Notes under the pieces: generated by a model
What the model was told of the DNA's origin: nothing
Database searches by the model: none
What the model saw: the letters and a program-made list of their open reading frames with translations, nothing else
In this document: positions 1 to 64,000 of the stretch, piece after piece
Position numbering within the stretch: the first letter of the stretch is position 1
Layout of the letters: every line of letters begins with the position of its first letter
From: Sneathiellales bacterium
GTDB taxonomy: Bacteria; Pseudomonadota; Alphaproteobacteria; JANQFL01
DNA length: 64,000 nucleotides
Direction: 5' to 3'
Assembly (NCBI GenBank): GCA_028277845.1
Contig: JANQFL010000074.1
Location: 40,758-104,757 of the forward strand
Made by a program: the position numbers and the translations under genes

Positions 1-1139
1 CAGTTGTAGCTGAAGTCGATGGCCAGGAAGAGCGGGCGGGTCAGGAAGTTGAGCCAGCCCCAGTCAATCGCCAGGTCGAAGCGCTTGATGCCCAGTTGCT
101 CGCCATAGGTCTCGATCAGATTGACTTCCTTGGCACCGGAGAACAGCCGGTTTTCCACTTCGGTCGATCCGCCGGCGGCGATGGTGATCGGTTCGAGCAG
201 ATAGTCGGTCTGGTATTTGTCGCCGTTCTTGGCGATGTGGCGGAAGGTGCCGGTGAAAGTCTGGGATTGATCGGGAATCAGCGCCGTCAGCCAGTACTTG
301 TCGGTGATGCCGATCCAGCCGCCGGTACTTTTCTCCGTCACCGTACGGTTCTCGGCCATGTCATCGTAGTCGTGTTCGGTCAGGGTTTCGTTGAAGACCC
401 CGAGTGCGCCCTCGTGCAGAATGAAGAACCCGGTCGTTTCCGGCGTACCGTGACGGGAGATCAACGCGTAGGGATACAAGGTGACGTTCGCATCGCCTTG
501 GTTCTGCACCCGCTGGGTCACCGTGATCATGTAGTTTTCGTCGAGCGTGTACGTGCGGGCGAACGTCAGGCCGGCACCGTTGTTCCAGGTCAGCGTGACG
601 GGTTTGGTGGGAGAGAGAACGTTGCTGTCCGCCGTCCATACCGTCTTGGCGTTGGGCACGGCCACGGTGGTCCCGGGCGCGACGGTCCAGCCGAATTCCG
701 CGTAGTAGGGGTTGGGTGAGCCGGTCGGCGACAGGACGACGATCTCGGGGCTGCCTTCGTCCGTGGTCTGGCGATAATCCGCCAGCGTCAGGTCGTCGAT
801 ACGGCCGCCGGTGAGGGCGATGGAGCCATGCAGGCGTTTGCTGTCGATCCTGATCCGCTGGGACTGCTTCAAGGCGGCTTCACGGGTGGCGGCGGCAAAT
901 TCCTGGCTGCTGGGTATTCCGCCCGGAACCGGTAGTGCGGATCCATCCGTCGATGGCGCCGGTACCGGCGTCGGCACTGTCTGGCCGGGCACCGCCTGGC
1001 CCGGCGCCGGTGCGGCCTGTTCTTGCAGGGCGGCCTGCCGCTGGGCCTCCTCGATGCGCGGCCGCTCGATGAAGAAGCTGTAACCGAACAGAATGGCGGC
1101 GGAAATGGCTATCGCGAGGATCAGATTTTTTTGGTCCAT
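1..1139 (-). CDS. yidC: Membrane protein insertase YidC (5' part; runs off left edge)
   Basis: Reverse strand reads MDQKNLILAIAISAAIL...; further in are GGRIDDLTL, LHEGALGV, GGWIGITDKYWLTALIP and LAIDWGWLNFLT, typical of YidC; directly downstream of yidD. Not in the ORF track because it is truncated. Confidence 0.95.
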   Translation of the reverse strand, partial: MDQKNLILAIAISAAILFGYSFFIERPRIEEAQRQAALQEQAAPAPGQAVPGQTVPTPVPAPSTDGSALPVPGGIPSSQEFAAATREAALKQSQRIRIDSKRLHGSIALTGGRIDDLTLADYRQTTDEGSPEIVVLSPTGSPNPYYAEFGWTVAPGTTVAVPNAKTVWTADSNVLSPTKPVTLTWNNGAGLTFARTYTLDENYMITVTQRVQNQGDANVTLYPYALISRHGTPETTGFFILHEGALGVFNETLTEHDYDDMAENRTVTEKSTGGWIGITDKYWLTALIPDQSQTFTGTFRHIAKNGDKYQTDYLLEPITIAAGGSTEVENRLFSGAKEVNLIETYGEQLGIKRFDLAIDWGWLNFLTRPLFLAIDFSYN

Positions 1140-1152
1140 GACGTTCGATGAC

Positions 1153-1434
1153 TTAACTGTTGGCGCCGCCGGCGGGTCCGCCGCAGCAGTGATTGTGGTC
1201 GGAAGACTGCGCCGGGCCGGGCACCGGGTCGTAACCGGAACCGCCCCAGGGATGGCAGCGGGAAATGCGCCGGGCCGCCAGCCAGCCCCCTTTGATGGCG
1301 CCGTGGTTTGCCAAGGCCTCCATCGCATAGGCCGAACAGGTCGGCGCGTACCGGCAGTTGGCGCCCAAGTAAGGCGATATCAGCAATTGATAGCCGCGAA
1401 CCAGCCAGCGGAGCATATGTGCCAGAGGAGACAT
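1153..1434 (-). CDS. yidD: Membrane protein insertion efficiency factor YidD
   Basis: [23 protein letters not shown]...[14 protein letters not shown] signature; rnpA-yidD-yidC synteny. Confidence 0.95.
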
Positions 1435-1436
1435 GG

Positions 1437-1841
1437 TTATGACGTGCTGCCGCTGTGGTTGCCGTTACGGGTGTCTGCGATACGTTCCAAAGTGCCGGTC
1501 CGGTCGAGAGCCTGTACCAGGTCCGACTTCAAGGCCTCAAACGGCCGAATCAGTGTCCCTTTGCGGCCGATCAGAACGAAGTCGAAGCCGCCGCGTGCGC
1601 GGTGCGGCAAAATCTCGCGCGCAACCGCACGCAAACGCCGCTTGACCCGATTACGGATCACGGCGTTGCCGACCTTCTTGGTGACCGTAAAGCCGACACG
1701 GCGATCATCGGCATCGTGCGCGGATGACGCGTGGAACCGGTCGGTTTGGAGAATCAGGCCCGGCGCCGCCCACTTACGACGCGCCCGCGCGATCCGGAGA
1801 AATTCGGACCGGCGTGTGAGGCGGCCGACGGCGGGCGTCAT
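1437..1841 (-). CDS. rnpA: Ribonuclease P protein component
   Basis: [24 protein letters not shown] (RNR motif); synteny. Confidence 0.95.
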
Positions 1842-1846
1842 GGCAA

Positions 1847-1981
1847 TCAGGCGGAAAGGCGTTTGCGGCCCTTGGCGCGGCGGCGGGCGAGTACTTTGCG
1901 GCCACCGACGGTCGCACGGCGGGCGCGGAACCCGTGCCGACGCTTGCGCACGAGGACGCTCGGTTGATAAGTCCGTTTCAC
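1847..1981 (-). CDS. rpmH: 50S ribosomal protein L34
   Basis: Manual translation from GTG: [44 protein letters not shown] (44 aa); not in the ORF track. Confidence 0.97.
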
Positions 1982-2293
1982 TGGTAACGCTCCATGGAGC
2001 TGCCCGTTCGTCGGGCAGGAAAAAACAAGGCCCGGTGTATACGGACTCGTGGCCCCGAAGTCAATTCACCTCTGCGCTTTTGCGCAATCAGGCGGCGGAT
2101 TTGATGGCCGCGTGGCCGCCGCGGTTTCACGTTTGGGTGAGACACCCTACAATCGCCGCGGCCAACACCACCATATGGCGTATGTTAGGCATAACCGGAA
2201 CCCGTATTTTGTAGTGCAAATCCGATAACAGGGACAGCGATCGTCGCAAAACGGCCGGAAACAAGGTCACCGACAGCGGAGGTGCGGAAGAGA

Positions 2294-3133
2294 ATGGCAT
2301 CTGCAAACAGCCGCAACACCAGATCTCTTGTGTTGAAGTTGATACCGGTTCTCGCCTTAGTTGCAGGTCTCGGTCTTTTTTTCGCACTCGACGGACCCAG
2401 CTACATCTCCTTCGACGCCTTGCACAAGCACCGTTCCGCCCTGATCGACTGGATCGGCGGTAACGGCGGTGTCGCGGCCCTGGCGTTCATCGGTTCCTAT
2501 GCGGTGGTTACGGCGTTTTCGCTGCCCGTTGCATCCCTGCTGACCATTGGCGCCGGCTTTCTCTTTGGCACGGCCCTGGCGGACATCCTGCCTGCGGCCA
2601 CCAGGGACGGCCTGGTCGACACCTTCGGTGCGTCGGCGCCCAGCATCGTCGGCACCGCCGTCACCACGCTGTACATCATCGCCGGCGGTACCTTGGGGGC
2701 AACCGCCCTGTTCCTTGCCGCCAAGACGGCCTTTGCCGAACTTCTACGGGCCAAAGCCGGCGGTACCATCCGCAAGCTCGAAGAAGGTTTTCGCGAAAAC
2801 GAACTCAGTTACATGTTGATCCTGCGCCTCATTCCGGTGTTTCCGTTCTGGCTGGTCAATCTGGCACCGGCGTTTCTCGGCGTATCGCTGCGGGCCTTTG
2901 TCATCGGAACGTTCTTCGGCATCATCCCCGGGACATTCGTCTATGCATTGGTCGGCAACGGCTTGGGATCGATTTTCGCCGAATGCGATTTACGGCCCGA
3001 ACGGACGTGCGAGGCACCAAATCTGGGCGCATTCCTGCTGCAGCCGAGTATTATCCTGCCTATCGTCGGTTTGATCGTGCTGGCCGCCCTGCCTGTGGTG
3101 CATAAGAAACTCAAGGCGCGTCGCACGGCCTGA
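2294..3133 (+). CDS. TVP38/TMEM64 (VTT/DedA superfamily) membrane protein
   Basis: Multi-TM; LRLIPVFPFWLVNLAPAFLGV and GTFFGIIPGTFVY motifs. Confidence 0.88.
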   Translation: MASANSRNTRSLVLKLIPVLALVAGLGLFFALDGPSYISFDALHKHRSALIDWIGGNGGVAALAFIGSYAVVTAFSLPVASLLTIGAGFLFGTALADILPAATRDGLVDTFGASAPSIVGTAVTTLYIIAGGTLGATALFLAAKTAFAELLRAKAGGTIRKLEEGFRENELSYMLILRLIPVFPFWLVNLAPAFLGVSLRAFVIGTFFGIIPGTFVYALVGNGLGSIFAECDLRPERTCEAPNLGAFLLQPSIILPIVGLIVLAALPVVHKKLKARRTA

Positions 3134-3155
3134 CGGCGCAACCAGGGGGAGGGGC

Positions 3156-4577
3156 ATGGCGGAAACCATCACGACCGATATCTGCGTCATCGGTGCCGGA
3201 TCGGGCGGGCTTTCGGTGGCGGCCGGGGCCAGTCAAATGGGGGCGTCCGTCGTCCTGGTCGAAGCGGACAAGATGGGGGGCGATTGTCTCAACACCGGAT
3301 GCGTTCCGTCCAAAGCCATGCTGGCGGCGGCGCACGCCGCCCAATCCGGCCGCGAGGCCGGCCCGTTCGGCATCATCGGCGGTGGCGTCGAGGTCGATTT
3401 CGGCCTCGTCAACGACCACGTGAAGGGCGTCATCGCCTCCATTGCACCGCATGATTCGGTGGAGCGGTTCGAAGGCTTGGGCGTGCGTGTCATCAAGGGC
3501 CGTGCCGTTTTCACCGGGCCCGACCGCGTGTCCGTCGGCGACGTGGTGGTCCGGGCGCGCCGCATTGTCGTCGCCACCGGGTCGTCTCCCCTGGTGCCGC
3601 CCATCCCGGGTTTGGACGGGATTCCGTACATGACCAATGAAACGGTCTTCGAAAACCGGGTCAGGCCCGATCATCTGCTCATCCTGGGCGGCGGTCCGAT
3701 CGGGCTGGAGATGGCACAGGCGCACCGCCGGTTGGGGTCCCGCGTGACGGTTTTGGAAATGGCGACGGTTCTGCCCCGCGACGACCGCGAACTGGCTGAC
3801 GTCGTCGCCGGCCGGTTGCGCCGGGAGGGCGTTGCGTTGATGGAAGGCGTCAAGGTGGTCGCGGCCGAGCCCGCCTCCGAGGGTATTGCCCTGACCCTGG
3901 AAACGGAAGACGGCCAACGGCAGCTCACCGGCTCGCACCTGCTGGTCGCCGCCGGACGCCGGGCCAATGTTCAGGACCTGGGGTTGGAACGGGCCGGCAT
4001 CGACTACACGCCGCAAGGCATCACCGTCGACAAACGGATGCGGACATCGAACAGGAAAGTGTTTGCCATCGGCGATGTGGCGGGCGGACCCCAGTTTACC
4101 CATGTCGCCGGCTACCACGCCGGCATCGTCATCCGCAACGCCCTGTTCAGACTGCCGGCCAAGGCGGACCACGCCGCCATACCCTGGGTGACCTATACCG
4201 ACCCGGAACTGGCCTATGTCGGCCTGTCCGAGGATCAGGCCCGCGAACTGGGAGCGTTCAATGTCCTGCGTTCGCCGTACGCCGAAAACGACCGGGCACG
4301 GGCGGAGCGCAAGACCGACGGCTTGATCAAGGTGCTGGTCAACCGGAAGGGCAAGGTGCTGGGTGCCGGCATCGCCGGCGCCCATGCCGGTGAACTCATC
4401 CTGCCGTGGGTATTGGCCGTGCGACGCGGCCTGAAGGTCGGTGCCGTGGCGGATGTCGTGGCGCCGTACCCGACGCTGAGTGAAATCGGCAAACGTGCCG
4501 CCGGCAGCTATTTCGTGCCCAAGCTGTTCAGCAATCGGACCCGCAAACTGGTGCGTTTTTTATCGCGCTTCGGTTGA
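3156..4577 (+). CDS. Pyridine nucleotide-disulfide oxidoreductase (dihydrolipoamide dehydrogenase/MerA-like family)
   Basis: GAGSGG FAD motif, GGDCLNTGCVPSK redox disulfide, GGGPIG NAD motif, YPTLSE; commonly paired with VTT proteins. Confidence 0.88.
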   Translation: MAETITTDICVIGAGSGGLSVAAGASQMGASVVLVEADKMGGDCLNTGCVPSKAMLAAAHAAQSGREAGPFGIIGGGVEVDFGLVNDHVKGVIASIAPHDSVERFEGLGVRVIKGRAVFTGPDRVSVGDVVVRARRIVVATGSSPLVPPIPGLDGIPYMTNETVFENRVRPDHLLILGGGPIGLEMAQAHRRLGSRVTVLEMATVLPRDDRELADVVAGRLRREGVALMEGVKVVAAEPASEGIALTLETEDGQRQLTGSHLLVAAGRRANVQDLGLERAGIDYTPQGITVDKRMRTSNRKVFAIGDVAGGPQFTHVAGYHAGIVIRNALFRLPAKADHAAIPWVTYTDPELAYVGLSEDQARELGAFNVLRSPYAENDRARAERKTDGLIKVLVNRKGKVLGAGIAGAHAGELILPWVLAVRRGLKVGAVADVVAPYPTLSEIGKRAAGSYFVPKLFSNRTRKLVRFLSRFG

Positions 4578-4733
4578 TTCGTGCTCGCCAATCCATCACA
4601 GTCCTGTGAATTGGCTTGATTGGACGATCGGAGCACGCAGCCGCACTTTGTGACTGGCAGTAAGGGGGTGGCCCGTTCTGGAATATGTCCGCGCTGCCGA
4701 CCCATAATCTCAGTCAGCAAGGAGGTATTCTCG

Positions 4734-4976
4734 ATGTTCAAGGAAGTTCTCACCGCCGCCGCCGTCGCCGTCATGGCCAGTGCCGTCGCCGTACCGGGCG
4801 CGGTTGCCAGTTGTGCGCCCGCCAAGGCCTGTAACCCGTGTGCGGCGAAAAATCCGTGCGCCGCAAAAGCCGGCTGCAACCCGTGCGCAGCCAAAAACCC
4901 CTGCGCCGTAAAGAAGAAGTGCAATCCCTGCAATCCGTGCGCGGCGAAAAACCCCTGCGCCGCGAAAAAGTCGTAA
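4734..4976 (+). CDS. Secreted Cys-rich NPCAAK-repeat peptide (80 aa)
   Basis: GGAGG RBS at 4721-4725, ATG 4734, Sec-like signal ending AVA, then 11 Cys and 7 NPC units. Confidence 0.8.
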   Translation: MFKEVLTAAAVAVMASAVAVPGAVASCAPAKACNPCAAKNPCAAKAGCNPCAAKNPCAVKKKCNPCNPCAAKNPCAAKKS

Positions 4977-5013
4977 CGTCGGTGTGACGGACCGGCCGGT
5001 AACGGAACACCTC

Positions 5014-5481
5014 ATGACAAAGCGCTTGCTGCATATCGCTGTTTTGTGTTTTGGCGTGACCGTTTCCGTGCTGGCCGGGCCCGCATTGCCGGACGAAGCA
5101 ACGGTTATCCGCCTCACCCAGGCGGGGTGCCAGTTCATCGAACCCGAAGGGGAGAATCACGGTTTCCGGCCGGCCAACGCCACCGACTGCATCGACATCA
5201 ATACCCGGACGTCCAAACGCAGGCTGGCGGCCTCCGATGTGATGCGGTTGAAGCCGGGGGCTTACGTGTTTCGCGTTACCAACAGCAACGTGCCCTACGA
5301 CATCGGGTTTTATCTGCGCTCGGCCAGCGAAGTGCTGGTGCCGTTCAAGCCGAGCGTCATGGGCGGTGGTATCGCCACGGGCGGTTCGCGTGACTATACG
5401 GTGCGGCTGGAGGAAGGCGAATACGTCTTTTCCTGCCCGCTGAATCCCACACCCAACTATCGTTTGGTCGTCAAACAATAG
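5014..5481 (+). CDS. Exported cupredoxin-like-fold protein
   Basis: Signal peptide; LKPGAYVFRVTN and GEYVFSCPLNPTPNY resemble cupredoxin-type beta-sandwich ends. Confidence 0.6.
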   Translation: MTKRLLHIAVLCFGVTVSVLAGPALPDEATVIRLTQAGCQFIEPEGENHGFRPANATDCIDINTRTSKRRLAASDVMRLKPGAYVFRVTNSNVPYDIGFYLRSASEVLVPFKPSVMGGGIATGGSRDYTVRLEEGEYVFSCPLNPTPNYRLVVKQ

Positions 5482-5554
5482 TCTCCAGAAATCGGTTCCC
5501 GGAACCTTGCCGCGCTATGTTGCCTACGGCGAAATGCGTGTAGATTATGCCCTC

Positions 5555-6949
5555 ATGGAGGGCACGAACGGAAACCTGTTTCCCCTGCGCCGAAGCTTGT
5601 CGACGCGACTGTTGGTCTTGACGGTCGCGTTTGTCATGTTGAGCGAGGTACTCATCTATGTGCCGTCCATTGCGCGCTTTCGGCAGTCCTATCTCGACGA
5701 ACGCCTGGCCCAGGCCCACCTAGCGACACTGGCCATGCTGGCGGCGCCCAACAACGAGGTCAACGACGAGCTGGAGCGGGAGATGCTGTTCCGGGTGGGG
5801 GCGCGGGCGATCATTCTGAAACGGCCGGCCAGCCGCTTCCTCATGCTCAGCGACGACATGCCGGCCCGGATCGACGTGACGTTCGACATGCGCGATCCCA
5901 TGCCCATGGAATTGCTCATGCACACGTTCGATGCGCTGGTTCAGCCCGACGACCGTTTGATGCGTATCATCGGCGAGGTTTCCGGCGCGACGTCGACGAC
6001 GGTGGAAGTCATCTTGCCCGAAGCGCCGTTGCGTGAAGCCATGTTCGACTTCTCGTGGCGTATCCTGACCTTGTCGATCATCATCTCCCTGTTTACCGCC
6101 GGGCTGGTGTATCTCAGCCTGTCGTGGCTGATGGTCCGGCCCATGGCCCGGCTGACGGAAAGCATGATGCGTTTCCGTCAGCGTCCGGAAGACGCCTCGC
6201 GCATCGTACAACCCTCCGATCGCCAGGACGAAATCGGCCAGGCCCAACGGGAACTGGCGGTCATGCAGAGCGCGCTGCGTGATTCACTCCGGCAGAAGAC
6301 GCATCTGGCGGCACTCGGTACGGCGGTTTCCAAGATCAACCACGACCTGCGCAATATTCTGGCGGTGGCGCAACTGGTGTCGGACCGGTTCGTCGATAGC
6401 GCCGACCCCGAGGTGCGCCGGATTACGCCCAGGCTGTTGTCGAGCATCGACCGGGCCACCAGCCTGTGCGCCCGGACCTTGAAGTTCGGCCGGGCCGACG
6501 AGCCGGCGCCGGAAAAGACCCGTTTCGCATTGCGGCCGTTGATCGACGAGGTCGCGCTTGCCGTCGGCGGTACCGGCGACGACCATACGACCTGGACGAA
6601 CGACATCGCGGACGATGTCGAGGTCTTTGCCGATCACGACCAGCTCTTCCGGGTGTTCCTCAACCTGGGTCGCAATGCCGTGCAGGCCGCCGGTCCGGAG
6701 GTTCTCATCCGGGTGGTCTGCGAACCGTGCGAGGAGGGACTGGCTATTGACGTCATCGACAATGGTCCCGGCCTGCCGGAAGCCGCCAAACAGCATCTCT
6801 TCGAACCCTTCACCGGCAGCGCGCGGGCGGGCGGGACCGGGCTCGGACTGGTGATCGTCAAGGATTTGATCTCGGCCCACGGCGGAACCGTGGACGTCCG
6901 CTCCACCGGCCCCGAAGGCACTGTTTTCCGCGTGATTTTGCCCGCATAG
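5555..6949 (+). CDS. HAMP-domain sensor histidine kinase
   Basis: 2 TM, HAMP, H-box KINHDLRN, N-box NLGRNA, DNGPG, GGTGLGL; start uncertain (5507-5555). Confidence 0.9.
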   Translation: MEGTNGNLFPLRRSLSTRLLVLTVAFVMLSEVLIYVPSIARFRQSYLDERLAQAHLATLAMLAAPNNEVNDELEREMLFRVGARAIILKRPASRFLMLSDDMPARIDVTFDMRDPMPMELLMHTFDALVQPDDRLMRIIGEVSGATSTTVEVILPEAPLREAMFDFSWRILTLSIIISLFTAGLVYLSLSWLMVRPMARLTESMMRFRQRPEDASRIVQPSDRQDEIGQAQRELAVMQSALRDSLRQKTHLAALGTAVSKINHDLRNILAVAQLVSDRFVDSADPEVRRITPRLLSSIDRATSLCARTLKFGRADEPAPEKTRFALRPLIDEVALAVGGTGDDHTTWTNDIADDVEVFADHDQLFRVFLNLGRNAVQAAGPEVLIRVVCEPCEEGLAIDVIDNGPGLPEAAKQHLFEPFTGSARAGGTGLGLVIVKDLISAHGGTVDVRSTGPEGTVFRVILPA

Positions 6950-7072
6950 GCCGGGTGTTGTCGCGGTAATTTTCTACAAATTGGTGCGAAGTATTAAGGG
7001 TCCCTTTACGCCGTTGTGGTGCAATAGCCTGTCCGCGAGCCCTTGATCGGGCCGCTGTGGAAGGTAAGTCGA

Positions 7073-7543
7073 ATGACGCGCGCCATGAAAATCGTTGGAA
7101 TACTGGGCATTCTGCTGATAACCGGCGGCTGTGCGCAGCTGGCGGCGTCCGTGGTCAACCAGGTTGCCGTCGCGACCGTCGACCAGAAGGTCTCCGATAT
7201 CCTGGAGCGGGACTGCAACAGCTACCGCTTCGTCCGTGGTGGCGACTATTGTGAAGAACAGGCGTTCGTCGATCCCGGCCCGCAGGTCTATTGCTACAAG
7301 ACGCTCGGCGGCGTCGATTGCCACGAAAAGCCGGATCCTTACAAAGTCTCGAAACACGGCCGGACGAACCAACCGAAAGAGCTGGCCACCCCGTCTTACA
7401 AGACGATGCAGCAACAGGCCGACGCAAACCGCGAGCGCCTGCGCCGCCGGCGCGGCGACGACGAGCCGCGGGACCATGAGCCCGAATGGCGGGTGCCGCA
7501 GAAACGGCCGCCCCAAAACGTGTCCGACGAAACCGACATCTGA
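7073..7543 (+). CDS. Hypothetical lipoprotein, Cys-paired
   Basis: Lipobox-like LITGG-C; CNSYRF..DYC and YCYKTLGGVDC. Confidence 0.65.
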   Translation: MTRAMKIVGILGILLITGGCAQLAASVVNQVAVATVDQKVSDILERDCNSYRFVRGGDYCEEQAFVDPGPQVYCYKTLGGVDCHEKPDPYKVSKHGRTNQPKELATPSYKTMQQQADANRERLRRRRGDDEPRDHEPEWRVPQKRPPQNVSDETDI

Positions 7544-7610
7544 CCGCGATTCCATTTGCCAGTTTCCGTTGATCCGGGGATTCCGTCATTGACCGGAATA
7601 CTCTAAAACC

Positions 7611-8390
7611 ATGCCCATGGCATGGGATCCCAATCAATATCTGAAATTCGCCGGGTTGCGTTTGCGTCCGGCGTTGGACTTGCTGGCGCAAATTCCCTTG
7701 GAAGCGCCGCAAACGGTGTTCGATCTCGGCGCGGGCGCCGGCAACGTGACCCGCATTTTACAGGACCGCTGGCCGGATGCCGCCGTGACCGGCGTCGATT
7801 CCTCTCCCGAAATGTTCGAGAAGGCCCGCTCCGAACACCCCGACATCGGCTGGCGGTTGTCCGATCTGGCCGATTGGCGGCCGGATCAACCCGCGGATAT
7901 CATCTATTCCAATGCCGCCTTGCATTGGTTGTCCGACCACCGCGCGCTGTTCACCGCATTGATGGATAGCGTAGCGCCCGGCGGTGTCCTGGCCGTTCAG
8001 ATGCCGCGCAATTTTTCCGCTCCGTCCCACACCGCGATGGCCGACGCCGCCCGGGAAGGGCCTTGGCGGGACATTCTGGAGCCCTTGCTGCGGCCGGCGC
8101 CCGTGGCGGAACCGGACTATTACTACGATGTCCTCACCGCTGCAGGCGCGGACCCGGTGATTTGGGAAACCGAATACGTCCAGGTTCTGGAGGGAGACGA
8201 TCCGGTCAAGGAATGGACCAAGGGCACCTGGTTGCGGCCTTTGCTGGATGCCCTGGACGAACCGGACCGGTCCGTTTTCGAAGCAGCCTATGCCGCCAAG
8301 GTTCGCGCCGCTTATCCACGCCGGGATGACGGCGTCACTTTGTTTCCGTTCCGGCGGCTGTTTATCGTCGCAGCGAAACCGGATTCGTAA
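7611..8390 (+). CDS. tam: Trans-aconitate 2-methyltransferase
   Basis: WDPNQYLKF..R.RPALDLL, DLGAGAG, SNAALHW, LAVQMP, FPFRRLFIVA. Confidence 0.9.
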   Translation: MPMAWDPNQYLKFAGLRLRPALDLLAQIPLEAPQTVFDLGAGAGNVTRILQDRWPDAAVTGVDSSPEMFEKARSEHPDIGWRLSDLADWRPDQPADIIYSNAALHWLSDHRALFTALMDSVAPGGVLAVQMPRNFSAPSHTAMADAAREGPWRDILEPLLRPAPVAEPDYYYDVLTAAGADPVIWETEYVQVLEGDDPVKEWTKGTWLRPLLDALDEPDRSVFEAAYAAKVRAAYPRRDDGVTLFPFRRLFIVAAKPDS

Positions 8391-8461
8391 GACCGTCGCT
8401 TTTCCCGCCTTCCTCGGCGTGATAGATATGCATCTGGTTTTCCCAGCCGGGGGTGTGGTCC

Positions 8462-9106
8462 ATGGCGGCTAAAGTACTGACAATCGCGCAACAGAAAGGC
8501 GGAACCGGTAAGACGACGGTGGCCGCCCAACTGGCTGTTGCCTGGGCGGGCCGGGGGCGCAAGGTCGCTCTGATCGACCTCGACCCGCAGGAAAGCCTCA
8601 GTGCCTGGTTTTGGCTGCGGCGCGAGATGTACGGCGACGAAGCCGACAACATCGTTTTGCACAGCGCGTCCGCCGGCCGCACGGCCCTGTTGCTGGCACG
8701 GCTGAAGCCGGACCACGATATCGTCATCATCGACAGTCCGCCGCACACCCGGACCGAGGCGCAGGTGGCCATCGCCAAGGCCGACCTGGTCGTGACGCCC
8801 GTTCAGTTGAGTCCGATGGATCTCTGGGCGACGAAACCGACCCTGGAGCTGGCGGAGAAACAGAAGGTGGCGGCCATGCTGGTGCTTAACCGGGTGCCGC
8901 CGCGGGGCAACACGCCGGCCGCCGTCCGCGATGCCATCCGGCAGAAAAAGCTGCCGGTCGCCAGGGTATCCCTGGGGAATCGCCTGGCATTTGCCTCCAG
9001 CCTCATGGAGGGCCGCGGCGTGACGGAATCGGAGCCGTCGAGTTCCGCGTCCGCGGAAGTTCTGGCGCTGGCTTCGGAAATCTCCCGCCGTCTCAGCCGG
9101 GGCTGA
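8462..9106 (+). CDS. ParA/Soj-family ATPase (orphan)
   Basis: Deviant Walker A QQKGGTGKTT, DLDPQ, IIDSPP; no parB adjacent. Confidence 0.88.
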   Translation: MAAKVLTIAQQKGGTGKTTVAAQLAVAWAGRGRKVALIDLDPQESLSAWFWLRREMYGDEADNIVLHSASAGRTALLLARLKPDHDIVIIDSPPHTRTEAQVAIAKADLVVTPVQLSPMDLWATKPTLELAEKQKVAAMLVLNRVPPRGNTPAAVRDAIRQKKLPVARVSLGNRLAFASSLMEGRGVTESEPSSSASAEVLALASEISRRLSRG

Positions 9107-9156
9107 AATCTCCGCCGGAGAACGGCGCTCCCGATCAACTGACCGGAAGGTGCGTC

Positions 9157-9882
9157 TTGATCGTGCTTTTTACCGATTTCGGCTGGAACGGGCCTTATGT
9201 CGGTCAAATGAAGGCCGCCATTGTCAAGCGTGCGCCCGAGGTTCCGGTCATCGACCTGTTGCACGATGCGCCCGCTTTCGACCCCAAGGCGTCGGCTTAT
9301 CTGTTGCCGGCCTATGCCGCATGTTTCCCCAAAGGGAGTGTTTTCTTGTGCGTCGTCGATCCCGGTGTCGGCGGCACGCGCGATCCGTTGATCGTTCGGG
9401 CGGACGGACGGTGGTTCGTCGGGCCGGGCAATGGATTGTTTGAAATCGTGCGGCGACGGGCCGCACCGTCCAGGCAGTGGATCATCGAGTGGCGGCCCGA
9501 GCACCTGTCGGCCAGTTTTCATGGCCGCGATCTGTTTGCGCCCGTTGCGGCCGGCTTGGCCCGTGGAGTCATGCCGGCGGCCCGGATTTTGACCGCCGAT
9601 GAACAACGTCACCACGACTGGCCCGATGATCTTGCGGAAGTGACGTACGTCGACCATTACGGAAATGCCGTGACCGGTACGCGGGCGTCCCGGATCGGCA
9701 CCGACAGTTCGGTGACGATCAACGGGCAAACCATCGATCATGCCCGGACGTTCGGCGACAAGGAGCCCGGCCAGGCTTTCTGGTACGCCAACGCCAACGG
9801 TTTGTTGGAAATTTCCGTCAACCAGGGCCGCGCGGTCGATGTTTTGGGTGCCGCCGTGGGCACGCCTATCCTGTTTTGTTAA
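9157..9882 (+). CDS. SAM hydroxide adenosyltransferase/chlorinase-fluorinase family (DUF62)
   Basis: LFTDFG..GPYVGQMK, VVDPGVG, SFHGRDLFAP, VDHYGN. Confidence 0.9.
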   Translation: MIVLFTDFGWNGPYVGQMKAAIVKRAPEVPVIDLLHDAPAFDPKASAYLLPAYAACFPKGSVFLCVVDPGVGGTRDPLIVRADGRWFVGPGNGLFEIVRRRAAPSRQWIIEWRPEHLSASFHGRDLFAPVAAGLARGVMPAARILTADEQRHHDWPDDLAEVTYVDHYGNAVTGTRASRIGTDSSVTINGQTIDHARTFGDKEPGQAFWYANANGLLEISVNQGRAVDVLGAAVGTPILFC

Positions 9883-10080
9883 CTTTTTGTGCGCGTTATC
9901 AGGGAAATTTGGGCGAAATCGAGCCCGATTGAACGCGTGTTCAAAATTGAAACGCAAAGTGATCGGACATTTTTCCGTCACAGGGAATATTGTCTAAGGC
10001 GCTGAAAAGTAAGAAAAAGCGTATTTCCGACGACTCGGAATTTGAACGATCTCACCAACAAAGGTTAAAGAGCGGCCGAT

Positions 10081-10112
10081 CCATTTAGGGCTTGTTAACC
10101 CTAAATGGTTAA
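10081..10112. promoter_or_regulatory. 10-bp inverted repeat overlapping CtrA-like sites
   Basis: CCATTTAGGG-N8-CCCTAAATGG (10081-10108); TTTA-N7-TTAAC at 10084-10099; TTAACCAT on the minus strand at 10105-10112. Confidence 0.55.
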
Positions 10113-10201
10113 CGTTGGCGTATGAGCGCGGGCAACAATCCCGCTGGGGCAGTTTCGGGGAACCAGGACTGGAGGGGAGGAGAGAGAGCCAAAGGAGCGT
10201 A

Positions 10202-10984
10202 ATGATGGCTGTAAAAATGGTTGGGATGGCGTCCGAACAACTGGATGCCTTGAATCCCGCGAATGTTGTATCCGACGCCGAGGCGCGTGAAAACAATGTC
10301 CGCGTGCTTGGCGGTGTTCCCGGAGCGATGCTTGCGCGCATCAGGGACGGCGGCGCAACGCCCTACAGCTACTTACTCTGGCTTCGATTCTCCATGGTCA
10401 ACATGGCGGCTTTCGCCGTTGTCGGCGTCGCCTATATGCAAGGCTGGGTCGACATGGTCCTGGTCGCCGACAACACCGGTCTCAGCCTCGTTATTCTGGC
10501 GGCTTTCGTGATCGGCTTGGCTCTTGCCGCGCACAAGACCCTGCAAACCAGCCGCGAATTGAACTGCGCCCGCGAATTCGATCCGCCGCGCTGGAGCCGC
10601 GCGGCCCGCTATCTGGAAGCGACCTCCGGCCGGAACGCCGACAGCCGCGCCATGGTGGCGTCCGCGCTGAAACTGAAACTCGCAACCCGGATTTCGATCG
10701 TCAAGCACATCGGCAACAGCCTGGTAGTGCTCGGCCTGATCGGTACGGTTATCGGCTTTATCATCGCACTGTCCGGTGTCGACCCCGATACCGTCGGCGA
10801 CGTCAAGGCCGTCGGTCCGATGGTGTCGACCTTGATTCAAGGTATGTCGGTGGCCCTGTACACCACTCTTGTCGGCGCCGTGCTGAACATCTGGCTGATG
10901 ATCAACTACCAATTGCTGGCCGGCGGAACCGCCAATCTGATCGCCACGATCGTGGAATCCGGTGAGAGCCATGCCGGAGCCTGA
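10202..10984 (+). CDS. MotA/TolQ/ExbB proton-channel family protein
   Basis: AAGGAG RBS; LGLIGTVIG and GMSVALYTTLVG helices. Confidence 0.85.
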   Translation: MMAVKMVGMASEQLDALNPANVVSDAEARENNVRVLGGVPGAMLARIRDGGATPYSYLLWLRFSMVNMAAFAVVGVAYMQGWVDMVLVADNTGLSLVILAAFVIGLALAAHKTLQTSRELNCAREFDPPRWSRAARYLEATSGRNADSRAMVASALKLKLATRISIVKHIGNSLVVLGLIGTVIGFIIALSGVDPDTVGDVKAVGPMVSTLIQGMSVALYTTLVGAVLNIWLMINYQLLAGGTANLIATIVESGESHAGA

Positions 10985-11582
10985 TCTGTTCAGCGACGAA
11001 GACGACGGTGGCGCCACCGTTTTTCGCGATGTCATCATGTTGGCCCTGGCCGGGTTCGTGGCCATTGTCATCCTGCTGCTGCCGCATCTGAACCCGAAGG
11101 CCAAGGCGTCGAAGAGCGACGCCAATCCGCCGGGCAACGTCATCGTCGAGATGCGCTGGCCCGACGATATGGACACGGATGTGGATTTGTGGGTGGAAGC
11201 CCCCGGCGATAAGCCGGTTGGCTACTCCAACAAGGGCGGCCAGTTTTTCAATCTGCTGCGCGACGATCTCGGCCGTCTCGGCGACGCCACGGAAATGAAC
11301 TACGAAGTGTCGTACAGCCGCGGCATTCCGACCGGCGAGTACACGGTAAACGCCCACCTGTACCGTAATCTGGCGGGAACGTTCCCGGTTCCGGTTACGC
11401 TGGTGATCAGCGTCAAGCGCGATATCAGCGAATCGGCGCAACAGGTTCTGACGACCCGACTCAACCTGACCCACGAAGGCCAGGAACTGACAGCCTTCCG
11501 TTTCCGTCTCGACGAGCTGGCGCAAGTGGTGTCCGGCAGTGTGCACAATGTTCAACGCCCCTTGAGGGCAGCGGAGCGGTAA
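10971..11582 (+). CDS. Single-TM ExbD/MotB-position subunit with atypical periplasmic domain (DxDLWV)
   Basis: Overlaps upstream gene by 14 nt; Asp at start of TM (FRDVIMLALAGF); WPDDMDTDVDLWV...GEYTVNAHLY domain. Confidence 0.7.
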   Translation: MPEPDLFSDEDDGGATVFRDVIMLALAGFVAIVILLLPHLNPKAKASKSDANPPGNVIVEMRWPDDMDTDVDLWVEAPGDKPVGYSNKGGQFFNLLRDDLGRLGDATEMNYEVSYSRGIPTGEYTVNAHLYRNLAGTFPVPVTLVISVKRDISESAQQVLTTRLNLTHEGQELTAFRFRLDELAQVVSGSVHNVQRPLRAAER

Positions 11583-11587
11583 TCGAT

Positions 11588-12097
11588 ATGTCGCAATTGT
11601 CAGCCTTGTTTTTTGTCGCTCTCGCCCTGGTGACCGGATTGGGACTGATTGCCGTCTGGTCGCGGCGCAAGCTGGTTATCCGCTTTGGCGCTGTGGCGTT
11701 GACCGCGGCCTTCATCCCGCTGTCCTATGCGGCATTTTCGGAGCTCCTGAGCAAACCCAAGCCGGTGTCGCTCGAGTGGGCGAACCGCAACGCCGAGGAA
11801 GCCACCGTTCTGGCATCCCAGATGCAGGAGAATGTGGCGATATACATTTGGCTGGCTTTGCCCGAAGCGACGGAACCGCGGGCCTATGTGCTGCCGTGGG
11901 ATCGCCGGACCGCGCAGCAATTGCAAGGCGCCAACCGACAAGCGGAAAAGACCAAGTCGAAGGTGCGTATGCGCCGGCCGTTCCAAGTATCGATCGATAC
12001 CCGCGATGAACTGTTCTATGCAACACCGCAACGGTCCGGCCCGGAAAAGACACCGGGCAACGGCAACGCCATGGTTTACAACCGGTCCAATCAGTGA
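11588..12097 (+). CDS. Hypothetical membrane protein (2 N-terminal TM)
   Basis: 5 nt after previous gene; two hydrophobic helices, then SKPKP, AIYIWL, EPRAYVLPW. Confidence 0.7.
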   Translation: MSQLSALFFVALALVTGLGLIAVWSRRKLVIRFGAVALTAAFIPLSYAAFSELLSKPKPVSLEWANRNAEEATVLASQMQENVAIYIWLALPEATEPRAYVLPWDRRTAQQLQGANRQAEKTKSKVRMRRPFQVSIDTRDELFYATPQRSGPEKTPGNGNAMVYNRSNQ

Positions 12098-12123
12098 CTG
12101 CGACGTAATGCGCGGACACTGTT

Positions 12124-12855
12124 CTAAATGTGCGGTGTACCGGGGGTAAAGCTGTAGCCATCGCCGTGCACGGTCTTTATGAGGCGCGGCGGCTTGCCCT
12201 TTTCGCTTTCCAGTTTGTTGCGCAGACGGCCAATCAGAACGTCGATAGCCCGGCTCGGCGCATCCAGATCCTTCCCGTAGACCTCGCGATAAAGGATTTC
12301 CCGTGGGATCACCGTGTTGGGCGACTTGAGAAAGGCGCACAACAGTCGGAATTCCGTCGACGTGAGGGAGACCACCCGGCCGTCATCGGCCGTCAGATGG
12401 TGGCTGGGCATCGCCAGGGTCCACTCGGCAAAATGGTAGTTTCCCGCCGGCGGTTCCGATCCGGCTGCCGGCTCGGACTTGTGGGTTCGGCGCAGGACGC
12501 TGCGGATGCGAGCCAATAGCTCGCGGTTGGCGAACGGCTTGGCTACGTAGTCGTCGGCACCCATTTCGAGACCGACCACGAGATCCACGGTTTCGCCCTT
12601 GCCGGTCAGCATAATGATGCCGAGATCGTGCTTTTCACGGAGTTCCCGGGCCAGGGCCAGGCCGTCCTCGCCCGGAAGGACCAAATCAAGCAACACCAAA
12701 TCAACATGCCGCTCGTCGAGAACGGCACGCATTTGTGTGCCGTCGCCGGCTTCCGATACCTCGAAGCCCTCCCGGGTCAAATAGGTGTTGAGCATTTCCC
12801 TGAGGTCGGGGTCGTCGTCTACGACCAGAATGCCGTTTCTATCCTGCGACGTCAT
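12124..12855 (-). CDS. OmpR/PhoB-family response regulator
   Basis: ILVVDDD, LLDLVLPGEDG, GADDYVAKPF, winged-helix end IKTVHGDGY; start re-chosen at MTSQDR. Confidence 0.92.
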   Translation of the reverse strand: MTSQDRNGILVVDDDPDLREMLNTYLTREGFEVSEAGDGTQMRAVLDERHVDLVLLDLVLPGEDGLALARELREKHDLGIIMLTGKGETVDLVVGLEMGADDYVAKPFANRELLARIRSVLRRTHKSEPAAGSEPPAGNYHFAEWTLAMPSHHLTADDGRVVSLTSTEFRLLCAFLKSPNTVIPREILYREVYGKDLDAPSRAIDVLIGRLRNKLESEKGKPPRLIKTVHGDGYSFTPGTPHI

Positions 12856-13092
12856 AGCTTTCGGCGTCCAATTGCGTGCCGAAATCTTGAGAGTGCGCCA
12901 ATAGCGATAAGCATCAAAGTCACGGTCTTCGCGATCCCACTTTTTTGAATTTTCGCTCAATGCGGCAGCCCTGACAACCGCCTAGCGGCACTCTATGTAA
13001 CAAACCGGGCTCTATCCTTGGTCGTAGAGCCGTTCGAAGAGTTCGACTGCTGGTGTCGAATTTCTTGAGTGTATCTATAATAAAATGATAAT

Positions 13093-13110
13093 TGTAACAT
13101 ATTTGTTACA
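13093..13110. promoter_or_regulatory. Inverted repeat TGTAACA-N4-TGTTACA in AT-rich divergent promoter region
   Basis: Perfect 7-4-7 palindrome; extra TGTAACA at about 12996. Confidence 0.45.
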
Positions 13111-13279
13111 TAAGTTTTACTTTCGTATCTCGATGTATAGTGCATTCTTTATTTATTTGTTAACACTTTTTTATTTACAACTAACTGATTGTTAACTATT
13201 TAAACTGACAATCCTATTTGTAGGCTTCATCAGTAGAGTTTGTCGATTTGAAGTGAGCCTCGTGGTGGAGATCGAACAC

Positions 13280-13585
13280 ATGGCGCAACTGGACCAGGAA
13301 GCACAGGATTCATGCCGTTGGGCCGCCGAAGTCGGTGACGCGGATGCGCAGTTCCATCTCGGATGTCTTTATGCCACGGGTCAGGGTGTGCCGCGGGATT
13401 TCGTGATCGCCCAGAAATGGCTCAATCTTGCTGCGGCAGCCGGTGTCAATGAGGCCAATTCGTATCGTGCCCGGCTCGCGCAGAACATGACGGCGACAGA
13501 AATCGCCGAAGCCGTGAGACTGGCGCGACGCTGGAAGTCGGGATGCGTCGTCGTCTCTGGAGGAGACACATGCTACGTAAACTGA
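13280..13585 (+). CDS. Short Sel1-repeat protein
   Basis: AAEVGDADAQFHLGCLYATGQGVPRDFVIAQKWLNLAA. Confidence 0.8.
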   Translation: MAQLDQEAQDSCRWAAEVGDADAQFHLGCLYATGQGVPRDFVIAQKWLNLAAAAGVNEANSYRARLAQNMTATEIAEAVRLARRWKSGCVVVSGGDTCYVN

Positions 13586-13863
13586 CCCTTGCCGCCGTGC
13601 TGGCCCTGTTCCCGTTCGCAGCGAACGCACAGTCCATGTGCACCGAACGTACCGATATTCTGAAAGCGCTTGGCACCAAGTACTCGGAGGCCCCCGTCGC
13701 CATGGGTTTGGCCGCGAACGGAACCGTGCTGGAAGTGCTCGCGTCCAAGGACGGAACCTGGACGATCATATTTACCCGGCCGAACGGCATGAGTTGTGTT
13801 CTTGCCGCCGGCCAGTCCTGGGAATCGATTGAGAAAACGGCGGCTTTGGGTCCCAAAGCTTAG
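13570..13863 (+). CDS. Small exported hypothetical protein (two Cys)
   Basis: AGGAG RBS; signal ANA-Q; C..R...L..KY.E, GTWTI..T.PNG.SC..AAG..W pattern. Confidence 0.75.
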   Translation: MLRKLTLAAVLALFPFAANAQSMCTERTDILKALGTKYSEAPVAMGLAANGTVLEVLASKDGTWTIIFTRPNGMSCVLAAGQSWESIEKTAALGPKA

Positions 13864-13923
13864 TCGCCTTCATCGATTCCCTCCCCTCCCGGGGAAACCC
13901 GGGATTGTCCCGAGCCCTCCACT

Positions 13924-13952
13924 AATGGGCGCCATCCGGCGCCCATTTTTTT
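13924..13952 (+). terminator. Rho-independent terminator
   Basis: AATGGGCGCC-ATCC-GGCGCCCATT followed by a T-run, between convergent genes. Confidence 0.8.
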
Positions 13953-13975
13953 GTCTGCCGTTCGTCGGCGGAAAT

Positions 13976-15685
13976 TTAGTCCGTCAACACAACGCCTTCG
14001 CGCCGCGGATCGGCGCCGCCGTCCAGGCCGGTCGCCGTGAACCGGATGCCGTGCAAACCGCTGTTGAGCGTACGGACGCGGACGTTGTGGCCCAGCGCCG
14101 TCAACGCGGGTTCGAGCCTTGCCGCAGCCGTACCCTGCTCCAGGTCTGTCGTTCCGTTGCGGTTGACGAAGTGGGGCTGATCGATCGCCTGTTGCATGGA
14201 CATGTTCCAATCCAGGACGCCGATGATCGTTTTGGTGACATAGCCGATGATCCGGCTGCCCCCCGGTGAACCGACGGCGGCGACGGGATTATCCTGTTGG
14301 TCGAGAATGATGGTCGGAGACATGGAGCTGCGCGGGCGTTTGCCGGGCTCGACCCGGTTGGCAACGGGCCTCCCGTCCTTTTCGGGGCGGAATGAAAAAT
14401 CGGTCAATTGGTTGTTGAGCAGGAACCCGCGCACCATCAGGCGCGAACCGAACGCGTTCTCGACGCTGGTGGTCATCGACACGATATTGCCTTGTCCATC
14501 CACGATGGTGAAATGGCTGGTGGATGGTAGCGCACCGTCACTATTGGGCGCCCATGGCAGCCCGTCGCCCTTCTTTTGCAACGGTGTTCCGGCTCGGGCC
14601 TTGCCCATGGAACGGGCGGGGTCGATTTGCTTGGCGCGTGATCCGAGGTAACCGCGCGACAGCATCGCGGTCACGGGCACGTCCACGAAATCGGTATCGG
14701 CGACGTACTGACCACGGTCGGCAAAGGCGAGCCGGCTGGCCTCGCTGATGACATGCACGGCCTCGACCGATCCCGGCGCCATGGTGTGGAGCGGAAAATG
14801 TTCCAGAATTCCCAGGATCTGCAGTGTTGCGATGCCTCCGGACGTGGGCGGCGGCATGGTGCAGACCCGGTGCCCGCGGTACGGCCGGCACAAGGCGTCG
14901 CGTTTCACGGCGCGGTATCCGGCAAGGTCGTCCATGGTCAGCCGACCGGGATTGCCCGCGTGCGATTGCACCGTCTCCACGATGTCGCGCGCGATCGCAC
15001 CCGTATACAGGGCGTCCGCCCCTTCCTCGGCAATGGTGCGCAGGGTCTCGCCGTATGCCCTGTTGACCAGGACGTGGCCCACCGGCAATGGTGCGCCGTC
15101 AGGCAGATAGAAGTATCGCCGCGCGCTCACCTGCGTGCGCAGATGCTTGTCGCGTGTGAGCAGGAAGTTGAGGCGGGGCGACACTTCGAACCCTTTCTCG
15201 GCCAGGTCGATCGCGCCACCGAACAGTGTCTTCCATGGCCGTTGTCCGTGATCGGCATGCGCCATCTGCAGCATGCGCAACACGCCGGGCGCGCCGACCG
15301 ACCGGCCGCCGACCACCGCGCCATAGAACTTCAGCGGTTTGCCGTCCGGGCCGAGAAACAAGTCCGGTGCCGCCGCCGCCGGCGCCATTTCCCGACCGTC
15401 ATAGGCATGGACCGCCTTGTCTTTAGCGGAGTAATGCAACAGAAAGGCGCCCCCGCCGATGCCCGACGATTGCGGTTCCACCAGGCCGAGCACCGCCTGA
15501 ACGGCGATGGCGGCATCCACGGCGCCGCCACCGGCCCGCAGCACGGCCATGCCGGCCTCGGCCGCATGAGGATTGGCGGCGGCGACCATGGGGCCCTGGT
15601 CCTGGGCACTTGCCGGAATCGCCAGGCAGCCAAACAACAGCGACAGATAGCCCAGCCGGACAAGCCACAACGATAGACGCCTCAC
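13976..15685 (-). CDS. ggt: Gamma-glutamyltransferase
   Basis: AGGAGGT RBS before GTG 15685; LVEPQSSGIGGG, DGREMAP, catalytic TSHFTIVD, PGKRPRSSMSP, GGADPRREG. Confidence 0.95.
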   Translation of the reverse strand: MRRLSLWLVRLGYLSLLFGCLAIPASAQDQGPMVAAANPHAAEAGMAVLRAGGGAVDAAIAVQAVLGLVEPQSSGIGGGAFLLHYSAKDKAVHAYDGREMAPAAAAPDLFLGPDGKPLKFYGAVVGGRSVGAPGVLRMLQMAHADHGQRPWKTLFGGAIDLAEKGFEVSPRLNFLLTRDKHLRTQVSARRYFYLPDGAPLPVGHVLVNRAYGETLRTIAEEGADALYTGAIARDIVETVQSHAGNPGRLTMDDLAGYRAVKRDALCRPYRGHRVCTMPPPTSGGIATLQILGILEHFPLHTMAPGSVEAVHVISEASRLAFADRGQYVADTDFVDVPVTAMLSRGYLGSRAKQIDPARSMGKARAGTPLQKKGDGLPWAPNSDGALPSTSHFTIVDGQGNIVSMTTSVENAFGSRLMVRGFLLNNQLTDFSFRPEKDGRPVANRVEPGKRPRSSMSPTIILDQQDNPVAAVGSPGGSRIIGYVTKTIIGVLDWNMSMQQAIDQPHFVNRNGTTDLEQGTAAARLEPALTALGHNVRVRTLNSGLHGIRFTATGLDGGADPRREGVVLTD

Positions 15686-15829
15686 GTGATACCTCCTGCT
15701 TTGTCTCGTCAACCGTGCAAAACCGTGACATACGCTTTGGTTCGGCGAAAATACGCCACACGGTAACATTGACCGGCATAATACCAGTGGTTAGTGTCAA
15801 TATTTGTTTGCGTACAGTCTAATCACAAT

Positions 15830-16873
15830 ATGGTCGAACCCGGTCCCAGAAATCTCATATCCGATGTCGACGGTATCCTGGTCGGCAACGCCAGCGACGA
15901 AACCGTCCGGACCGGCGTCACTGTCATCATGAACGACGGCCGCATGAACGCGGCGGTGGATGTCCGGGGTGGCGGACCGGGAACCCGCGAGACGGACGCC
16001 CTGAACCCGGCCTGCGCCGTGGACGGCATCGATGCACTCGTGTTCGCCGGCGGGTCGGCGTTTGGCCTGGATGCCGCCAGCGGCGTCATGTCGTGGATGG
16101 CGGGGCAGGAGCGCGGATTTCCGGTTGGTCCGTTTCGTATCCCGATCGTGCCGTCGGCGATCATCTTTGATTTGGCCAATGGCGGCGACAAAAGCTGGGG
16201 CGGTTCCGCACCGTATCGCGGATTGGGCAAGCTTGCCGCCGCGTCGGTCGATGCCGAATTCGATCTCGGCAATGCCGGTGCCGGCCTGGGCGCGATGGCG
16301 GGCCGCATCAAGGGCGGTCTCGGCAGTACGTCGCTTGTCTCCGAAGACGGCATCGTCGTCGGTGCCCTGGTCGTGGCCAATCCGGTCGGATCGGTCGTGA
16401 TGCCCGGCACGTCGACTTTCTGGGCATGGGCGCTCGAACAGAACGCGGAACTGGGCGGCCAGAAGGCGCCCGCCGGAGACGTCGAGATCGATTTGGAACT
16501 GCCCTTGGAATCCCGTATTGGCGGGGATGTCCAGGCCGGCGCCAACACGACGGTCGCCGCCGTGGCAACGAATCTCGAATTGGACCGGGCTCAACTCCAA
16601 CGTGTAGCGATCATGGCTCAGGACGGGTTCGCCCGGGCAATCCGGCCCGTGCATACGCCGTTCGATGGTGATACCGTATTCGCTTTGTCAACGCGTGCCA
16701 GGCCGGTCGAAGGGCTCGCAGCCCTGGCCGTCGCCCGGGCGGGCATGATGGCAGCGGATTGTGTGGCGCGTGCCGTGGCGCGGGCCGTCTATTGTGCCGA
16801 TAGCGTGTGGGGTATTCCCAGCTATCGGTCCGTTCATGCCGGCATTATGTCCGGCGAGCACAGGGAGGTGTGA
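15830..16873 (+). CDS. P1/S58 family peptidase (DmpA-like)
   Basis: NLISDVDGILVG, RGGGPGTRET, GGSAFGL, NTT, HTPFDGDTVF. Confidence 0.88.
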   Translation: MVEPGPRNLISDVDGILVGNASDETVRTGVTVIMNDGRMNAAVDVRGGGPGTRETDALNPACAVDGIDALVFAGGSAFGLDAASGVMSWMAGQERGFPVGPFRIPIVPSAIIFDLANGGDKSWGGSAPYRGLGKLAAASVDAEFDLGNAGAGLGAMAGRIKGGLGSTSLVSEDGIVVGALVVANPVGSVVMPGTSTFWAWALEQNAELGGQKAPAGDVEIDLELPLESRIGGDVQAGANTTVAAVATNLELDRAQLQRVAIMAQDGFARAIRPVHTPFDGDTVFALSTRARPVEGLAALAVARAGMMAADCVARAVARAVYCADSVWGIPSYRSVHAGIMSGEHREV

Positions 16874-18352
16874 ATGAAGAAGCTTACTCTATCGGCGCTG
16901 GCCGTTGCGGCGGTCGTCGTACCGGCGACGGCGTATGCCGCCAAGGATTCGGTGGTCCTCGGCATGCGCCTGGAACCCCGCGGTCTCGATCCCAGGGCCA
17001 AGGCGGAGGCGGCGATATCGCAAATCACGCTCTACAACCTCTATGAGGGCCTCACCCGCATCAACAAGAGTGGTGAGGTCACGCCCGGACTGGCGGAAAG
17101 CTGGACGGTTTCCGACGATCAGACGACCTACACCTTCAATCTGCGCAAGGGTGTGAAATTCCACGATGGCACCGATTTCGATTCCGGTGACGTCAAGTGG
17201 ACGTTCGAAGCCAATGCCGCCGAGGACAGCACCAACAAGCGTAAGAAGTACTTCACCAACATGGCGTCCATCGAAACGCCGGACGCGCACACGGTCCGCA
17301 TCACCCTGAAGGAAGCGCGGCCGACGTTCCTGTTCAACATGGGTGAAACCACGGCCATCGTCGTCGGGCCGGAATCGGCGGCTTCGAACGGTACCAAGCC
17401 GGTCGGAACCGGCCCGTTCGAATTCTCCAAATGGGTCAAGGGCGATTCGGTGACCCTGACCAAATCGGCCTCCTATCGCGATGCCGGTTCGATCAAGCTG
17501 AGCAAAGTGACGTTCAAGTTCATCAACGATGCATCGGCGCAGGTTGCCGCCCTGCTGTCGGGCGATGTGGACGTGTTCCCCAACTTCGACCCGAAAAACG
17601 TCGCCCAGTTCAAGGCGGACCCGGGTTTCGAAGTGCTTGAAGGCACGACGGAAGGGGAAACCATCCTGTCGACCAACAACAAGTCTGACAAGCTCAAGGA
17701 TATCCGGGTGCGCCAGGCCATCGCCCATGCCCTGAACCGCCAGGAAATCATCGATGGCGCCATGTTCGGTGCAGGCACGCCGATCGGCACGCATTTCGCT
17801 CCGCATAATCCGGCCTATGTCGACTTGATCAACACGTATCCCTACGATCCGGCCAAGGCCAAGGCACTGCTGAAGGAAGCGGGTCACGGCGACGGGTTGA
17901 CCCTCAGCCTGAAGCTGCCGCCGCCGACCTACGCGCGGGATGGCGGCCAAATCGTTGCGGCTCAATTGGCCAAGGTGGGCATCAAGGCCGAAATCCAGAA
18001 TGTGGAATGGCCGGTCTGGCTGAAGGAAGTTTACAAGGAAAAGAACTACGATCTGTCGATCGTCAGTCATGTGGAGCCGAACGACATCGGTATCTACACC
18101 AACCCGAAATATTACTTCCAGTACGACAGCCAGGAATTCCGCGACATCATGAAAAAGGCGGATAGCGCGCTCGATCCGGCGGAACGCACTAAGCATCTGC
18201 AAGCGGCGCAACGCAAGATCGCCGAAGATGCGGTCAACGGTTATTTGTTCCAGTTCGCAAAGGTCACGGTAGTCCGTAAGGGCTTGCAGGGTGTCTGGCA
18301 AAATGCGCCGGTCTGGGCCAATGACATGGCGGCGATATCCTGGTCGAACTGA
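16874..18352 (+). CDS. ABC transporter substrate-binding protein, family 5 (peptide/nickel)
   Basis: Signal peptide; LAESW, YTFNLRKGVKFHDG, PVGTGPF, RVRQAI. Confidence 0.92.
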   Translation: MKKLTLSALAVAAVVVPATAYAAKDSVVLGMRLEPRGLDPRAKAEAAISQITLYNLYEGLTRINKSGEVTPGLAESWTVSDDQTTYTFNLRKGVKFHDGTDFDSGDVKWTFEANAAEDSTNKRKKYFTNMASIETPDAHTVRITLKEARPTFLFNMGETTAIVVGPESAASNGTKPVGTGPFEFSKWVKGDSVTLTKSASYRDAGSIKLSKVTFKFINDASAQVAALLSGDVDVFPNFDPKNVAQFKADPGFEVLEGTTEGETILSTNNKSDKLKDIRVRQAIAHALNRQEIIDGAMFGAGTPIGTHFAPHNPAYVDLINTYPYDPAKAKALLKEAGHGDGLTLSLKLPPPTYARDGGQIVAAQLAKVGIKAEIQNVEWPVWLKEVYKEKNYDLSIVSHVEPNDIGIYTNPKYYFQYDSQEFRDIMKKADSALDPAERTKHLQAAQRKIAEDAVNGYLFQFAKVTVVRKGLQGVWQNAPVWANDMAAISWSN

Positions 18353-18378
18353 CCTGTTCGCCGGTAATTACAAACCGA

Positions 18379-18409
18379 CAACCGCCCGGCTTTGCCGGGC
18401 GGTTTTTTT
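18379..18409 (+). terminator. Rho-independent terminator
   Basis: AACCGCCCGGC-TTT-GCCGGGCGGTT plus T-run after the SBP gene. Confidence 0.85.
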
Positions 18410-18440
18410 CTGCAAAGGTTTGTTTGGACAGGAAATGCTC

Positions 18441-20747
18441 TTAAGTGTCTGACTGAGCGAGGACCGCTTCCACCTTGCGTGCCAGATCCGCCTTACGGAA
18501 TGGCTTCTGCAACAGCGTGATGCCGTCATCCAACCGGTCGTGGTGGATGATCGAATTTTCCGTATACCCCGACATGAACAACACGCCGATGCCGGGAAAC
18601 TGCTCGACGATTTGATCGGCGAGTTCCCGGCCGTTGATCCCGCCCGGCAGCACCACGTCGGTGATCAGCAAATCGATGCCGCCATTGGTGCGCATGATCT
18701 CAATGGCGCTGTCGCCCTTCTCCGCTTGCAGCACGGAATATCCCAACGATTCCAGCATGGTGACGGTCAGATCGCGGACATCCTCGTCATCTTCCACGAC
18801 CAGTATCTTGGCGTCCTGCGGGGTCTTGATTTCGGCAAGCTTGGCGGCGTCGGCGCCCGTGTCTCCGGATGCCTGTGCCGCCCGCGGAATATACAATTTG
18901 ACCGTCGTTCCCTCGCCTTCTTCGCTGTAGATCTTGGCGTGGCCGCCCGACTGTTTGGTAAATCCGTACACCATGCTCAGGCCCAGCCCGCTTCCCTTGC
19001 CGACTTCCTTGGTCGTGAAGAACGGCTCGAACGCCTTCTCGACGGAATCTTCGGACATGCCGACGCCCGTATCGGTGACCGCGAGCATGACATACTGTCC
19101 CGGTTCGAGATCCAGCTGCATGGCGGCATACTCGTCGTCGAGCCGCGCGTTCGCCGTTTCGATGGTCAGCCTGCCGCCGTCGGGCATGGCGTCGCGGGCA
19201 TTGATCGCCAGATTGAGAAGGGCGTTTTCCATCTGTACGTGGTCGACCTCGCATGACCATAAACCGCCGGCGATGACGGTCTCGATTTCGATGGTTTCGC
19301 CCAGGGTTCTTTGCAGAAGATCCGTCATTTCGCTGATCAGCCGGTTGAGATCGACGGCGTCCGGTTTCAGGGCCTGGCGCCGGGAAAACGCCAACAGACG
19401 TTGTGTCAGATTGGATCCGCGAATGGCGGCGGAAATGGATTTGTCGGCGAAATTCTGACGGTGATCGCCGCTCGGCAGATCGTCTTTCAACAGTTCCAGA
19501 TTGCCGATGACGACTGCAAGCAGGTTGTTGAAATCGTGGGCGATCCCGCCGGTCAATTGGCCGACCGCCTCCATCTTTTGAGACTGCCGCAACTGATCTT
19601 CCGCTTCTTCCGCTTTGGCGATCGCGTCCATTTCGGCGGACACGTCGGAACCGGTGCCGCGATACCCGGCGAAGTCTCCGTTTTCGTCGTATATCGGTTT
19701 GCCGCTGACGGACCAGCACTGCTCGCGCCGGTCCGGCGTGTGGAACTTGTAGCGGAAGTCGCGGAACGGTTTGCGCTCGGCGAGATCTTTCAGGTGCCGG
19801 TCCCATTTTTCGCCGTCGTCGAGATCCCGCACCAGTTCGGTCCGTGTCTTGCCGATAACGTCGTCGGGCGACAATCCCGACATCCGGTACGCGCCTTCGG
19901 ACATGTAGGTGAAGCGTAAGTCCGCATCCATTTCCCAGAACCAGTCGGACGACGCGTCGGCAAAGTCATGGAATCGTTGTTCACTGTGGCGCAGGGCTTT
20001 TTCGGCCGCGTTACGTAGCTGCAGATGGTCCTGGCTGGCGCTCAGGACCGAATTGGCCGTCTTCGATAGAAGTCCGAATTCGTCGTCCCGATGGACCCCT
20101 CCGAACGGCGCCTCGAACGGTTCCGGCGCGCGCGGGTTCACCATTCCCAGGCGGTGGACGAAAGCCGTCAAAGGGCGTGTCAATACGAGGTGGAACACGC
20201 CGAGAAGGATAAACGTCAGCAACAGGCTTCGGATGACGCCGAACGCCATGACGAACAGGGAACGGTCGAAAAAGGCGTTGAGGGCGGCATCACGATCCAC
20301 GGTGACCTTGAGGTATCCGAACACGGTGTCCTGATCGGGCTGGGTCAGTTCGATCTCATAGGTCGGGTAGGCGTCGCTGACACGGCTGGTGATCCAACTC
20401 GTCGGGCTGGAACTCCTGTTCCGTTCCAGACTGGCCAGCGCGTCGCCGAAATCGTCTATGACATGAGCATCGACGATAAAGCCGTAGTCCAGAAGGCCTT
20501 CGACCACCTGTGTCGCAAGGCGCTTGTCCAGCCGGTGCGCGGCCTGCGATGCGGATCGTTCGGAAACCCGGAGGATCTGGTTGACGATTTCGTCCAGTTC
20601 CTTGTCCTGTTCGGTGAAGTCCAGCGCAATTTGCAGCGCGCCGATGGCGGCACCCAGGATCAAGGCAAAGAGAACACCGTAGCGCGCCAGGCGAAACGCG
20701 ACGCGTTTGTGGAACGGTATCGGCTGGACCTGTTTTTCTGGTGCCAT
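18441..20747 (-). CDS. Hybrid PAS sensor histidine kinase/receiver
   Basis: 2 TM, PAS (SDWFWEMD), H-box IAHDFNNLL, NARDAM, FFTTK.VGKGSGLGL, REC domain (LVVEDD, ITDVVLPG). Confidence 0.93.
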   Translation of the reverse strand: MAPEKQVQPIPFHKRVAFRLARYGVLFALILGAAIGALQIALDFTEQDKELDEIVNQILRVSERSASQAAHRLDKRLATQVVEGLLDYGFIVDAHVIDDFGDALASLERNRSSSPTSWITSRVSDAYPTYEIELTQPDQDTVFGYLKVTVDRDAALNAFFDRSLFVMAFGVIRSLLLTFILLGVFHLVLTRPLTAFVHRLGMVNPRAPEPFEAPFGGVHRDDEFGLLSKTANSVLSASQDHLQLRNAAEKALRHSEQRFHDFADASSDWFWEMDADLRFTYMSEGAYRMSGLSPDDVIGKTRTELVRDLDDGEKWDRHLKDLAERKPFRDFRYKFHTPDRREQCWSVSGKPIYDENGDFAGYRGTGSDVSAEMDAIAKAEEAEDQLRQSQKMEAVGQLTGGIAHDFNNLLAVVIGNLELLKDDLPSGDHRQNFADKSISAAIRGSNLTQRLLAFSRRQALKPDAVDLNRLISEMTDLLQRTLGETIEIETVIAGGLWSCEVDHVQMENALLNLAINARDAMPDGGRLTIETANARLDDEYAAMQLDLEPGQYVMLAVTDTGVGMSEDSVEKAFEPFFTTKEVGKGSGLGLSMVYGFTKQSGGHAKIYSEEGEGTTVKLYIPRAAQASGDTGADAAKLAEIKTPQDAKILVVEDDEDVRDLTVTMLESLGYSVLQAEKGDSAIEIMRTNGGIDLLITDVVLPGGINGRELADQIVEQFPGIGVLFMSGYTENSIIHHDRLDDGITLLQKPFRKADLARKVEAVLAQSDT

Positions 20748-20924
20748 TTCCGGGGTCCGGAAAGCGTTCTGCACGTGAGGGTCGTTGTTCCAAAATGACT
20801 ATTAAAGGTATCGCCGATTATATGGAGATGAAAGGGATGTGTTGTTTGGAGAAAATGTTGAATCAGACCGGATTTTATTTCGCTAATCCGTCCGGCGGAC
20901 ACTCAATACGCCGGTTTGGGCAAC

Positions 20925-20954
20925 AAAAAAGGCGGGCTGTTCAGCCCGCCTTTT
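20925..20954 (-). terminator. Intrinsic terminator (bidirectional-looking)
   Basis: AAAAAAGGCGGGCTG-TT-CAGCCCGCCTTTT downstream of 20981..22171. Confidence 0.75.
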
Positions 20955-20980
20955 CACGATGATTTGCCTTTTCAGCGCCT

Positions 20981-22171
20981 CTATCTCACATAGATATGCA
21001 CTTCGTTGGTATTTGCCGCCGTCGATGTGGTCGAGCGCAGGTTTACCCGGCTCGGCGGCAAGCCCATTTCGGTCAACGTCCTCAGCACGTGCTCGGCGTG
21101 CCGACGCGACTTGTTCTGGGCCAGCGCGACCTGCGCGGGCGTGCCTTGGTTGGGCGCGACGGCGACCAGATCGAATTGCGCCTGCGGCCGGCGCTCCAGC
21201 GCCTTGCTCATGGCGGTATACAGCATCGACTGATACGGCACGTCAGGGCGGCTGAACCGGATAACGGCCAGAGGCGTCCGGTTGCCGAGCGCGCTGCTCG
21301 ACGACGCGATCGGCGCGGCCGCCACCGGTGGCGGCGTGGACCCGATGGGTGCGGCCGAGGCATAGGCCCGGTTGATCAGGCTGGCGCCGTACAGTTCGCC
21401 GTTTTTCACCGCCAGCGACAAGGTGGTCAGGTTGGCGCGCTCGTTGGCGACGTAAGCGGTCTGCCGGCTGACATCCTCGCTCAACTCATTCAGCAGGCGG
21501 TCGATCAGAACGACCGTCCGGTTGGTCTCGTCTTCCAATATGGCCAGCTGGCGATGGTCTTCATCGATGGCGCCGGACAGGCCATAGGCGGCCCTGGACG
21601 ACTCGAGCAAATAGCTGGACATGGATGAATCGGCGGTGACTTCATTGGCCAGGCTGTTCATGGCGGCGATGTCGGACATCAGCCGGTCCAGTTCGATCTG
21701 GGCCTCGTTCCACTGGCGCACCAATACGGGGTTGCCGGGCGTGGTGCCCAGCTGCAGGCGTGTCGTGATCGCCGCCATGGTGCCGTGATAGCGCTGCGAA
21801 TTGCTGGTCGTCGCGTTGCGGATTTCCTGCAGCCGGCGATTGCGGTCGACGATCTTGGCTTGCAGTGACCGCAGCTCCTGCCGCATCTGCGTGACCTTGC
21901 GGCCGACGAACGTTCCGGTCGGCTGGGCATCGGTGATGGCCGGCGGCGTGAAATTGGTCGTGCCCAAAGCGGGCGGACGAGCCGGCGCGGCGACCGGACC
22001 CAGCGTGGGTTCAGACTGAGCCTCGGACGGCGCCTGGGCAATCTGAACCTGTTCGCCCGAACCCGCTTCGTCACCCGTGAGGGAAGGCCAAAGAGATTCG
22101 GACGCGAACGAACAACCGGCGAGTAAAAATGCAGCGCCGAATGCCGTGGCGTACGATGTACGAAAAGACAT
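20981..22171 (-). CDS. Hypothetical lipoprotein with long helical/coiled-coil core
   Basis: Lipobox LLAG-C; Pro/Ala linker, heptad-rich middle, alpha/beta C-terminal domain. Confidence 0.75.
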   Translation of the reverse strand: MSFRTSYATAFGAAFLLAGCSFASESLWPSLTGDEAGSGEQVQIAQAPSEAQSEPTLGPVAAPARPPALGTTNFTPPAITDAQPTGTFVGRKVTQMRQELRSLQAKIVDRNRRLQEIRNATTSNSQRYHGTMAAITTRLQLGTTPGNPVLVRQWNEAQIELDRLMSDIAAMNSLANEVTADSSMSSYLLESSRAAYGLSGAIDEDHRQLAILEDETNRTVVLIDRLLNELSEDVSRQTAYVANERANLTTLSLAVKNGELYGASLINRAYASAAPIGSTPPPVAAAPIASSSSALGNRTPLAVIRFSRPDVPYQSMLYTAMSKALERRPQAQFDLVAVAPNQGTPAQVALAQNKSRRHAEHVLRTLTEMGLPPSRVNLRSTTSTAANTNEVHIYVR

Positions 22172-22447
22172 CCCTTAAAACACTCTTCGCGTTATTATCA
22201 AATGAAGGACCAAATCGTTGGCTGGATAGTCCCGCGACTACTGAGCGAGCTTACCAGATCGTCCCCCTCTTAAAATCCAACCCGGTCGCGATCTTAAACA
22301 AAGGCCCGCAAACCCACAAGAAGCTTTTGTTTTTAGTCTGTTACGGTTAAAAGCCGAAAACCATATCGGGGCCCTTGTGAATCCGATTTATTTTGATTAG
22401 GTTCCGCTGGTTCGGAGGCTGTGGACCCTATACAGCCTTCGACATGC

Positions 22448-22524
22448 GCGCTCGTAGCTCAGCTGGATAGAGCACCAGACTACGAATCTGGGGGTCGGGA
22501 GTTCGAATCTTCCCGAGCGCGCCA
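22448..22524 (+). tRNA. tRNA-Arg (anticodon ACG)
   Basis: Acceptor stem GCGCTCG/CGAGCGC, D-arm AGCTCAGCTGGATAGAGC, anticodon loop CTACGAA, GTTCGAATC, encoded CCA. Confidence 0.97.
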
Positions 22525-22563
22525 TCCTCTTTCGTCAAATTTGCCGAAAATTGACCGGCTGTT

Positions 22564-23547
22564 TCACAGCGCCCGGAGCACCATTGCCGTGCCCGCCGAG
22601 GCAACGAGCAAGCCGCCGCACGACCAACAATACAGCACCAGGGATTGCCGGATGTCCTTCGGGTTCAGCCCGGACCGTCCCCGGCCCATCCAGGCGCCGT
22701 CGACGGTCTTGTCGCCATAGCGGCGGGGTCCGGCAAGCGCGAAGCCGAGGGCGCCGGCCATGGCGGCCTCGGGCCAGCCGGCGTTGGGGGAGGTGTGCCG
22801 GCGGGCGTCGCGGGCCATGGCGGTCCAGGCGCGGCCGATCGACGCACCCGGCAGCACCCAGGCCGCGAGAGCCAGCAGAAGCCCCGTCAAACGGGCGGGG
22901 ATCCAGTTCACCAGATCGTCGAAACGGGCGGCGGCCCAGCCGAATTCCCGGTGCCGTTCGGTCTTGTGGCCGATCATGCTGTCCGCGGTATTGACGGCCT
23001 TGTAAACCAGCAAACCGGGCAGGCCCAACACCAGATACCAGAACACCGGCGCGATAACCCCGTCGCTGAAATTTTCGGCCAGGGATTCGATGGCGGCGCG
23101 GCATACGGCGGGTTCGTTCAGTGTATTCGGATCACGGCCGACCAAATGGGATACGGCGCTGCGGCCCGCGCCCAGCCCGCCTCGTTCGAGTGCCCGGGCC
23201 ACCGCGCCGACATGGTCGAACAGTCCACGTTGCGCGACAAATACCGAAACGAGCAGCGCTTCGATCGCCACCCCGGCCGGCGCCGTCAGTTGATCAAGCG
23301 CCACGTGCCCGGCGGCGCCCACGACGGCCGCCACGATTACGACGACGAGAAGGACGAGCAGTCCTTTGGTCTTGCGTGCCTCTCCCCGGTTGAGGGCGCG
23401 GTCCAGGATGCCGATCCCGTTGCCGAACAGAACCACCGGGTGGGGGAGGCGGCGGTACAGCCATTGCGGATCGCCGATCAGCCAATCGATAATCAGCGCG
23501 ACCGTCAGGGCGGCAAACACCGTCCAGGCGTCTGATTCGACTAGCAT
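22564..23547 (-). CDS. cobD: Adenosylcobinamide-phosphate synthase CobD/CbiB
   Basis: GDP...HPV, LVGRD, AIESLAENFSDG, YKAVNTADSMIG, ARFDD, SPNAGWPEAAMAGAL. Confidence 0.93.
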   Translation of the reverse strand: MLVESDAWTVFAALTVALIIDWLIGDPQWLYRRLPHPVVLFGNGIGILDRALNRGEARKTKGLLVLLVVVIVAAVVGAAGHVALDQLTAPAGVAIEALLVSVFVAQRGLFDHVGAVARALERGGLGAGRSAVSHLVGRDPNTLNEPAVCRAAIESLAENFSDGVIAPVFWYLVLGLPGLLVYKAVNTADSMIGHKTERHREFGWAAARFDDLVNWIPARLTGLLLALAAWVLPGASIGRAWTAMARDARRHTSPNAGWPEAAMAGALGFALAGPRRYGDKTVDGAWMGRGRSGLNPKDIRQSLVLYCWSCGGLLVASAGTAMVLRAL

Positions 23548-23771
23548 TGGCTGGGTCCGGCTATTTGGGTGTGGCGCAACGCCGGCCGCCGTCGGTTTTG
23601 CCGCCGCCCAGGTCGCGACGAGAATAGACTGGCGCTGGCCGCCGTGCGAATTCGCCGGATGCGGGCGCGGCAAGGCAACGCCGTCATTGTCCTGACGAAT
23701 TGGCGATGGAAGAATACGCGTGCCGGCATCGGTGGCCACGAGCCTTTCGATAAGCGTGGTCGGCAACAGGG

Positions 23772-25028
23772 GTGGATGGCTTGAAATACTCGATCTTCAG
23801 TCTGGTCCGCAATGCACTGGGTTATCACGAAGGCTGGCCGCGGGCCTGGCGCAGCCCCGATCCCAAGCCGGAATACGACGTCGTCATCGTCGGCGGCGGC
23901 GGCCACGGCCTGGCCACGGCGTATTACCTGGCGAAGGAGCACGGAATCACCAACGTGGCGGTGCTGGAAAAGGGCTGGCTCGGCGGCGGCAATACCGGCC
24001 GCAATACCACGATCATCCGCTCCAACTATCTGTGGGACGAGAGCGCCCATCTCTACGAACACTCCCTCAAGCTCTACGAGGGGCTGAGCCAGGACATCAA
24101 TTACAACATCATGCTGAGCCAGCGCGGCGTGCTCAATTTGGCGCACAATCTGCACGACTTGCGGGAGCTGAGCCGGCGGGTCAACGCCATCCGGCTCAAC
24201 GGCATCGATTCCGAAATCCTCGATACGGCGCAGGTCAAGGCCATGGTGCCCATCCTCAACGCCTCCCAGCAATCGCGCTATCCGGTGCTCGGCGCTTCGT
24301 TGCAGAAGCGCGGCGGCGTCGCCCGGCACGACGCCGTCGCCTGGGGACTGGCCCGTGCCGCCGACGCCCGCGGCGTCGACATTATCCAGCAATGCGAGGT
24401 TACGGGCATCGTCCGGGACGGCGGCAAGGTCACGGGCGTCGAAACCACGCGCGGCCTGATCCGGGCCGGGAAGGTCGGTATCGTCACGGCCGGCCACACC
24501 AGCGTGCTGGCGGCCATGGCCGGGATCCGCCTGCCGATCGAAAGCCACCCGTTGCAGGCGCTGGTGTCCGAACCGATCAAGCCGGTCCTGCACACCGTGG
24601 TCATGTCCAACGCGGTGCACGCCTATGTCAGCCAATCGGACCGCGGCGAGCTGGTCATGGGCGCGGGCATCGACGGCTACAACGGCTACAGCCAGCGCGG
24701 CAGCATCCCGGTCATCGAACACATGCTGGCCTCCATTGTCGAACTGTTCCCCATATTCAGCCGTCTGCGCATGATGCGCCAGTGGGGCGGCATCGTCGAC
24801 ACCTGCCCCGATGCCAGCCCGATCATTTCGAAGACGCCAGTAGACGGCCTCTATATCAACGGCGGCTGGGGCACCGGCGGTTTCAAGGCGACGCCCGGGT
24901 CGGGCTGGGTGTTCGCCCATACCATCGCCCAGGACCGGCCCCATGCCCTCAACGCCGCGTTCAACCTGGACCGTTTCACATCAGGCGCCTTGGTCGACGA
25001 GCACGGCGCCGCGGCTGTGGCCCACTAG
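23772..25028 (+). CDS. soxB: Sarcosine oxidase beta subunit
   Basis: [53 protein letters not shown]; start may be TTG 23781. Confidence 0.96.
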
Positions 25029-25039
25029 GAGCACCGAAG

Positions 25040-25339
25040 ATGTTGTCGATACCCTGCCCCTGGTGCGGACCGCGCGACGAAACCGAGTATTCCTACGGCG
25101 GCGAAGCCCACATCGTACGGCCGGAAGATCCCCAGGCTTTGAGCGACCGTGAATGGGCGGACTATCTGTTCATGCGCGCCAATACCAAGGGGGCGCACCG
25201 CGAACGTTGGGTTCACAGCCACGGCTGCCGCCGCTGGTTCAATGTGGAGCGCAACACCGCCACCAACGAAATCATCGCCGTCTACAAAATGGGGGAGTCG
25301 CCGCCCGGTGACGGTACCGGCGGGGACGGCGCGCCATGA
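25040..25339 (+). CDS. soxD: Sarcosine oxidase delta subunit
   Basis: MLSIPCPWCGPRDETEY...ERWVHSHGCRRWFN zinc motif. Confidence 0.95.
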   Translation: MLSIPCPWCGPRDETEYSYGGEAHIVRPEDPQALSDREWADYLFMRANTKGAHRERWVHSHGCRRWFNVERNTATNEIIAVYKMGESPPGDGTGGDGAP

Positions 25340-28300
25340 CACAGCGCCAGCGCTTGGCCAAGGGCGGCCGCATCGATCGCACCCGATTGTTGAGTTTCAC
25401 GTTCGACGGCCGGTCCTACAAGGGGTATGCCGGTGATACGCTGGCGTCGGCGTTGATGGCCAATGGCGTTTCGGTCCTGGGCCGCAGTTTCAAGTATCAC
25501 CGGCCGCGTGGGCTGTTCGGCGCCGGTGCGGAGGAACCGAACGCCATCGTGCAGTTGGAGGAAGGTCCGGACACCATCCCCAATCTGCGCGCGACGCAGG
25601 TCGAGCTCTACGACGGGCTGATGGCGTCGAGCGTCAACGCCTGGCCCGGGCTCGACTGGGACATCGGCGAAATCAACAGCCTGTTCTCGCGCGTTTTGCC
25701 GGCCGGTTTTTACTACAAGACCTTCATGTGGCCGGCCAGCTTCTGGATGAAATACGAGGAGGTGATCCGCCGTGCGGCCGGGCTGGGCCGCTGTCCGGAA
25801 CATCCCGATCCGGATACCTACGACAAGATGCACGCCCATTGCGACGTGCTCGTGGTCGGCGGCGGGCCGGCGGGCCTGATGGCGGCCCTGACCGCGGGGA
25901 AGGCGGGCGCCCGCGTCATCCTGGCCGACGAACAAACCGAATTCGGTGGCGCGCTGCTGGACCGCCGGAATGCGATCGACGGCAAACCCGCGGCGGACTG
26001 GGTTGCGGCCGCCGTCGCGGAACTTGAGGCCATGGAGGACGTCCGGCTTCTACCCCGCACCCACGCCGCGGGGTATTACGAACATAATTTTTTGACCCTA
26101 CTCGAGCGCAAGACCGACCATTTGCATCCAGTGGCACGGCGTCGGACACCCGGCCCGCGGCAACGCCTGTGGAAGGTCCGGGCGGCGCAGGTGGTGCTGG
26201 CCACCGGTGCCATCGAACGGCCTCTGGTGTTCGCCGACAACGACCGGCCGGGTGTGATGCTGGCGTCGGCGGCCCAAACCTATGTCAACCGCTACGGCGT
26301 CAAGCCGGGGTCGCGGGCCGTCGTGTTCACCAACAACGATTCCGCCTACGCCGCCGCCATGGATTTGCACGACGGCGGTGTCGACATCGCCGCCGTCGTC
26401 GACCTGCGCGAAAACCCCGGTGGCGCCCTGGTGACCGAAGCCCGCGGCAAGGGCATTACCGTTTTGGACGGTCGTGCCGTCGTCGCCACCGAAGGCCGCA
26501 AGCGCGTTCAGGCGGTCGATGTCGCGCCCCTGAGCGCCGACGGCCGTGTCGCGGAAGGCGCGCACCGCCGGTTCGAATGCGATCTGGTGCTGGTCTCCGG
26601 CGGCTGGAATCCGGCGGTTCATCTGTTCAGCCACGCCGGCGGCAAGTTGTCGTTCGAACCGGATCGCGCCCAGTTCCTGCCCGGTACGACACCCTTGCCA
26701 TGCCGTGCCGCCGGATCTGCCAGCGGCGACATTCAACTGGCGCAGTGTCTGGCCAACGGACAAAAGGCCGGCGAAGTCGCCGCGGCGGCAAACGGGTTCC
26801 GCAGGCGGGGGCGCCTGCCCGGCATTCCGCAATGTGACGATGTGGCCGAAGGGCCGATGCGGCATGTCTGGCAGGTGCCGGGCCGAAAACCGGCGGCGCA
26901 ACTGAAGCAGTTTGTCGATCTGCAACATGACGTCACGGCAGCGGACGTGCACCTGGCCGCCCGGGAAGGCTATGAGTCGGTCGAACACTTGAAGCGTTAC
27001 ACGACACTCGGCATGGGGACCGACCAGGGTAAGACCGCCAACATCAATGGCCTGGCCATCATGGCGGAAACGCTCGGACGCGATATTCCCGGCGTCGGGA
27101 CCACGACCTTCCGGCCACCCTACACACCGGTCACGCTCGGCGCCATGGCCGGCCGGGATGTCGGCGCGTTGGCCGACCCGGTACGGCGTACGCCGATGCA
27201 TCACTGGCACGAGACCGCCGGCGCGTTGTTCGAGGATGTCGGCCAGTGGAAACGGCCCTGGTATTACCCCAAACAGGGCGAATCCATGCAGGACGCCGTG
27301 GATCGGGAGTGTTTGGCCACCCGGAACGCCATCGGCGTGCTCGACGCGACGACTCTCGGCAAGATCGACATTCAGGGACCGGATGCCGCCGAACTGCTCA
27401 ATCGTGTCTATACCAACGCCTGGAGCAAACTGGCGGTCGGGCGTTGCCGTTACGGGTTGATGCTGGGCGAAGACGGCATGGTCATGGACGACGGCGTGAC
27501 CACATGTCTTGGCGAAAATCACTATCTGATGACAACGACCACCGGCAACGCCGCCCGGGTGATGGGCTGGCTCGAGGAATGGCTGCAGACGGAATGGCCC
27601 GATCTCAAGGTCTACCTCAACTCGGTCAGTGAATATTGGGCCACGATCGCCATTGCCGGCCCCTTCGCCCGGGAACTGTTGGCGGAGTTGACGGACGATA
27701 TCGACGTCGCGAACGAAGCCTTCCCCTTCATGTCGCTGCGCTCGGGAACAGTGGCGGGCATCCCGGCCCGGGTTTTCCGTATCAGCTTCACGGGCGAAGT
27801 CAGTTTCGAGATCAATGTGCCGTCGACCTACGGGCTGGCCATGTGGAACGCGGTGATGATGGCCGGGGAGAAATACGGCATCACACCGTTCGGCACCGAA
27901 ACCATGCACGTACTGCGCGCCGAGAAGGGCTACATCATCGTCGGCCAGGACACCGACGGGACGATCACGCCCGGCGATCTGGGCATGGACTGGATCGTGT
28001 CGAAAAAGAAACCCGATTTCATCGGCAAACGCAGTCTGAGCCGGCAGGATACGGCGCGGTCCGACCGCAAGCAGCTGGTCGGTTTGTTGACGGAAAATCC
28101 GTCCGAAGTCCTGCCGGAAGGCGGTCAGATCGTCGCGATCGTCAAGGACAGCCCGCCCATGGATATGATCGGCCACGTCACGTCCAGCTATTACAGCGCC
28201 AATCTCGGGCGGTCCATTGCCCTGGCATTGGTCAAGGGGGGGCATGACCGTCTTGGGAAGTCGGTCTATGTGCCTTTGGAAGGGCGAACGGTAAAGGCGA

Positions 28301-28353
28301 AGGTGTCCAAGACGGTGTTTTTCGATCCGGAAGGAGAACGGCTCAATGGTTGA
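25336..28353 (+). CDS. soxA: Sarcosine oxidase alpha subunit
   Basis: GDTLASAL, RSFKYHRPRG, GFYYKTFM, KRYTTLGMGTDQGK, GcvT-like C-terminus. Confidence 0.96.
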   Translation: MTQRQRLAKGGRIDRTRLLSFTFDGRSYKGYAGDTLASALMANGVSVLGRSFKYHRPRGLFGAGAEEPNAIVQLEEGPDTIPNLRATQVELYDGLMASSVNAWPGLDWDIGEINSLFSRVLPAGFYYKTFMWPASFWMKYEEVIRRAAGLGRCPEHPDPDTYDKMHAHCDVLVVGGGPAGLMAALTAGKAGARVILADEQTEFGGALLDRRNAIDGKPAADWVAAAVAELEAMEDVRLLPRTHAAGYYEHNFLTLLERKTDHLHPVARRRTPGPRQRLWKVRAAQVVLATGAIERPLVFADNDRPGVMLASAAQTYVNRYGVKPGSRAVVFTNNDSAYAAAMDLHDGGVDIAAVVDLRENPGGALVTEARGKGITVLDGRAVVATEGRKRVQAVDVAPLSADGRVAEGAHRRFECDLVLVSGGWNPAVHLFSHAGGKLSFEPDRAQFLPGTTPLPCRAAGSASGDIQLAQCLANGQKAGEVAAAANGFRRRGRLPGIPQCDDVAEGPMRHVWQVPGRKPAAQLKQFVDLQHDVTAADVHLAAREGYESVEHLKRYTTLGMGTDQGKTANINGLAIMAETLGRDIPGVGTTTFRPPYTPVTLGAMAGRDVGALADPVRRTPMHHWHETAGALFEDVGQWKRPWYYPKQGESMQDAVDRECLATRNAIGVLDATTLGKIDIQGPDAAELLNRVYTNAWSKLAVGRCRYGLMLGEDGMVMDDGVTTCLGENHYLMTTTTGNAARVMGWLEEWLQTEWPDLKVYLNSVSEYWATIAIAGPFARELLAELTDDIDVANEAFPFMSLRSGTVAGIPARVFRISFTGEVSFEINVPSTYGLAMWNAVMMAGEKYGITPFGTETMHVLRAEKGYIIVGQDTDGTITPGDLGMDWIVSKKKPDFIGKRSLSRQDTARSDRKQLVGLLTENPSEVLPEGGQIVAIVKDSPPMDMIGHVTSSYYSANLGRSIALALVKGGHDRLGKSVYVPLEGRTVKAKVSKTVFFDPEGERLNG

Positions 28354-28960
28354 TCCCTATCTCCGGCAAAGCCCGTTGGCGCATATGCACCTGAATACCC
28401 GCCCGGTGTCGACGGACGCCACGGTTTGGCTCAGGGAAGAGCCGTTCCGCACCCAAATTGTTCTGCGCGGAAACGCCGACAAAAAGCCGTTTCGCGATAG
28501 CGTGGAATCTGCCGTGGGCTGTGCCTTGCCCCGGGAACCCAATTCGGTGACCGGGCCGACCGACTTGAACGACGGCACGCGCATCCTGTGGCTCGGCCCG
28601 GACGAATGGCTTCTGGTCGCGCCGGTCGGCAACGAGCAACAACTGATGGAGACGCTGGCCGATACGCTCACGAAATTCCACGCCGCCGCGGTGGATGTCA
28701 GTGAAAGCCGCACGGTCCTTTCCGTCGGCGGGCCGAGCGCATCCGAGGCCCTGGCCAAGGGGTGCAGTCTGGATCTCCACCCCCGGTCCTTCGCGACGGG
28801 GCAGTGCGCCCAGTCGGAAATCGCGCGCGCGCACGCCATATACCACAAAGTCGGCGAAGACCCCGTTTTCGAGCTCTACATCCATCGCAGCTACGCCGAA
28901 TACGTTTGGATGTGGCTCGAAGATGCAACCGGAGAGTATGTCCCGGTGGCCGAGGGATAA
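28346..28960 (+). CDS. soxG: Sarcosine oxidase gamma subunit
   Basis: LWLGPDEW, VDVS, LAKGCSLDLHP, RSYAEY; operon position. Confidence 0.93.
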   Translation: MVDPYLRQSPLAHMHLNTRPVSTDATVWLREEPFRTQIVLRGNADKKPFRDSVESAVGCALPREPNSVTGPTDLNDGTRILWLGPDEWLLVAPVGNEQQLMETLADTLTKFHAAAVDVSESRTVLSVGGPSASEALAKGCSLDLHPRSFATGQCAQSEIARAHAIYHKVGEDPVFELYIHRSYAEYVWMWLEDATGEYVPVAEG

Positions 28961-29117
28961 GTCTTTCCAAATTGTTTACGAACAAACCGCGAAAATTAAC
29001 ACTCCGTTTAGGCTTTGACGTTGAAATCCCGATCAGCACCCCGTTAAGGGATCGAGCAATACGTTAGTAGGCCGCGCACGATACGCGCCGGCCGAACGCA
29101 ATAAAACTTCAGGGCTT

Positions 29118-30500
29118 ATGTCGGACGAATCGAGGGACCTGATCGATCGGCAGATAACCGCCGAATTGGTGGATATGGCGTTTCGCGGAACCGGGCTCAG
29201 CCTGCTGGTCGAGCCGGTCGCCGTCGGTGCCATGGCCGTGCTGTTCTACAACTCCGTACATCCCCAGGGGTTGGCGATCTGGGTTTCCCTGGTTCTCAGC
29301 GCAACCGCGTTTCGCGCCATCCTCTGGCACCGGTTTCACGGTTCCTCGCCGGAAGTTCGAAGCCAGGCCCGTTGGGGGCAAATTCTCGCGGTATCCATGT
29401 TGGTGTCCGGATTTGTCTGGGGCGGCGCCACGGTGCTGGTCTGGCCCGGCGGCTCGTTGACCGGCCAACTCGCCCTGTTCGGCATCGTCAGTATGGCGAC
29501 GATCGGGATGTGCGGCTTGGTCACCGGCTACATTCCGGCGGCCAATGCGTTTCTGGGCGCCCTGCTGATCGTCGTTGTGCCGGTCATGATTACGAAGCAG
29601 GACGTCACCTACTACGTCACGGTGGCGTTTGCCCTGGTCTATGCGTTGATGCTGCTGGCCATCGCCCATCACATCAGAAATTTGCTGCGCCGGTCGGCGG
29701 AACTGCGTGTCGATCTGTCGGACGCCCGCGATGCGGCCCAGGCGGCCAACCACACCAAGTCCGAGTTCATTGCCAATATGAGCCACGAACTGCGGACGCC
29801 GCTCAACGCCATCATCGGGTTTTCCGAGATCATCCAGCAGCAGACCTTCGGTCCGATCGAAAATGACCGCTACAAGGATTACATCGACGACATCCTGAAT
29901 AGCGGCCGTCACCTGCTCGGAATTGTCACCGAAATCCTCGATCTGTCGAAGATCGAGGCCGGCAAGATGGATCTCAACGAACAGGAATGCAATGTGGCCG
30001 GCCTGGTTGACGGGTGCATCACGTTCCTGCGCCAGAAAGCCGACGAAGCGGGCGTCATGGTGGTCAACGAGCTGCCGCCTCATGCGCCGTCCATTGTCGG
30101 CGATGAACGGGCGCTCAAGCAGATCGTCATCAATCTTCTGTCCAATGCCATCAAATTCACGCCGATCGGGGGCGAGGTACGCATTCGGCTCGACCCCTCT
30201 TCAACCGGCGGCATCAGTTTGAAAATCCGCGATACGGGGATCGGCATCGCCCCGGAGGACATCAAGAAGGTGATGGATCCCTTCGGTCAGGTGGAAAACG
30301 CCTATTCACGCCAGCATGAAGGCACCGGCCTCGGACTGCCGCTGGTCAAGGCGATGACCGAAATGCATCATGGGACTTTCCATCTGACGAGCGAAGTCGA
30401 CCTGGGAACGGAAGCGATCGTCGAGTTTCCCGAGGATCGCGTGATCGGAGCGTTCGATTACGCACCGCTGCAGTCAGAGGTTGTTTCGGTCCCGCACTAG
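29118..30500 (+). CDS. Multi-TM sensor histidine kinase (PleC/DivJ-like kinase core)
   Basis: About 6 TM; [41 protein letters not shown]. Confidence 0.92.
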
Positions 30501-30743
30501 CGACTCCGCGGTGGTGCCGATCTGTAGCACCGTTGCAACAATCCCTCCGTAAAAACGATTGAACCGGTTGAGGCCGCCTTGGCGGCTGTGTCTGTTTTGT
30601 GTGAAGGTTTCTCTTTTCCTTCACTCAGGCGGGGCATTTTGTTAGGCTAAAGTTGTGCGTTTTGTAACAATAACAACATATTGATGTTTTGTGTTGAGTG
30701 AGTGGTTGATGTTGTGCGTTGAGTTAACAAGGGACCGAGTCTG

Positions 30744-32000
30744 ATGCCGGACAAGACCGCCGCGCCGCATCGTGGACGGCCGTCGGCGTCGCCGAGATGG
30801 GGTGAAATTCCGTCTCTGACGCGGCGAATCGATCAATTGTGGGTGGATCATCTGTATCCGCCCGTCGTCGTCGGCAGCACGCCCGGCCCGGACGCGCTTC
30901 TCCTCAGCAGCAACGACTATCTGGCGCTCTCCCACGACCGGCGCATTATCGACGCGCAAGTTCAGTCGTTGCGTGGCGCCGACAATGAACTGTTCATGTC
31001 GGGGGTGTATGCCCAGTATCTCGACTATCAGCGCGCCTTCGAGTTGGATATCGGAGAGCAGTTGGGGGCGGAAGATGTCGCGTTGTGCCAATCGGGATAC
31101 GCAGCCAACGAAGGTCTGATCCAGGTTCTCGCCGATGCCGATACACCCGTATATATCGACATGCAGGCGCATGCCTCGCTCTGGCAGGGGGCGCAGAACA
31201 CCGGCGCGCCGGTCTATCCGGTGCGCCACAACAACGCGCAGCATCTACGCACGCTGACCCGGAAGTATGGGCCGGGTGTCGTCTGCGTCGACGCCATCTA
31301 CAGCACTGTCGGCAGTATCTGCAATCTCGGCGACATCATCGACGTTTGCGAGGATAGCGGATCCATCCTGGTGGTCGATGAATCCCACTCCATCGGTGTT
31401 GTCGGCGAATTCGGTGAAGGGCTGGTCAGTTCCCTCGGCCTGGAAGACCGTGTGCCGTATCGCACATTCAGCCTGTCCAAGGCCCTAGTCGGCCGCGCCG
31501 GTATCGTGATGGGGCCGAAGCGGGTGATGGAATTCTTCCGCGGGGATTCCCGGCCGGCGATCTTCAGTTCCGCCGTCATGGGGTGGGAGATTGCCCGCTT
31601 TACGAAAACCTGGGACATCGTGCGGGACGAGAACTGGCGGCGCAAGGTGCTCTGGGACAATGCCCGGTATTTGAGCGACGGGCTCGATGCCCTGGGTTAT
31701 AACATGGACCTGACCGAAACGCCGATCATTCCGATTGAAGCGGGATCGGAAAACGCCACCAAATTGCTGCGCGATACCCTGGAACGGGCCGGCATATTCG
31801 GCGCGGTCTTCTCCGGCCCGGCGACGCCGGCGAACCGCTGCATCGTCCGTTTCTGCGTCAATGCGGCCCACACAAAGGAAGACCTCGACCGGGTGATCGA
31901 GGTCTGCGACCAGGTGCGTGACGACGTGGGTATGGCGAACTGGGCGTCCACCCGCCGCCGCAAAGGCCGGGCGCAGAACGTCGTTTCATTGAAGCCCTGA
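30744..32000 (+). CDS. cqsA: Alpha-hydroxyketone autoinducer synthase, CqsA/LqsA-like (PLP, AONS fold)
   Basis: SNDYLAL, LFMSGVY, QSGYAANEGLIQ, YIDMQAHASLWQG, YGPGVVCVDAIYST, VDESHS, SLSK (PLP Lys), PAIFSS, FGAVF..PAT: a motif series characteristic of CqsA rather than BioF. Confidence 0.88.
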   Translation: MPDKTAAPHRGRPSASPRWGEIPSLTRRIDQLWVDHLYPPVVVGSTPGPDALLLSSNDYLALSHDRRIIDAQVQSLRGADNELFMSGVYAQYLDYQRAFELDIGEQLGAEDVALCQSGYAANEGLIQVLADADTPVYIDMQAHASLWQGAQNTGAPVYPVRHNNAQHLRTLTRKYGPGVVCVDAIYSTVGSICNLGDIIDVCEDSGSILVVDESHSIGVVGEFGEGLVSSLGLEDRVPYRTFSLSKALVGRAGIVMGPKRVMEFFRGDSRPAIFSSAVMGWEIARFTKTWDIVRDENWRRKVLWDNARYLSDGLDALGYNMDLTETPIIPIEAGSENATKLLRDTLERAGIFGAVFSGPATPANRCIVRFCVNAAHTKEDLDRVIEVCDQVRDDVGMANWASTRRRKGRAQNVVSLKP

Positions 32001-32047
32001 ATTTCGCGCCGGTCTGAACGGCGTACCGCCCACTTTCCGGCCGCTGC

Positions 32048-33412
32048 TCAGCCGTGCGGTTGATCCGGCATCACCGGCAACATGATGATGACTTCCGTGA
32101 ATTCGCCGGGTTCCGAACGGGCGGAAATCGTGCCGCCGAATCGGTCGATGACGGCGGCGCAGAAGCGCAATCCCGATCCGGCGCCCTCCGGCGTGGTCAC
32201 ATGGTTGCCGTAGGTTTCGAACAGGCGGGACACCACCTGCTTGGGCATGCCGACCCCCTGGTCGCGGATCTTGATCACATTGCCCTGGGGTGTGGCGGCG
32301 ACTTCGAAAAGCACCTTGCCGGTCCCTTTCAGGGAGACGGCCTGAAGGGCGTTCTTCGTCAGGTTCAGCAGGACGTGGGTCATGAGATTGACCGAGCCGT
32401 TGAACATGAAGTCGTTGTCCTTGCGCCAGGTGATGCGGGCCCGTTCCCGGTCTGATTTGAAGGGGTAGCGCCGCAATGCCTCGTTGATGCAGTGACTGAT
32501 GGAGCACGGCCCGAGTTCGATGGAATGCAGGGGGAACTCGCCGGCGTTCATTTGCATCATGCTGACGACCGCCAGCGTGTGTTCGATTTCCGTTTCGATC
32601 TGTTGCGGCACGTCGCCGACGGCCTTGAGATGATTGGCATCCAGGTCCACCACGTCCAGGCCGGCGTGCTGGGCCTTGCCGTAGGCGTCGATCAGTTGCG
32701 GCAGGAAATGGCGCAGGCTGACGCTGCCGCGCTTGATCATCTGCAACGGCGGTCGGAGTTCCTTCGACAGGCTGTTCGCCGCGGCGGTCACCGCGCGCAT
32801 GCGTTCCTGCCGGATCATGCCGGCCTTGTAGTTGAACACCATGCCGCCAAGTACCAGAAACACCAGAACCGGGAAGTATTCGAAATAGAACTCGGTCTGC
32901 ATGCCCTCGGGCACGGTCACCGCGAAGACGCCCAGCGCGGCGGCCGATCCGACAACGTACAGAACCAGCAAATGAAACCAGTCGACCAACAGGATAAGGA
33001 AGAAGATCGCCGCCATCACCGACAACAGCCAGACGAACGAGGCGCCGTTCATCAGCATCATGTAGGTGAAAAAGAACGGCACGCTGTAAAGACACACGAA
33101 CAGGTAATAGACCCGCGTATAGCGGCGCAGCGACTCCGGCCATCGGTTGCGCAGCGCGAGTATCAGGCACAAGGCGGCGCCGATGGCTCGCAACAACAGG
33201 CTTTCGTACGGCTGCGGGAACAGAACGTCCCAGACGAGCCAGTACACCAGAAACGCGATCGCCGCGAACAGGCCGACGAAAGTCAGGTTGGGTTCGACGT
33301 ACGTGAAATTCTGCTGACCGAGCGCGCGGACGTAGGCCGCCGCTTTCGCCAAGCGGTGTAAACCGTGTTTATCGGAGTTCGCTCCACCGTTGAGAGCACG
33401 GTCTTGGTACAC
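32048..33412 (-). CDS. cqsS: CqsS/LqsS-like membrane sensor, H-box His replaced by Lys, no receiver domain
   Basis: YVEPNLTFVG...W..LFPQPYESLLLR and PFFFTYMMLMN..S.VWLLS typical of the CqsS/LqsS sensing domain; H-box reads SKELRPPL; HATPase N/G1/F/G2 boxes present. Confidence 0.85.
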   Translation of the reverse strand: MYQDRALNGGANSDKHGLHRLAKAAAYVRALGQQNFTYVEPNLTFVGLFAAIAFLVYWLVWDVLFPQPYESLLLRAIGAALCLILALRNRWPESLRRYTRVYYLFVCLYSVPFFFTYMMLMNGASFVWLLSVMAAIFFLILLVDWFHLLVLYVVGSAAALGVFAVTVPEGMQTEFYFEYFPVLVFLVLGGMVFNYKAGMIRQERMRAVTAAANSLSKELRPPLQMIKRGSVSLRHFLPQLIDAYGKAQHAGLDVVDLDANHLKAVGDVPQQIETEIEHTLAVVSMMQMNAGEFPLHSIELGPCSISHCINEALRRYPFKSDRERARITWRKDNDFMFNGSVNLMTHVLLNLTKNALQAVSLKGTGKVLFEVAATPQGNVIKIRDQGVGMPKQVVSRLFETYGNHVTTPEGAGSGLRFCAAVIDRFGGTISARSEPGEFTEVIIMLPVMPDQPHG

Positions 33413-33648
33413 GATACGGGTCTACTGTGCTTATTGGAATGAACGTTCGGGATGCCATTCTGAGCACAGGCCGTTAACAATTCGTTTAGCATATTCGCTC
33501 ACTACGCGGAAATGCGCATGAATCTCCGATGGTCGCAGGACCTTCCAGCCTCCCGTTTAGGTTTTGTTAGCATTCCTGAATCAATAATTACCCGTGCGAC
33601 AGCAACAGGCCGGAACCATCACCGGCTGAGATCACGGGACTTGGGACA

Positions 33649-33975
33649 GTGGATCGAGTACGCGAAGCCATCTGCACCGCAGCGTCCGATTTGGGCGAGG
33701 ATTTCAGGACGATTTCGGAACGAATCGGCCTGGAGACGGCCTATCTCGAGCGATTTATCGAGCAGGGATCGCCGACCGCCTTGCCGCGGGACATCGGCCG
33801 GCGACTGGCCGGTGAGCTCGGCCTTCCCGCCGGTGTGCTCGAGCCGCCAAGGGGCGTGCCTTATTCGGCGGAGCGCAGCCATTCCGCTGCTCCGCCCGAC
33901 CTGACGGTTGTCGCCGGCGGAAATCCCACCCGGTCAACTCCCCTTCATACACGGCCCCGGTCGGCCGCATCGTAG
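33649..33975 (+). CDS. Small HTH protein resembling the N-terminal domain of alphaproteobacterial S24/phage-repressor-like regulators
   Basis: ISERIGLETAYLERFIEQGSPTALP...RRLAGELGL; no peptidase domain. Confidence 0.55.
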   Translation: MDRVREAICTAASDLGEDFRTISERIGLETAYLERFIEQGSPTALPRDIGRRLAGELGLPAGVLEPPRGVPYSAERSHSAAPPDLTVVAGGNPTRSTPLHTRPRSAAS

Positions 33976-33997
33976 CCCCTGTGCCGCCAAACGCGGC

Positions 33998-35548
33998 CTA
34001 ATGGCTGGCGTCCGGCATGCTGGCTTTCTTGGCATCGATGAACGCGTTGAGCGCCTCGTCAAGGGCCGGGTCCAGATCCGGCGCCTCGTAGCGCGCCAGC
34101 ATGTCCTTCCATAGCCCGTTGGCCCGTTGCGCCGCATCCCGGCTGCCTTCGGCTTCCCATTGTTCCACCGAATTGTTGTCGGCCACGGGAGAACGGTAGA
34201 ACGCGGTCTCGAAATGGGCCTGGGTGTGGCCGCAACCGAGGAAGTGATTGCCCGGCCCCACTTCGCGGATGGCGTCCATGGCCTGGCCGTCGTCGCTCAG
34301 ATCGACGCCCTTGGCCAGCACCTGCATCATGGCGCATTGGTCCGCGTCCATGACGAATTTCTCGTATGACGCCGCCAGGCCGCCCTCCAGCCAGCCGGCC
34401 GCATGCAGCACGAAATTGACCCCGGCCATCAGGGTCGGCAACAGCGTCTGGGCGCTCTCATAGGCCGCCTGGGCGTCGGGCACCTTGGAGCCGCAGAGCG
34501 AGCCGCCGGAGCGGAACGGCACGCCAAGGCGCCGCGCCAGTTGCGCCGCGCCGTACAGCACCAGGGCCGGTTCCGGCGTACCGAAGGTGGGCGCGCCCGA
34601 CTGCATGGAAATCGAGCTGGCGAAGGTGCCGAACACGACCGGCGCGCCCGGCCGCACCAGTTGGGTCACGGCCATGCCGGCCATGGCCTCGGCCAGGATC
34701 TGGGCCAGGGTGCCGGCCACGGTGACCGGGCTCATGGCACCGGACAGGATGAACGGCGACACCACGCAGGCCTGGTTGGCCCGGGCGTAGGCCTTCAAGG
34801 CGCCGAGCATGGTGGCGTCGAAGACCATCGGCGAATTGGCGTTGATCAGATTGACGACCACGCAGTTGGCGTCGACGAAATCGGCGCCGAACAGGATGCG
34901 GCACATCTCCACCGTGTCCTCGGCCCGCAAAGGGTGAGTGACCGAGCCCATGAACGGTTTGTCGCTCAGCCGCATGTGGCTGTAGACCATGTCCAGGTGG
35001 CGCTTGTTCACCGGCAGATCGACCGGCTCGCACACCGTGCCGCCGGAATGATGCAGGCCGGGGCTGAGATAGGCCAGTTTGACGAAGTTCCGGAAGTCCT
35101 CGATGGTCGCGTAGCGCCGCCCTTCATCGAGATTACGGATAAACGGCGGGCCGTAGACCGGCGCGAACACCGTATTGTTGCCGCCGATCTCCACGTTGCG
35201 GGCCGGGTTGCGGGCATGCTGGGTGAACTGTTTCGGTGCGGTGGCCAACAGCGTCCGCGCCAGGCCGCGCGGGATGTGCACCCGCTCGCCCCGCACGTCG
35301 GCGCCGGCGTTGCGCCACAATTCCAGCGCCTCGTCATCTTCCCGGAAATCGATACCGATCTCTTCCAGAATGGTTTCGGCGTTGTACTCGATGGTTTCGA
35401 GGCCATCGTCGCTCAACACCTCGGTCAGCGGGATCTGCCGGCTGATGTAGGGAGCCTGCTGCTCCACCGGGGCCGCCCGCGCCGCCCGCCGGGCCTCGCG
35501 CCCGCCGCCTGCCCGCCGGCCGCGCCGGCCGGTCTGTTCCTGCGCCAT
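33998..35548 (-). CDS. mttB: Trimethylamine methyltransferase family (MttB-like, non-pyrrolysine; probable glycine betaine:corrinoid methyltransferase)
   Basis: HARNP, APVYGPPF, GGTVCEPVD, SDKPFMG, SGAPTFGTPE, HAAGWLEGG; no in-frame amber. Confidence 0.92.
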   Translation of the reverse strand: MAQEQTGRRGRRAGGGREARRAARAAPVEQQAPYISRQIPLTEVLSDDGLETIEYNAETILEEIGIDFREDDEALELWRNAGADVRGERVHIPRGLARTLLATAPKQFTQHARNPARNVEIGGNNTVFAPVYGPPFIRNLDEGRRYATIEDFRNFVKLAYLSPGLHHSGGTVCEPVDLPVNKRHLDMVYSHMRLSDKPFMGSVTHPLRAEDTVEMCRILFGADFVDANCVVVNLINANSPMVFDATMLGALKAYARANQACVVSPFILSGAMSPVTVAGTLAQILAEAMAGMAVTQLVRPGAPVVFGTFASSISMQSGAPTFGTPEPALVLYGAAQLARRLGVPFRSGGSLCGSKVPDAQAAYESAQTLLPTLMAGVNFVLHAAGWLEGGLAASYEKFVMDADQCAMMQVLAKGVDLSDDGQAMDAIREVGPGNHFLGCGHTQAHFETAFYRSPVADNNSVEQWEAEGSRDAAQRANGLWKDMLARYEAPDLDPALDEALNAFIDAKKASMPDASH

Positions 35549-35687
35549 GTCGTCTACTCGTCTGATTAGGATCGTTGCCGTTCGATCCAGTGTACGCCAG
35601 TCACCCGTGCCGCCGACTTGCGCGGGTCCGTCCCGTTGTGGCTTGCGCGCGCCCTCCCGTCGGATGTTGGATGCGGCCGTGCCTATC

Positions 35688-38255
35688 CTACGATTTCATG
35701 CGCCCATTGGTCGGGTCGTAGAGCGGTTTGTAACCGACGGCCTCGACCTGGACCGGGAACTTTTGATTGAAGTATTCGATCTCGAGCTGGCGGCCCTCTT
35801 CGCAGTAATCCTGCGGCAGGTAGCCGAGCGCGATGTTCTTGCCGAGTGACGGACCGTAGGCCAGGCTGGTGGTGTAGGAGCGCCGGCCAAGCGCGTCGAT
35901 CAGCACCTCGTCGGACTTGGGATCGACGATGGGACAGTTGCCCATGGGGTAGCGCGCCACGCCGTCCTTGTCGGTATTGTCCGTGACCGTGAGCGTACAA
36001 AGCATCGCCGGCTGGTGCGGCCGTTCGCGCTGCGCGACATAGGCCGCCTTGCCGTGGAAATCGGCGGTCTTGACCTTCGGGCGGGCGAGACCGGCCTCGA
36101 CCAGATTGTACTCGGTCAGAAGGTCCGCGTTCTGTAGCCGCAGGCTTTTCTCCAGCCGGCGGCTGTTGGCGTAGGTCTCGATGCCGATCGGGGTGATGCC
36201 GGCTTCAAGGAACATGTCCCACAAGGCCAGGCCGTAGCTCAACGGGAAGTGCAGTTCCCAGCCCTGCTCGCCGACATAGGAAATGCGGAAGCCTTTCACC
36301 GGCACGCCGCGCAGGGTGAAGTCCCGGCTGGCCGCGAAGGGGAAGTTTTCCGGGTCCAGTCCGGCCGGGTCGTCGGCCAGCGTCTTCAGGCGCTCGCGGG
36401 CGTTCGGCCCCCAGACGCCGATGCAGCCGTAGTGATCGGTGCGGTCCTCGACGAACACCGACCATTCCTTGTCCTGCACCATACGGCGCAGGTAGGTCAT
36501 GTCGCGATGGCCGGCGTCGGCGCCGTCGATGACGCGGAAGCGGTCCTCGGCAAGCCGCAGCACGGTCAGGTCCGCCTGCACGCCGCCGGCGGCGTCGAGG
36601 AAATTGGTGTAGACCCCCTTGCCGACCGGCGTATCGCCCGCGACCTTCGAGGACGACACATACTCCATCAGCCGTTCCGCGTCGCGGCCCGAAACGTCGT
36701 AAATGGTGAAGTGGGACAGGTTGATCATGCCGACGTTTTCCGACAGCTCCAGATGCTCTGCGTTGGAGACGCGCCAGAAATGGCGGTTGTCCCATTCGTT
36801 CTCGCGCACCGGCACGCGGTCGGCGTATTTGGCCAGCAGCGTCTCTTCGTTGGACGCGTAGCCGTGCGCCCGTTCCCAGCCGGCGATGTCCATGAAGTAG
36901 CCGCCCAGTTCCCGCTCGCGCAGATAGAACGGGCTGCACCGCAGGTTCCGGCCCTTGGAGTAGGGCTCGCGGTTGTGGACGGGCGGATTGTAGATCTTGA
37001 ACGCCGTCTCGTAGCAGCGGTCGTAAATGAAGGGCTCGGTCTTCTGGACGGGGTAGTAGCGGGCGTAATCGATGGCATGATGATCGAACTCGGTGCGCCC
37101 GTCGGTCATCCAGTCGGCGATCACCTTGCCCGTGCCCGGGCCGTCCTTGATCCAGACCGACACGCCGTACCACAGGCCGCGCACGTCCGGCGACTCGCCG
37201 ATGGACGGCCCGCCGTCGGCGGTCACCTGAAGCAACCCGTTGAAGGAGTGCTTCTCGTTGTAGCCCAGCTCGCCGAGGATCGGCGTCAGTTCCATGGCGC
37301 GTTCCAGGGGTTCCATGATCTGTTCCATTTCCAGATCGCGCTGGGAGGGCGAGAGGCGGGCCTCCTCTTTTTCCAGCAGGTCGCGCGGATGCACGAGGCG
37401 GGGCGCCTTCTCCTCGTAGTAACCCCATTCGATCTGACCGCCCTCGGCGGTTTTCGGATCACCGGTGTCGCGCAGATAGGCGGAGTTGCCCTGGTCGCGC
37501 AGCAGCGGATAACCGATTTCCTTGCCGGTACCCGCGAATTCGTTGTAGGGCCCGAAGAAGGTCAGCGGATGGTCGACCGGCATGACGGGCAGGTCCTCGC
37601 CCGCCATCGCCGCGATCAGGCGGCCCCACAGGCCGGCGCAGACGACGACGTAACTCGTCTCGATGTAACCGCGCGACGTGTGGACGCCCTTGATGCGACC
37701 GTTCGCGATGTCGAGGCCGGTGCACGGCGTGTTGGCGATGACTTCCAGCTTGCCGGTTTCCTCGGCGTCGCGGATCATTTCTCCGGCGACCACCTGGGAG
37801 CGCGGGATGACCAGGCCCGCGTCCGGATCCCACAGCGCGCCCTGGATGAGGTCTTCCTCGATGATCGGTAACAGTTCCTTCACCCGCTTCGGCGTGATCA
37901 GTTCGACCCGGTTGCCGAAGGCGCGGCCGGAGCTGACCCGGCGTTCGAGTTCGCGCATGCGCTCGTCGTCGCCCTTGCGGGCGACCTCGATGCCGCCGAT
38001 GCGGGAATAGCGGCCGCGCTTCTCAAAAAAGTCGATGCTGTATCTGGTCGTGAAGATCGTCATCTGGTCGTGCATCGTGTTGAAGCAGAAATCCGACGCA
38101 TGGCCGGTCGAGCCGATGTCGGTGGGAACACCTGATTTGTCGATCCCGATGATGTTGTCCCAACCCCGCTCGATCAGGTGGTGGGCAACCGAGGCCCCGA
38201 CGATGCCGCCCTGTCCGATGATCACGACGTTCGCGCTTTTCTGGAACTGCGCCAT
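35688..38255 (-). CDS. FAD-dependent oxidoreductase-GcvT fusion (dimethylglycine oxidase/dehydrogenase-like)
   Basis: GQGGIVG, GSTGHASDF, LRDQ, GWER, RISYVGEQGWELH, RLEKS, YDP. Confidence 0.88.
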   Translation of the reverse strand: MAQFQKSANVVIIGQGGIVGASVAHHLIERGWDNIIGIDKSGVPTDIGSTGHASDFCFNTMHDQMTIFTTRYSIDFFEKRGRYSRIGGIEVARKGDDERMRELERRVSSGRAFGNRVELITPKRVKELLPIIEEDLIQGALWDPDAGLVIPRSQVVAGEMIRDAEETGKLEVIANTPCTGLDIANGRIKGVHTSRGYIETSYVVVCAGLWGRLIAAMAGEDLPVMPVDHPLTFFGPYNEFAGTGKEIGYPLLRDQGNSAYLRDTGDPKTAEGGQIEWGYYEEKAPRLVHPRDLLEKEEARLSPSQRDLEMEQIMEPLERAMELTPILGELGYNEKHSFNGLLQVTADGGPSIGESPDVRGLWYGVSVWIKDGPGTGKVIADWMTDGRTEFDHHAIDYARYYPVQKTEPFIYDRCYETAFKIYNPPVHNREPYSKGRNLRCSPFYLRERELGGYFMDIAGWERAHGYASNEETLLAKYADRVPVRENEWDNRHFWRVSNAEHLELSENVGMINLSHFTIYDVSGRDAERLMEYVSSSKVAGDTPVGKGVYTNFLDAAGGVQADLTVLRLAEDRFRVIDGADAGHRDMTYLRRMVQDKEWSVFVEDRTDHYGCIGVWGPNARERLKTLADDPAGLDPENFPFAASRDFTLRGVPVKGFRISYVGEQGWELHFPLSYGLALWDMFLEAGITPIGIETYANSRRLEKSLRLQNADLLTEYNLVEAGLARPKVKTADFHGKAAYVAQRERPHQPAMLCTLTVTDNTDKDGVARYPMGNCPIVDPKSDEVLIDALGRRSYTTSLAYGPSLGKNIALGYLPQDYCEEGRQLEIEYFNQKFPVQVEAVGYKPLYDPTNGRMKS

Positions 38256-38504
38256 TTATCTCCGTCTCCGTCTTAGAACCCTATGCCGCCACGAGTGACA
38301 TCGGCGTCCCCGCCCGGCGCACAAAAAAACCTCTGCGCCGCACCGGTCCGCTGCGTCGTCCAACCCACATCCTGGACCGCCCGTGGGTGCCAGACTGCAC
38401 GCGGACCGACCACTTCTTGCGGCGGCTCGACCACGACCGGCCGAACAGGCCATGCCCGGCGGCCCGCGGAACGTGCGGCTGCGGGCTTCAGGTGAATGAG
38501 TTTC

Positions 38505-39548
38505 TCAGGAGACCGTCGGTCCGGGCGTCGGCTGCACCCACTTGCTTCGGCTTTCGGCGGCGATGGCCGTATTGCTGCCGAAACGCCGGTTGTCGGTGCG
38601 TTCCTCGCGCGGCGTATGGCCGAAATGATCGCGGTAGCACTTGGTGAAATGGGACGCCGATACGAACCCGCACGCCAGGGCGACGCCGAGCACCGACAGA
38701 CTGGTCTGCAGCAGCAGCAGCCGCGCCCGTTCGAGACGCAGTTCCAGATAGTAGCGTGTCGGCGTGCGGTCGAAATGTTTGCGGAACAACCGCTCCAGAT
38801 GCCGCGTCGACAGGCCGATGCTGGCCGCCAGTTCGCCGCAGCTCAGGGGTTCTTCCAGGTTTTCCTCCATGCGCGAAACCACGGTAAGCAGTTTCGGGTG
38901 ACTCGCGGCCAGCCTGGAGCGCAAGGCCATGCGCTGATGATCGTGCGGCCCGCGAATGCGGTCATGAATGATCTGGTCGGATATCTGCGCCGCCAACTCA
39001 TCGCCGTGTTGCTTGCCGATGATGTTCAGCGTCATGTCGAGCGCCGACGTCCCGCCCGAGCAGGTGTAGCGGTCCCGGTCGATTTCGAACAGTTCGTTGC
39101 TGACCTCGGTATCGAGGAACTCTTCCGAGAAACCGGCGAGATTTTCCCAATGGATGGTGCAGCGGTAACCGTCCAGCAGGCCGGCCCGGGCCAGTATGTG
39201 GCTGCCGGTGCACAGGGCGCCCAGCTTGGTGCCGCTCCGGGCGATGCGGCGCAGCCAGGCGTGGATGCGTTTGTCGTCATGGCGCTGAATATCCACGCCG
39301 CCGCAGACGAAGACGATGGAATAGGCATCGTCATCACCCATGATGCGGTTTGCGTTCAGGGTGATGCCGTTGCTGGCGGTGACCTGATTGGTATCGGTCG
39401 AGATCAACGCATAGCGATAGAGATCCGACCCGGTCATGCGGTTGGCCAGACGCAGGGTATCGATCGCCGACGATACGGCAATCATCGAGAATTCGGGTAC
39501 TAGGAGAAACCCGAACAGCTCGGGCTTGCCTACCATTGGTATGCCCAT
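38505..39548 (-). CDS. GlxA/GbdR-family AraC transcriptional regulator
   Basis: FSMIA...LRLANR, LCTGS..LARAGLLDG..CTIHWE, AraC HTH ACGFVSASHFTKCYR. Confidence 0.93.
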   Translation of the reverse strand: MGIPMVGKPELFGFLLVPEFSMIAVSSAIDTLRLANRMTGSDLYRYALISTDTNQVTASNGITLNANRIMGDDDAYSIVFVCGGVDIQRHDDKRIHAWLRRIARSGTKLGALCTGSHILARAGLLDGYRCTIHWENLAGFSEEFLDTEVSNELFEIDRDRYTCSGGTSALDMTLNIIGKQHGDELAAQISDQIIHDRIRGPHDHQRMALRSRLAASHPKLLTVVSRMEENLEEPLSCGELAASIGLSTRHLERLFRKHFDRTPTRYYLELRLERARLLLLQTSLSVLGVALACGFVSASHFTKCYRDHFGHTPREERTDNRRFGSNTAIAAESRSKWVQPTPGPTVS

Positions 39549-39608
39549 ACGATCCCGTACTCCTCCGCAAGACACCACCGATGTTTAATAAGTCCGAGTT
39601 TTGCAGAA

Positions 39609-39748
39609 TGTCGGAGTGCCGACAATAGAGTCGTTGTCGGAATAGTTAACCGCAATTCCCCCAAAATTTGCAGTTTCATGCGGTTTTCGCCGAATCCGGA
39701 TTCGTTCGCGATGTCGCGGGGCGGTGAAAATATGTCGTGAGTGCGTAA
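39609..39748. promoter_or_regulatory. Putative GlxA/AraC operator: TGTCG-N6-CGACA palindrome and ATGTCG direct repeats 21 bp apart
   Basis: TGTCGgagtgcCGACA 39609-39624; ATGTCG at 39711 and 39732. Confidence 0.5.
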
Positions 39749-39879
39749 GCGGGGCCGGTCGGCTCAATTAGCCTCTGGAGGGAGGGAAATGCCCATGAGC
39801 ACCGTCGAATCCGGCGGATTCCGGGGTTTCTTTGATTGGCCGGTGGCCTTGGATTCAACTCGGTTCGATGGAGTATGCC

Positions 39880-40599
<720 letters not shown>

Positions 40600-40601
40600 T
40601 C

Positions 40602-41255
40602 ATGCCCGGCGAGTCGCTCACGCGGCCGTCGACCTTGCTGATCGCTTGCGGCGCTCTGGCCCGCGAGGTCAAGCATCTGTTGGATGTCAACGGCTGGTCG
40701 CATATGACGCTGACGTGCCTGCCGGCCGATCTGCATAACACGCCGCAACAAATTCCGGGAGCCATGCGCAGAAAGATCCGGGCGTCGCGCGACCGGTACG
40801 ACCGGATCGTCGCCCTGTACGGGGACTGCGGCACCGGCGGCCTGTTGGACGACGTGTTGCGCGACGAAGGCGTCGAACGCATTCCCGGTCCCCACTGCTA
40901 TCAGTTCTACATGGGAACCGATGATTTCACCCGTTTGGCCGAGGCGGAACCGGGGACGTTTTTCCTGACCGACTATCTGGTGCGGCACTTCGACCGGCTG
41001 ATCATCAAGGGGTTGGGGCTCGACCGGTTCCCGCAATTGCGCGACGACTATTTCGGCCATTACGTTCAGCTCGTCTATCTGGCCCAAACCGAGGACCCCG
41101 AATTGGACAAGGCGGCGCAAGCCGCGGCCGAACGGCTCGGTCTCATATATGCCCGCCGGCTTACCGGTTATGGCGAATTGGAAACCTTCATGGCGGAAGC
41201 GGGGCATGGCGACAATGCCGTACAGCCCGTACCGGCCATGAGACTGTCCCGGTAA
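40602..41255 (+). CDS. DUF1638 family protein
   Basis: IACGALARE, LHNTP, YGDCGTGG, GPHCY, FFLTDYL. Confidence 0.85.
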   Translation: MPGESLTRPSTLLIACGALAREVKHLLDVNGWSHMTLTCLPADLHNTPQQIPGAMRRKIRASRDRYDRIVALYGDCGTGGLLDDVLRDEGVERIPGPHCYQFYMGTDDFTRLAEAEPGTFFLTDYLVRHFDRLIIKGLGLDRFPQLRDDYFGHYVQLVYLAQTEDPELDKAAQAAAERLGLIYARRLTGYGELETFMAEAGHGDNAVQPVPAMRLSR

Positions 41256-41272
41256 TCAACCCGTTTCGTGGA

Positions 41273-41797
41273 GTGACGATCGTGTACGCTGTCCGCCGCT
41301 GGTCCGTCCGTCATGCCCGTTTTCTGGAACGGCTGTATCGGTTGTTCGGGGGCGCCTTGGAGCGCCTCGATCCCATTTGGCGGATGATGGGCTATGCGCG
41401 CCTGGAAAAACCGGTCGCCGCGGTAGAAGGCACAATCAAGGGCTTCCTGTTCGACTGCCGGATGTGCGGCCGCTGCGTCCTTGGCAGTACGGGAATGTCG
41501 TGCCCGATGAATTGTCCCAAGCAACTGCGCAACGGCCCCTGCGGCGGTGTGCGCGACGGCGGATATTGCGAGATCAAGTCCGACATGCGTTGCGTCTGGG
41601 TCGAGGCCTGGGAAGGCGCTGAGCGCATGCGCCAGGGCATGACCATCGATATCGTCCAACTGCCGGTCGACAACAGCCTGCAGGGCTCGTCGTCGTGGAT
41701 GCGGGCGGCCCGGGAACGGGCGGCCGAACGGCGCGAGAAGGTCACCGGCGGCATCGCCTTCGGCGGCGCGCGGCTGAAGGACGCGGAGCCGCAATGA
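41273..41797 (+). CDS. MTHFR C-terminal/MetV-like Cys-rich subunit
   Basis: FDCRMCGRC..TGMSCPMNCPKQLRNGPCGG...CEI...CVW. Confidence 0.88.
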   Translation: MTIVYAVRRWSVRHARFLERLYRLFGGALERLDPIWRMMGYARLEKPVAAVEGTIKGFLFDCRMCGRCVLGSTGMSCPMNCPKQLRNGPCGGVRDGGYCEIKSDMRCVWVEAWEGAERMRQGMTIDIVQLPVDNSLQGSSSWMRAARERAAERREKVTGGIAFGGARLKDAEPQ

Positions 41798-42816
41798 CCG
41801 AACTTCCCTACGATCCGACGATTCCGTTGCCGCCGCTCGCGGGCCATTCATCCCGCGGCCGCCTGGAACGGGTGCTGCGCGCCGGTGAATTCGCGGTGAC
41901 GGCCGAACTCAACCCGCCGGATTCGGCCGACCGGGACGAAGTGTACGAACGGGCCTCGGTGTTCGAAGGCTGGGTCGATGCCATCAACGCGACCGACGGG
42001 TCGGGCGCCAACTGTCACATGTCGTCGGTCGGGATCTGTGCCTTGCTGACCCGCGTCGGCTATGCGCCGGTGATGCAGATCTCCTGCCGCGACCGCAACC
42101 GCATCGCTATCCAGGGCGATGTGCTCGGTGCCGCCGCCATGGGCGTGGCCAATATGCTGTGCCTCAGTGGCGATGGCGTCGAGACCGGCGACCAGCCGGG
42201 CGCCAAACCGGTGTTCGACCTGGACTGCATGTCTCTGTTGGAGACGATCCGGAAAATGCGCGATGAAAGGGTATTTCTGTCTGGGCGGCCGCTCAGCGCG
42301 CCGCCCGAGGTGTTTCTCGGCGCCGCGGCAAATCCGTTCGCGCCGCCCTATGACTACCGGCCCTTCCGGCTGGCCAAGAAGATCGCCGCCGGCGCCCAGT
42401 TCGTGCAGACCCAATACTGTTTCGACATTCCCATGCTGGAAAGCTACATGGCGAGGGTTAGGGACCTCGGCCTGCACGAGAAGTGTTTCATCCTGGTCGG
42501 CGTCGGGCCGCTGGTGTCGGCCAGGGCGGCCAAGTGGATCCGCGCCAACGTCCCGGGAATTCACATCCCCGACGCGGTGATCCGCCGTCTCGAAGGAGCG
42601 GAAAGGCAAAAGCGCGAAGGGCGCAATCTGTGTGTCGAGTTGATCCAGCAGATTCGCGAAATTCCCGGCGTGTCCGGCATCCACGTCATGGCCTACCGGC
42701 AGGAGGAACTGGTCGCTGACATCGTCCACGAGTCGGGGGTGCTGAAGGAGCGCAAGCCCTGGCGCGGCGCCGTCATCGACCGTCATCTGTCGGAACAGGT
42801 CGCCACGCAAACCTAG
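41794..42816 (+). CDS. metF: Methylenetetrahydrofolate reductase
   Basis: TAELNPP, INATD, CRDRNRIAIQ, LSGD, KKIAAGAQFVQTQ; ATGA overlap with the upstream gene. Confidence 0.9.
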   Translation: MTELPYDPTIPLPPLAGHSSRGRLERVLRAGEFAVTAELNPPDSADRDEVYERASVFEGWVDAINATDGSGANCHMSSVGICALLTRVGYAPVMQISCRDRNRIAIQGDVLGAAAMGVANMLCLSGDGVETGDQPGAKPVFDLDCMSLLETIRKMRDERVFLSGRPLSAPPEVFLGAAANPFAPPYDYRPFRLAKKIAAGAQFVQTQYCFDIPMLESYMARVRDLGLHEKCFILVGVGPLVSARAAKWIRANVPGIHIPDAVIRRLEGAERQKREGRNLCVELIQQIREIPGVSGIHVMAYRQEELVADIVHESGVLKERKPWRGAVIDRHLSEQVATQT

Positions 42817-42859
42817 ACATCGCCGCCAATCCGGAACACGATTTCACAGGGGTACATAC

Positions 42860-43765
42860 ATGACCAACACCGTCGTCAGTTCGGCCAGCAAGGAAGTCAC
42901 CATCGGCTTCGACCATCCGTTCGTCATTATCGGCGAGCGGATCAATCCGACCGGCCGCAAGCTGCTGGCCGCCGAAATGGCCGAGGGCGACTACAGCCGG
43001 GTCGAGGCCGACGCCATCGCCCAGGTCGCGGCCGGCGCCCACATGCTCGACGTCAATGCCGGCATTCCCCTGGCCGACGAACCCGCGATCCTGGCCGACT
43101 GTGTCAAGCTGGTGCAGTCCATCACCGACGTGCCGCTGAGCATCGATTCCTCGATCGTCGAGGCGCTGGAGGCCGGCCTCGCGGTCTATCAGGGCAAGGC
43201 CCTGGTCAATTCGGTGACCGGCGAGGAGGAGCGGTTGGAGACGGTGCTGCCGCTGGTCAAGAAACACGGCGCCGCCGTGGTCGCCATCTCCAACGACGAG
43301 ACCGGTATTTCCGAGGATCCGGACGTGCGCTTCGCCGTGGCCAAGAAGATCGTCGAGCGCGCCGCCGACTACGGTATTGCGGCGGACGATATCGTCGTCG
43401 ACCCGCTGGTCATGCCGGTGGGCGCGCTGAACGACGCCGGGCGGCAGGCCATGCGCATCATCCGCCGGCTGCGCGAGGAGCTCAAGGTCAACACCACGTG
43501 CGGCGCCTCCAACATCAGCTTCGGCCTGCCCAACCGGCATTCCCTGAACGGCGCTTTTCTGTCCATGGCGATCGGCGCCGGCATGACGTCGGCCATCACC
43601 AACCCGCTGCACGGCGAGGAAATGGCCGCGGTCATGGGCGCCGACGTGATGATGGGACACGATCCCCACTGCAAGCGCTGGATGGCCAAGTTCCGCCAGC
43701 CCGGCGAGGAAGGTGCGGCGGGCGAGGGCGGCCGGCGCCGCGAAAGGCGGAGACGGCGTGGCTGA
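42860..43765 (+). CDS. Methyltetrahydrofolate:corrinoid methyltransferase (pterin-binding, AcsE/MetH-folate-domain-like)
   Basis: IIGERINPTGRK, LDVNAG, LSIDSS, LVNS, VDPLV, GASNISFGLPNR. Confidence 0.92.
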   Translation: MTNTVVSSASKEVTIGFDHPFVIIGERINPTGRKLLAAEMAEGDYSRVEADAIAQVAAGAHMLDVNAGIPLADEPAILADCVKLVQSITDVPLSIDSSIVEALEAGLAVYQGKALVNSVTGEEERLETVLPLVKKHGAAVVAISNDETGISEDPDVRFAVAKKIVERAADYGIAADDIVVDPLVMPVGALNDAGRQAMRIIRRLREELKVNTTCGASNISFGLPNRHSLNGAFLSMAIGAGMTSAITNPLHGEEMAAVMGADVMMGHDPHCKRWMAKFRQPGEEGAAGEGGRRRERRRRRG

Positions 43766-45773
43766 CAACCGCTTCGTCGTCTTCACGCCATCCGGCAAAC
43801 GGGGTTCATTTCCCAACGGCACGGCCGTTCTCGATGCCGCCCGCGCATTGGGCGTCGATCTCGATTCCGTGTGCGGTGGCAGAGGCTTGTGCGGCCGGTG
43901 CCAGATCCTGGCCAGCGAGGGCGAGTTTGCCAAGCACGGCATCACATCGACTACCGCCAACCTGACGGACGTCGGCGAGACGGAGCGCAAATACGCTGAC
44001 CGGCGCGGTTTGAAACCGAAACATCGGCTTGGCTGCCAGGCGTGTATCCAGGGCGACCTGGTCATCGACGTACCGCCGGAAAGCCAGGTGCACAAGCAGG
44101 TCGTGCGCAAACGGGCGGAGGCCCGGCCGATCACGCTGGATCCCGTCGTACACCTGCACACCGTCGACGTGACCGAACCGGACATGCACGACCCGACCGG
44201 CGACTGGCAGCGGGTCCGGGTGGCGCTCGAGGATCAGTGGGATCTGGCCATTGATGGCGTCGACAATTCAGTACTGCACCGGCTGCAAAAGACCCTGCGT
44301 GACGGCGACTGGACGGTCACAGTGGCGGTACGGCAAGGACACCACGCCGTCGGCATTTACCCCGGTTACCACGCCCGGGCGTTGGGGATCGCGGTGGATG
44401 TGGGTTCGACGACCATCGCCGGGCACTTGTGTGATCTGACCACGGGCGACGTGCTGGCCTCGGTCGGCCGCATGAACCCGCAAATCCGCTTCGGCGAGGA
44501 TCTGATGAGCCGGGTCTCCTATATCATGATGCACCCGGGTGCCGAGAACGAGCTGACGGACACCGTACGCGAGGCGGTCGAAAACCTCGCGACGGAAGCG
44601 GTCAAGGAGGCGGCCAAGAAGGCGGAAGTCGCCGTCGCCGATATTCACGAGGTCACCGTTGTCGGCAACCCGGTGATGCACCACCTTTTTCTCGGCCTGG
44701 ATCCGACCGAACTGGGCGGGGCGCCGTTCGCGTTGGCGACGGACGCGGCCATCACCACCCGGGCCGACGAACTGGGATGGTCCTTCAATTCGGGCGCGCG
44801 CGTTTACACGTTGCCGTGTATCGCCGGACATGTCGGTGCCGATACGGCGGCCGTGATCCTGTCGGAAGCGCCCCATACCATGGATGCCATGACGTTGATC
44901 GTCGATGTCGGCACCAACGCGGAAATCGTGCTCGGCAACAAGGAACGTCTGCTGGCGGCGTCCAGCCCGACGGGCCCGGCTTTCGAAGGCGCGCAAATCA
45001 GTTGCGGCCAACGGGCCGCGCCGGGTGCGATCGAACGCGTGCGCATCGACCGCGAGACCTTGGAACCACGCTTCAAGGTCATCGGGTGCGATTTGTGGTC
45101 CGACGAGGACGGCTTTGCCGAAGCGGTGGCCGGCATCGGCATCAACGGCGTCTGCGGTTCCGGCATCATCGAAGTGATCGCCGAGATGTACCTGGCCGGA
45201 ATCATCGATCAGGACGGTGCCTTCAACGGAACAATGACGCGAACGTCGGCGCGGGTGCAGGAAACCGGCCGGAGTTTCTCCTATCTCTTGCATGCCGGCG
45301 AGCCGGAGTTGCGTATCTACCAGACCGATGTGCGGGCGATTCAACTGGCCAAGGCGGCGCTTTACGCCGGCGCCCGGCTGCTGATGGACCGCATGGGCGT
45401 GGACCGGGTCGACCGCATCGTGCTGGCCGGCGCCTTCGGCAGTCAGATCGACGTGACCTACGCCATGGTGCTGGGCATGATCCCCGACTGCGACCTGGTT
45501 CACGTGTCGTCGGCCGGTAATGCCGCCGGTACGGGCGCGCGCATCGCGTTGCTGAACAACGATGCGCGCCGCGAAATCGAAGACCTGGTCCGCCGGGTCG
45601 AGAAGATCGAAACGGCGGTCGAACCCAATTTCCAGGACCATTTCGTCGCCGCCATGGCCGTGCCGCACAAGACGGCGCCCTATCCCAATCTGGCGAATGC
45701 CGTTGACCTGCCCGCACGGTCACAGCCGGCGAGCGATTCGCCGGGACGTCGGCGCAGGCGGAAACGGGGTTAG
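43758..45773 (+). CDS. ASKHA-domain reductive activator of corrinoid proteins (RACo-like) with N-terminal 2Fe-2S domain
   Basis: CGGRGLCGRC..RLGCQ, DVGSTT, DVGTNAE, GPAFEG, GVCGSG, LAGAFG, GNAAG. Confidence 0.9.
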   Translation: MADNRFVVFTPSGKRGSFPNGTAVLDAARALGVDLDSVCGGRGLCGRCQILASEGEFAKHGITSTTANLTDVGETERKYADRRGLKPKHRLGCQACIQGDLVIDVPPESQVHKQVVRKRAEARPITLDPVVHLHTVDVTEPDMHDPTGDWQRVRVALEDQWDLAIDGVDNSVLHRLQKTLRDGDWTVTVAVRQGHHAVGIYPGYHARALGIAVDVGSTTIAGHLCDLTTGDVLASVGRMNPQIRFGEDLMSRVSYIMMHPGAENELTDTVREAVENLATEAVKEAAKKAEVAVADIHEVTVVGNPVMHHLFLGLDPTELGGAPFALATDAAITTRADELGWSFNSGARVYTLPCIAGHVGADTAAVILSEAPHTMDAMTLIVDVGTNAEIVLGNKERLLAASSPTGPAFEGAQISCGQRAAPGAIERVRIDRETLEPRFKVIGCDLWSDEDGFAEAVAGIGINGVCGSGIIEVIAEMYLAGIIDQDGAFNGTMTRTSARVQETGRSFSYLLHAGEPELRIYQTDVRAIQLAKAALYAGARLLMDRMGVDRVDRIVLAGAFGSQIDVTYAMVLGMIPDCDLVHVSSAGNAAGTGARIALLNNDARREIEDLVRRVEKIETAVEPNFQDHFVAAMAVPHKTAPYPNLANAVDLPARSQPASDSPGRRRRRKRG

Positions 45774-46819
45774 GCCAGATTGGCCCGGTCGTAGGGATGG
45801 ACCGGGTGGTCGCGTGGCGTCAGGAAGTTTTCCAGCAGTAGAGCGCCGTATCCCTTGATCCGGTAGTTGCCGTTGCGCTCCAGCACGCTGGCCTCCCGGC
45901 GGGCGAATTCGGCCGGCAGGTCGTACCAGGCCATGCCCGGCTGGTCGTGATGGACCGCGTGCAGATTGAGGTTGAGAAACAGCAACCGCGTCAGCGGGTC
46001 ACCGTCACAGATGGCGGTCCGGTGGTCCTGCTCGTCCGCCGTCCGGTGTTCGGCGAACGACCGCAGCAGGGTCAGGGACAGGCCCGGGTACGCATACATC
46101 AGCACGTACTGCCACACCGGGATTTCGCATACGGCGACGACCCAGTACAACACCACGGCAACCGACAGGGCGTGGACGATCCAAGTCCGCCATGCCTTAC
46201 CTTGGCCGGCTGTCAATTTCTTGAATTCTCGCCACAGAAACAAACCAACGGCCAATGCCGGCCCGATCAACAGCCGGCCCGGCAGTGTGTTGTTGGCGAC
46301 GAGAATCCAGCGCGCAAAACCGGGCAGGCGCTGCCAGACACGGGCCGTCACGTAAAAGGATTCCGGGTCGTCGACCGGGCAGGTCAACGTGCCGGTATTG
46401 TGGTGTGCCATATGGCTGTCGCGGTACAACGGATAGGGCAACCACAACGCCAACGGCGGCCAGCCCAGAGCCTGATTCGCGAACCGGTGCGGCGTCGGGT
46501 GGCCGTGGATGATCTCGTGCTGCGCCGATCCGAACCAGGCCACCAGCCAACCGCCGAGCGGCAGGACGAGCCACCAGGGCAAACTGGTGTGAAGCCAGGT
46601 GAGCGTGATCCAACCTGCGTAAATCACACCAATGAGGACCAGAGTCGGCCATTCCCAATGGCGGCGGATTGTCCGGCTCTTCGGAACCGAAACGTTCTGA
46701 GATTGCGTAAAGGTTGAATCGGGCACGGGATAAGAACTCGATGGAAAATCATTGGAAACCTCCCATTTTTGTGTCCGATTTGCCCCACGATCAATGTGGG
46801 AATCGGCAAGTATTGTCAA
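45770..46819 (-). CDS. Membrane fatty-acid desaturase-like di-iron protein
   Basis: His boxes QHEIIH, HMAHH, FAEH, NLHAVHH; true start probably downstream of 46819. Confidence 0.85.
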   Translation of the reverse strand: MTILADSHIDRGANRTQKWEVSNDFPSSSYPVPDSTFTQSQNVSVPKSRTIRRHWEWPTLVLIGVIYAGWITLTWLHTSLPWWLVLPLGGWLVAWFGSAQHEIIHGHPTPHRFANQALGWPPLALWLPYPLYRDSHMAHHNTGTLTCPVDDPESFYVTARVWQRLPGFARWILVANNTLPGRLLIGPALAVGLFLWREFKKLTAGQGKAWRTWIVHALSVAVVLYWVVAVCEIPVWQYVLMYAYPGLSLTLLRSFAEHRTADEQDHRTAICDGDPLTRLLFLNLNLHAVHHDQPGMAWYDLPAEFARREASVLERNGNYRIKGYGALLLENFLTPRDHPVHPYDRANLA

Positions 46820-46891
46820 TTGATGTTGATATTTTCAGAAAAAATTGAGTATTCTAAACAAAACAGAAGAAAATTCAGATTTGGAGCATTC

Positions 46892-47761
46892 ATGGACCGC
46901 CGCATCGTCGCCTCGGAATTCCGCAGTCGCGTCTTGCAGGCCATGGAGCGGGCCGAGGTGACGAAATCGGCTCTGGCGGAACAAGCCGGAATCGACCGCT
47001 CGACATTGACCCAAATGCTGTCGGGCGAATACGACCGGCTGCCCCGCGCCGATACGGCGGCGTCCATCGCGGTTGCGCTTCAGGTCAGTTTGGATTGGCT
47101 GCTGGGATTGACCCAGGATGCCCGGGTCAGCGCCGATATTCTCATGGAGTCGCTCGAATTCAGGCCGAGCGCCGGCGTGCCGGTGGAGAAGGATCTGACG
47201 CGATGGCACGAGGACGCCAAGGGCTACAAAATCCGCTACGTGCCGACGACGTTGCCCGACCTGGCGAAGACGGACGGCGTATTGACGCATGAATACAGGG
47301 ATTTCGCGGCGAAGAGTGCCGACCGCGCCATCACCGACAGCCACTACCGGTTGGAGTATACCCGCCTGCCGGAAACGGACATGGAGGTGTGCCTGTCGAC
47401 CCAGGCCATCGAGAGTTTTGCCGCCGGGGAAGGCATCTGGTCGACCTTGTCCATGGACGACCGGTTGGAGCAGCTCAAGGTTTTGGCCGACCTGACGGAG
47501 GAACTCTATCCGACGCTCCGGCTCTATCTGTTCGATGGCCTGACGCACTTTTCGGCGCCCTATACCATCTTCGGCCCGTTGCGGGCGGCGGTCTATATCG
47601 GCCAAGCCTACCTCGTCTTCAACACGACCGAACACATCCGGGCATTGACCCAGCACTTCGACGGTCTGATCCGCGCGGCTGTGGTACAGGCCAACGAGGC
47701 GTCCGAGTATCTGCGCGGCCATCACACCCGCTTGGCGTCCCGCCTGCGCCGCCGCGCCTGA
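46892..47761 (+). CDS. XRE-family transcriptional regulator with large C-terminal domain
   Basis: KSALAEQAGIDRSTLTQML..RLPRA..VSLDWLLG. Confidence 0.85.
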   Translation: MDRRIVASEFRSRVLQAMERAEVTKSALAEQAGIDRSTLTQMLSGEYDRLPRADTAASIAVALQVSLDWLLGLTQDARVSADILMESLEFRPSAGVPVEKDLTRWHEDAKGYKIRYVPTTLPDLAKTDGVLTHEYRDFAAKSADRAITDSHYRLEYTRLPETDMEVCLSTQAIESFAAGEGIWSTLSMDDRLEQLKVLADLTEELYPTLRLYLFDGLTHFSAPYTIFGPLRAAVYIGQAYLVFNTTEHIRALTQHFDGLIRAAVVQANEASEYLRGHHTRLASRLRRRA

Positions 47762-47777
47762 TGACCGGAGGCGCAGA

Positions 47778-48581
47778 ATGATCGCCAGCCTGCCCATGTA
47801 TGACCTGCCGGAACTCAGGTCCGCGACGGATGCCTGGTGGACAGGCCTTTCCGGCCATCTGCGGGCACAGGGTCTGACGGATGTGCCGGTGGCGCTGACC
47901 CGTACCGACAATGTGAACGACGTACAGCGTGCGCCGGATCTGCTGTTGAGCCAGACCTGCGGCTATCCGCTGACCCACGAATTATCGGGCAAGGTCGGTT
48001 ACGTGGCGACGCCCGCTTATGACGCGGACGGGTGCCAGGGACCGGCATACCGCAGCGCGGTTATCGTCCGGGCCGATGACCCGGCCGCCGGCCTGGCGGA
48101 TTTGAAAGGCAAAGTCTGCACCGTCAACGGCCCGGGGTCGCATTCGGGTTACAATGCCCTGCGCCACGCACTGGCGTCGGTCGCCGCGGGACAGCCGGTG
48201 TTCTCGGATGTCCATGTCTCGGGCGGTCACCGGCAGAGCATCGCGGCGGTCGCGTCCGGCCGCGCGGACGCGGCGGCCATCGATTGCGTGACGCTGGCGC
48301 TCGTCTCCTCGCAGGCACCGAAGGAAACGTCGGCCATCCGCGTTTTGGCATTTACCGAGCGCGCGCCCGGCCTGCCGTACATCACCTCCAGGGACGCGAC
48401 AGCGGAAACGGTGGATGCCATCCGAAACGGGTTGCGGGCGGCGGTCGAGGACCCGTCGCTCGCCGCCTGCCGCGCAGAACTGCTCATCTCGGGCGTGGAC
48501 ATTCTGTCCGATGACGCCTACCGGCGGATCGACGACATGGAAGACCAGGCGGTCTCCCGCGGCTATCCGGTCATCCGTTAG
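47778..48581 (+). CDS. PhnD/phosphonate-binding-like protein without signal peptide
   Basis: MIASLPMYD, LSQTCGYP, YRSAVIV, SHSGYNAL, GGHRQSI..V..G.ADAAAIDCVT. Confidence 0.8.
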   Translation: MIASLPMYDLPELRSATDAWWTGLSGHLRAQGLTDVPVALTRTDNVNDVQRAPDLLLSQTCGYPLTHELSGKVGYVATPAYDADGCQGPAYRSAVIVRADDPAAGLADLKGKVCTVNGPGSHSGYNALRHALASVAAGQPVFSDVHVSGGHRQSIAAVASGRADAAAIDCVTLALVSSQAPKETSAIRVLAFTERAPGLPYITSRDATAETVDAIRNGLRAAVEDPSLAACRAELLISGVDILSDDAYRRIDDMEDQAVSRGYPVIR

Positions 48582-48589
48582 GCCGGTAC

Positions 48590-50686
48590 CTACTCGGCCG
48601 CCTGCCGTTCCGGAACCTTGATCACCGGTTCGATCTTGCGCAACTCGTCCAGGCTGATGTGACAGGCGATGGCGTGGCCGTCGCCGTCCTTCTGCACCGC
48701 CGGGCGCTCGTTTTCGCAGATGGCGCCGAGCTTGCGTGGACACCGGGTGACGAACGGGCAGCCCTTGGGCGGATTGAGCACACTGGGCAGCGCGCCCTCC
48801 AGCACGATGTGGCGCTTCTCCACCTCCGGATCGGCGATCGGCACCGCCGACAGCAACGCCTCGGTGTACGGATGGTACGGCGGGCTGAAGACGTCGTCGG
48901 TGGTGCCCGCTTCCATGATCTGGCCGAGATACATGACGACGATGCGGTCCGACAGATAGCGCACGACGGACAGGTCGTGGCTGATGAACAGCAGCGTCGT
49001 CTTGTGTTCGCGCTGAATGTCCATCAGCAGTTCGGTCACCGCCGCGGCGACCGAGACATCCAGGGCCGACACCGGTTCGTCGGCGATGACCATGGACGGA
49101 TTGCCCGCGAAGGCGCGGGCGATGCCGATGCGCTGTTTCTGGCCGCCCGATAGCTGGCGCGGCCGGCGCAGCGCGAAATCGCGCGGCAGTTTCACCGTGT
49201 CCAGCAGACGCAGCATGATGTCGCGCGCCTCGGCCTTGGTGTTGGCGACGCCGAACTTGCGGATGACCCGCATGATCTGGCCGCCGATGGTGTGGCTTGG
49301 GTTGAGGGTGTCGTTGGGGTTCTGGAACACCATCTGCAGCGAACCCAGCTGCTCCGGCGAGCGGCTTTGCACCTCCTCGTTGCCGATTTCCTTGCCGTCC
49401 AGGCGCACCGCGCCTTCAGTGACCGTTTCCAGGCCCATCAGAACCTTGGCGAAGGTCGACTTGCCGCACCCGGATTCGCCGACGATGGCCAGTGTCTCGC
49501 CCCTCTTGGCGGCAAAATCCAAGGCTTCGTTGGCCTTGACGTACTTTACACTTTCACCCGACAGCATGGCGCCGATGGAGCGGTCGTGCACCTCGTAGTA
49601 CTTCTTCATGCCGTCCACTTCGAGCACGGTCTCGCCCACGTCCATGGGCGGTTTGACGATGCCTTGCGGGATGGCCGCCTTGTGGTCGATGTCGGCCCAT
49701 CGGTTGCAGCGCACCCGGTGTTCATTGTCGCCGGTACCGGTCACGGTCTGGATGGCGACGTTGGCCGGGGCGCAGGCGCCGTCCTGGAAATAGTCGCAGC
49801 GCGGTCCGAAGTTGCAGCCATCCGGCCGTTCGTGGGGCAGCGGCAACTGGCCGCGAATCGGCACCAGCGGCGCCGCGTTCTTGTCGGCGTGCGGCAGAGG
49901 AATGCAGCCGAACAGGCCGTGGGTATAGGGGTGTTTGGGCCAGGTGAACAGACTGTCGATGGTGCCTTCCTCGACCACCTCGCCCGAATACATGACGCAG
50001 ACCCGGTCGCAGGTTTCCAGGATCAGGCCGAGGTTATGCGAGATGTACAGAAGCGCCGTGCCGTATTTGCGGCTCAAATCGGCCACCAGTTCGACGATGC
50101 CGGCCTCGACGGTCACGTCCAGTGCCGTGGTCGGTTCGTCCAGCAGCAACAGCGACGGGTTGGACAGCAGCGCCATGGCGATGACCACGCGCTGTTGCTG
50201 GCCGCCGGAAATCTGGTGCGGATAGGCGTCCATCACCCGTTCCGGGTCGGGCAGGCGCACGTCCGACAGCATGGCGATGGCCCGTTGCCGGGCTTCATCC
50301 TCGCTGACGTTTTCATGGGTCAGCGGCACTTCCATCAACTGCCGGCCGATGGTCAGGCTGGGGTTCAGGGCCGCCATGGGCTCCTGATAGACCATGGAGA
50401 TTTCCTTACCCCGCAACCGGCGCAGTTCCTCGTCGCCCAGTTCGCCGAGGTCGCGGCCCTTGAACTTGATGCTGCCGCCGACGATGCCGCCGTTCGACCC
50501 CATGTACTGCATGATGGCCATGGCCACGGTGGACTTGCCGCAACCGGATTCGCCCACCAGCCCGACGCTCTCCCCCGCCCGCAGGTCGAGGGAGAAATCG
50601 ATGACCGCCGGGATTTCCCCGGCCCGGGTGAAGTACGAAATGCACAGGTCGCGGATTTCGAGAATGGTATCGCGTGAGTCCGTCAT
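48590..50686 (-). CDS. Peptide/nickel ABC transporter, double ATP-binding protein
   Basis: Two GESGCGKST Walker A, SGGQQQR/SGGQKQR, HPYT and Cys-rich oligopeptide-type tails. Confidence 0.93.
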   Translation of the reverse strand: MTDSRDTILEIRDLCISYFTRAGEIPAVIDFSLDLRAGESVGLVGESGCGKSTVAMAIMQYMGSNGGIVGGSIKFKGRDLGELGDEELRRLRGKEISMVYQEPMAALNPSLTIGRQLMEVPLTHENVSEDEARQRAIAMLSDVRLPDPERVMDAYPHQISGGQQQRVVIAMALLSNPSLLLLDEPTTALDVTVEAGIVELVADLSRKYGTALLYISHNLGLILETCDRVCVMYSGEVVEEGTIDSLFTWPKHPYTHGLFGCIPLPHADKNAAPLVPIRGQLPLPHERPDGCNFGPRCDYFQDGACAPANVAIQTVTGTGDNEHRVRCNRWADIDHKAAIPQGIVKPPMDVGETVLEVDGMKKYYEVHDRSIGAMLSGESVKYVKANEALDFAAKRGETLAIVGESGCGKSTFAKVLMGLETVTEGAVRLDGKEIGNEEVQSRSPEQLGSLQMVFQNPNDTLNPSHTIGGQIMRVIRKFGVANTKAEARDIMLRLLDTVKLPRDFALRRPRQLSGGQKQRIGIARAFAGNPSMVIADEPVSALDVSVAAAVTELLMDIQREHKTTLLFISHDLSVVRYLSDRIVVMYLGQIMEAGTTDDVFSPPYHPYTEALLSAVPIADPEVEKRHIVLEGALPSVLNPPKGCPFVTRCPRKLGAICENERPAVQKDGDGHAIACHISLDELRKIEPVIKVPERQAAE

Positions 50687-50688
50687 GA

Positions 50689-51576
50689 TCAGTCCCTCAG
50701 CGAGATTTCGCGCAGTCCGTCGGCCAGCAGATTGAAGCCGAGGATCAGCGAGGAGATGGCGATGCACGGGAACACGATCATGTGCGGGAACGACATGGCC
50801 ATGCCGCGGTATTCGTTGATCATACCGCCCCAGTCCGGGTCTGGCGGCGGCAGACCGAGGCCGAGAAATCCGAGCACGCCGATGGTGATGATGACGTAAC
50901 CCAGCCGCAGGCAGGCATCGACGATCAGCGGCCCCCGCGCGTTGGGCAGGATTTCCACCAGCATGATGTACCAGCTGCTTTCGCCCCGGGTCTGGGCCGC
51001 GGCGACATAGTCGCGGTTGCGCAGATCCAGCACCAGGCCGCGCACGATACGCATGACGCCCGGCGCGCTGGCGAACGTAATCGCCAAGACGATGTTGAGG
51101 CCCGAGGCGCCGAATGTCGCGATGATGATGACATAGAGCACCAGAACCGGGAACGACAGGATGATGTCGGACAGGCGCGACAGGACGTCGTCGATCCAAC
51201 CGCGGTAATAACCCGCCGCCAGGCCCATGATGATGCCCACCGTGTAGGCGCACAGCGTCGCCAGCGGCGCGTAGATCAGAACCGTGCGGGACCCCCAGAT
51301 GATGCGGGACAGAATGTCCCGGCCGAGAAGGTCGGTGCCCAACAGGAAGGTGCCGCCGCCCTTGACGTAGTCGGCGCCCGGTTTGGCCAGTGGCTGCAGG
51401 GTGGCCAGCGGGTCGAAGGGCGAAACCAGCGGCGCGAATATGGCCACCAATATCCAGAACCCGACCAGGCCGGCGCCGACCATGGCGACACCGCTTTCGC
51501 GCAGCAGGGCAAAGGATTTCAACGCGCGCAACAATGCCGATCCGGCGGAGGGCGCGGGTGCGGAAATGTCTGTCAT
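50689..51576 (-). CDS. ABC transporter permease (DppC/OppC-like)
   Basis: LGTDLLGRDILSR, EILPN, LGFLGLGLPPPDPDWG. Confidence 0.93.
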   Translation of the reverse strand: MTDISAPAPSAGSALLRALKSFALLRESGVAMVGAGLVGFWILVAIFAPLVSPFDPLATLQPLAKPGADYVKGGGTFLLGTDLLGRDILSRIIWGSRTVLIYAPLATLCAYTVGIIMGLAAGYYRGWIDDVLSRLSDIILSFPVLVLYVIIIATFGASGLNIVLAITFASAPGVMRIVRGLVLDLRNRDYVAAAQTRGESSWYIMLVEILPNARGPLIVDACLRLGYVIITIGVLGFLGLGLPPPDPDWGGMINEYRGMAMSFPHMIVFPCIAISSLILGFNLLADGLREISLRD

Positions 51577-51588
51577 CTGATCGCCTCC

Positions 51589-52521
51589 CTAGCTGAACCG
51601 GATTCGGGGGTTGAGATAGGTGTAGCCGATGTCCGCGAGCGTTTGCGACGCAACGGCGACGAACAGGGCGACCATGGCGCAGGCTTCGATCACGAAGATG
51701 TCCTGGTTGAGTGACGCCTCGAGCAACAGCGCCCCGAAGCCTTTGTAGGCGAAGAAGAACTCGACCACGATCACGCCGGACAGCAGCCAGTTGATCTGCA
51801 GCATGATCACGGTAAACGGGGCGATCAACGCATTCCGCAAGGCGTGGCGCAGGATCACCTGTTTGTAGGGCAATCCCTTCAATATTGCCGTGCGGATGTA
51901 ATGGGACGTCATCACCTCGGCCATCGAGGCACGTGTCATGCGGGCGACGTAACCGAAGTCGTAGACGACGAGCACGAGGACCGGAAGAATCAGTTCCTTG
52001 AAGGCAAATCCGTCGACCATGCTGCTGGTGCCCGGGAGCCAGCCCAGATAGAACACGAACAGCAGGGAGAAGAAGACGGCGCTGGCGAATTCCGGCACCG
52101 ACGTGGTCAGGATCGACGTGGTCGAAATGATCCGGTCCCGTTTCGCGCCTTCCTTCATGCCGGCGAGAACGCCGAGCACCAGCGACAACGGGATCATGAC
52201 CGCGAACGTTGCCGCCCCGAGAATGGCTGTGTTGCCCAGGCGCGGCCATAGGACTTCGGAAACCGGTACCTTGAAACGAATCGAATCGCCGAAATCACCG
52301 ACGGCGAAATTGCCGAGCCAGGAGAAGTAGCGGACGTAGAGCGGTTCCAGATAACCGTTCTGTTCCAGCCACAATTGGCGTTGTTCTTCCGACGAATAGG
52401 GGCCGAGGACTTTCGTCGCAACGTTACCCGGTGAGAACTCCAACATGAGAAACAGCACGATCGAGACCACCAGCATGGTCAGGATCATGGCGCCAATGCG
52501 CTTGGCGATGAATATCAGCAT
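51589..52521 (-). CDS. ABC transporter permease (DppB/OppB-like)
   Basis: GDFGDS, ARMTRASM, YIRTA..KG, HALRNA, LNPRIR. Confidence 0.93.
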   Translation of the reverse strand: MLIFIAKRIGAMILTMLVVSIVLFLMLEFSPGNVATKVLGPYSSEEQRQLWLEQNGYLEPLYVRYFSWLGNFAVGDFGDSIRFKVPVSEVLWPRLGNTAILGAATFAVMIPLSLVLGVLAGMKEGAKRDRIISTTSILTTSVPEFASAVFFSLLFVFYLGWLPGTSSMVDGFAFKELILPVLVLVVYDFGYVARMTRASMAEVMTSHYIRTAILKGLPYKQVILRHALRNALIAPFTVIMLQINWLLSGVIVVEFFFAYKGFGALLLEASLNQDIFVIEACAMVALFVAVASQTLADIGYTYLNPRIRFS

Positions 52522-52585
52522 AGTGGGATGCCCCCCAGGGCCCGCGCGGGAATTTGTTTATTGTTCGTTCGTAAAGGCATCAAAG

Positions 52586-52615
52586 AAAAACGGGAGCGCC
52601 CGTAGAGCGCTCCCG
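52586..52615 (-). terminator. Hairpin plus U-tract between SBP and permease genes
   Basis: CGGGAGCGC-N7-GCGCTCCCG with AAAAA on the left (U-run on the minus strand). Confidence 0.7.
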
Positions 52616-52626
52616 TATTCTCAGGG

Positions 52627-54336
52627 TCAGGCCAACCAAACGCCGTTGAGCTGATGATAGATGGTCGGATGCAGTTTATAGCCCTGCACCTTTTGGCTTC
52701 CGGCCGCAAACACCGAACGCCACAGCGGCTGCGCCAGGATCGCATCGTCCTGCAGCATTTTCTGCAGTTTCGCCATGTGCTTGCGCCGCTCGTTCACGTC
52801 GACGGTCGCGCTGGCGATGTCCAGCACCCGGTCGAATTCCGGGTTGTTGTAGTGGCTTTCGTTCCACGGCACGCCGGAACGGTAGGCCAGGTTCAGCACC
52901 ATGACGCCGAGCGGACGGTGGGTCCACGCGGTAAAGCCGAAGTCCGCCTTGTCCCAAATCTCCCAGTACTGGGCATTGGGCATGACGTTCAGCTTGATGC
53001 GGATGCCGGCCGGCTTGCACTGCTCGGCCAGGGCCTGGGCCACGGCGACCTCCCACGGCGGCTCTTTCTTGACGGCGATTTCAAGATCGATGCCGTTGGG
53101 GAAGCCGGCTTCGGTCAGCAGCTTCTTGGCCCGGGCATAGTCCTGCTTCGGCGTTTCCATCGGGGCGTATTCCGGATGGATCGGCGCAACGTGGTGATCC
53201 TGCGCCGGGGCGCCCTTGCCGCGGTAGGCCAGTTCGAGCAGACGGTCGTGGTCCTGGCAGATCCGCACCGCCGTACGGACGCGCACGTCGTCGAACGGCT
53301 TTTTGTCCATCTGCATGCGGGCGACGCCGGTTTGCGCCGTGACGGCCTCGAACAATTGCACGCCCGGGATCGCCTGAACGACTTCGAGCTGCTCGACAAA
53401 GGCTTCGTAGACCAGGTCGACCTGATTCGACGCCAGGGCGGCCAGGCCGGCCGAGGCTTCGTCGCCGTGATCGATATAGTGGATACCGTCGAGGTAGACC
53501 TCGTCGCCCCAGTAATCCTTGGGGTTGCGCTTGGCGAGCACGGCCTGTTCGCCGACCACGTATTTCTTCAGCTCGAACGGGCCGGTGCCGATCGGGTTCT
53601 TCATCAGGTTGGAACCCATCTTCTCGAAGTCCCGGTGCACGATGGCGGTGGGATAGTTGTACAGGTTCTCCGGGACGGCCAGTTCGGCCCGGTTGAGGTG
53701 CAAGCGAACCGCATGGTCGCCGAGCTTCTCGACGGCGCCCGGGGTCATTTGCTTGCTCATGACCGGCTTGCCGTTCTTGTCTTTCTTGCCGGTGTCCACT
53801 TCCGTGATCATGGAACTGAACAGGCCCTGGTTCGACGAACCGGTCTTGGGGTCGAGCCAGCGGGTGAAGTTGAACACCACGTCGTCGGCGTTGAATTCGT
53901 CGCCGTTGTTCCACTTGACGCCCTTGCGCAGGTGCAGGGTCCAGGTCTTCAGGTCATCCGACGCTTCCCACTTCTCGGCGAGATACGGCCGGGTGATATT
54001 GTCCGGTCCGGTGATGGTCAGGTATTCGATGACCTGCCGCGCGACGTTGGACTTTTCCGTCCAGTCGAATTTGGCCGGATCGGTCATTTCCTGGCAGCGC
54101 ATGGAGACACGCAGGGTGCCGCCCATCTTGGGTGTCGCGGCTTTGGCTTCGGGAACGAAGGTTTCGCCGGTGATCTTGCCGGCAACGGTGTATGCCGTCG
54201 CGGCGGACACGCCCAGCAAGGTGACCGTGCGCAGGAAATCGCGGCGGTCGACTTCGCCCTTCCTCAGTTGTTCGGTGATTTCGGGTACGTATGGGTGGAC
54301 TGTCTCGCCATCCCATAGGTCTTTCTTGCCAGCCAT
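52627..54336 (-). CDS. ABC transporter substrate-binding protein, family 5, Tat-exported
   Basis: Twin-arginine DRRDFL, AKA cleavage site, LAEKW, PIGTGPF. Confidence 0.92.
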
Positions 54337-54553
54337 TCTCAACGCCTCCCATTTTTTTCGATTGAATTGGCTATCTATCGATAAGGGTAGGTCGATCATA
54401 GCACCTTAAATGTCGTATCCGCGACTTTTTAAAGGGTTAGTCGGCGGATTCTGACAGAATGGTGATGGCTGTTCACAACGCTCCGGCGAAGCAAAAATGA
54501 CACAAAAGCTGTGGAAAACCGGCTTGCGGCGAGCGGCGGCGGTGCCACGAACC

Positions 54554-55369
54554 CTAGACGGCGATGGCGCGTTGAACCTGGGACGGCAGCCGCAGGGCGG
54601 ACATCAACGTACGCACTTCCTGGCGCGCCGCAATTTGCGACATCGACAGTTTGCGGCTGGTGACATCGTCAAGCACCGTCAGGCCGTCGAGGAACAGTTC
54701 CCGGAAGATCACCCGCTCGCCGAAACCGGCCAGGACGCGGAAACCGTAGCGCCGCCCCGCTTGCGCCAGCAGATCGTTGACGCGCCGCTTGTTGCGGGCG
54801 TCCAGGTTGGACAGCCGGTTGCGCATGACGATCCAGTCGGTGGCGTTGCCGCCGCCCGCCAGGCGCCGCCGGCGCTGCTCCCAGACCATCTCGGTGTAAT
54901 GCCCGGGCGCCGTCACGTCGTCCGATGCGCCGCCGGACGTGGCCAACAGATCGAGGTCGACCAGGCTGTCGTTGATCGGCGTAATCAGGGTGTCCGCCAG
55001 GGCGTGCGCCGTGCGCGAAAGGAACGTGTCGCTGCCCGGGCCGTCGATGACGATGAAGTCGTGGTCGGACGCGACGCGGGCCAGGGCCGTCACCAGCGCT
55101 TCGCGCTCCTGGTTCTGACGGGTGTCCACGTCGCGCGCCCGGCCCTGCATGACCACCTGGTGGATCGGGCAAGGCAATTGCCGTGCGTTGTGGCGGCGGG
55201 CGTCAAAGAACCGGGTCAGGGTCTGCTGCCGGCTGTCCAGATCGATGCTGGCGACGGCGTAACCTTGCTGCATCAAAGCGACGATGAGATGAATGGCGGT
55301 GGTCGACTTGCCCGAGCCGCCTTTTTCGTTGCCGGTGACGATGACATGGGCGCTGCGTCCGTTCAGCAT
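54554..55369 (-). CDS. mipZ: Division-plane positioning ATPase MipZ (possibly a paralog)
   Basis: HVIVTGNEKGGSGKSTT, DLDSRQ, ADTLITPINDS.VD.D, W..RNRLS, ERVIFRELF..GLT. Confidence 0.9.
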   Translation of the reverse strand: MLNGRSAHVIVTGNEKGGSGKSTTAIHLIVALMQQGYAVASIDLDSRQQTLTRFFDARRHNARQLPCPIHQVVMQGRARDVDTRQNQEREALVTALARVASDHDFIVIDGPGSDTFLSRTAHALADTLITPINDSLVDLDLLATSGGASDDVTAPGHYTEMVWEQRRRRLAGGGNATDWIVMRNRLSNLDARNKRRVNDLLAQAGRRYGFRVLAGFGERVIFRELFLDGLTVLDDVTSRKLSMSQIAARQEVRTLMSALRLPSQVQRAIAV

Positions 55370-55467
55370 GGCGCCTGTTCCTTTCGACGGGTTTCTGCGT
55401 CGTGGGTCCGGGACACGGCGTTCTCCGCGCCCCGACCGGAATTCGGTCAGGCTCACATTGGAAAATT

Positions 55468-55486
55468 ATGGTTAAGACCGGGTTAA
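55468..55486 (-). promoter_or_regulatory. CtrA box upstream of mipZ
   Basis: Minus strand TTAA-CCCGGTC-TTAACCAT, a perfect TTAA-N7-TTAAC. Confidence 0.7.
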
Positions 55487-55499
55487 AACCGCGCAAAAC

Positions 55500-55889
55500 C
55501 TATTCATTGCCGGTCAGATAGCGGACCACATCAACGTAGTCGATCACCAGGGACGCCCCGTCGGAGGCCAGCACGGCGACGATCCAGGTGCGGAGACGGC
55601 CCTGTGGCAGGCCCGATCGCAGGCGCATGAACAGCCACGGCAGCAGAGGCGTCCACCAAATGACGTGTGGAATGCCCAGGCCGCGCGACCAGCCGATCAA
55701 ACCGAACGCCACCATCATGGAAACGCCGTTGCAGAGCCACACGATCAGCGTCACCCGGCCTTCCAGCGACCGCAGAAACGCCAGGCTCAGGCTGTTGACG
55801 ACGATCAGCCAGCCGACCCAGAGCTGGAGCCAGACGGGCTGCGCGAACAGGGCCTGGAAAAAACCGAGGGGGACGTCGATCAGGATCAT
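55500..55889 (-). CDS. Small hypothetical membrane protein
   Basis: About 4 hydrophobic helices, RGLGIPHVIWWTPL, SLVIDYVDV. Confidence 0.7.
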   Translation of the reverse strand: MILIDVPLGFFQALFAQPVWLQLWVGWLIVVNSLSLAFLRSLEGRVTLIVWLCNGVSMMVAFGLIGWSRGLGIPHVIWWTPLLPWLFMRLRSGLPQGRLRTWIVAVLASDGASLVIDYVDVVRYLTGNE

Positions 55890-56015
55890 GTCATCCGGCG
55901 CGCTTGTTGGACGAAGTCGCCACCTTAGCTAATGTTTCCATAAACCGTTTTCATTTAGCCGTGAACACAATCGTTGTTATCGTTTGGGCCGTTTCCCCGC
56001 AGTCAGGATTCAAGT

Positions 56016-57413
56016 GTGTCCAACGATAACAAGGCATCGGTGAAGCCTTCCGAGGGCGACAGCAATCTGTCGCCGCGCCGGGCGGACTGGGCGGACCGCA
56101 GCGTTGACCCGCCAACCCGCGCGCTGTTGGACGAAGACGCCCGGTACTTCATGCACCAGTCGCTTTCGTCGCCCTGCCTGTCGGCGGTGCGCAAGGCCGA
56201 CGGCATTTGGATCGAGGATACCGCCGGCCGCCGGTACATGGATTTTCACGGCAACAACGTGCATCACATCGGCTACGGCCATCCGCGCCTCGTGCAGGCG
56301 CTCAAGGATCAGATGGACGACCTGCCGTTCGCGCCGCGCCGCTTTACCAACGAGCCGGCGGTGGGTCTGGCCCGCAAGCTCGCTGAAATCGCGCCGGGCG
56401 ACCTCGGCAAGGTGCTGTTCTCGACCGGCGGTTCCGACGCCATCGAGATGGCGCTGAAGGTCGCCCGCGCCGCCACCGGCCGGCACAAGACGATTTCCTT
56501 CTGGGACGCCTTTCACGGCGCGGGGTTCGGGGCGTCCAGCGTCGGCGGCGAGGAACTGTTCCGCTCCGGCCCCGCCGGGCCGCTGCTGCCGGGCACGGAA
56601 CACGTGGCGCCGTTTGCCTGCTACCGTTGCCCCTACGGTTATGCCGATGTGGACGGCAAACCGGACCTGGATACCTGCCGCACCACATGCGCCAACTTCG
56701 TGCGCTACGTGCTGGAAAAGGAAGGCGACGTGGCCGCCGTCATCGCCGAGCCGGTGCGGTCGGTGCCCTACCTGCCGCCGCCCGGCTTCTGGCACAGCGT
56801 GCGCCAGGCCTGCGACGACCATGGCGCGCTGCTGATTTTCGACGAGATTCCCAACGGCCTGGGCAAGACCGGGCACATGTTCACCAGCGACTTTGCCGGT
56901 GTCGTGCCCGATATTCTGGTGCTGGGCAAGGCGCTGGGCGGCGGCGTCGTACCCATCGCGGCCATGCTGACACGGCCCGACCTGGACATCCTCGGCGACC
57001 GCGCCATCGGGCACTACACCCACGAGAAGAACCCGGTGACGTGCCGCGCCGCCCTGACCACTATCGAAATCATCGAAGACGAAGGATTGGTCGACAACGC
57101 CGCCCGGGTCGGCGCCCACGCTCTCGACCGGTTGCATGATATGAAGGCGCGGCACCCGGTCATCGGCGATGTGCGCGGAATTGGACTCTTGCTTGGCGTC
57201 GAGCTGGTTCTCGACACGACCAGCAAGGAACCGGCAAATGATCTGGCCGATACGGTTCTGTATGCCGCCCTGGACAAGGGGCTCAGCTTCAAAACCACGT
57301 TCGGCAACATACTCACGCTGACGCCGCCATTGGTGACGACCATGGATCAAATGGATCAGGCCCTGGATATCCTCGACGCGTGTTTGCACGACGTCGCCGG
57401 CGCGTCGGTCTAA
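56016..57413 (+). CDS. pbfA: Class III PLP enzyme, PbfA-like ((R)-1-hydroxy-2-aminoethylphosphonate ammonia-lyase family)
   Basis: SEGDSN.SPRR, F.HQSLSSPCL, YMDFHGNNVH..GYGHP, PRRFTN, YTHEKNP, GLSFK; DEIPNG and LGKALGGG PLP site. Confidence 0.72.
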   Translation: MSNDNKASVKPSEGDSNLSPRRADWADRSVDPPTRALLDEDARYFMHQSLSSPCLSAVRKADGIWIEDTAGRRYMDFHGNNVHHIGYGHPRLVQALKDQMDDLPFAPRRFTNEPAVGLARKLAEIAPGDLGKVLFSTGGSDAIEMALKVARAATGRHKTISFWDAFHGAGFGASSVGGEELFRSGPAGPLLPGTEHVAPFACYRCPYGYADVDGKPDLDTCRTTCANFVRYVLEKEGDVAAVIAEPVRSVPYLPPPGFWHSVRQACDDHGALLIFDEIPNGLGKTGHMFTSDFAGVVPDILVLGKALGGGVVPIAAMLTRPDLDILGDRAIGHYTHEKNPVTCRAALTTIEIIEDEGLVDNAARVGAHALDRLHDMKARHPVIGDVRGIGLLLGVELVLDTTSKEPANDLADTVLYAALDKGLSFKTTFGNILTLTPPLVTTMDQMDQALDILDACLHDVAGASV

Positions 57414-57447
57414 GGCTTCCCCACAACGGCATAACGAGTGAACGGTC

Positions 57448-59895
57448 ATGGCGCCTTCCATCCCCAGTCATGCTCAGGTCGTCATCATCGGCGGCGGTAT
57501 CATCGGCTGCAGCACCGCGTACCATCTGGCCAAACTGGGCTGGACCGACGTGGTGTTGCTGGAACGCAAACAACTGACATGCGGCACCACCTGGCATGCC
57601 GCCGGCCTGGTCGGGCAGTTGCGGGCGACGTCCAATTTGACACGGCTGGCGCGTTACACCGCCGACCTGTTCACCACGCTTGAAGAAGAAACCGGCCAGG
57701 CCACCGGTTTCAAACAGAACGGCTCGTTGAGTATCGCCGACAACGAAGAACGCTTCGAGGAACTGAAGCGCGGTGCGTCCATGGCCCGGTTTTGCGGCCT
57801 TGACGTCGAAGTCATTTCCGCCGGTGAAGCCAAGGAACGCTGGCCGTTGATGCATGCGGACGACCTGGTCGGCGCGGTGTTCCTACCCAAAGACGGCCAG
57901 ACCAATCCGATCGATACGGCGCAGGCACTGGCCAAAGGCGCGCGCAATGACGGCGCGCGTATCATCGAGGGCGTCAAGGTCACCGGCGTTGTCACCGAGA
58001 ACGGCCGGGCCGTCGGCGTCACCACCGACCAAGGCGACATCGCGGCCGAGTATGTGGTCAATTGCGGCGGCATGTGGGGCCGCGAAATCGGCCGCATGTG
58101 CGGCGTCAACGTACCGCTGCACGCGTCCGAGCATTTCTACATCGTCACCGAGGCGATGGAGGGTGTCGCCGCCGACCTGCCCGTGTTGCGCGATCCCGGC
58201 AACTATGCCTACTACAAGGAAGACGCCGGCAAGTTGCTGGTGGGCGCTTTCGAGCCGGTGGCCAAGCCGTGGGGCATGGACGGTATCCCGGAGGACTTCT
58301 CGTTCGACCAACTGCCCGACGATTGGGAGCATTTCGAACCCATCCTCGAACGGGCGCTGCATCGGGTGCCGGCGCTGGAAAGCGCGGGCATACAGTTGTT
58401 CTTCAACGGACCGGAAAGCTTCACGCCCGATGACCGCTACATGCTCGGTGAAGCGCCCGAGTTGAAGAACTTCTTCGTCGCCGCCGGTTTCAACTCCATC
58501 GGCATTCAATCCTCCGGCGGTGCCGGCAAGGTGCTCGCCGAGTGGATCGTCAACAAGCGTCCGCCCATGGATCTGTGGGATGTGGATATCCGCCGCATGC
58601 TGCCGTTCCAGAACAACGCCAGCTACCTGCATGACCGTACCGTCGAGGGTCTCGGCCTGCTCTACGCCATGCACTGGCCGTTCCGGCAATACGAAAGCGC
58701 CCGCAATGTGCGCCGCTCGCCGCTGCATGACCGTATTGCCGCCGCCGGCGCGTGCTTCGGTGAAGCCGGCGGCTGGGAACGGCCCAACTGGTACGCGGCG
58801 CCGGGCAGCGAACCGAAATACGGCTACAGCTACAAACGGCAGAACTGGTTCGAAAACAACGCGGCGGAGCACCGGGCCGTGCGCGAAGGCGTTGGCCTGT
58901 TCGACCAGTCTTCGTTCATCAATTTTCTGCTGCAAGGCCGTGATGCGGCCAAGGTGCTCAACCGGGTCTGCGCCAACGATGTGGACGTGCCGGTCGGCCG
59001 GGCGGTTTACACCCAGTGGCTCAACGACCGCGGCGGCATCGAGGCCGACCTGACCGTCACCCGATTGGCCGAGGACAAGTATTTCATCGTCACCGCCTTC
59101 GCCACCCAGGTGCGGGATTTCCACTGGCTGCAAAGCCTCATCCCCGACGATGCCCACGCCGTGCTGACCGACGTCACGTCGGGCTGGGCGACCATCAGTC
59201 TGATGGGGCCGCGCTCACGCGAACTGTTGTCCAGGGTGACCTCGGCCGACCTGTCCAACGATGCGTTCCCGTTTGCCACCGCGCAGGATATCGAGATTGG
59301 TTACGGCAGCGCGCTGGCCTTGCGCATGACCTATGTCGGCGAACTGGGCTGGGAGCTCTACGTGCCGAGCGAATTTGCCGTCAACGTCTACGACGCCATC
59401 GTCGCCGAAGGCCAATCCGTCGGCCTCGAACACGCCGGCTATCACGCGCTCAACTCCCTGCGCATGGAAAAGTGCTTCCGCCATTGGGGCCACGACATCA
59501 CCGACGAGGACACGCCGCTCGAAGCCGGTCTCGGGTTCGCCGTCGCCTGGGACAAGCCGGATGGGTTCATCGGCCGCGACGCCCTGCTGCGGCAGAAGGA
59601 AAGCGGCGTCAGCAAGCGACTGGTGGCGTTCACACTGGATGACCCCGAGCCGCTGCTGTATCACAACGAGCCGATCTGGCGGGATGGCGCCATCGTCGGC
59701 CATGTGACATCGGGCATGTTCGGGCACACGCTGGGCCGGTCGATCGGCCTTGGCTACGTCCACAACGAAGACGGCGTGAACGCGGACTGGATCAAGGCGG
59801 GGAGCTACGAAATCGAGGTGGCCTGCGAGCGGTTTTCGGCGCAGCCCAGCCTGCGTCCTCTCTACGATCCCAAGGCCGAGCGGGTGAAAGCGTGA
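57448..59895 (+). CDS. GcvT-family FAD-dependent demethylase (dimethylglycine/sarcosine dehydrogenase-like)
   Basis: GGGIIG, GTTWHAAG, NGPESFTPD, GWERP, YVGELGWELY, LRMEK. Confidence 0.9.
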   Translation: MAPSIPSHAQVVIIGGGIIGCSTAYHLAKLGWTDVVLLERKQLTCGTTWHAAGLVGQLRATSNLTRLARYTADLFTTLEEETGQATGFKQNGSLSIADNEERFEELKRGASMARFCGLDVEVISAGEAKERWPLMHADDLVGAVFLPKDGQTNPIDTAQALAKGARNDGARIIEGVKVTGVVTENGRAVGVTTDQGDIAAEYVVNCGGMWGREIGRMCGVNVPLHASEHFYIVTEAMEGVAADLPVLRDPGNYAYYKEDAGKLLVGAFEPVAKPWGMDGIPEDFSFDQLPDDWEHFEPILERALHRVPALESAGIQLFFNGPESFTPDDRYMLGEAPELKNFFVAAGFNSIGIQSSGGAGKVLAEWIVNKRPPMDLWDVDIRRMLPFQNNASYLHDRTVEGLGLLYAMHWPFRQYESARNVRRSPLHDRIAAAGACFGEAGGWERPNWYAAPGSEPKYGYSYKRQNWFENNAAEHRAVREGVGLFDQSSFINFLLQGRDAAKVLNRVCANDVDVPVGRAVYTQWLNDRGGIEADLTVTRLAEDKYFIVTAFATQVRDFHWLQSLIPDDAHAVLTDVTSGWATISLMGPRSRELLSRVTSADLSNDAFPFATAQDIEIGYGSALALRMTYVGELGWELYVPSEFAVNVYDAIVAEGQSVGLEHAGYHALNSLRMEKCFRHWGHDITDEDTPLEAGLGFAVAWDKPDGFIGRDALLRQKESGVSKRLVAFTLDDPEPLLYHNEPIWRDGAIVGHVTSGMFGHTLGRSIGLGYVHNEDGVNADWIKAGSYEIEVACERFSAQPSLRPLYDPKAERVKA

Positions 59896-59979
59896 CCGGC
59901 CGGAAAACGGCCGCTTGATTTTCTCAGGTCTTGGACCGAGTTTGTTGTCGATGACCCAGGGAACCGGGAGCGACGTGCC

Positions 59980-60714
59980 GTGCCGTCACCGCATGCGATA
60001 GAGCGGATCAAGGGTGTTTTGTTCGACAAGGACGGCACGCTGATCGATTTTGCCGAATCCTGGATCCCGGCCTATGCCGCCGGCGCCGCGCACCTGGCCC
60101 GGCATGCGGTCAACGGCAAGCAGTGCGACGATCTGCTGCGGGCGACGGGCTACGACCCCGACCGGCGGACCTTCGCGCCGGATTCCATCCTGACCAAATA
60201 CACGTCCGACGAAATCACCGAGATCTGGGCGGTCGACGCGGGCATTGTCATCGACCAACTGGATTTCGATCTGCGCCGGCAGGTCAAGGAAATCTTCGAC
60301 GACGTCGCCAACCGCAGCCTCAAGGCGGTGACCGACCTCGACCGGCTCTTCCGCTTTCTCAAGTCAGGCGGCCGCTCGGTCGGCCTGGCGACGGCGGATT
60401 CGACGGCATCGGCGCACGCCGCGCTCGACGTGTTCGCGGTCTCGGACCTGGTGGACTTCGTAACAGGCTTTGACGCCGGCCACGGCGTCAAGCCGGGTCC
60501 GGGCCAGGTGCACGGCTTCTGCGCCGAAATGGGCATCGAGCCGGACGAGGTCATGGTCGTGGGAGACACGGCCCACGACCTGGAAATGGCGCGCGCCGCC
60601 GGGGCCGGGCTGGCCGTGGCGGTGCTGACCGGTGTTGGCGACAACAGCCGGCTCGACCCTCTCGCCGACATTGTCCTGCCGAGCATTGCGGAATTGAACG
60701 ACGTCTTCGCCTGA
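59980..60714 (+). CDS. HAD-family hydrolase (phosphoglycolate phosphatase-like)
   Basis: FDKDGTL, KPGPG, VGDTAHD. Confidence 0.88.
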   Translation: MPSPHAIERIKGVLFDKDGTLIDFAESWIPAYAAGAAHLARHAVNGKQCDDLLRATGYDPDRRTFAPDSILTKYTSDEITEIWAVDAGIVIDQLDFDLRRQVKEIFDDVANRSLKAVTDLDRLFRFLKSGGRSVGLATADSTASAHAALDVFAVSDLVDFVTGFDAGHGVKPGPGQVHGFCAEMGIEPDEVMVVGDTAHDLEMARAAGAGLAVAVLTGVGDNSRLDPLADIVLPSIAELNDVFA

Positions 60715-60839
60715 CGGTGGCGGATGTTGATTTGGCAGGCGGCAAGGACACCGCTACAATTCCGGGTGGACAAGGTGGTTTTAACGCTTGGTCGGAGTGG
60801 GATGATATGCGCCACTTTGGACGATGCCGGCTTGAATCA

Positions 60840-61439
60840 ATGAAATTTGCGGCCATCGGCTTGGTGCTGGTGACGGCGGCGTGTGCCTCGGCGCCACCAA
60901 TGAAAACCGCGGAAATCGTGGACCGGATCGGCAGCCGCGAGGACCAAGCGGTGTACCCCAGAATTGCGATCCAGTCGGTGAACGGCGACAATGCCGAGAT
61001 TGTTTCCGGCGCGATTGCCCAGGCCTTGTCCGATCAAGGGGCGTTGGCGGATGAGGAGCATGCGGCGGATTACCGGCTGTCGGTGCGCATTGTGCGCGTC
61101 GATGAGGAGATCGCGAAACACGACGTGCAGGTCGAGATGGATGCCGCGTTCGAATTGCTGTCCGCGTCGCCCGATGGAACGCCCTGGCGCAGGCGGTTCC
61201 AGGAAATCGCCATTCGCACCATTCCGGGCGGGCGCCAATCGGGGCAAATCGCCCTCGACAACGCGGCCCGCGCGGCCACGCAAATGGCCGCCATCGTCGC
61301 GGCGGGCCCGTTCGGCCTGGCCGCCGTCGTTCCGCCCAACGCCAAGGTCCCCCCCGAATACCGCGCCATGCGCGACGCCAAACAGGACGCCATCGCCGGC
61401 CTGATCAGGCAGTTCCTCGGCGCCATGCCGGCGAAGTAA
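60840..61439 (+). CDS. Hypothetical lipoprotein
   Basis: MKFAAIGLVLVTAA-C lipobox-like signal. Confidence 0.6.
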   Translation: MKFAAIGLVLVTAACASAPPMKTAEIVDRIGSREDQAVYPRIAIQSVNGDNAEIVSGAIAQALSDQGALADEEHAADYRLSVRIVRVDEEIAKHDVQVEMDAAFELLSASPDGTPWRRRFQEIAIRTIPGGRQSGQIALDNAARAATQMAAIVAAGPFGLAAVVPPNAKVPPEYRAMRDAKQDAIAGLIRQFLGAMPAK

Positions 61440-61486
61440 CAGCGGCCGCTGTTCGGAACGCTATCTCAAAAAACTCGGATACAGCG

Positions 61487-63145
61487 TCAGCGCTGCGCCG
61501 CCTGCCAGTTCTCGGCGACGAAATACGGCGCGTTCGAGGCCGGTAACGGCTGTTTGCCCAGGATGATGTCGGCGGCCTTTTCGCCGATCATGATGGTCGG
61601 CGCGTTCAGGTTGCCGCTGACGATGGACGGCATGATGGAGGCGTCGACCACGCGCAGGCCTTGAACGCCGTGGACCCGGGTCTCGGGGTCGACCACGGCC
61701 ATGGGGTCCGTTCCCATCTTGCAGGTGCACGACGGGTGATAGGCGCTGTCGGCCCGCTCGGCGACGAAGGCATCGATATCGCTGTCGCTCCGCACCGACT
61801 TGCCCGGCCGGATTTCTTCGTCCCGGTAGGGGTCGAACGCCTTCTGGGCGAAAATCTCCCGTGTCAGTTTGATGCAGTCGCGCATTTCCCGCCGGTCGCC
61901 CTCCGTCGCCAGGTAATTGGGCTGAATGAGCGGATGCTGACGCGGGTCCGGTGATCGCAGCGCCAGGTATCCGGTGCTGGTCGGGCGCATGGGTCCGACG
62001 TGGGCCTGGAAGGCATGCTGCTTGCCCTGGTCGCGCCCGTGGTCGTTCACCAGGCCGGGCAGGAAGTGATACTGGATATCCGGGTGCCGCACGCCGGGCT
62101 GGCTGCGGATGAACGCCCCGGCTTCCAGGTGGGCCGACGCGCCCCAGCCGGTCCGGAACAGCATCCACTGGGCGCCGATCATCGCCATGTTCCACAGCTT
62201 GGTGGTCTTGAACAGCGTCAGCGGCTGCGTGCAGCCCTGCTGGATATAAATTTCCAGATGGTCCTGCAGGTTCTGCCCCACGCCGGGCAAGTCGGCCACC
62301 ACGCCGATGCCGTGCTGTTTCAGGTGATCGGCCGGGCCGATGCCGGACAGCATCAGCAGCTGCGGCGAGTTGATGGCGCCGCCCGACAGGATGACGTCCC
62401 GCGCGGCGGTCACCGCCGTCACGTTGTTGCCTTCGGCAAATTCGACGCCCTCGGCGCGCGTGCCGTCGAAGGTGATGCGGGTCGTCAGCGCGCCGGTTTT
62501 GACGGTCAGGTTGGGCCGGTCCAGAACCGGACGCAGATAGCCCACGGCGGTGCTCCAGCGCCGGCCCTTGTGGATCGTCATGTCCATCTTGCCGAAGCCT
62601 TCCTGCTGGTAACCGTTCATGTCGTCGGTGAACGGATACCCGGCCTGGACGCCGGCCTCGATGAAGGCGTCGAACAACGGATTGGGAATCGAGCCGGTGG
62701 ACACGTGCAGCGGGCCGTCGCCGCCGCGATAGTCGTCGCCGCCCCTCTCCCGGGTTTCCGCCTTGCGGAAATAGGGCAGGACATCGGCATACGACCAGCC
62801 CTCGGCCCCTTCGGCGGCCCAGCGCTCGTAATCCAGGGCGTGGCCGCGGACATAGACCATGGCGTTGAGCGCCGACGAACCGCCCAGCACACGGCCGCGC
62901 GGCCAGTACAGGCTGCGGCCGTTCATGTGTTCCTGCGGTTCCGTGGTGTAGTACCAGTTGTACTTGTCGTGGCCCAGGTTGAAGGTCAGGGCCGCCGGCA
63001 TGTGAATGGTCCATGCCCGGTCGCGCGGACCGGCTTCCAGCAGCAGAACGCGGATGTCCGGGTCGGCGCTCAGCCGGTTGGCCAGCACGCAACCGGCGGA
63101 GCCGGCGCCGACGATGATGTAGTCGTACTCGTTGGTCCTGGTCAT
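61487..63145 (-). CDS. betA: Choline dehydrogenase (GMC oxidoreductase)
   Basis: YDYIIVGAGSAG, RGRVLGGSSALN, GQNLQDH, AYHPSCTCKMG, GNLNAPTIMIGEK; downstream of betB. Confidence 0.93.
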   Translation of the reverse strand: MTRTNEYDYIIVGAGSAGCVLANRLSADPDIRVLLLEAGPRDRAWTIHMPAALTFNLGHDKYNWYYTTEPQEHMNGRSLYWPRGRVLGGSSALNAMVYVRGHALDYERWAAEGAEGWSYADVLPYFRKAETRERGGDDYRGGDGPLHVSTGSIPNPLFDAFIEAGVQAGYPFTDDMNGYQQEGFGKMDMTIHKGRRWSTAVGYLRPVLDRPNLTVKTGALTTRITFDGTRAEGVEFAEGNNVTAVTAARDVILSGGAINSPQLLMLSGIGPADHLKQHGIGVVADLPGVGQNLQDHLEIYIQQGCTQPLTLFKTTKLWNMAMIGAQWMLFRTGWGASAHLEAGAFIRSQPGVRHPDIQYHFLPGLVNDHGRDQGKQHAFQAHVGPMRPTSTGYLALRSPDPRQHPLIQPNYLATEGDRREMRDCIKLTREIFAQKAFDPYRDEEIRPGKSVRSDSDIDAFVAERADSAYHPSCTCKMGTDPMAVVDPETRVHGVQGLRVVDASIMPSIVSGNLNAPTIMIGEKAADIILGKQPLPASNAPYFVAENWQAAQR

Positions 63146-63152
63146 GTGTCGG

Positions 63153-64000
63153 TCAGTAGGGGCTGTCGACGTCGCCGGTTTCGACGTAGACGCTCTTGAT
63201 CTGGCTGTAGTGTTCGATGGCCGCCTTGCTGTTCTCCCGGCCCAGCCCCGACATCTTGAAGCCGCCGAACGGCACTTCGACCGGCGTGATGTTGTAGTTG
63301 TTGATGAAGCACGAGCCGGCCTGCAGCTTGGCGACCACGCGGTGGGCGCGGGCGATGTTGCGGGTGAACACGCCGGCGGAGAGGCCATATTCGGTGTCGT
63401 TGGCCCGGGCGATCACTTCGTCCTCGCTACGGAAGGTCAGCACTGACATGACCGGGCCGAAGATCTCCTCGCGCACGATGGTCATGTCGTCGGAGCAATT
63501 GTCGAAGATGGTCGGTTCGAGGAAGTTGCCGTTGGCCAGCGCCGGATTGTCGGGCCGCCCGCCGCCGACCGCCAGCTTGGCGCCTTCCCGTCTGCCGGTC
63601 TCGATATAGCCCAGCACCTTCTCCATGTGTTCGCGCGAGATCAGCGCGCCCACATGGGTCCTGCCGTCCATGGGGTCGCCGATGACCATGCGCGATGTGC
63701 GGTCCACCAGGCGTTCCATGAAGGCGTTGTGCAGGGGCTCCTCGATGAACACCCGGGTGCCGTTCGAACACACCTCGCCCTGGGTGTAGAAGTTGGCCAT
63801 CAGCGCGCCGGAGACCGCGTTGTCCAGGTCGGCGTCGGCGAACACGATCAGCGGCGACTTGCCGCCCAGTTCCAGGGTCACGTGTTTCAGGGACCTGGCG
63901 GCGTCGGCCATGACCGCCTTGCCGGTCGACGCCTCGCCGGTCAGCGACACCTTGGCGATGCCGGGGTGGGCCGTCAGGGCGCGCCCGGTGTCGGCGAATC
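63153..64000 (-). CDS. betB: Betaine aldehyde dehydrogenase (3' part; runs off right edge)
   Basis: [44 protein letters not shown]. Confidence 0.92.

Follow-up and report, generated by a model that had tools for sequence, protein, structure and literature searches.

A conserved MotA/ExbB-family gene trio with a TerD-like partner subunit, shared by bacteria and phages and probably encoding a membrane machine

Three adjacent genes of a Sneathiellales bacterium (assembly GCA_028277845.1, contig JANQFL010000074.1) probably encode a single membrane machine of the MotA/ExbB superfamily of 5:2 rotary motors, with its output in the membrane or the periplasm. The genes are located at positions 10202-12097 of the window, which is the whole stretch of 64,000 nucleotides that was analysed. 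Their predicted architecture, with a MotA/ExbB channel, a single-transmembrane (TM) partner carrying an Asp and translational coupling, is consistent with a 5:2-type motor whose axle is unconventional. Ion-driven 5:2 motors are a small class of machines, including the flagellar stator and the Ton, Tol, gliding and Zorya systems, and each new branch has so far led to a new use of the membrane potential outside the cytoplasm. The trio would be a large branch, in which the axle and the third subunit have no described relatives. No description of the trio was found in the literature on MotA/TolQ/ExbB motors, including phage-encoded ones. Passages of PMC12505986, PMC12204202 and PMC10460002 do not mention it, and the supplements of these papers might list members of the family.

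All three genes are located on the forward strand. Gene 1 (10202..10984, 260 aa) encodes the channel subunit and overlaps by 14 nt (10971-10984) with gene 2 (10971..11582, 203 aa, starting with the ATG at 10971), which encodes the axle-like single-TM partner. Gene 3 (11588..12097, 169 aa), encoding a TM hairpin and a small periplasmic domain, follows after a gap of 5 nt. A Shine-Dalgarno box (AAGGAG) is present 4-7 nt 5' of the twin ATG codons of gene 1. The preceding gene, encoding a SAM hydroxide adenosyltransferase, ends at 9882, and the promoter of the trio is presumed to be within the 319 nt intergenic region between them (9883..10201, + strand), where a scan for the sigma-70 consensus gave no + strand site. 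A hydropathy scan predicts four TM segments in gene 1, one in gene 2 and two in gene 3. The open reading frames (ORFs) scanned between 5.5 and 18.3 kb also encode a histidine kinase, a methyltransferase, a ParA-like ATPase, an OmpR-type response regulator, a Sel1 protein, a gamma-glutamyltranspeptidase, an S58 peptidase and a solute-binding protein; no TonB, TolA/B, Pal, flagellar or Zorya C/D/E gene and no TonB-dependent receptor gene is present among them. The initial annotation, which had described a tightly coupled operon with this overlap and gap, a MotA/TolQ/ExbB-family gene 1, a single-TM gene 2 with an Asp, a 2-TM gene 3 and the absence of such neighbors, is borne out on each of these points, and the motifs that it had named in gene 2 (FRDVI at the TM start, W..D.DVDLWV and GEY.VN.HLY) are all present. 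The neighborhood in the window is ordinary chromosome, neither a defence island nor a prophage. Canonical ExbB/TolQ-ExbD pairs are encoded elsewhere in the same genome, indicating that the trio is an extra system.

By sequence, gene 1 is a member of the MotA/ExbB family. It matches the Pfam model PF01618 (MotA_ExbB) over residues 156-249 with an E-value of 1.1e-10 and 41.7 bits, above the cut-off of 22.9, and is one of five members of PF01618 found in a six-frame search of the genome. The protein consists of a variable N-terminal cytoplasmic stretch and four predicted TM helices, with a cytoplasmic loop of approximately 55 residues between TM2 and TM3. All of the 30 homologs aligned have G181, T182 and T222, and at least 90% of them have T221. 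The GT pair in the penultimate TM helix and the TT pair in the last one align with GMIGT and ALITTL of solved MotA. Based on work on ExbB, TolQ and MotA, the GT/TT residues of the last two TM helices are taken here to line the ion path. When the gene 1 profile was compared with solved structures, MotA (8gqy_A) was the best match (E 1e-4), followed by a ZorA-like protein and PomA at an E-value of approximately 0.1.

Gene 1 resembles MotA and PomA in having four TM helices and MotA as its best solved match, and the partner helix carries an Asp as in MotB and PomB. However, gene 1 has a short loop where MotA has its torque-generating domain, phage copies lack even this loop, gene 2 has neither a plug nor an OmpA-like domain, and flagellar genes are not nearby. 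The ZorA-ZorB pair is similar in being a MotAB-like pair outside motility, and both systems are found on mobile DNA. The PADLOC ZorA models match gene 1 weakly (best E 1.2e-7) over only 50-80 residues of the channel core, the NCBIfam ZorA models score far under their cut-offs, and the TM helix of ZorB is the only B-subunit match of the gene 2 profile among solved structures, at an insignificant E-value of 0.95. In contrast to Zorya, gene 1 has no long ZorA tail, a ZorB peptidoglycan-binding domain is absent and no ZorC/D/E genes are present. The trio was therefore rejected as a Zorya system, as only the channel core matches ZorA, no PADLOC model matches gene 2 or gene 3, and there are no effector neighbors.

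Gene 2 has the traits of an axle subunit, i.e., a single TM helix, a conserved Asp near the cytoplasmic end of this helix and a position directly 3' of the channel gene. The N-terminal TM helix is followed by a linker of approximately 15 residues and a periplasmic beta-sandwich. The Asp (D20, in the FRD motif) is found in 124 of the 140 representatives and in 60 of the 67 viral copies. Among the proteins without D20, several have an Asp one turn away and five have FRG; the existence of a small clade with FRG(Y) instead of FRD (L103, L136, L144, P0237 and P0249) indicates that the Asp in the TM helix is not universal. The periplasmic domain has approximately 15 near-invariant residues, which are mostly acidic and clustered. 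W63, D70, D72, W74, D98, D99, G101, D105, N110 and E112 are each present in at least 135 of the 140 representatives and at least 64 of the 67 viral copies.

The initial annotation had staked its reading in advance on gene 2 not being a standard ExbD, TolR or MotB and had noted the lack of an OmpA-like motif, and the profile searches agree with both. The Pfam models ExbD, MotB, OmpA and MotB_plug gave no match at E<=1 in gene 2 or in 49 family members, and a genome-wide ExbD search at the same threshold found three other genes and not gene 2. Comparison of gene 2 with the ExbD proteins of this genome using hhalign resulted in a probability of 1.3%; the alignment places D20 opposite the TM Asp of these proteins, over 17 columns that carry no statistical weight. 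With the sequence of gene 2 alone, nothing was found among solved structures at E<=10, and with its profile the C-terminal jelly-roll of subtilisin (E 0.46) was found beside the ZorB helix, also without significance. Gene 2 was rejected as an ExbD/TolR protein on the missing profile match and the predicted beta-sandwich fold, and as a MotB-type peptidoglycan-binding stator subunit on the unmatched OmpA and MotB_plug profiles and the absence of an OmpA-like chain among the fold matches listed.

According to the AF2 model (mean pLDDT 92.4), the periplasmic domain of gene 2 folds as a TerD-like beta-sandwich. The best fold matches are the TerD structures 2qz7_B (Z 8.8) and 2kxt (Z 8.4), over 133-134 residues with an rmsd of 4.0, and the next match has a Z of 5.8, three units lower. 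In addition, the five best Foldseek matches are all TerD-type chains, with E-values from 5.5e-4 to 8.5e-3. Gene 2 also shares clusters of conserved acidic residues with TerD, TerE and TerZ. It is not a member of the TerD family, as the profile searches fail despite the shared fold. The Pfam TerD model (PF02342) matches one of 49 gene 2 family members (E 0.13) and nothing in the six-frame search of the source genome, and hhalign of gene 2 against six TerD proteins resulted in a probability of 1.3%. TerD proteins are soluble and cytoplasmic, whereas gene 2 is predicted to be membrane-anchored and to face the periplasm. A resemblance of this domain to YfaP/DUF2135 had also been proposed. The 48-position DUF2135 profile (PF09906) is the sole Pfam match of gene 2 at E<=1, with an E-value of 0.032 and 14.8 bits, below the cut-off of 22; it matches eight of 49 family members at this threshold, with a best E-value of 1.3e-4, and in a protein atlas DUF2135/PPC clusters are reached only at scores of 0.82-0.83. 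This resemblance appears real but weak, and a TerD-like beta-sandwich is the better description of the domain.

Gene 3 consists of a TM hairpin, a small periplasmic domain with the order beta1-beta2-beta3-helix-beta4-beta5 and a proline-rich C-terminal tail (FYA.PQP..PPK), with a periplasmic part of approximately 115 residues. It has no family in Pfam, NCBIfam, PADLOC or PHROG. In an alignment of 30 homologs, P57, K58, E81, W88, P97 and R98 are invariant. The KPKP sequence, which had been read as a linker, is present, but it is not a TonB-like proline-rich linker; it belongs to a P-K-(P) motif that is invariant and is located where TM2 ends on the periplasmic side. The AF2 model has a mean pLDDT of 80.4, and its fold matches are weak and of the OB type, the best being the C-terminal domain of eIF5A (Z 6.2 over 72 residues). 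From the strand order and these matches of Z<=6.2, the periplasmic domain can tentatively be called OB-like. The matches listed in a wide fold search with the whole of gene 3 are dominated by the TM hairpin. A complex prediction with two copies of gene 2 and one of gene 3, made with alignments and without controls, scored 0.03 against a mark of 0.32, which favors neither binding nor its absence.

The three genes co-occur almost without exception, as the initial annotation had anticipated. In 110 bacterial loci, gene 1 adjoins gene 2 in 110 and gene 3 does so in 106, and contig ends account for three of the four misses. Among the best 80 genome loci, gene 1 is upstream in 80 and gene 3 downstream in 78, with both misses at contig ends, and an even sample of the class gave 30 and 28 of 30 loci, respectively. 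The 14 nt overlap between genes 1 and 2 is kept in 52 of 78 related loci, and a 4 nt overlap between genes 2 and 3 is seen in 53 of 77. No conserved flanking genes were observed around the bacterial trios beyond close relatives. Because the three genes co-occur while their flanks vary, the trio is regarded as a self-contained unit. The family comprises 1533 clusters at 50% identity, and among the species genomes searched at least 564 carry the trio. Cultured carriers include Denitrobaculum tricleocarpae (locus L073), a Pelagibius sp. (L050) and Benzoatithermus flavus (L043). The distribution is patchy: of 400 other genomes in the class, 54 (approximately one in seven) have the trio. Gene 2 is 60-71% identical across classes.

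The trio is also found in phages. Ten cultured rhizobiophages carry it, among them phage 16-3 (p038/p040/p042), as do 67 IMG/VR contigs, and gene 1 is often a minimal 4-TM form. With HMMs built from the bacterial copies, gene 1 was found in 57 and gene 3 in 56 of the 67 viral loci, and the misses were on inspection mostly contig ends or divergent copies. In phage 16-3, p038 aligns with gene 1 with an hhalign probability of 94% and lacks the cytoplasmic loop, and p042 aligns with gene 3 with a probability of 97.4%. Both temperate and lytic phages are carriers, some of them with a stripped-down ring. In the viral loci, 150 of 373 neighboring ORFs were annotated, covering 21 of 50 dereplicated loci, and these are involved in replication and recombination, nucleotide metabolism and packaging, with an occasional endolysin. 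No consistent context of lysis, tail or defence genes was observed among these 150 ORFs. Cell-wall hydrolase genes (GH108, PHROG endolysin or SleB-like) are located within approximately 1 kb 3' of gene 3 in the loci L143, L112 and L127, and an endolysin-like gene is located approximately 2 kb 5' of gene 1 in L097.

In the proposed mechanism, a 5:2 assembly would have an ion-conducting outer ring of gene 1 subunits around a central axle of gene 2, with the TM Asp taking up a proton. The beta-sandwich of gene 2 would be positioned just above the membrane, where it replaces the ExbD/TolR or OmpA-like domain of other axles and probably binds calcium. Gene 3, held in the membrane by its helical hairpin, may be an accessory or transducer subunit, as suggested by synteny. 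A cytoplasmic domain is absent from the phage copies of gene 1, so the output, be it work or a signal, must be delivered in the membrane or periplasm and not to a cytoplasmic rotor or effector. Phages and bacterial chromosomes exchange the module as a cassette. Several points count against the motor reading: gene 2 does not significantly resemble any B subunit in sequence, its linker cannot reach the peptidoglycan unless unfolded, the FRG(Y) clade departs from the FRD motif and the fold match of gene 3 is weak. A role at the cell envelope is considered most likely, either in encounters between phages and hosts, such as superinfection exclusion, or in envelope upkeep. The conservation of gene 2 across classes is unusually high for a conflict gene. 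A role in phage-host conflict would add a mechanism at the level of the envelope, and a housekeeping role would point to an unknown energised periplasmic process in many Alpha- and Gammaproteobacteria. Phage 16-3, with its genes p038-p042, is a cultured and genetically tractable carrier, which makes direct testing of the function possible.

The alternative that survives best, although it is unlikely, is that the trio is a gated ion leak and generates no force. Genes 2 and 3 would then use their periplasmic domains to sense a cue, such as calcium, a glycan or incoming phage material, and unplug the gene 1 channel, with depolarisation of the membrane as the output. A superinfecting phage could thereby be blocked, infection aborted or, in phages, the timing of lysis influenced. 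Unplugged MotAB stators are known to leak protons and arrest growth, and the beta-sandwich of gene 2, on its short linker over the channel, is in a plug-like position. The missing effector gene, the phage copies of gene 1 without a cytoplasmic domain and the hydrolase genes near the trio in the four loci mentioned above are also consistent with a leak. However, this proximity to endolysin genes is exceptional, as most of the 21 annotated viral loci have replication, recombination and packaging genes, and the chromosomal copies, being inherited stably and strongly conserved, fit a housekeeping task better than a suicide switch.

Somewhat less probable still is a minimal device exchanged between phages and bacteria, in which a MotA-like ring with a minimum of approximately 130 residues per subunit would be under periplasmic control by a calcium-binding sandwich axle and an OB-like co-sensor. 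Without a cytoplasmic partner, it would use or collapse the membrane potential in a controlled way when a phage enters or leaves the cell. Such a device would represent a new form of superinfection exclusion or lysis timing at the envelope, and no smaller 5:2 motor would be known.

A divergent Ton/Tol-type energiser is rather improbable. Gene 3 would in this case be a functional analog of TonB or TolA that delivers energy from genes 1 and 2 to a target in the outer membrane or cell wall, encoded away from the trio, and so serves uptake or keeps the outer membrane intact. The gene order does mirror exbB-exbD-tonB and tolQ-tolR-tolA, with a channel, an Asp-helix partner and a third, membrane-anchored periplasmic protein. 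The small cytoplasmic domain of the channel subunit and a presumably periplasmic output are further shared features, and gene 3 has a proline-rich C-terminal tail. ExbB and TolQ have three TM helices, whereas gene 1 has four predicted ones, and gene 2 carries the TerD-like sandwich in place of an ExbD/TolR periplasmic domain. Gene 3 was rejected as a TonB or TolA protein, as it has two TM helices and not one, its short periplasmic part contains no long proline-rich or helical spacer spanning the periplasm, and it has no Pfam TonB/TolA match, its weak fold matches being OB-type barrels and not the TonB C-terminal domain. In addition, receptor, Pal and TolB genes are not linked to the trio, which is also carried by phages that need no outer-membrane transport. 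In favor of this reading, new transducer families paired with TolQR-like motors have recently been reported (PMC12204202).

The patchy distribution and the presence in phages could also be expected of ORFs that arose by chance or of what is left of a prophage cassette in decay, but such a non-functional origin is very improbable in view of three open frames with near-invariant residues that are conserved across the 1533 clusters, the conserved translational coupling and the absence of phage genes flanking the trio in the window. That all three genes have large families of homologs in the same order indicates that they are not chance ORFs. Six singleton proteins of 372-447 aa that appear to be fusions consist of gene 2 and gene 3 parts with out-of-frame stretches between them or of gene 1-gene 2 joins, and were set aside as frameshift or gene-calling artefacts.

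The three genes lie co-directionally on the forward strand, as established from the ORF listing and by direct reading: gene 1 at 10202-10984 (260 aa), gene 2 at 10971-11582 (203 aa) and gene 3 at 11588-12097 (169 aa). An intergenic region of 319 nt precedes gene 1, with an AAGGAG box immediately 5' of its twin ATG codons. Genes 1 and 2 overlap by 14 nt, 5 nt separate genes 2 and 3, and a convergent response-regulator gene lies 3' of gene 3. A hydropathy scan gives four, one and two transmembrane (TM) segments for genes 1, 2 and 3, respectively. Every sequence motif cited in the initial annotation is present upon direct reading. The trio comprises a subunit of the MotA/ExbB family, a single-TM partner that is translationally coupled to it and bears a conserved Asp, and a third conserved membrane protein. 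A literature search returned no description of this trio in print, and in the protein atlas genes 2 and 3 fall only into 'hypothetical protein' clusters.

The assignment of gene 1 to the MotA/TolQ/ExbB channel family, made from the sequence alone, holds: the protein matches Pfam MotA_ExbB (PF01618) with an E-value of 1.1e-10 and 41.7 bits, above the cut-off of 22.9. In NCBIfam and PADLOC, matches to PomA, ZorA, ExbB and TolQ are all sub-threshold and all located on the last two TM helices. Among solved structures, the gene 1 profile finds the MotA 8gqy_A (E 1e-4), and a ZorA-like protein and PomA at E about 0.1. Residues G181, T182 and T222 are invariant in 30 homologues. The source genome carries four further PF01618 genes, two of which adjoin its three canonical ExbD/TolR genes; because these canonical ExbD/TolR genes and the other PF01618 genes sit elsewhere in the genome, the trio is an additional system.

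Gene 2 reaches the cut-off of no Pfam family. It had been described as neither ExbD-like nor OmpA-like, and this is borne out: ExbD, MotB, OmpA and TonB are absent from the Pfam families reported for 49 diverse members of the gene 2 family, and gene 2 is not recovered when the whole genome is searched for ExbD at E<=1. Alignment to the ExbD proteins of the source genome with hhalign gives a probability of 1.3% over 17 columns, in which D20, the Asp of the TM helix, is opposite the ExbD Asp. The proposed likeness to DUF2135 is weak: 8 of the 49 members match this family at E<=1 (best 1.3e-4), and the window protein itself stays below the cut-off (E 0.032). TerD is matched by one of the 49 (E 0.13), and the source genome contains no TerD matches; of the six genomes that do, one (G039, unpublished) entered no alignment and bears on no conclusion. 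Membership of the TerD family by sequence was considered and is ruled out by an hhalign probability of 1.3%.

A confident AlphaFold2 model of gene 2 (pLDDT 92.4), built from a 49-row alignment, predicts a single helix (residues 13-40) joined by a short linker to an eight-stranded beta-sandwich. In both fold searches TerD proteins rank first, with E 5.5e-4 to 8.5e-3 in Foldseek and Z-scores of 8.8 and 8.4 over 133-134 residues in VIA, where the next match scores 5.8. Lower-ranked matches include other calcium-binding sandwiches and protease C-terminal jelly-rolls. Conservation was counted in 140 full-length representatives and 67 viral copies. D20 is present in 124 of the former and 60 of the latter; for each of W63, D70, D72, W74, D98, D99, G101, D105, N110, E112, G122, N127 and T174, the count is at least 131 representatives and at least 61 viral copies. 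R97 is found in all 140 representatives and in 57 of the 67 viral copies, with Lys in six of the other ten. Gene 2 thus carries, on the periplasmic side, a TerD-like sandwich whose acidic cluster is invariant; on such a fold, this cluster is probably a calcium site. In a small clade (L103, L136, L144; P0237 and P0249), FRG(Y) replaces the FRD motif, so this clade has no TM Asp at the aligned position. The 2820-aa protein P0124 contains 24 stretches matching gene 2 residues ~110-168; in this giant protein, part of the sandwich is thus repeated in tandem.

No family in Pfam, NCBIfam, PADLOC or PHROGs matches gene 3, and nearly all of the 368 relatives found in a word-indexed search are unnamed or 'hypothetical protein' at source. 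In 30 homologues, TM2 ends in an invariant P-K(-P), and all 30 also have an EPRAYVLPW-type block and a proline-rich tail. The AlphaFold2 model (pLDDT 80.4) is a helical hairpin followed by beta1-beta2-beta3-helix-beta4-beta5. A wide fold search matched mostly the hairpin, and Foldseek with re-alignment gave weak OB-type matches at most: the eIF5A C-terminal domain is best (Z 6.2 over 72 residues), and toxin B subunits, TOBE domains and tRNA-synthetase anticodon domains score near 4. Because these matches are weak, the periplasmic domain is only tentatively labelled OB-like.

The co-occurrence of the three genes is confirmed in bacteria. The gene 2 family comprises 5683 clusters at 90% identity among 5973 candidates scored, and 1533 clusters at 50% identity with E<=1e-3. 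In a collection with one genome per species, at least 564 gene 2 loci are present; in the best 80 of these, gene 1 is directly upstream in 80 and gene 3 downstream in 78, the contig stopping after gene 2 in the two misses (L029, L077). With start codons picked by a heuristic, genes 1 and 2 overlap by 14 nt in 52 of 78 loci and by 8 nt in 20, and genes 2 and 3 by 4 nt in 53 of 77. Even sampling of the Alphaproteobacteria, source genome included, shows gene 2 in 55 of 401 genomes (47 of 337 of high quality), with a distribution that is patchy between families and consistent inside several. Among the 30 loci returned from this sample, gene 1 is adjacent in all; gene 3 is adjacent in 28, cut off by a contig end in one of the other two and not found in the second. 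One bacterial locus (L167, 81-2127) has the order 1-3-2. Outside close relatives, none of the flanking genes is conserved.

The trio is also found in phages. Ten cultured rhizobiophage records contain gene 2 at 27-45.5% identity (tblastn). In phage 16-3, p040 corresponds to gene 2, p038 to gene 1 (profile match at an hhalign probability of 94%) but without the cytoplasmic loop, and p042 to gene 3 (97.4%), with two small ORFs interleaved; phage versions of gene 1 lack the cytoplasmic domain. In the 171-kb phage RHph_I1_18, the ORF upstream of the gene 2 homologue passes PF01618 with 26.8 bits. Co-occurrence extends to IMG/VR: of its 67 gene 2 loci, 57 have gene 1 and 56 gene 3 by HMMs from bacterial copies. 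Ten miss loci were inspected, with upstream sequence visible in part of them: L127, L134, L142 and L143 have a divergent 130-160-aa 4-TM protein upstream, and in L117, L120 and L152 gene 3 is relocated or divergent. Contig ends cut off L129, L131, L136, L141, L144 and L154.

BLAST clustering of 50 dereplicated viral loci gives the trio as the only recurrent genes (40, 39 and 32 loci); the next clusters, in at most 7 loci, include a Trypsin_2 protease (6 loci), portal protein and terminase. PHROG annotation of 150 of the 373 neighbouring ORFs, from 21 loci, finds the trio amid genes for replication, recombination, nucleotide metabolism or packaging, and often beside HNH endonucleases; an endolysin adjoins it in one locus, and a second locus has another endolysin ~2 kb upstream of gene 1. 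Since the trio alone recurs in varied phage settings, the cassette behaves like a mobile accessory module.

Genes 1 and 2 would assemble as a ring-and-axle complex of the 5:2 type, powered by ion flow, with gene 3 as a partner of this complex; the output would be delivered in the membrane or periplasm, and calcium may act as a modulator. For the role, we lean towards an envelope function tied to phage-host encounters. For bacteria, however, a task closer to housekeeping is favoured by the strong conservation of gene 2 (60-71% identity across classes) and by its plain chromosomal setting in the window: by Pfam annotation, the ORFs at 5.5-18.3 kb are ordinary chromosomal genes, encoding a histidine kinase, methyltransferase, ParA-like ATPase, SAM hydroxide adenosyltransferase, OmpR-type regulator, Sel1 protein, gamma-glutamyltranspeptidase, S58 peptidase and solute-binding protein. 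A gated depolarising channel is an unlikely reading of the trio. Less probable still is a Ton/Tol-like energiser with gene 3 as the transducer; Pfam finds no TonB, Tol, Pal, flagellar, Zorya or phage genes at 5.5-18.3 kb, in agreement with the absence of such neighbours (phage genes aside) claimed initially. Chance ORFs are rejected.

Several further observations concern the surroundings of the trio. In the window, a HAMP histidine kinase (5507-6949, +) and the OmpR-type response regulator (12124-12960, -) flank the trio with other genes intervening, and neither is conserved next to it in other genomes. A periplasmic trypsin-like serine protease (PF13365) adjoins the trio in 6 of the 50 dereplicated viral loci and in phage 16-3, for example in L006 (2268-3167, phage 16-3 p036), L139 (3794-4498), L117 (4470-5600) and L120 (4609-5250); in the phage contig of L117 (4129-6567) it is located between the relocated gene 3 and gene 1, giving the order 3-protease-1-2. 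In L091 (538-4008), the trio and its small upstream gene look as if they had been inserted into a gene for the large terminase subunit: of the two ORFs on either side, one matches the N-terminal half of this subunit and the other the C-terminal half. Genes for HNH homing endonucleases are found beside the trio in L090, L094, L099, L104 and L102; the one in L102 (6606-7103) separates gene 2 from gene 3.

The ORF at 13543-13863 (+), 1.45 kb downstream of the trio, encodes a secreted protein of 106 aa that has two conserved Cys, belongs to no Pfam family and has four paralogues in the source genome. Its homologues (phrog_25396) immediately precede gene 1 in 10 of 67 viral loci and occur in none of 80 bacterial loci (+-3.5 kb) or 30 alphaproteobacterial loci (+-1.5 kb); it may be an occasional fourth component. 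Two complete trio copies (L015 and L023) lie ~7 kb apart on one metagenome-assembled alphaproteobacterial contig. Gene 2 homologues of the class form two score groups, at E about 1e-70 to 1e-85 and about 1e-30 to 1e-37, the weaker being mostly from small genomes (1.4-2.5 Mb); in the three loci of this group examined (L185-L187), genes 1 and 3 are retained.

What the first reader, a model, noticed from the sequence alone, without database searches (positions are those of the whole stretch)
30744..33412. CqsA/LqsA-type alpha-hydroxyketone quorum-sensing locus in an alphaproteobacterial chromosome
Seen: a PLP enzyme with the ordered CqsA motif set and intact DESH and PLP lysine (SLSK). It converges, with a 47-nt gap, on a membrane sensor carrying the CqsS/LqsS N-terminal signature (EPNL, FPQPYE.L.LR, PFFFTYM.LMN). 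Established: such pairs make and sense CAI-1/LAI-1/JAI-1 in Vibrio, Legionella and Janthinobacterium. Inference: the flanking genes are alphaproteobacterial, and I know of no characterised AHK signalling in that group. No LqsR, LuxU or LuxO-like partner is in the window, so the downstream wiring may be new.
Basis: partly seen in the sequence, partly recalled or inferred. Interest (0 to 1): 0.85.

Follow-up and report, generated by a model that had tools for sequence, protein, structure and literature searches.

The report
Hydroxyketone signal locus, histidine-less receptor
A coral-associated alphaproteobacterium carries a real CqsA-type signal synthase, but the matching CqsS-type membrane receptor has lost the histidine that such receptors phosphorylate, and it always sits beside a second, intact sensor kinase that probably does the signalling for it.

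Summary
Window 30744-32000(+) encodes a CqsA/LqsA-family PLP enzyme (NCBIfam NF005526, 455 bits against a 428 cut-off; best solved relative is the Vibrio CAI-1 synthase). It converges, across 47 nt, on a 6-TM CqsS/LqsS-like protein at 32048-33412(-). The host is alphaproteobacterial.

Finding these genes in that class is not new: pipelines already name them, Rhodomicrobium was in a 2013 CqsA tree, and 15 of 401 class genomes hold a CqsS-like gene.

- The receptor's H-box reads SKELRPPL, with Lys217 where the phospho-acceptor His should be.
- It belongs to a 30-member clade (support 0.998). 29 members lack the His, and all 30 lack either the His or an ATP-binding residue. Three genomes have lost the whole ATPase domain.
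- All 9 clade loci with enough context carry the same intact 6-TM histidine kinase ("HK460", window 29118-30500). None of 10 carries an LqsR-type regulator.
- Outside the clade, 85 of 98 His-bearing receptors have LqsR next door, and none has HK460.

Best reading (about 0.5): a pseudokinase co-receptor senses the signal and controls HK460. The response regulator is unknown. This is a new variant of a known kind. All evidence is computational.

The parts
29118..30500 (+). HK460: intact membrane histidine kinase (460 aa). Six predicted TM helices in residues 25-183, then HisKA with H-box SHELRTPLN, then HATPase_c. Proposed signalling kinase of the module.
   Evidence: ORF. Pfam HisKA 1e-20 and HATPase_c 3.9e-29. 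Six hydrophobic segments. Full-length orthologues lie next to cqsA/cqsS* in 9 of 9 clade loci with context. The N-terminal domain is not related to the CqsS sensor (hhalign probability 0.7%).
30572..30587 (+). Terminator-like hairpin after HK460 (GGCCGCCTTGGCGGCT followed by a T-rich tail). It suggests HK460 and cqsA are separate transcripts.
   Evidence: Consensus scan (9 sites found against 4.8 expected in the region, so this is weak evidence). Sequence.
30600..30743 (.). A+T-rich region upstream of cqsA. The intergenic stretch 30501-30743 is 48% G+C against 63% for the window. It holds a 10-nt direct repeat GTTGTGCGTT at 30652-30661 and 30711-30720. Probable promoter or regulatory region.
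   Evidence: Sequence read. G+C. No function tested.
30744..32000 (+). cqsA/lqsA-type PLP-dependent acyltransferase (418 aa): the alpha-hydroxyketone autoinducer synthase.
   Evidence: NF005526 at 455.3 bits, over the 428 cut-off. Pfam Aminotran_1_2. Best solved relative is the CAI-1 synthase 2wk8 at 252 bits, with SLSK aligned to SLAK and DESH kept. D212, E213, S214, H215 and K246 are invariant in 32 homologues.
32001..32047 (.). 47-nt gap between the convergent stop codons of cqsA and cqsS*.
   Evidence: No terminator-like site was reported inside it.
32048..33412 (-). cqsS*: CqsS/LqsS-derived 6-TM receptor (454 aa). The sensor domain is conserved. A DHp-like helix pair and an ATPase domain are present, but the phospho-acceptor His is missing and there is no receiver domain. 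Proposed pseudokinase co-receptor.
   Evidence: AlphaFold2 model with mean pLDDT 80.7: six TM helices, a long helix 173-249 carrying residue 217, helix 259-289, then an alpha/beta domain 301-445.
32762..32764 (-). Codon AAG for Lys217, at the position of the phospho-acceptor His of the H-box (window SKELRPPL; family consensus AHELRTPL).
   Evidence: Codon. The column is aligned. The family profile aligns this H to the AHEIRNPL/AHELNQPL His of the solved kinases ZraS and FixL. Two independent assemblies at 83-84% identity (P0002, P0003) also have Lys. AAG is two base changes from CAY.
33649..33975 (+). Candidate small XRE-like helix-turn-helix protein (108 aa from a GTG start), divergent from cqsS*. 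Membership of the module is uncertain.
   Evidence: No Pfam hit for the window copy. Homologues lie between HK460 and cqsA in L018 and just upstream of tandem cqsA genes in L176, and there are three paralogues in the same genome (jackhmmer). The L176 copy touches HTH_19/HTH_3 at E 0.002-0.008, below the cut-offs.

Best explanation
The locus is a three-gene alpha-hydroxyketone (AHK) signalling module: HK460 (29118-30500), cqsA (30744-32000) and cqsS* (32048-33412).

Proposed mechanism:
1. CqsA makes a CAI-1/LAI-1-like hydroxyketone or amino-ketone from an acyl thioester and an amino-acid-type donor. This is inferred from family membership.
2. CqsS* keeps the six-helix ligand-binding domain of CqsS/LqsS. 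It cannot autophosphorylate at the canonical site, because that histidine is a lysine. It has no receiver domain, and the genome has no LqsR.
3. CqsS* therefore most likely acts as a pseudokinase co-receptor. It binds the signal and changes the activity of the neighbouring, catalytically intact 6-TM kinase HK460. This would happen through contacts in the membrane and/or between the two DHp helical hairpins.
4. HK460 then phosphorylates an unlinked, still unknown response regulator.

Shown: the gene content, the His loss, the decay pattern and the conserved neighbourhood.
Inferred: the product, the physical coupling and the direction of control.
For: (1) Canonical pattern outside the clade. 148 of 171 CqsS-like proteins keep the His. 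All 148 keep both N-box Asn and both G2 Gly, and 147 keep the G1 Asp. Of the 98 locus-derived His-bearing sensors, 85 have an LqsR-like gene within 400 nt. None has a full-length HK460 match in the DNA held.

(2) The window's sensor falls in a 30-tip clade with SH-like support 0.998. 29 of the 30 lack the His, which is replaced by K, R, Q, D, A, S, N or G. Outside the clade, 120 of 124 keep it.

(3) Every one of the 30 lacks the His or at least one ATP-binding residue. The single His-keeper (L035) reads N-box ST, G1 IGG, G2 GA. In three genomes of one genus the protein is only 297-307 aa with no ATPase domain, and its gene starts 3-5 nt after the stop of HK460.

(4) All 9 clade loci with enough flanking DNA hold HK460. 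They show three different gene orders and come from several lineages: the window's own order, Hyphomicrobiales, Rhodospirillales, Marinicaulis, family f58 and one metagenome contig. HK460, CqsS* and CqsA are the only families shared by these loci. None of the 10 clade loci has LqsR.

(5) Selection has shifted. Within the clade the TM sensor is 46% identical pairwise (41% outside), the DHp 33% (45% outside) and the ATPase domain 30% (49% outside). Ligand sensing is kept while kinase function is relaxed.

(6) The genome has no LqsR-like gene and no second CqsS-like sensor.

(7) The fold of CqsS* is a normal kinase fold with Lys217 on the first DHp helix.
Against: - There is no direct evidence that CqsS* and HK460 touch.
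- HK460-like kinases of 33-42% full-length identity also occur in alphaproteobacterial genomes where no CqsS-like gene and no CqsA over cut-off (0 of 5) was found. So the kinase family does not need CqsS*. Its N-terminal domain type is widespread (44 of 401 genomes).
- In two of the three f58 genomes, cqsA lies about 35 kb from HK460-cqsS*.
- The window's own CqsS* keeps all ATP-binding motifs (NN, DGG, GG), so it may still be an enzyme of some kind.
- No response regulator is conserved near any of the loci, so the output is unknown.
- The clade is a single evolutionary origin, so the 9-of-9 association is not nine independent events.
- ORF starts were taken as the longest ORF. The trees are FastTree on quick MAFFT alignments with a midpoint root.
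Confidence: 0.5

Rival explanations
1. CqsS* and HK460 are functionally separate. CqsS* signals by a non-phosphorelay route, for example by binding and sequestering a regulator as the DivL pseudokinase does, or by acting as a signal sink. HK460 senses another cue and merely controls expression of cqsA.
For: - HK460-like kinases exist without any cqs genes.
- A terminator-like hairpin and an A+T-rich region separate HK460 from cqsA in the window.
- HK460 lies directly upstream of cqsA in 6 of the 9 loci, as a regulator of the synthase might.
Against: - In the f58 genomes HK460 and the truncated cqsS* are 3-5 nt apart on one strand, while cqsA can be 35 kb away. The tightest link is therefore kinase to receptor, not kinase to synthase.
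- The loss of LqsR, the loss of His and the gain of HK460 coincide in one clade.
Confidence: 0.2
2. A variant of the main model. The window's CqsS* is still an active ATPase and phosphorylates the His of HK460 in trans within a mixed dimer, so that the two proteins form one split kinase.
For: The window protein and its nearest relatives (P0002, P0003, P0004) keep N-box NN, G1 DGG and G2 GG. The ATPase domain is modelled with confidence.
Against: Most clade members have lost ATP-binding residues or the whole domain yet keep HK460, so this cannot be the general mechanism. HK460 has a complete ATPase domain of its own.
Confidence: 0.12
3. CqsS* is still a conventional LqsS-like kinase that uses another phospho-acceptor residue and an unlinked response regulator. 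HK460 is a chance neighbour.
For: The ATP-binding motifs are intact in the window copy. The genome has 61 reading frames with receiver domains, 15 of them short enough to be single-domain regulators.
Against: - No alternative His is conserved near the H-box. The His 19 residues downstream in the window is N in P0004 and P0005.
- The neighbourhood with HK460 is kept in 9 of 9 loci through rearrangements.
- The DHp and ATPase domains evolve faster than in true kinases.
Confidence: 0.08
4. cqsS* is a decaying remnant with no function, and the synthase makes a metabolite or a signal for other species only.
For: The catalytic His is lost. The kinase motifs are degenerate across the clade, and the protein is truncated in some genomes.
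Against: - The reading frame is open in all 30 members.
- The sensor domain is more conserved inside the clade than outside (0.46 against 0.41).
- 22 columns are invariant in the alignment of 16 proteins that lack the H-box His.
- The module is retained across divergent alphaproteobacterial lineages.
Confidence: 0.05

Closest known systems
Legionella-type lqsA-lqsR-(hdeD)-lqsS cluster, with Janthinobacterium jqsA/jqsR/jqsS and the Burkholderia/Cupriavidus/Polaromonas homologues (reviewed in PMC3376566, passages read; PMC3566124, passages read)
   Same: - A CqsA/LqsA-family synthase next to a roughly 430-460-aa 6-TM sensor without a receiver domain.
- The same sensor-domain motifs.
- Convergent or adjacent gene order.
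- 85 of the 98 canonical loci examined here have exactly this layout with an LqsR-like gene.
   Different: - No LqsR in the locus or in the genome.
- The sensor's phospho-acceptor His is Lys.
- An extra intact kinase, HK460, is part of the conserved neighbourhood.
Vibrio CqsA-CqsS-LuxU-LuxO circuit (PMC3285556 seen as listing and abstract; the circuit itself is recalled knowledge)
   Same: The synthase is 252 bits to the solved V. cholerae CqsA, with the PLP lysine and DESH conserved. The 6-TM receptor type is the same.
   Different: The Vibrio receptor is a hybrid kinase with a receiver domain that feeds LuxU/LuxO. Here there is no receiver domain, no His, and no linked Hpt or sigma-54 activator.
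Pseudokinase partners of real kinases: Caulobacter DivL (Tyr in place of His) with CckA (PMC4211667 and PMC5361649, seen as listing and abstracts), and Pseudomonas RetS with GacS (recalled)
   Same: A histidine-kinase-fold protein has lost phospho-acceptor function and is proposed to regulate a bona fide kinase rather than a response regulator. This is what the system 'works like'; it is not homology.
   Different: - Those proteins are not autoinducer receptors and are not encoded beside their partner together with a signal synthase.
- No interaction has been shown here.
- DivL and RetS appear only as generic kinase-core matches of HK460 in the PDB search.
Accessory membrane sensors that signal to a separate kinase, such as UhpC with UhpB (recalled knowledge, not tested here)
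   Same: A polytopic membrane protein binds the ligand, and a neighbouring membrane kinase does the phosphorylation.
   Different: UhpC derives from a transporter. Here the accessory sensor derives from a kinase whose catalytic half is being lost stepwise.

Membership tests
CqsA/LqsA alpha-hydroxyketone autoinducer synthase (NCBIfam NF005526) | Whole-protein score over the curated equivalog cut-off, and higher than for BioF, Kbl, SPT and ALAS | tested here: met
   455.3 bits against a 428 cut-off. BioF 211, SPT 210, Kbl 194 and ALAS 124 are all below their cut-offs.
CqsA/LqsA alpha-hydroxyketone autoinducer synthase (NCBIfam NF005526) | PLP-binding lysine and the DESH active-site stretch of alpha-oxoamine synthases | tested here: met
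   SLSK aligns to SLAK and VVDESHS to LVDESHS of solved V. cholerae CqsA. D212, E213, S214, H215 and K246 are invariant in 32 homologues.
CqsA/LqsA alpha-hydroxyketone autoinducer synthase (NCBIfam NF005526) | Closest solved structure is CqsA rather than a primary-metabolism paralogue; a separate housekeeping paralogue exists | tested here: met
   2wk8 CAI-1 synthase 252 bits against SPT 157. The only other family hit in the genome apart from the second cqsA is 5-aminolevulinate synthase (668 bits on TIGR01821).
CqsA/LqsA alpha-hydroxyketone autoinducer synthase (NCBIfam NF005526) | Makes a 3-hydroxy- or 3-amino-alkan-4-one signal | not testable with these tools
   Needs expression and mass spectrometry or a reporter strain.
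CqsS/LqsS autoinducer sensor histidine kinase | Six-TM N-terminal sensor domain with the conserved FPQPYE / PFFF(T/G)(Y/F)M motifs | tested here: met
   The motifs are present. W61, P66, Q67, E70, R75, F114, F115 and N122 are invariant in 24 homologues. There are six hydrophobic segments and six modelled TM helices.
CqsS/LqsS autoinducer sensor histidine kinase | Phospho-acceptor histidine in the H-box (AHELRTPL) | tested here: not met
   The window has SKELRPPL, with Lys217 encoded by AAG. The column aligns to the phospho-His of solved kinases. 148 of 171 relatives have His.
CqsS/LqsS autoinducer sensor histidine kinase | ATP-binding N, G1 and G2 boxes | tested here: met
   The window reads NLTKNAL, DQGVG and GSGL. 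These motifs are degenerate or absent in most other members of its clade.
CqsS/LqsS autoinducer sensor histidine kinase | A cognate phospho-acceptor partner: an adjacent LqsR-type regulator (Legionella type), or a fused receiver domain with LuxU/LuxO (Vibrio type) | tested here: not met
   No receiver domain. No LqsR-like gene in the locus or the genome. None of 10 clade loci has LqsR, against 85 of 98 outside.
CqsS/LqsS autoinducer sensor histidine kinase | Binds an AHK and changes its output | not testable with these tools
   Inferred only, from the strong conservation of the sensor domain.
HisKA-type sensor histidine kinase (HK460) | H-box His, HisKA and HATPase_c domains | tested here: met
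   Pfam HisKA 1e-20 and HATPase_c 3.9e-29. S222 to N230 (SHELRTPLN) is invariant in 10 orthologues.
DivJ / PdhS cell-cycle kinases (the nearest named NCBIfam models for HK460) | Score over the equivalog cut-off | tested here: not met
   DivJ 217.7 against a cut-off of 1000, and PdhS 213 against 2000. TorS, LuxQ and BarA score nearly as well. No inference about the partner regulator is justified.

The most novel reading that the evidence does not exclude
In one clade of Alphaproteobacteria, alpha-hydroxyketone quorum sensing has been rewired into a three-protein system. A CqsS-derived pseudokinase is the ligand-binding subunit, and it controls a separate 6-TM histidine kinase (HK460) in place of the LqsS-to-LqsR or CqsS-to-LuxU relay. 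Present-day genomes capture the receptor's kinase half being lost stepwise: first the His, then the ATP site, then the whole ATPase domain. In this genome two CqsA paralogues would feed one such receptor.
Probability: 0.45. Interest if true: 0.75.

Novelty: new variant of a known kind. Interest (0 to 1): 0.62.

Why it matters
AHK signalling has been studied by experiment only in Vibrio, Legionella and Janthinobacterium. In all three the receptor is itself the kinase.

- **A new receptor type.** A conserved clade in which the receptor has lost its kinase chemistry but kept its ligand-binding domain, and always travels with another kinase, would be a new way of coupling an autoinducer receptor to a phosphorelay. 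It would be a natural example of a histidine kinase turning into an accessory sensor.
- **A warning for gene surveys.** Metagenomic surveys that count 'cqsS' genes as working sensor kinases would miscount these.
- **Clear experiments.** The finding defines three testable questions: the K217 site, the dependence on HK460, and the missing regulator.
- **A possible ecological role.** It points to AHK signalling in marine, coral-associated Alphaproteobacteria, where acyl-homoserine lactones are usually assumed to dominate.

Tried and rejected
**Steps that gave nothing**
- Complex prediction on full-length CqsS* (alignment A3) with HK460 (alignment A4) returned 'no answer' (score 0.01, mark 0.32, controls not folded). 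I use it neither for nor against binding.
- The look-up of sequencing runs listed no RNA holder, so nothing can be said on expression, and read laying was not used. The one full DNA holder is a coral metagenome that may be the source of the assembly.
Only proteins from fetched loci have context.

**The response regulator remains unknown**
- Searches for a conserved response regulator or any fourth conserved gene around the 9 clade loci found none. The same search around 8 HK460-like genes in genomes without cqs genes found one adjacent 240-aa regulator, in G186 only.
- I tried to name HK460's partner from its kinase core. The NCBIfam best hits (DivJ, PdhS) are far below cut-off and barely above TorS, LuxQ and BarA. 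PDB hits are generic. Many alphaproteobacterial kinases share 40-49% identity with the core. I rejected this as a basis for any claim.

**Ideas tested and dropped**
- HK460's membrane domain is a diverged CqsS sensor: rejected (hhalign probability 0.7%). The protein atlas gave only unnamed clusters, with MASE-type families at 0.87, which is a lead only.
- A shared DNA motif upstream of cqsA in seven loci: none convincing by eye.
- The module is a recent horizontal insert: G+C and GC3 are close to those of the flanks, so there is no support.
- The 460-aa kinase of the second cqsA locus (C93) is the same family as HK460: rejected. Only the kinase cores align (43% over residues 203-456).
- Using kinship labels to place named genomes relative to the window's genome: not given for loci of other tools. 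The class was settled instead through the identity of L033 and G185.

**Rows dropped**
- For the trees, only locus ORFs of 400-560 aa were used. Cyclase fusions, receiver hybrids and fragments were left out. L148 was dropped as a long-branch oddity. The short forms (297-325 aa) were added.
- L171 was dropped from the counts because it is the same record as L033.

Supplementary files of papers were not available. The strain tables of PMC3566124 and of the cold-seep survey (10.1101/2024.11.15.623595) might list further alphaproteobacterial homologues.

Full report
**1. What is at the coordinates.**

One search lists a 418-aa ORF at 30744-32000 (+) and a 454-aa ORF at 32048-33412 (-). Their stop codons face each other across 47 nt.

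The first protein is a class-I/II aminotransferase-fold enzyme (Pfam). It passes NCBI's curated equivalog model for 'alpha-hydroxyketone-type quorum-sensing autoinducer synthase', at 455.3 bits against a 428 cut-off. BioF, serine palmitoyltransferase, Kbl and ALAS models score 124-211 bits, all below their cut-offs. Its best solved relative is the V. cholerae CAI-1 synthase (252 bits, against 157 for serine palmitoyltransferase). The PLP lysine (SLSK against SLAK) and the DESH stretch align.

The second protein has only an HATPase_c Pfam hit. Over its full length it is related to proteins that JGI and NCBI name CqsS, including a Legionella massiliensis protein at 34% identity and 95% coverage.

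**2. Host and setting.**

The window is contig C90 of a 5.39-Mb, 124-contig genome that is 98.5% complete. All 40 'relatives' offered are related only at class level, so among the genomes held it stands alone in its order.

The class is Alphaproteobacteria. Genome G185, labelled 'same class', is identical to the public record titled 'Hyphomicrobiales bacterium' (L033). The genome also has a permuted tmRNA with tag ANDNYAEARLAA.

The only run holding the whole stretch is a coral metagenome, which may be the source of the assembly.

The module lies between sarcosine oxidase genes (soxG at 28346-28960) and an MttB-family methyltransferase and a dimethylglycine-dehydrogenase-like gene (33998-38255). 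G+C and GC3 do not mark it as foreign.

**3. Is an AHK locus in Alphaproteobacteria new?**

Not as a sequence observation.
- The genome scan returned CqsA homologues from MAGs labelled Alphaproteobacteria, Rhodospirillales, Hyphomicrobiales, Magnetovibrio and Marinicaulis, and from Niveispirillum irakense.
- NCBI names the Oceanibacterium hippocampi protein with the family name.
- Rhodomicrobium vannielii is in the strain list of the 2013 CqsA tree (PMC3566124, passage read).
- 15 of 401 genomes sampled from the class have a CqsS-like gene.

I found no paper reporting a tested AHK system in the class. The searches were cqsA + Alphaproteobacteria (12 papers), hydroxyketone + Alphaproteobacteria + autoinducer (6 papers), cqsS + Alphaproteobacteria (4 papers) and CAI-1 + Rhodomicrobium (0 papers). 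I saw listings and abstracts, and read passages only in the papers cited here.

**4. The receptor has no phospho-acceptor histidine.**

In the alignment of 24 homologues the H-box consensus is AHELRTPL. The window protein reads SKELRPPL.

The family profile aligns that His to the AHEIRNPL and AHELNQPL histidines of solved ZraS and FixL. The codon is AAG at 32762-32764, two changes away from a His codon. Two independent assemblies at 83-84% identity have the same Lys, so this is not a sequencing error.

The AlphaFold2 model (mean pLDDT 80.7) shows six TM helices, a long helix 173-249 that carries residue 217, a second helix 259-289 and an alpha/beta ATPase domain. The fold is that of a kinase.

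**5. The loss defines a clade with decaying kinase parts.**

I aligned 171 CqsS-like proteins: the window's protein, 23 from the first search and 147 representatives from the exhaustive search.
- 148 have the His. All 148 keep both N-box Asn and both G2 Gly, and 147 keep the G1 Asp.
- 23 lack the His, and many of these have lost ATP-binding residues as well.

In a tree of 154 sensors, the window protein sits in a 30-tip clade with SH-like support 0.998.
- 29 of the 30 lack the His (K, R, Q, D, A, S, N or G in its place). Outside the clade 120 of 124 keep it.
- The single His-keeper in the clade (L035, a Marinicaulis MAG) has a degenerate N-box (ST), G1 (IGG) and G2 (GA). So all 30 lack something needed for autophosphorylation.
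- Three genomes of one genus (G062, G234, G363), together with P0299 and P0026, have a 297-307-aa form with no ATPase domain at all.
- The window protein and its closest relatives are the least decayed, with all ATP-binding motifs kept.

Pairwise identity within the clade, compared with outside, is 0.46 against 0.41 for the TM sensor, 0.33 against 0.45 for the DHp region and 0.30 against 0.49 for the ATPase domain. The ligand-binding half is held at least as tightly as in true kinases, and the catalytic half is relaxed.

Because the His-keeper is nested inside the clade (nodes at 0.90-0.99), the His was probably lost more than once. This rests on an unrooted-method tree and should be retested.

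**6. A third gene travels with these receptors.**

ORF 29118-30500 (+), 243 nt upstream of cqsA, is a 460-aa kinase. It has six predicted TM segments, a canonical [10 protein letters not shown]-box, and HisKA and HATPase_c domains. I call it HK460.

Full-length matches to it, including the membrane part, lie next to the cqs genes in every clade locus with enough DNA (coordinates and gaps):

| Loci | Gene order |
|---|---|
| Window, L012, L018, L033 | HK460 > cqsA > < cqsS* |
| L113 | the same order, with an extra MMPL-CqsA fusion gene between cqsA and cqsS* |
| L035 | cqsS > HK460 > cqsA-like > MMPL-CqsA fusion |
| L173, L174, L175 (the f58 genomes) | HK460 followed after 3-5 nt by the short cqsS |

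- L116 ends inside cqsA and cannot be judged.
- In G062 and G363, cqsA is about 35 kb away from the pair.
- HK460, CqsS* and CqsA are the only protein families shared among the nine loci.
- No full-length HK460 match was seen in the DNA held for any of the 98 locus-derived His-bearing sensors outside the clade. Many of those contigs are short.

**7. The usual partner is gone.**

Outside the clade, 85 of 98 His-bearing sensors have an LqsR-like gene within 400 nt. Several of the 13 exceptions are contigs of 1.6-2.4 kb. In the clade, none of 10 has one.

The LqsR-like family was defined from ten locus proteins that match each other. One of them matches the solved 'Response regulator' 6sy9 at 1.6e-29. 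That this entry is Legionella LqsR is my recollection, not a tool result.

None of the ten finds anything in the window's genome beyond weak receiver-domain similarity (E of 5e-4 or worse).

The genome has Hpt domains (6 matches) and sigma-54 activators (14 matches), none on the window's contig. The receiver-domain genes in the window (12124-12960 and 18441-20774) are 8-17 kb away and are not conserved near the other loci.

**8. Best explanation and its limits.**

The coincidence, in one well-supported clade, of four things points one way: loss of LqsR, loss of the His with decay of the ATP site, retention of the sensor domain, and constant linkage to an intact kinase. The CqsS-derived protein appears to have become a ligand-binding pseudokinase that works through HK460. 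The f58 arrangement, a receptor stump directly downstream of HK460, is the clearest hint that the functional pair is receptor plus kinase.

I put this at about 0.5, for these reasons:
- No contact has been shown.
- The clade is a single origin, so the association is not replicated independently.
- HK460-like kinases of 33-42% full-length identity occur in alphaproteobacterial genomes where no CqsS-like gene and no CqsA over cut-off was found. Their membrane-domain type is common (44 of 401 genomes). HK460 therefore does not need CqsS*.
- The window's CqsS* keeps an apparently intact ATP site.
- No response regulator can be named.

HK460's membrane domain is not a CqsS sensor. Its kinase core is nearest to the DivJ and PdhS models but far below cut-off and hardly above TorS, LuxQ and BarA. 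I draw nothing from that.

**9. Other features of the locus.**
- A terminator-like hairpin (30572-30587) and a 48%-G+C intergenic region with a 10-nt direct repeat precede cqsA.
- A 108-aa ORF divergent from cqsS* (33649-33975) has homologues inside the L018 locus and beside the cqsA genes of L176. It looks weakly like an XRE-type HTH. It is a candidate local regulator only.
- The genome has a second CqsA (C93:14156-15424, 489 bits, 49% identical). It has no CqsS-like neighbour, and the genome has no second CqsS-like gene. If both synthases make AHKs, one receptor would serve both.
- The two CqsA proteins, and those of L012, L018, L033 and L173, fall in a 12-tip alphaproteobacterial clade (support 0.93, rooted on the genome's own ALAS).

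**10. Verdict.**

The locus is a real CqsA/CqsS-type locus. Its occurrence in Alphaproteobacteria is already visible in databases and in one published tree, although no such system has been characterised in the class.

What is new, as far as my searches show, is the variant. No paper in the library joins CqsS or LqsS with 'pseudokinase', 'pseudo-histidine kinase' or 'lacks the conserved histidine' in this sense. The variant is a conserved clade of His-less, progressively decaying CqsS receptors, without LqsR, tied to a separate intact 6-TM kinase.

Novelty: new variant of a known kind. Interest: 0.62.

Noticed in passing
Own genome, contig C93:12090-16979 (locus L001 covers part): There is a second CqsA-type synthase (C93:14156-15424, minus strand; 489 bits on NF005526; 49% identical to the window's). 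It converges on a 681-aa cytoplasmic PAS-HisKA-HATPase-receiver hybrid kinase and diverges from another 460-aa 6-TM kinase. That kinase's core, but not its membrane domain, resembles HK460 (43% identity). No CqsS-like gene is nearby. The same '460b' kinase sits divergent from cqsA in L027 and L013.
   Followed up: partly
L017:2931-6491, L113:8552-12178 (also long frames in L016, L014 and L035, and protein P0157): Proteins of about 1190-1210 aa fuse an N-terminal MMPL (RND-type lipid transporter) domain to a C-terminal CqsA-like domain. They usually follow a stand-alone cqsA-like gene. This suggests coupled synthesis and export of the signal. Pfam was checked only for L017 and L113; P0157 carries PF03176 + PF00155.
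   Followed up: partly
L015:11206-12915, L037:11221-13038 (similar frames in L025 and L051; protein P0033): These are natural fusions of the CqsS-type 6-TM sensor domain to a class III adenylate/guanylate cyclase domain, encoded next to cqsA (Pfam PF00211; P0033). A 2016 eLife paper built such a chimera artificially (PMC4821796, abstract and passages seen). I did not check whether natural ones are described there.
   Followed up: partly
L176 (G151:C4), 4056-8981: Two tandem cqsA genes converge on a 774-aa protein in which the CqsS sensor domain is joined to PAS-HisKA-HATPase-receiver. This is a different kinase core from that of CqsS/LqsS.
   Followed up: partly
window 33649-33975 (+); L018:4758-5048; L176:3350-3706: A small conserved protein with a core of about 65 aa, weakly XRE-HTH-like, recurs beside alphaproteobacterial cqs genes. 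It has three paralogues elsewhere in this genome, on C2, C5 and C35.
   Followed up: partly
L012:11229-12056 (-): In the closest named relative locus, a short-chain dehydrogenase/reductase-like frame (it contains the stretch TGGNGGIG) fills the 806-nt space between cqsA and cqsS*. It could modify the CqsA product. The window has no such gene.
   Followed up: no
window 30652-30661 and 30711-30720: A direct repeat GTTGTGCGTT, 59 nt apart, lies in the A+T-rich region upstream of cqsA. GTTAACA-like words also occur upstream of cqsA in L018 and L033. No significance was tested.
   Followed up: no
window 23772-28960 and 33998-38255: The signalling module is embedded between sarcosine oxidase genes and an MttB-family methyltransferase plus a dimethylglycine-dehydrogenase-like gene. 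This is a cluster for methylated-amine (glycine betaine / sarcosine) catabolism.
   Followed up: no
whole genome G000: All 40 nearest genomes offered are related only at class level, so this 5.4-Mb coral-metagenome genome has no member of its own order among the genomes held.
   Followed up: no
L129:471-3716: A 1081-aa protein from a soil-type metagenome contig starts with a CqsS-like sensor region, has Asn at the H-box position and carries a Big_2 Ig-like domain. No cqsA is in the 7.7 kb held.
   Followed up: no

Follow-up and report, generated by a model that had tools for sequence, protein, structure and literature searches.

The window, by which we mean the whole 64,000-nucleotide stretch of DNA analysed here, carries on its minus strand an uninterrupted open reading frame (32048..33412, stop codon included) for a 454-residue LqsS/CqsS-type alpha-hydroxyketone (AHK) receptor without a phospho-acceptor histidine, designated CqsS* and referred to below as the receptor. 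The frame opens with a GTG, and the orthologue P0003 has a methionine start at the same position. The full-length receptor is similar to 580 representatives at E <= 1e-30, and it shares 34% identity (95% coverage, E 8.8e-74) with P0026, a Legionella massiliensis protein named CqsS by its source. It belongs to the LqsS/CqsS family by its homologous N-terminal six-helix sensor domain, and residues W61, P66, Q67, E70, R75, F114, F115, M118, N122 and W128 are conserved at 90% or more across His-bearing and His-less members.

The membrane sensor domain (32813..33301, minus strand; approximately residues 38-200) was delimited by a hydropathy scan, which gave about six segments, and by an AF2 model whose sensor helices span residues 16-64, 72-90, 99-121, 126-142, 145-166 and 173 onwards. 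It is followed by a DHp-like helical hairpin (32543..32812, minus strand; approximately residues 201-290, with modelled helices at 173-249 and 259-289), assigned from the model and the H-box alignment and bearing the degenerate H-box SKELRPPL, and by a CA (HATPase_c) domain (32072..32515, minus strand; approximately residues 300-447) in which the N, G1, F and G2 boxes are kept. The model as a whole (pLDDT 79.9; low confidence in the ATP-lid, residues 400-412) comprises six membrane helices, the DHp hairpin and an alpha/beta CA domain, and its best solved-structure matches in Foldseek are the histidine-kinase cores of ZraS, HK853, WalK and DivL (4q20), at E ~1e-10. The predicted fold is that of a histidine kinase, a DHp hairpin joined to a Bergerat-type CA domain.

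A Pfam scan of the receptor reported HATPase_c only (PF02518, 63.2 bits, residues 343-447). The missing HisKA match is not diagnostic, because PF00512 appears in only 6 of the first 32 relatives listed, His-bearing ones among them, according to a precomputed Pfam column. Pfam likewise found no receiver domain in the receptor, as a first-pass annotation of this DNA had noted; that annotation had also treated the absence as an anomaly, a view we do not share, since LqsS-type receptors normally have no receiver domain. Relatives among those listed are 428-481 residues long and use a separate regulator. The real anomaly beside the loss of the histidine is the missing gene for an LqsR-type response regulator.

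Two further genes complete the locus, both on the plus strand. A cqsA/lqsA-type AHK autoinducer synthase gene (30744..32000; NCBIfam NF005526, 455.3 bits against a cut-off of 428; Pfam Aminotran_1_2) is convergent with the receptor gene, their stop codons lying 47 bases apart, and the receptor is thus genetically linked to a CqsA/LqsA-type synthase. HK2 (29118..30500; HisKA 74 bits, HATPase_c 101.8 bits) encodes an intact membrane histidine kinase, our proposed catalytic partner, with about six hydrophobic segments within residues 25-183. Its residues H223, N339/N343, D372xGxG376 and G402TGLGL407 are invariant in the nine orthologues aligned, all of which are predicted to be catalytically intact. 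A terminator-like hairpin lies 3' of HK2 at 30572-30587, and HK2 and cqsA therefore need not be co-transcribed. In Pfam the membrane domain of HK2 finds only a weak, below-cut-off match to DUF6611; in a protein atlas it lies with unnamed clusters at 0.95-0.97 and with MASE-type families at 0.86-0.87, a lead rather than a finding. Homology between the membrane domains of HK2 and the receptor was considered and rejected (hhalign probability 0.1%). A BLAST comparison of the two proteins gives a weak match of about 20% identity over residues 222-446, and a prediction of their full-length complex, run without controls, gave no answer (score 0.01, mark 0.32) and is counted neither for nor against an association.

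Loss of the phospho-acceptor histidine

Residues 211-223 of the receptor read AANSLSKELRPPL. When the H-box column was scored in an alignment of 179 homologues, 152 had histidine and 27 another residue. Within the H-E-x-R-T-P motif of the His-bearing proteins, the glutamate is present in 152/152, the arginine in 147, the threonine in 143 (asparagine in 5) and the proline in 151, and because these flanking residues are near-invariant, Lys217 (codon AAG, 32762..32764, minus strand) aligns unambiguously to the phospho-acceptor position. The orthologues P0003 (ENA) and P0004 (Logan), which come from independent assemblies and are 83-84% identical to the receptor, both read SKELRPPL. A 4348-nt contig from run X1, possibly of the same source as the window, covers 29942-34000 with no differences, and a 151-nt contig from run X2 (another study, depth 2) is identical over 32751-32901, including the Lys217 codon; the contigs covering the receptor gene were identical ones only, with no DNA of a diverged relative among them. 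The first-pass annotation had read a lysine in place of the H-box histidine, two substitutions away from either His codon (CAT, CAC), within an intact frame, and had thought a sequencing error unlikely. All of this holds: every His-bearing relative has histidine where the receptor has Lys217, and the lysine, which recurs in both orthologues, is neither a sequencing error nor an isolated case.

It had also described the ATP-binding boxes as largely kept, and we find all eight scored positions retained in NLTKNAL (residues 350-356), DQGVG (384-388) and GAGSGL (410-415). Seven of them (N350, N354, D384, G388, G412, G414 and L415) are each present in at least 151 of the 152 His-bearing relatives, while the eighth, G386, is glycine in only 128. 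The closest relatives, P0003, P0004 and P0005, resemble the receptor in retaining every scored ATP-binding residue.

By sequence, the receptor belongs to an old clade from which the acceptor histidine is always absent. Nineteen full-length His-less receptors group together, with K, R, Q, D, N, S or A at the acceptor position; support for their monophyly is only moderate, with an SH-like value of 0.907 in a FastTree phylogeny of 175 sequences and a UFBoot value of 72 in an IQ-TREE (LG+G4) phylogeny of 50. The 18 other full-length members are 28-84% identical to the receptor and have intact frames. Of 22 columns invariant in the clade, 17 lie in the sensor domain (Y57, W61, P66, Q67, E70, R75, C82, F113, F114, F115, M118, W128, W145, G155, P181, F185 and F193), and P222 and P238 are the only invariant ones in DHp. 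Across the 19-member alignment no alternative conserved DHp histidine offers itself as an acceptor. A metagenome scan with P0001 yielded three loci, at 41%, 31% and 23% identity, and three of 61 genomes in our collection, the window's own included, matched at E <= 1e-30; the collection contains no relative of the window's genome below class level.

The distribution of constraint within this clade differs from that in its His-bearing relatives. Mean pairwise identity among the His-less members is 0.48 for the TM part, 0.34 for DHp and 0.33 for CA (171 pairs), against 0.30, 0.31 and 0.41, respectively, among His-bearing receptors (11476 pairs), and at matched TM identity the CA domain is 9-20 points less conserved in the clade. 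N354 is retained in 7/19 members and N350 and G388 in 10/19 each, compared with 152/152 His-bearing receptors for all three. The sensor domain is thus the best conserved part of these proteins, and the phosphatase threonine and the ATP boxes are decaying. Three congeneric genomes (G057, G358 and G229) encode the receptor as a 297-307-residue ORF with sensor and DHp only; dN/dS is 0.10-0.20 for these receptors and 0.12-0.17 for the neighbouring HK2 genes. Two further short forms, P0064 and P0027, also end after DHp. The CA domain is therefore dispensable in the clade. Taken with a loss of histidine that defines a whole conserved clade, the sequence supports the earlier proposal that the receptor is a pseudokinase without conventional autophosphorylation. 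JGI names several relatives within the clade 'CqsS', and clade proteins are at present annotated 'sensor histidine kinase' or 'CqsS kinase/phosphatase', labels that are probably wrong on their activity.

Neighbourhoods of His-bearing and His-less receptors

With its six-helix sensor, its receiver-less DHp and CA domains, its similar length and its synthase adjacency, the receptor resembles LqsS and LqsT of Legionella and the LqsS-type receptors (PMC3376566), and lqsA-lqsR-lqsS clusters are found, for example, in Nitrococcus, Burkholderia and Polaromonas (PMC3376566). Unlike these receptors, it lacks both the acceptor histidine and the threonine of the HExxT motif, and it adjoins an unrelated membrane kinase instead of an LqsR-type gene. 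An LqsR-like receiver-domain gene lies no more than 90 bases downstream of the receptor in 76 of 78 His-bearing loci, and in the other two the contig ends 76 and 7 bases after the receptor; a full-length HK2-like gene is found in none of the 78. At His-less loci the situation is reversed, with LqsR in 0/6 and an HK2 orthologue adjoining the receptor in 8/8 assessable loci outside the window, a small set of which three are from one genus. It is this exchange, LqsR gone and HK2 present, that leads us to speak of rewiring. One query of the window's own genome (98.5% complete) likewise returned no LqsR-like gene.

The HK2 orthologues of five such loci (L028, L079, L087, L091 and L013) are 38-44% identical over their whole length, membrane domain included, and they occur in three different gene orders. 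The synthase gene adjoins the receptor in five of six His-less loci. In G358, the CA-less receptor starts 4 bases past the stop codon of the HK2 orthologue, and in G057 and G229 it lies within about 225 bases after it. No cqsA was present within the 16 kb examined around the G358 pair, so that the conserved pair there is receptor and kinase, not receptor and synthase. Beyond the three-gene module the flanking genes vary among loci (LolA-like, AMP-binding enzyme, amidase/ABC fusion, luciferase-like monooxygenase and CopD), and no further conserved neighbour, such as a regulator near HK2, was found.

On the evidence of these neighbourhoods, the receptor and HK2 are probably linked in function. 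The first-pass annotation had suggested action in trans through a partner kinase, for which the contrast between 8/8 other His-less and 0/78 His-bearing loci argues. It had also named CckA/ChpT-type proteins for interaction checks; a link to these gained no support. HK2-type kinases are not confined to pairing with a His-less receptor: further full-length paralogues were found, among them one in the genome to which the window belongs (C8:26335-27567), and G080:C294, at 42% identity the top match to HK2 within the class sample, has no cqsA or CqsS-like gene on its 3.8-kb contig, nor was a CqsS-like gene found in the 79%-complete G080 assembly.

A candidate co-sensor and its alternatives

We favour, with somewhat better than even confidence, the reading that the receptor is an AHK-binding pseudokinase serving as co-sensor for HK2. 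The receptor would bind the AHK that the neighbouring synthase produces, as conservation of the sensor and its linkage to the synthase suggest, and would relay the signal by contact rather than by phosphotransfer. Its membrane helices, its DHp helices or both could shift the kinase/phosphatase balance of HK2, which would in turn phosphorylate a response regulator encoded at an unlinked site. An AHK receptor would in this way be split in two, a sensing and a catalytic subunit. The ATP pocket that the receptor retains may be structural or regulatory, or may simply not have decayed yet. It should be noted that a purely allosteric role needs none of the ATP-binding residues kept by the receptor and P0003, P0004 and P0005, an observation that speaks against the co-sensor reading.

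In plants, the subfamily 2 ethylene receptors, whose ligand-binding membrane domain is conserved and whose histidine-kinase domain is degenerate, signal through complexes with other proteins; they are eukaryotic, their sensor domain is unrelated to that of the receptor and their partners are different. The closest working analogy for the receptor and HK2 may be the RocA-CovS pair of group A Streptococcus. RocA has six TM segments, a DHp and a degenerate CA domain, acts independently of its predicted histidine, interacts with the kinase CovS in the membrane and still complements when its CA domain is removed (PMC7028121). Unlike the receptor, RocA has a non-homologous sensor that is ligand-less as far as is known and a histidine that is present though dispensable, and it is a single lineage-specific protein, whereas the receptor is a member of a whole clade tied to a quorum-signal synthase. 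The control of one kinase by another kinase-like sensor, as we propose it, also recalls RetS of Pseudomonas aeruginosa, which directly controls GacS (PMC5992135); RetS, however, retains HExxT as well as receiver domains and works by phosphotransfer and by phosphatase action, features that are absent from the receptor. Vibrio CqsS shares the homologous AHK sensor domain and the linkage to cqsA, but is a hybrid kinase feeding LuxU/LuxO, with His194 and a C-terminal receiver domain carrying D618 (PMC3376566), and the receptor has neither the acceptor histidine nor the receiver domain. DivL of Caulobacter combines a kinase fold devoid of the acceptor histidine with allosteric regulation of another kinase (PMC4211667), and its structure is among the fold matches of the receptor. 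As a cytoplasmic PAS-domain cell-cycle protein that senses a phospho-regulator, DivL is no membrane ligand receptor, and its sequence kinship with the receptor does not extend beyond the kinase core; DivL-like allostery remains the general model for how the receptor might act.

Among the alternatives, we regard it as unlikely that the receptor works independently of HK2, by buffering or sequestering AHK, aiding its export or uptake, or regulating the synthase, with the adjacency of HK2 reflecting mere co-regulation. Such a role would fit a protein whose sensor domain is its most conserved part and whose gene mostly adjoins the synthase gene, and L028 has, between its receptor and cqsA genes, an MMPL-transporter/CqsA-like fusion, which hints at a connection with AHK transport. 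However, forms without the CA domain still keep the DHp hairpin, a sign of some role in signalling or dimerisation, and the G358 pair of HK2 and receptor stands without cqsA.

Similarly improbable is an ATP-dependent activity in trans, in which the CA domain of the receptor would phosphorylate His223 of HK2, or the acceptor of another kinase, within a hetero-oligomer, the partner serving as acceptor. Trans-autophosphorylation inside kinase dimers is established and offers a precedent, HK2 is a conserved neighbour, and N350, N354, D384, G386, G388, G412 and G414 are kept in the receptor, P0003, P0004 and P0005. Most clade members, however, lack the Mg/ATP-binding asparagine or the glycine boxes, as the count for N354 illustrates, and several have no CA domain and are still under purifying selection; given this decay and loss, the function common to the clade cannot be trans-phosphorylation. 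Moreover, HK2 has a complete CA domain of its own, and the level of identity between the two proteins (about 20%) argues against a DHp heterodimer.

A dedicated phosphatase, which on sensing AHK would dephosphorylate a response regulator or another kinase's receiver domain, was a further mode put forward in the first-pass annotation, and we now consider it quite improbable. Some HisKA kinases are known to have a phosphatase activity that does not depend on the histidine, RetS is a transmitter phosphatase towards GacS, and the HExxT/N motif, with threonine or asparagine at the His+4 position, is required for transmitter phosphatase activity in HisKA kinases (PMC5992135). The glutamate of this motif, E218, is indeed retained in 17/19 clade members. 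The His+4 position, however, is Pro221 in the receptor, which reads K-E-L-R-P, and threonine in only 3/19 clade members, against threonine or asparagine in 148/152 His-bearing receptors, and no receiver-domain gene is linked to the locus.

Two readings are very improbable. One is a decaying gene or an annotation artefact, in which the loss of histidine marks a functionless receptor on its way to a pseudogene: catalytic motifs are degenerate across the clade, but its 19 members have intact frames and share 22 invariant columns, the three congeneric genomes, the only close relatives for which DNA was available, give dN/dS values of 0.10-0.20, and the neighbourhood is conserved. The other, equally improbable, is a receptor that is still a kinase but phosphorylates another His, an Asp, Ser or Tyr, for which the intact CA domain, the precedent of DivL with its tyrosine at the His position, and His235, His248, His259 and His277 in the DHp region might speak; none of these four histidines is conserved across the clade, and His259, present by eye in about 12/19 members and also in some His-bearing relatives, sits in the inter-helix segment of the model.

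Two AHK wirings are understood, from Vibrio CqsS to LuxU/LuxO and from Legionella LqsS/LqsT to LqsR, and both begin with autophosphorylation of the receptor. The locus described here points to a third, with a receptor that is not open to phosphorylation at all and a likely output through the kinase encoded beside it. Our literature search returned nothing on CqsS as a pseudokinase or on His-less AHK receptors, and the passages of PMC8023197 and PMC10653808 examined make no mention of such receptors. Under the co-sensor model, AHK should leave the activity of HK2 unchanged unless the receptor is there.

Apart from its interest for AHK signalling, the clade may be seen as a natural series leading from kinase to pseudokinase, in which the histidine was lost, then the phosphatase threonine, then the ATP boxes and then the whole CA domain, while the ligand-binding domain is under stronger constraint throughout than in active relatives. 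More tentatively, and with slightly less than even confidence, we propose a quorum-signal receptor made of two proteins, in which a His-less, catalytically dead subunit dedicated to binding AHK gates HK2 as a distinct membrane kinase. If this is true, AHK signalling would have gained a new output route, which took the place of phosphotransfer between LqsS and LqsR a single time, early in the history of the clade, and was later carried into several lineages, alphaproteobacterial and other. The CA-less forms, sensor and DHp, would represent the minimal functional unit, the six-helix domain of HK2 itself would belong to no known family, and no quorum-sensing receptor before this one would have been known to work as a pseudokinase.

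A lysine at the acceptor site of the AHK receptor

The LqsS/CqsS-type receptor for α-hydroxyketones (AHK) at 32048..33412 (minus strand) is encoded by an uninterrupted ORF of 454 AA, and the Met of one orthologue aligns with the position of its GTG start. The H-box region reads AANSLSKELRPPL, in which residue 217 is a Lys encoded by AAG (32762-32764), two changes away from either His codon. A Pfam search matched HATPase_c only (residues 343-447, 63 bits), with HisKA and the receiver domain absent; the features of the locus that the first-pass annotation had read from the sequence were all found present. In an AlphaFold2 model built on the alignment of the His-less clade (pLDDT 79.9), six membrane helices are predicted, the last of which continues straight into the long helix of the dimerization part (DHp) that bears Lys217, followed by a second DHp helix and an α/β ATP-binding (CA) domain. 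The solved structures best matching this model are the histidine kinase cores of ZraS, HK853, WalK and DivL.

A sequencing error, previously considered unlikely, is excluded by the presence of the Lys in two independent orthologues and by matching contigs of two sequencing runs. The motif SKELRPPL of the window receptor recurs in P0003 (from ENA) and P0004 (from Logan), which stem from independent assemblies and are each 83-84% identical to it. Across 29942-34000, 0 differences were seen in a contig of run X1 (possibly the source run), and one of run X2, from a second study (151 nt, low depth), is identical at 32751-32901, codon 217 included.

We aligned 179 sequences, comprising the query, 31 proteins from a word-indexed search and 147 representatives from an exhaustive HMMER search. 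The acceptor column holds His in 152 of them, the other 27 carrying K (7), R (7), Q (4), N (3), D (2) and S, G, A or Y (one each). When four short non-His sequences with more than 20% gaps (P0015, P0027, P0064 and P0180) were left out, 19 of the 23 non-His sequences in a FastTree phylogeny (n = 175), including the window receptor, formed one clade (SH-like support 0.907) with no His-bearing member inside it. IQ-TREE (LG+G4, 1000 UFBoot) recovered the same clade with a UFBoot value of 72 from 50 sequences, namely the 19 members and 31 His-bearing sequences picked from neighbouring and outlying branches. The trees thus lend moderate support to a single origin of the His loss in this clade, with which gene context independently agrees. 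Alignment of orthologues, as the first-pass annotation had proposed, accordingly showed the loss to be conserved, both in the two closest orthologues and in all 19 members, which supports its prediction that the window receptor would be unable to autophosphorylate conventionally. Elsewhere in the tree, P0153, P0079, P0163 and P0105 are scattered single losses (Q, N, Q and Y), each nested among His-bearing receptors and with ATP boxes that look mostly intact.

Constraint and decay within the His-less clade

Among the 152 His-bearing receptors, the H and E of the H-box as well as N350, N354, G388, G412 and G414 are each found in 152/152, D384 in 151/152, and Thr or Asn at H+4 in 148/152. In the His-less clade, the acceptor His is retained in 0/19, Thr at H+4 in 3/19 (the window receptor has Pro), N354 in 7/19, N350 and G388 in 10/19 each and G412 in 13/19. 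The pattern of constraint across domains is inverted relative to the His-bearing receptors: mean pairwise identity in the clade (171 pairs) is 0.48 for the membrane sensor, 0.34 for DHp and 0.33 for CA, against 0.30, 0.31 and 0.41 in the His-bearing receptors (11476 pairs), and at equal sensor-domain identity CA conservation is 9-20 points lower in the clade. In the clade alignment 22 columns are invariant, 17 of them in the sensor domain, and many of these reach 90% conservation or more among His-bearing relatives as well; motifs of the first three membrane helices have been described as a common AHK-binding region (Tiaden and Hilbi, PMC3376566).

The window receptor, P0003, P0004 and P0005, in which only the His and Thr are missing and every scored ATP-binding residue is present, lie at the conservative end of a decay series. 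The receptor ORF of G057, G358 and G229, all from a single genus, encodes just the sensor and DHp (297-307 AA), with Arg at the His position and no CA domain. Two short proteins from other branches, P0064 and P0027, likewise end after DHp, although both may reflect frameshifts in metagenomic contigs. The purifying selection for which the first-pass annotation had proposed a check was detected in the CA-less members of that one genus, where codon-level pairs gave dN/dS values of 0.10, 0.15 and 0.20 for the receptor, in the same range as the adjoining kinase gene (0.12, 0.15 and 0.17). We consider it highly probable that the window receptor does not autophosphorylate and that, as a member of the His-less clade, it is maintained by selection.

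Gene context: an LqsR-like gene or a second kinase

We compared 84 loci (80 from GTDB species representatives, two from metagenomes and two from a class-level genome search; labels of metagenome bins taken as deposited), which contain 78 His-bearing and six His-less receptors. Loss of the His goes with a changed context of the receptor. A same-strand gene for about 340 AA starts at most 90 bases downstream of 76 of the 78 His-bearing receptors; in the other two loci the contig ends 76 and 7 bases past the receptor. This gene resembles the one following the Nitrococcus receptor, and its receiver domain at residues ~82-160 (Pfam; three tested) fits the description of LqsR, the response-regulator partner of LqsS-type receptors (PMC3376566). 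A convergent homologue of the AHK synthase gene cqsA follows in 65/78. An LqsR-like gene was found in none of the six His-less loci, nor, with one query, in the window's genome (98.5% complete), which also lacks a second CqsS-like sensor domain.

In the window, the receptor is convergent with cqsA (30744..32000, plus strand; 455.3 bits against a curated NCBIfam cut-off of 428), the stop codons lying 47 bases apart, and cqsA is preceded by HK2 (29118..30500, plus strand), a complete HisKA and HATPase_c kinase with a hydrophobic N-terminus of 200 residues. This purely membrane-embedded input domain belongs to no named family. Full-length HK2 orthologues (38-44% identity, membrane domain covered) occur in five of the six His-less loci (L028, L079, L087, L091 and L013), the sixth (L060) not being assessable as its sequence ends 253 bases past cqsA, and in 0/78 His-bearing loci. 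With two more genomes from the genus of L013 included, HK2 is present at all 8 of the assessable His-less loci other than the window; as three come from a single genus, they represent about six independent lineages. H223, both N-box Asn and the G1 and G2 boxes are kept in 9/9 HK2 orthologues.

The order HK2, cqsA and convergent receptor is shared by the window, L079, L087 and L091, and by L028 with an inserted second, transporter-fused synthase gene. In G358 (locus L128, 6656..9076), G057 (locus L101) and G229 (locus L103), HK2 is followed on the same strand by the receptor, at a spacing of 4 bases in G358 and within about 225 in the other two; in G229 cqsA is convergent with the pair. No cqsA was present in the 16 kb examined around the G358 pair, which may hence listen for a signal that it does not make itself. 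Retention of the HK2-receptor pair through such rearrangements is a classical signature of functional coupling.

Extra kinases beside cqsA also occur outside the His-less clade, as four His-bearing Rhodocyclales/Sulfuritalea loci (L018, L030, L032 and L042) carry a plus-strand kinase core just past cqsA (at about 12000-12970 or 8264-8980). These share 35-38% identity with the HK2 core only, lack an N-terminal HK2 match and are unrelated to HK2. The inserted gene of L028 (1953..5540, minus strand), between the receptor and the ordinary cqsA, encodes 1194 AA that combine an MMPL/RND-like transporter domain with a CqsA-like aminotransferase, the latter 47% identical to CqsA of the window, and could be a synthase-exporter fusion.

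The three-gene module lies within a methylated-amine catabolism region (25336..28960 and 33998..38255), flanked on one side by sarcosine oxidase alpha (GCV_T, SO_alpha_A3) and gamma (SoxG) subunits and on the other by an MttB-family methyltransferase (809 bits) and a dimethylglycine-dehydrogenase-like DAO/GCV_T protein; these neighbours are not conserved at other His-less loci, which suggests that the module moves as a unit. A GC-rich hairpin with a T-rich tail (30572..30587, plus strand), 72 bases past the HK2 stop codon, may place HK2 and cqsA on separate transcripts, although it is a consensus match only, in a region with nine such sites against 4.2 expected. Upstream of the receptor, a gap of 585 bases contains a 108-AA ORF (33649..33975, plus strand) with a helix-turn-helix-like stretch by eye and no Pfam match.

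A second AHK synthase gene (NF005526, 489 bits) is located on contig C93 of the window's genome (locus L012, 4091..8980; also L129), at 6157..7425 (minus strand). On one side it converges with the gene of a PAS-PAS-HisKA-HATPase-REC hybrid kinase (4091..6136, plus strand), and on the other it diverges from that of a 460-AA membrane histidine kinase (7598..8980, plus strand); the locus lacks a CqsS-like receptor. Profile comparison relates the membrane domain of the 460-AA kinase neither to the CqsS sensor nor to HK2 (hhalign probability 0.1-0.2%). A cqsA homologue adjoins this kinase and its two closest orthologues (G187, 66% identity; G319, 46%), i.e. 3/3, and none of three more distant matches; it may represent a separate AHK-linked kinase family.

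A proposed sensing subunit for HK2

Lacking the acceptor His, the receptor would not be the first phospho-donor. Action as a phosphatase, one of the roles suggested in the first-pass annotation, is disfavoured since the Thr of HExxT, reported to be needed for transmitter phosphatase activity (PMC5992135), is Pro here and rarely kept in the clade. The strongest constraint falls on the ligand-binding domain, the DHp hairpin is never lost, and an intact HK2 is the partner never lost among assessable loci. In the most economical model, inferred from sequence and neighbourhood, AHK from the adjoining synthase is bound by the receptor, which controls HK2 in direct contact with it via membrane and/or DHp helices, the receptor being the sensing and HK2 the catalytic subunit.

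That HK2 is the output seems to us somewhat better than an even proposition. Against it, the ATP pocket of the window receptor is apparently still competent, independent loci are few, and the putative link is one of gene neighbourhood. HK2-type kinases also occur without a receptor: none accompanies the top HK2 match in the class sample, G080, either on the 3.8-kb contig or elsewhere in the assembly (79% complete). The best precedent for the model is RocA, a pseudokinase with six TM helices that is reported to bind the kinase CovS within the membrane and to need neither its predicted His nor its CA domain (PMC7028121); RetS-GacS and DivL are looser analogies.

In the literature searched, we found no description of His-less CqsS/LqsS homologues or of a link to a second kinase. 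The receptor resembles LqsS and CqsS in its sensor domain, overall layout and linked synthase gene, but lacks two defining signalling features, the acceptor His and a cognate receiver partner. By descent it is a derived member of the LqsS/CqsS family, while by predicted mechanism it belongs with the pseudokinases, and we believe that it merits experimental follow-up, since a sharp prediction can be tested here at little cost.
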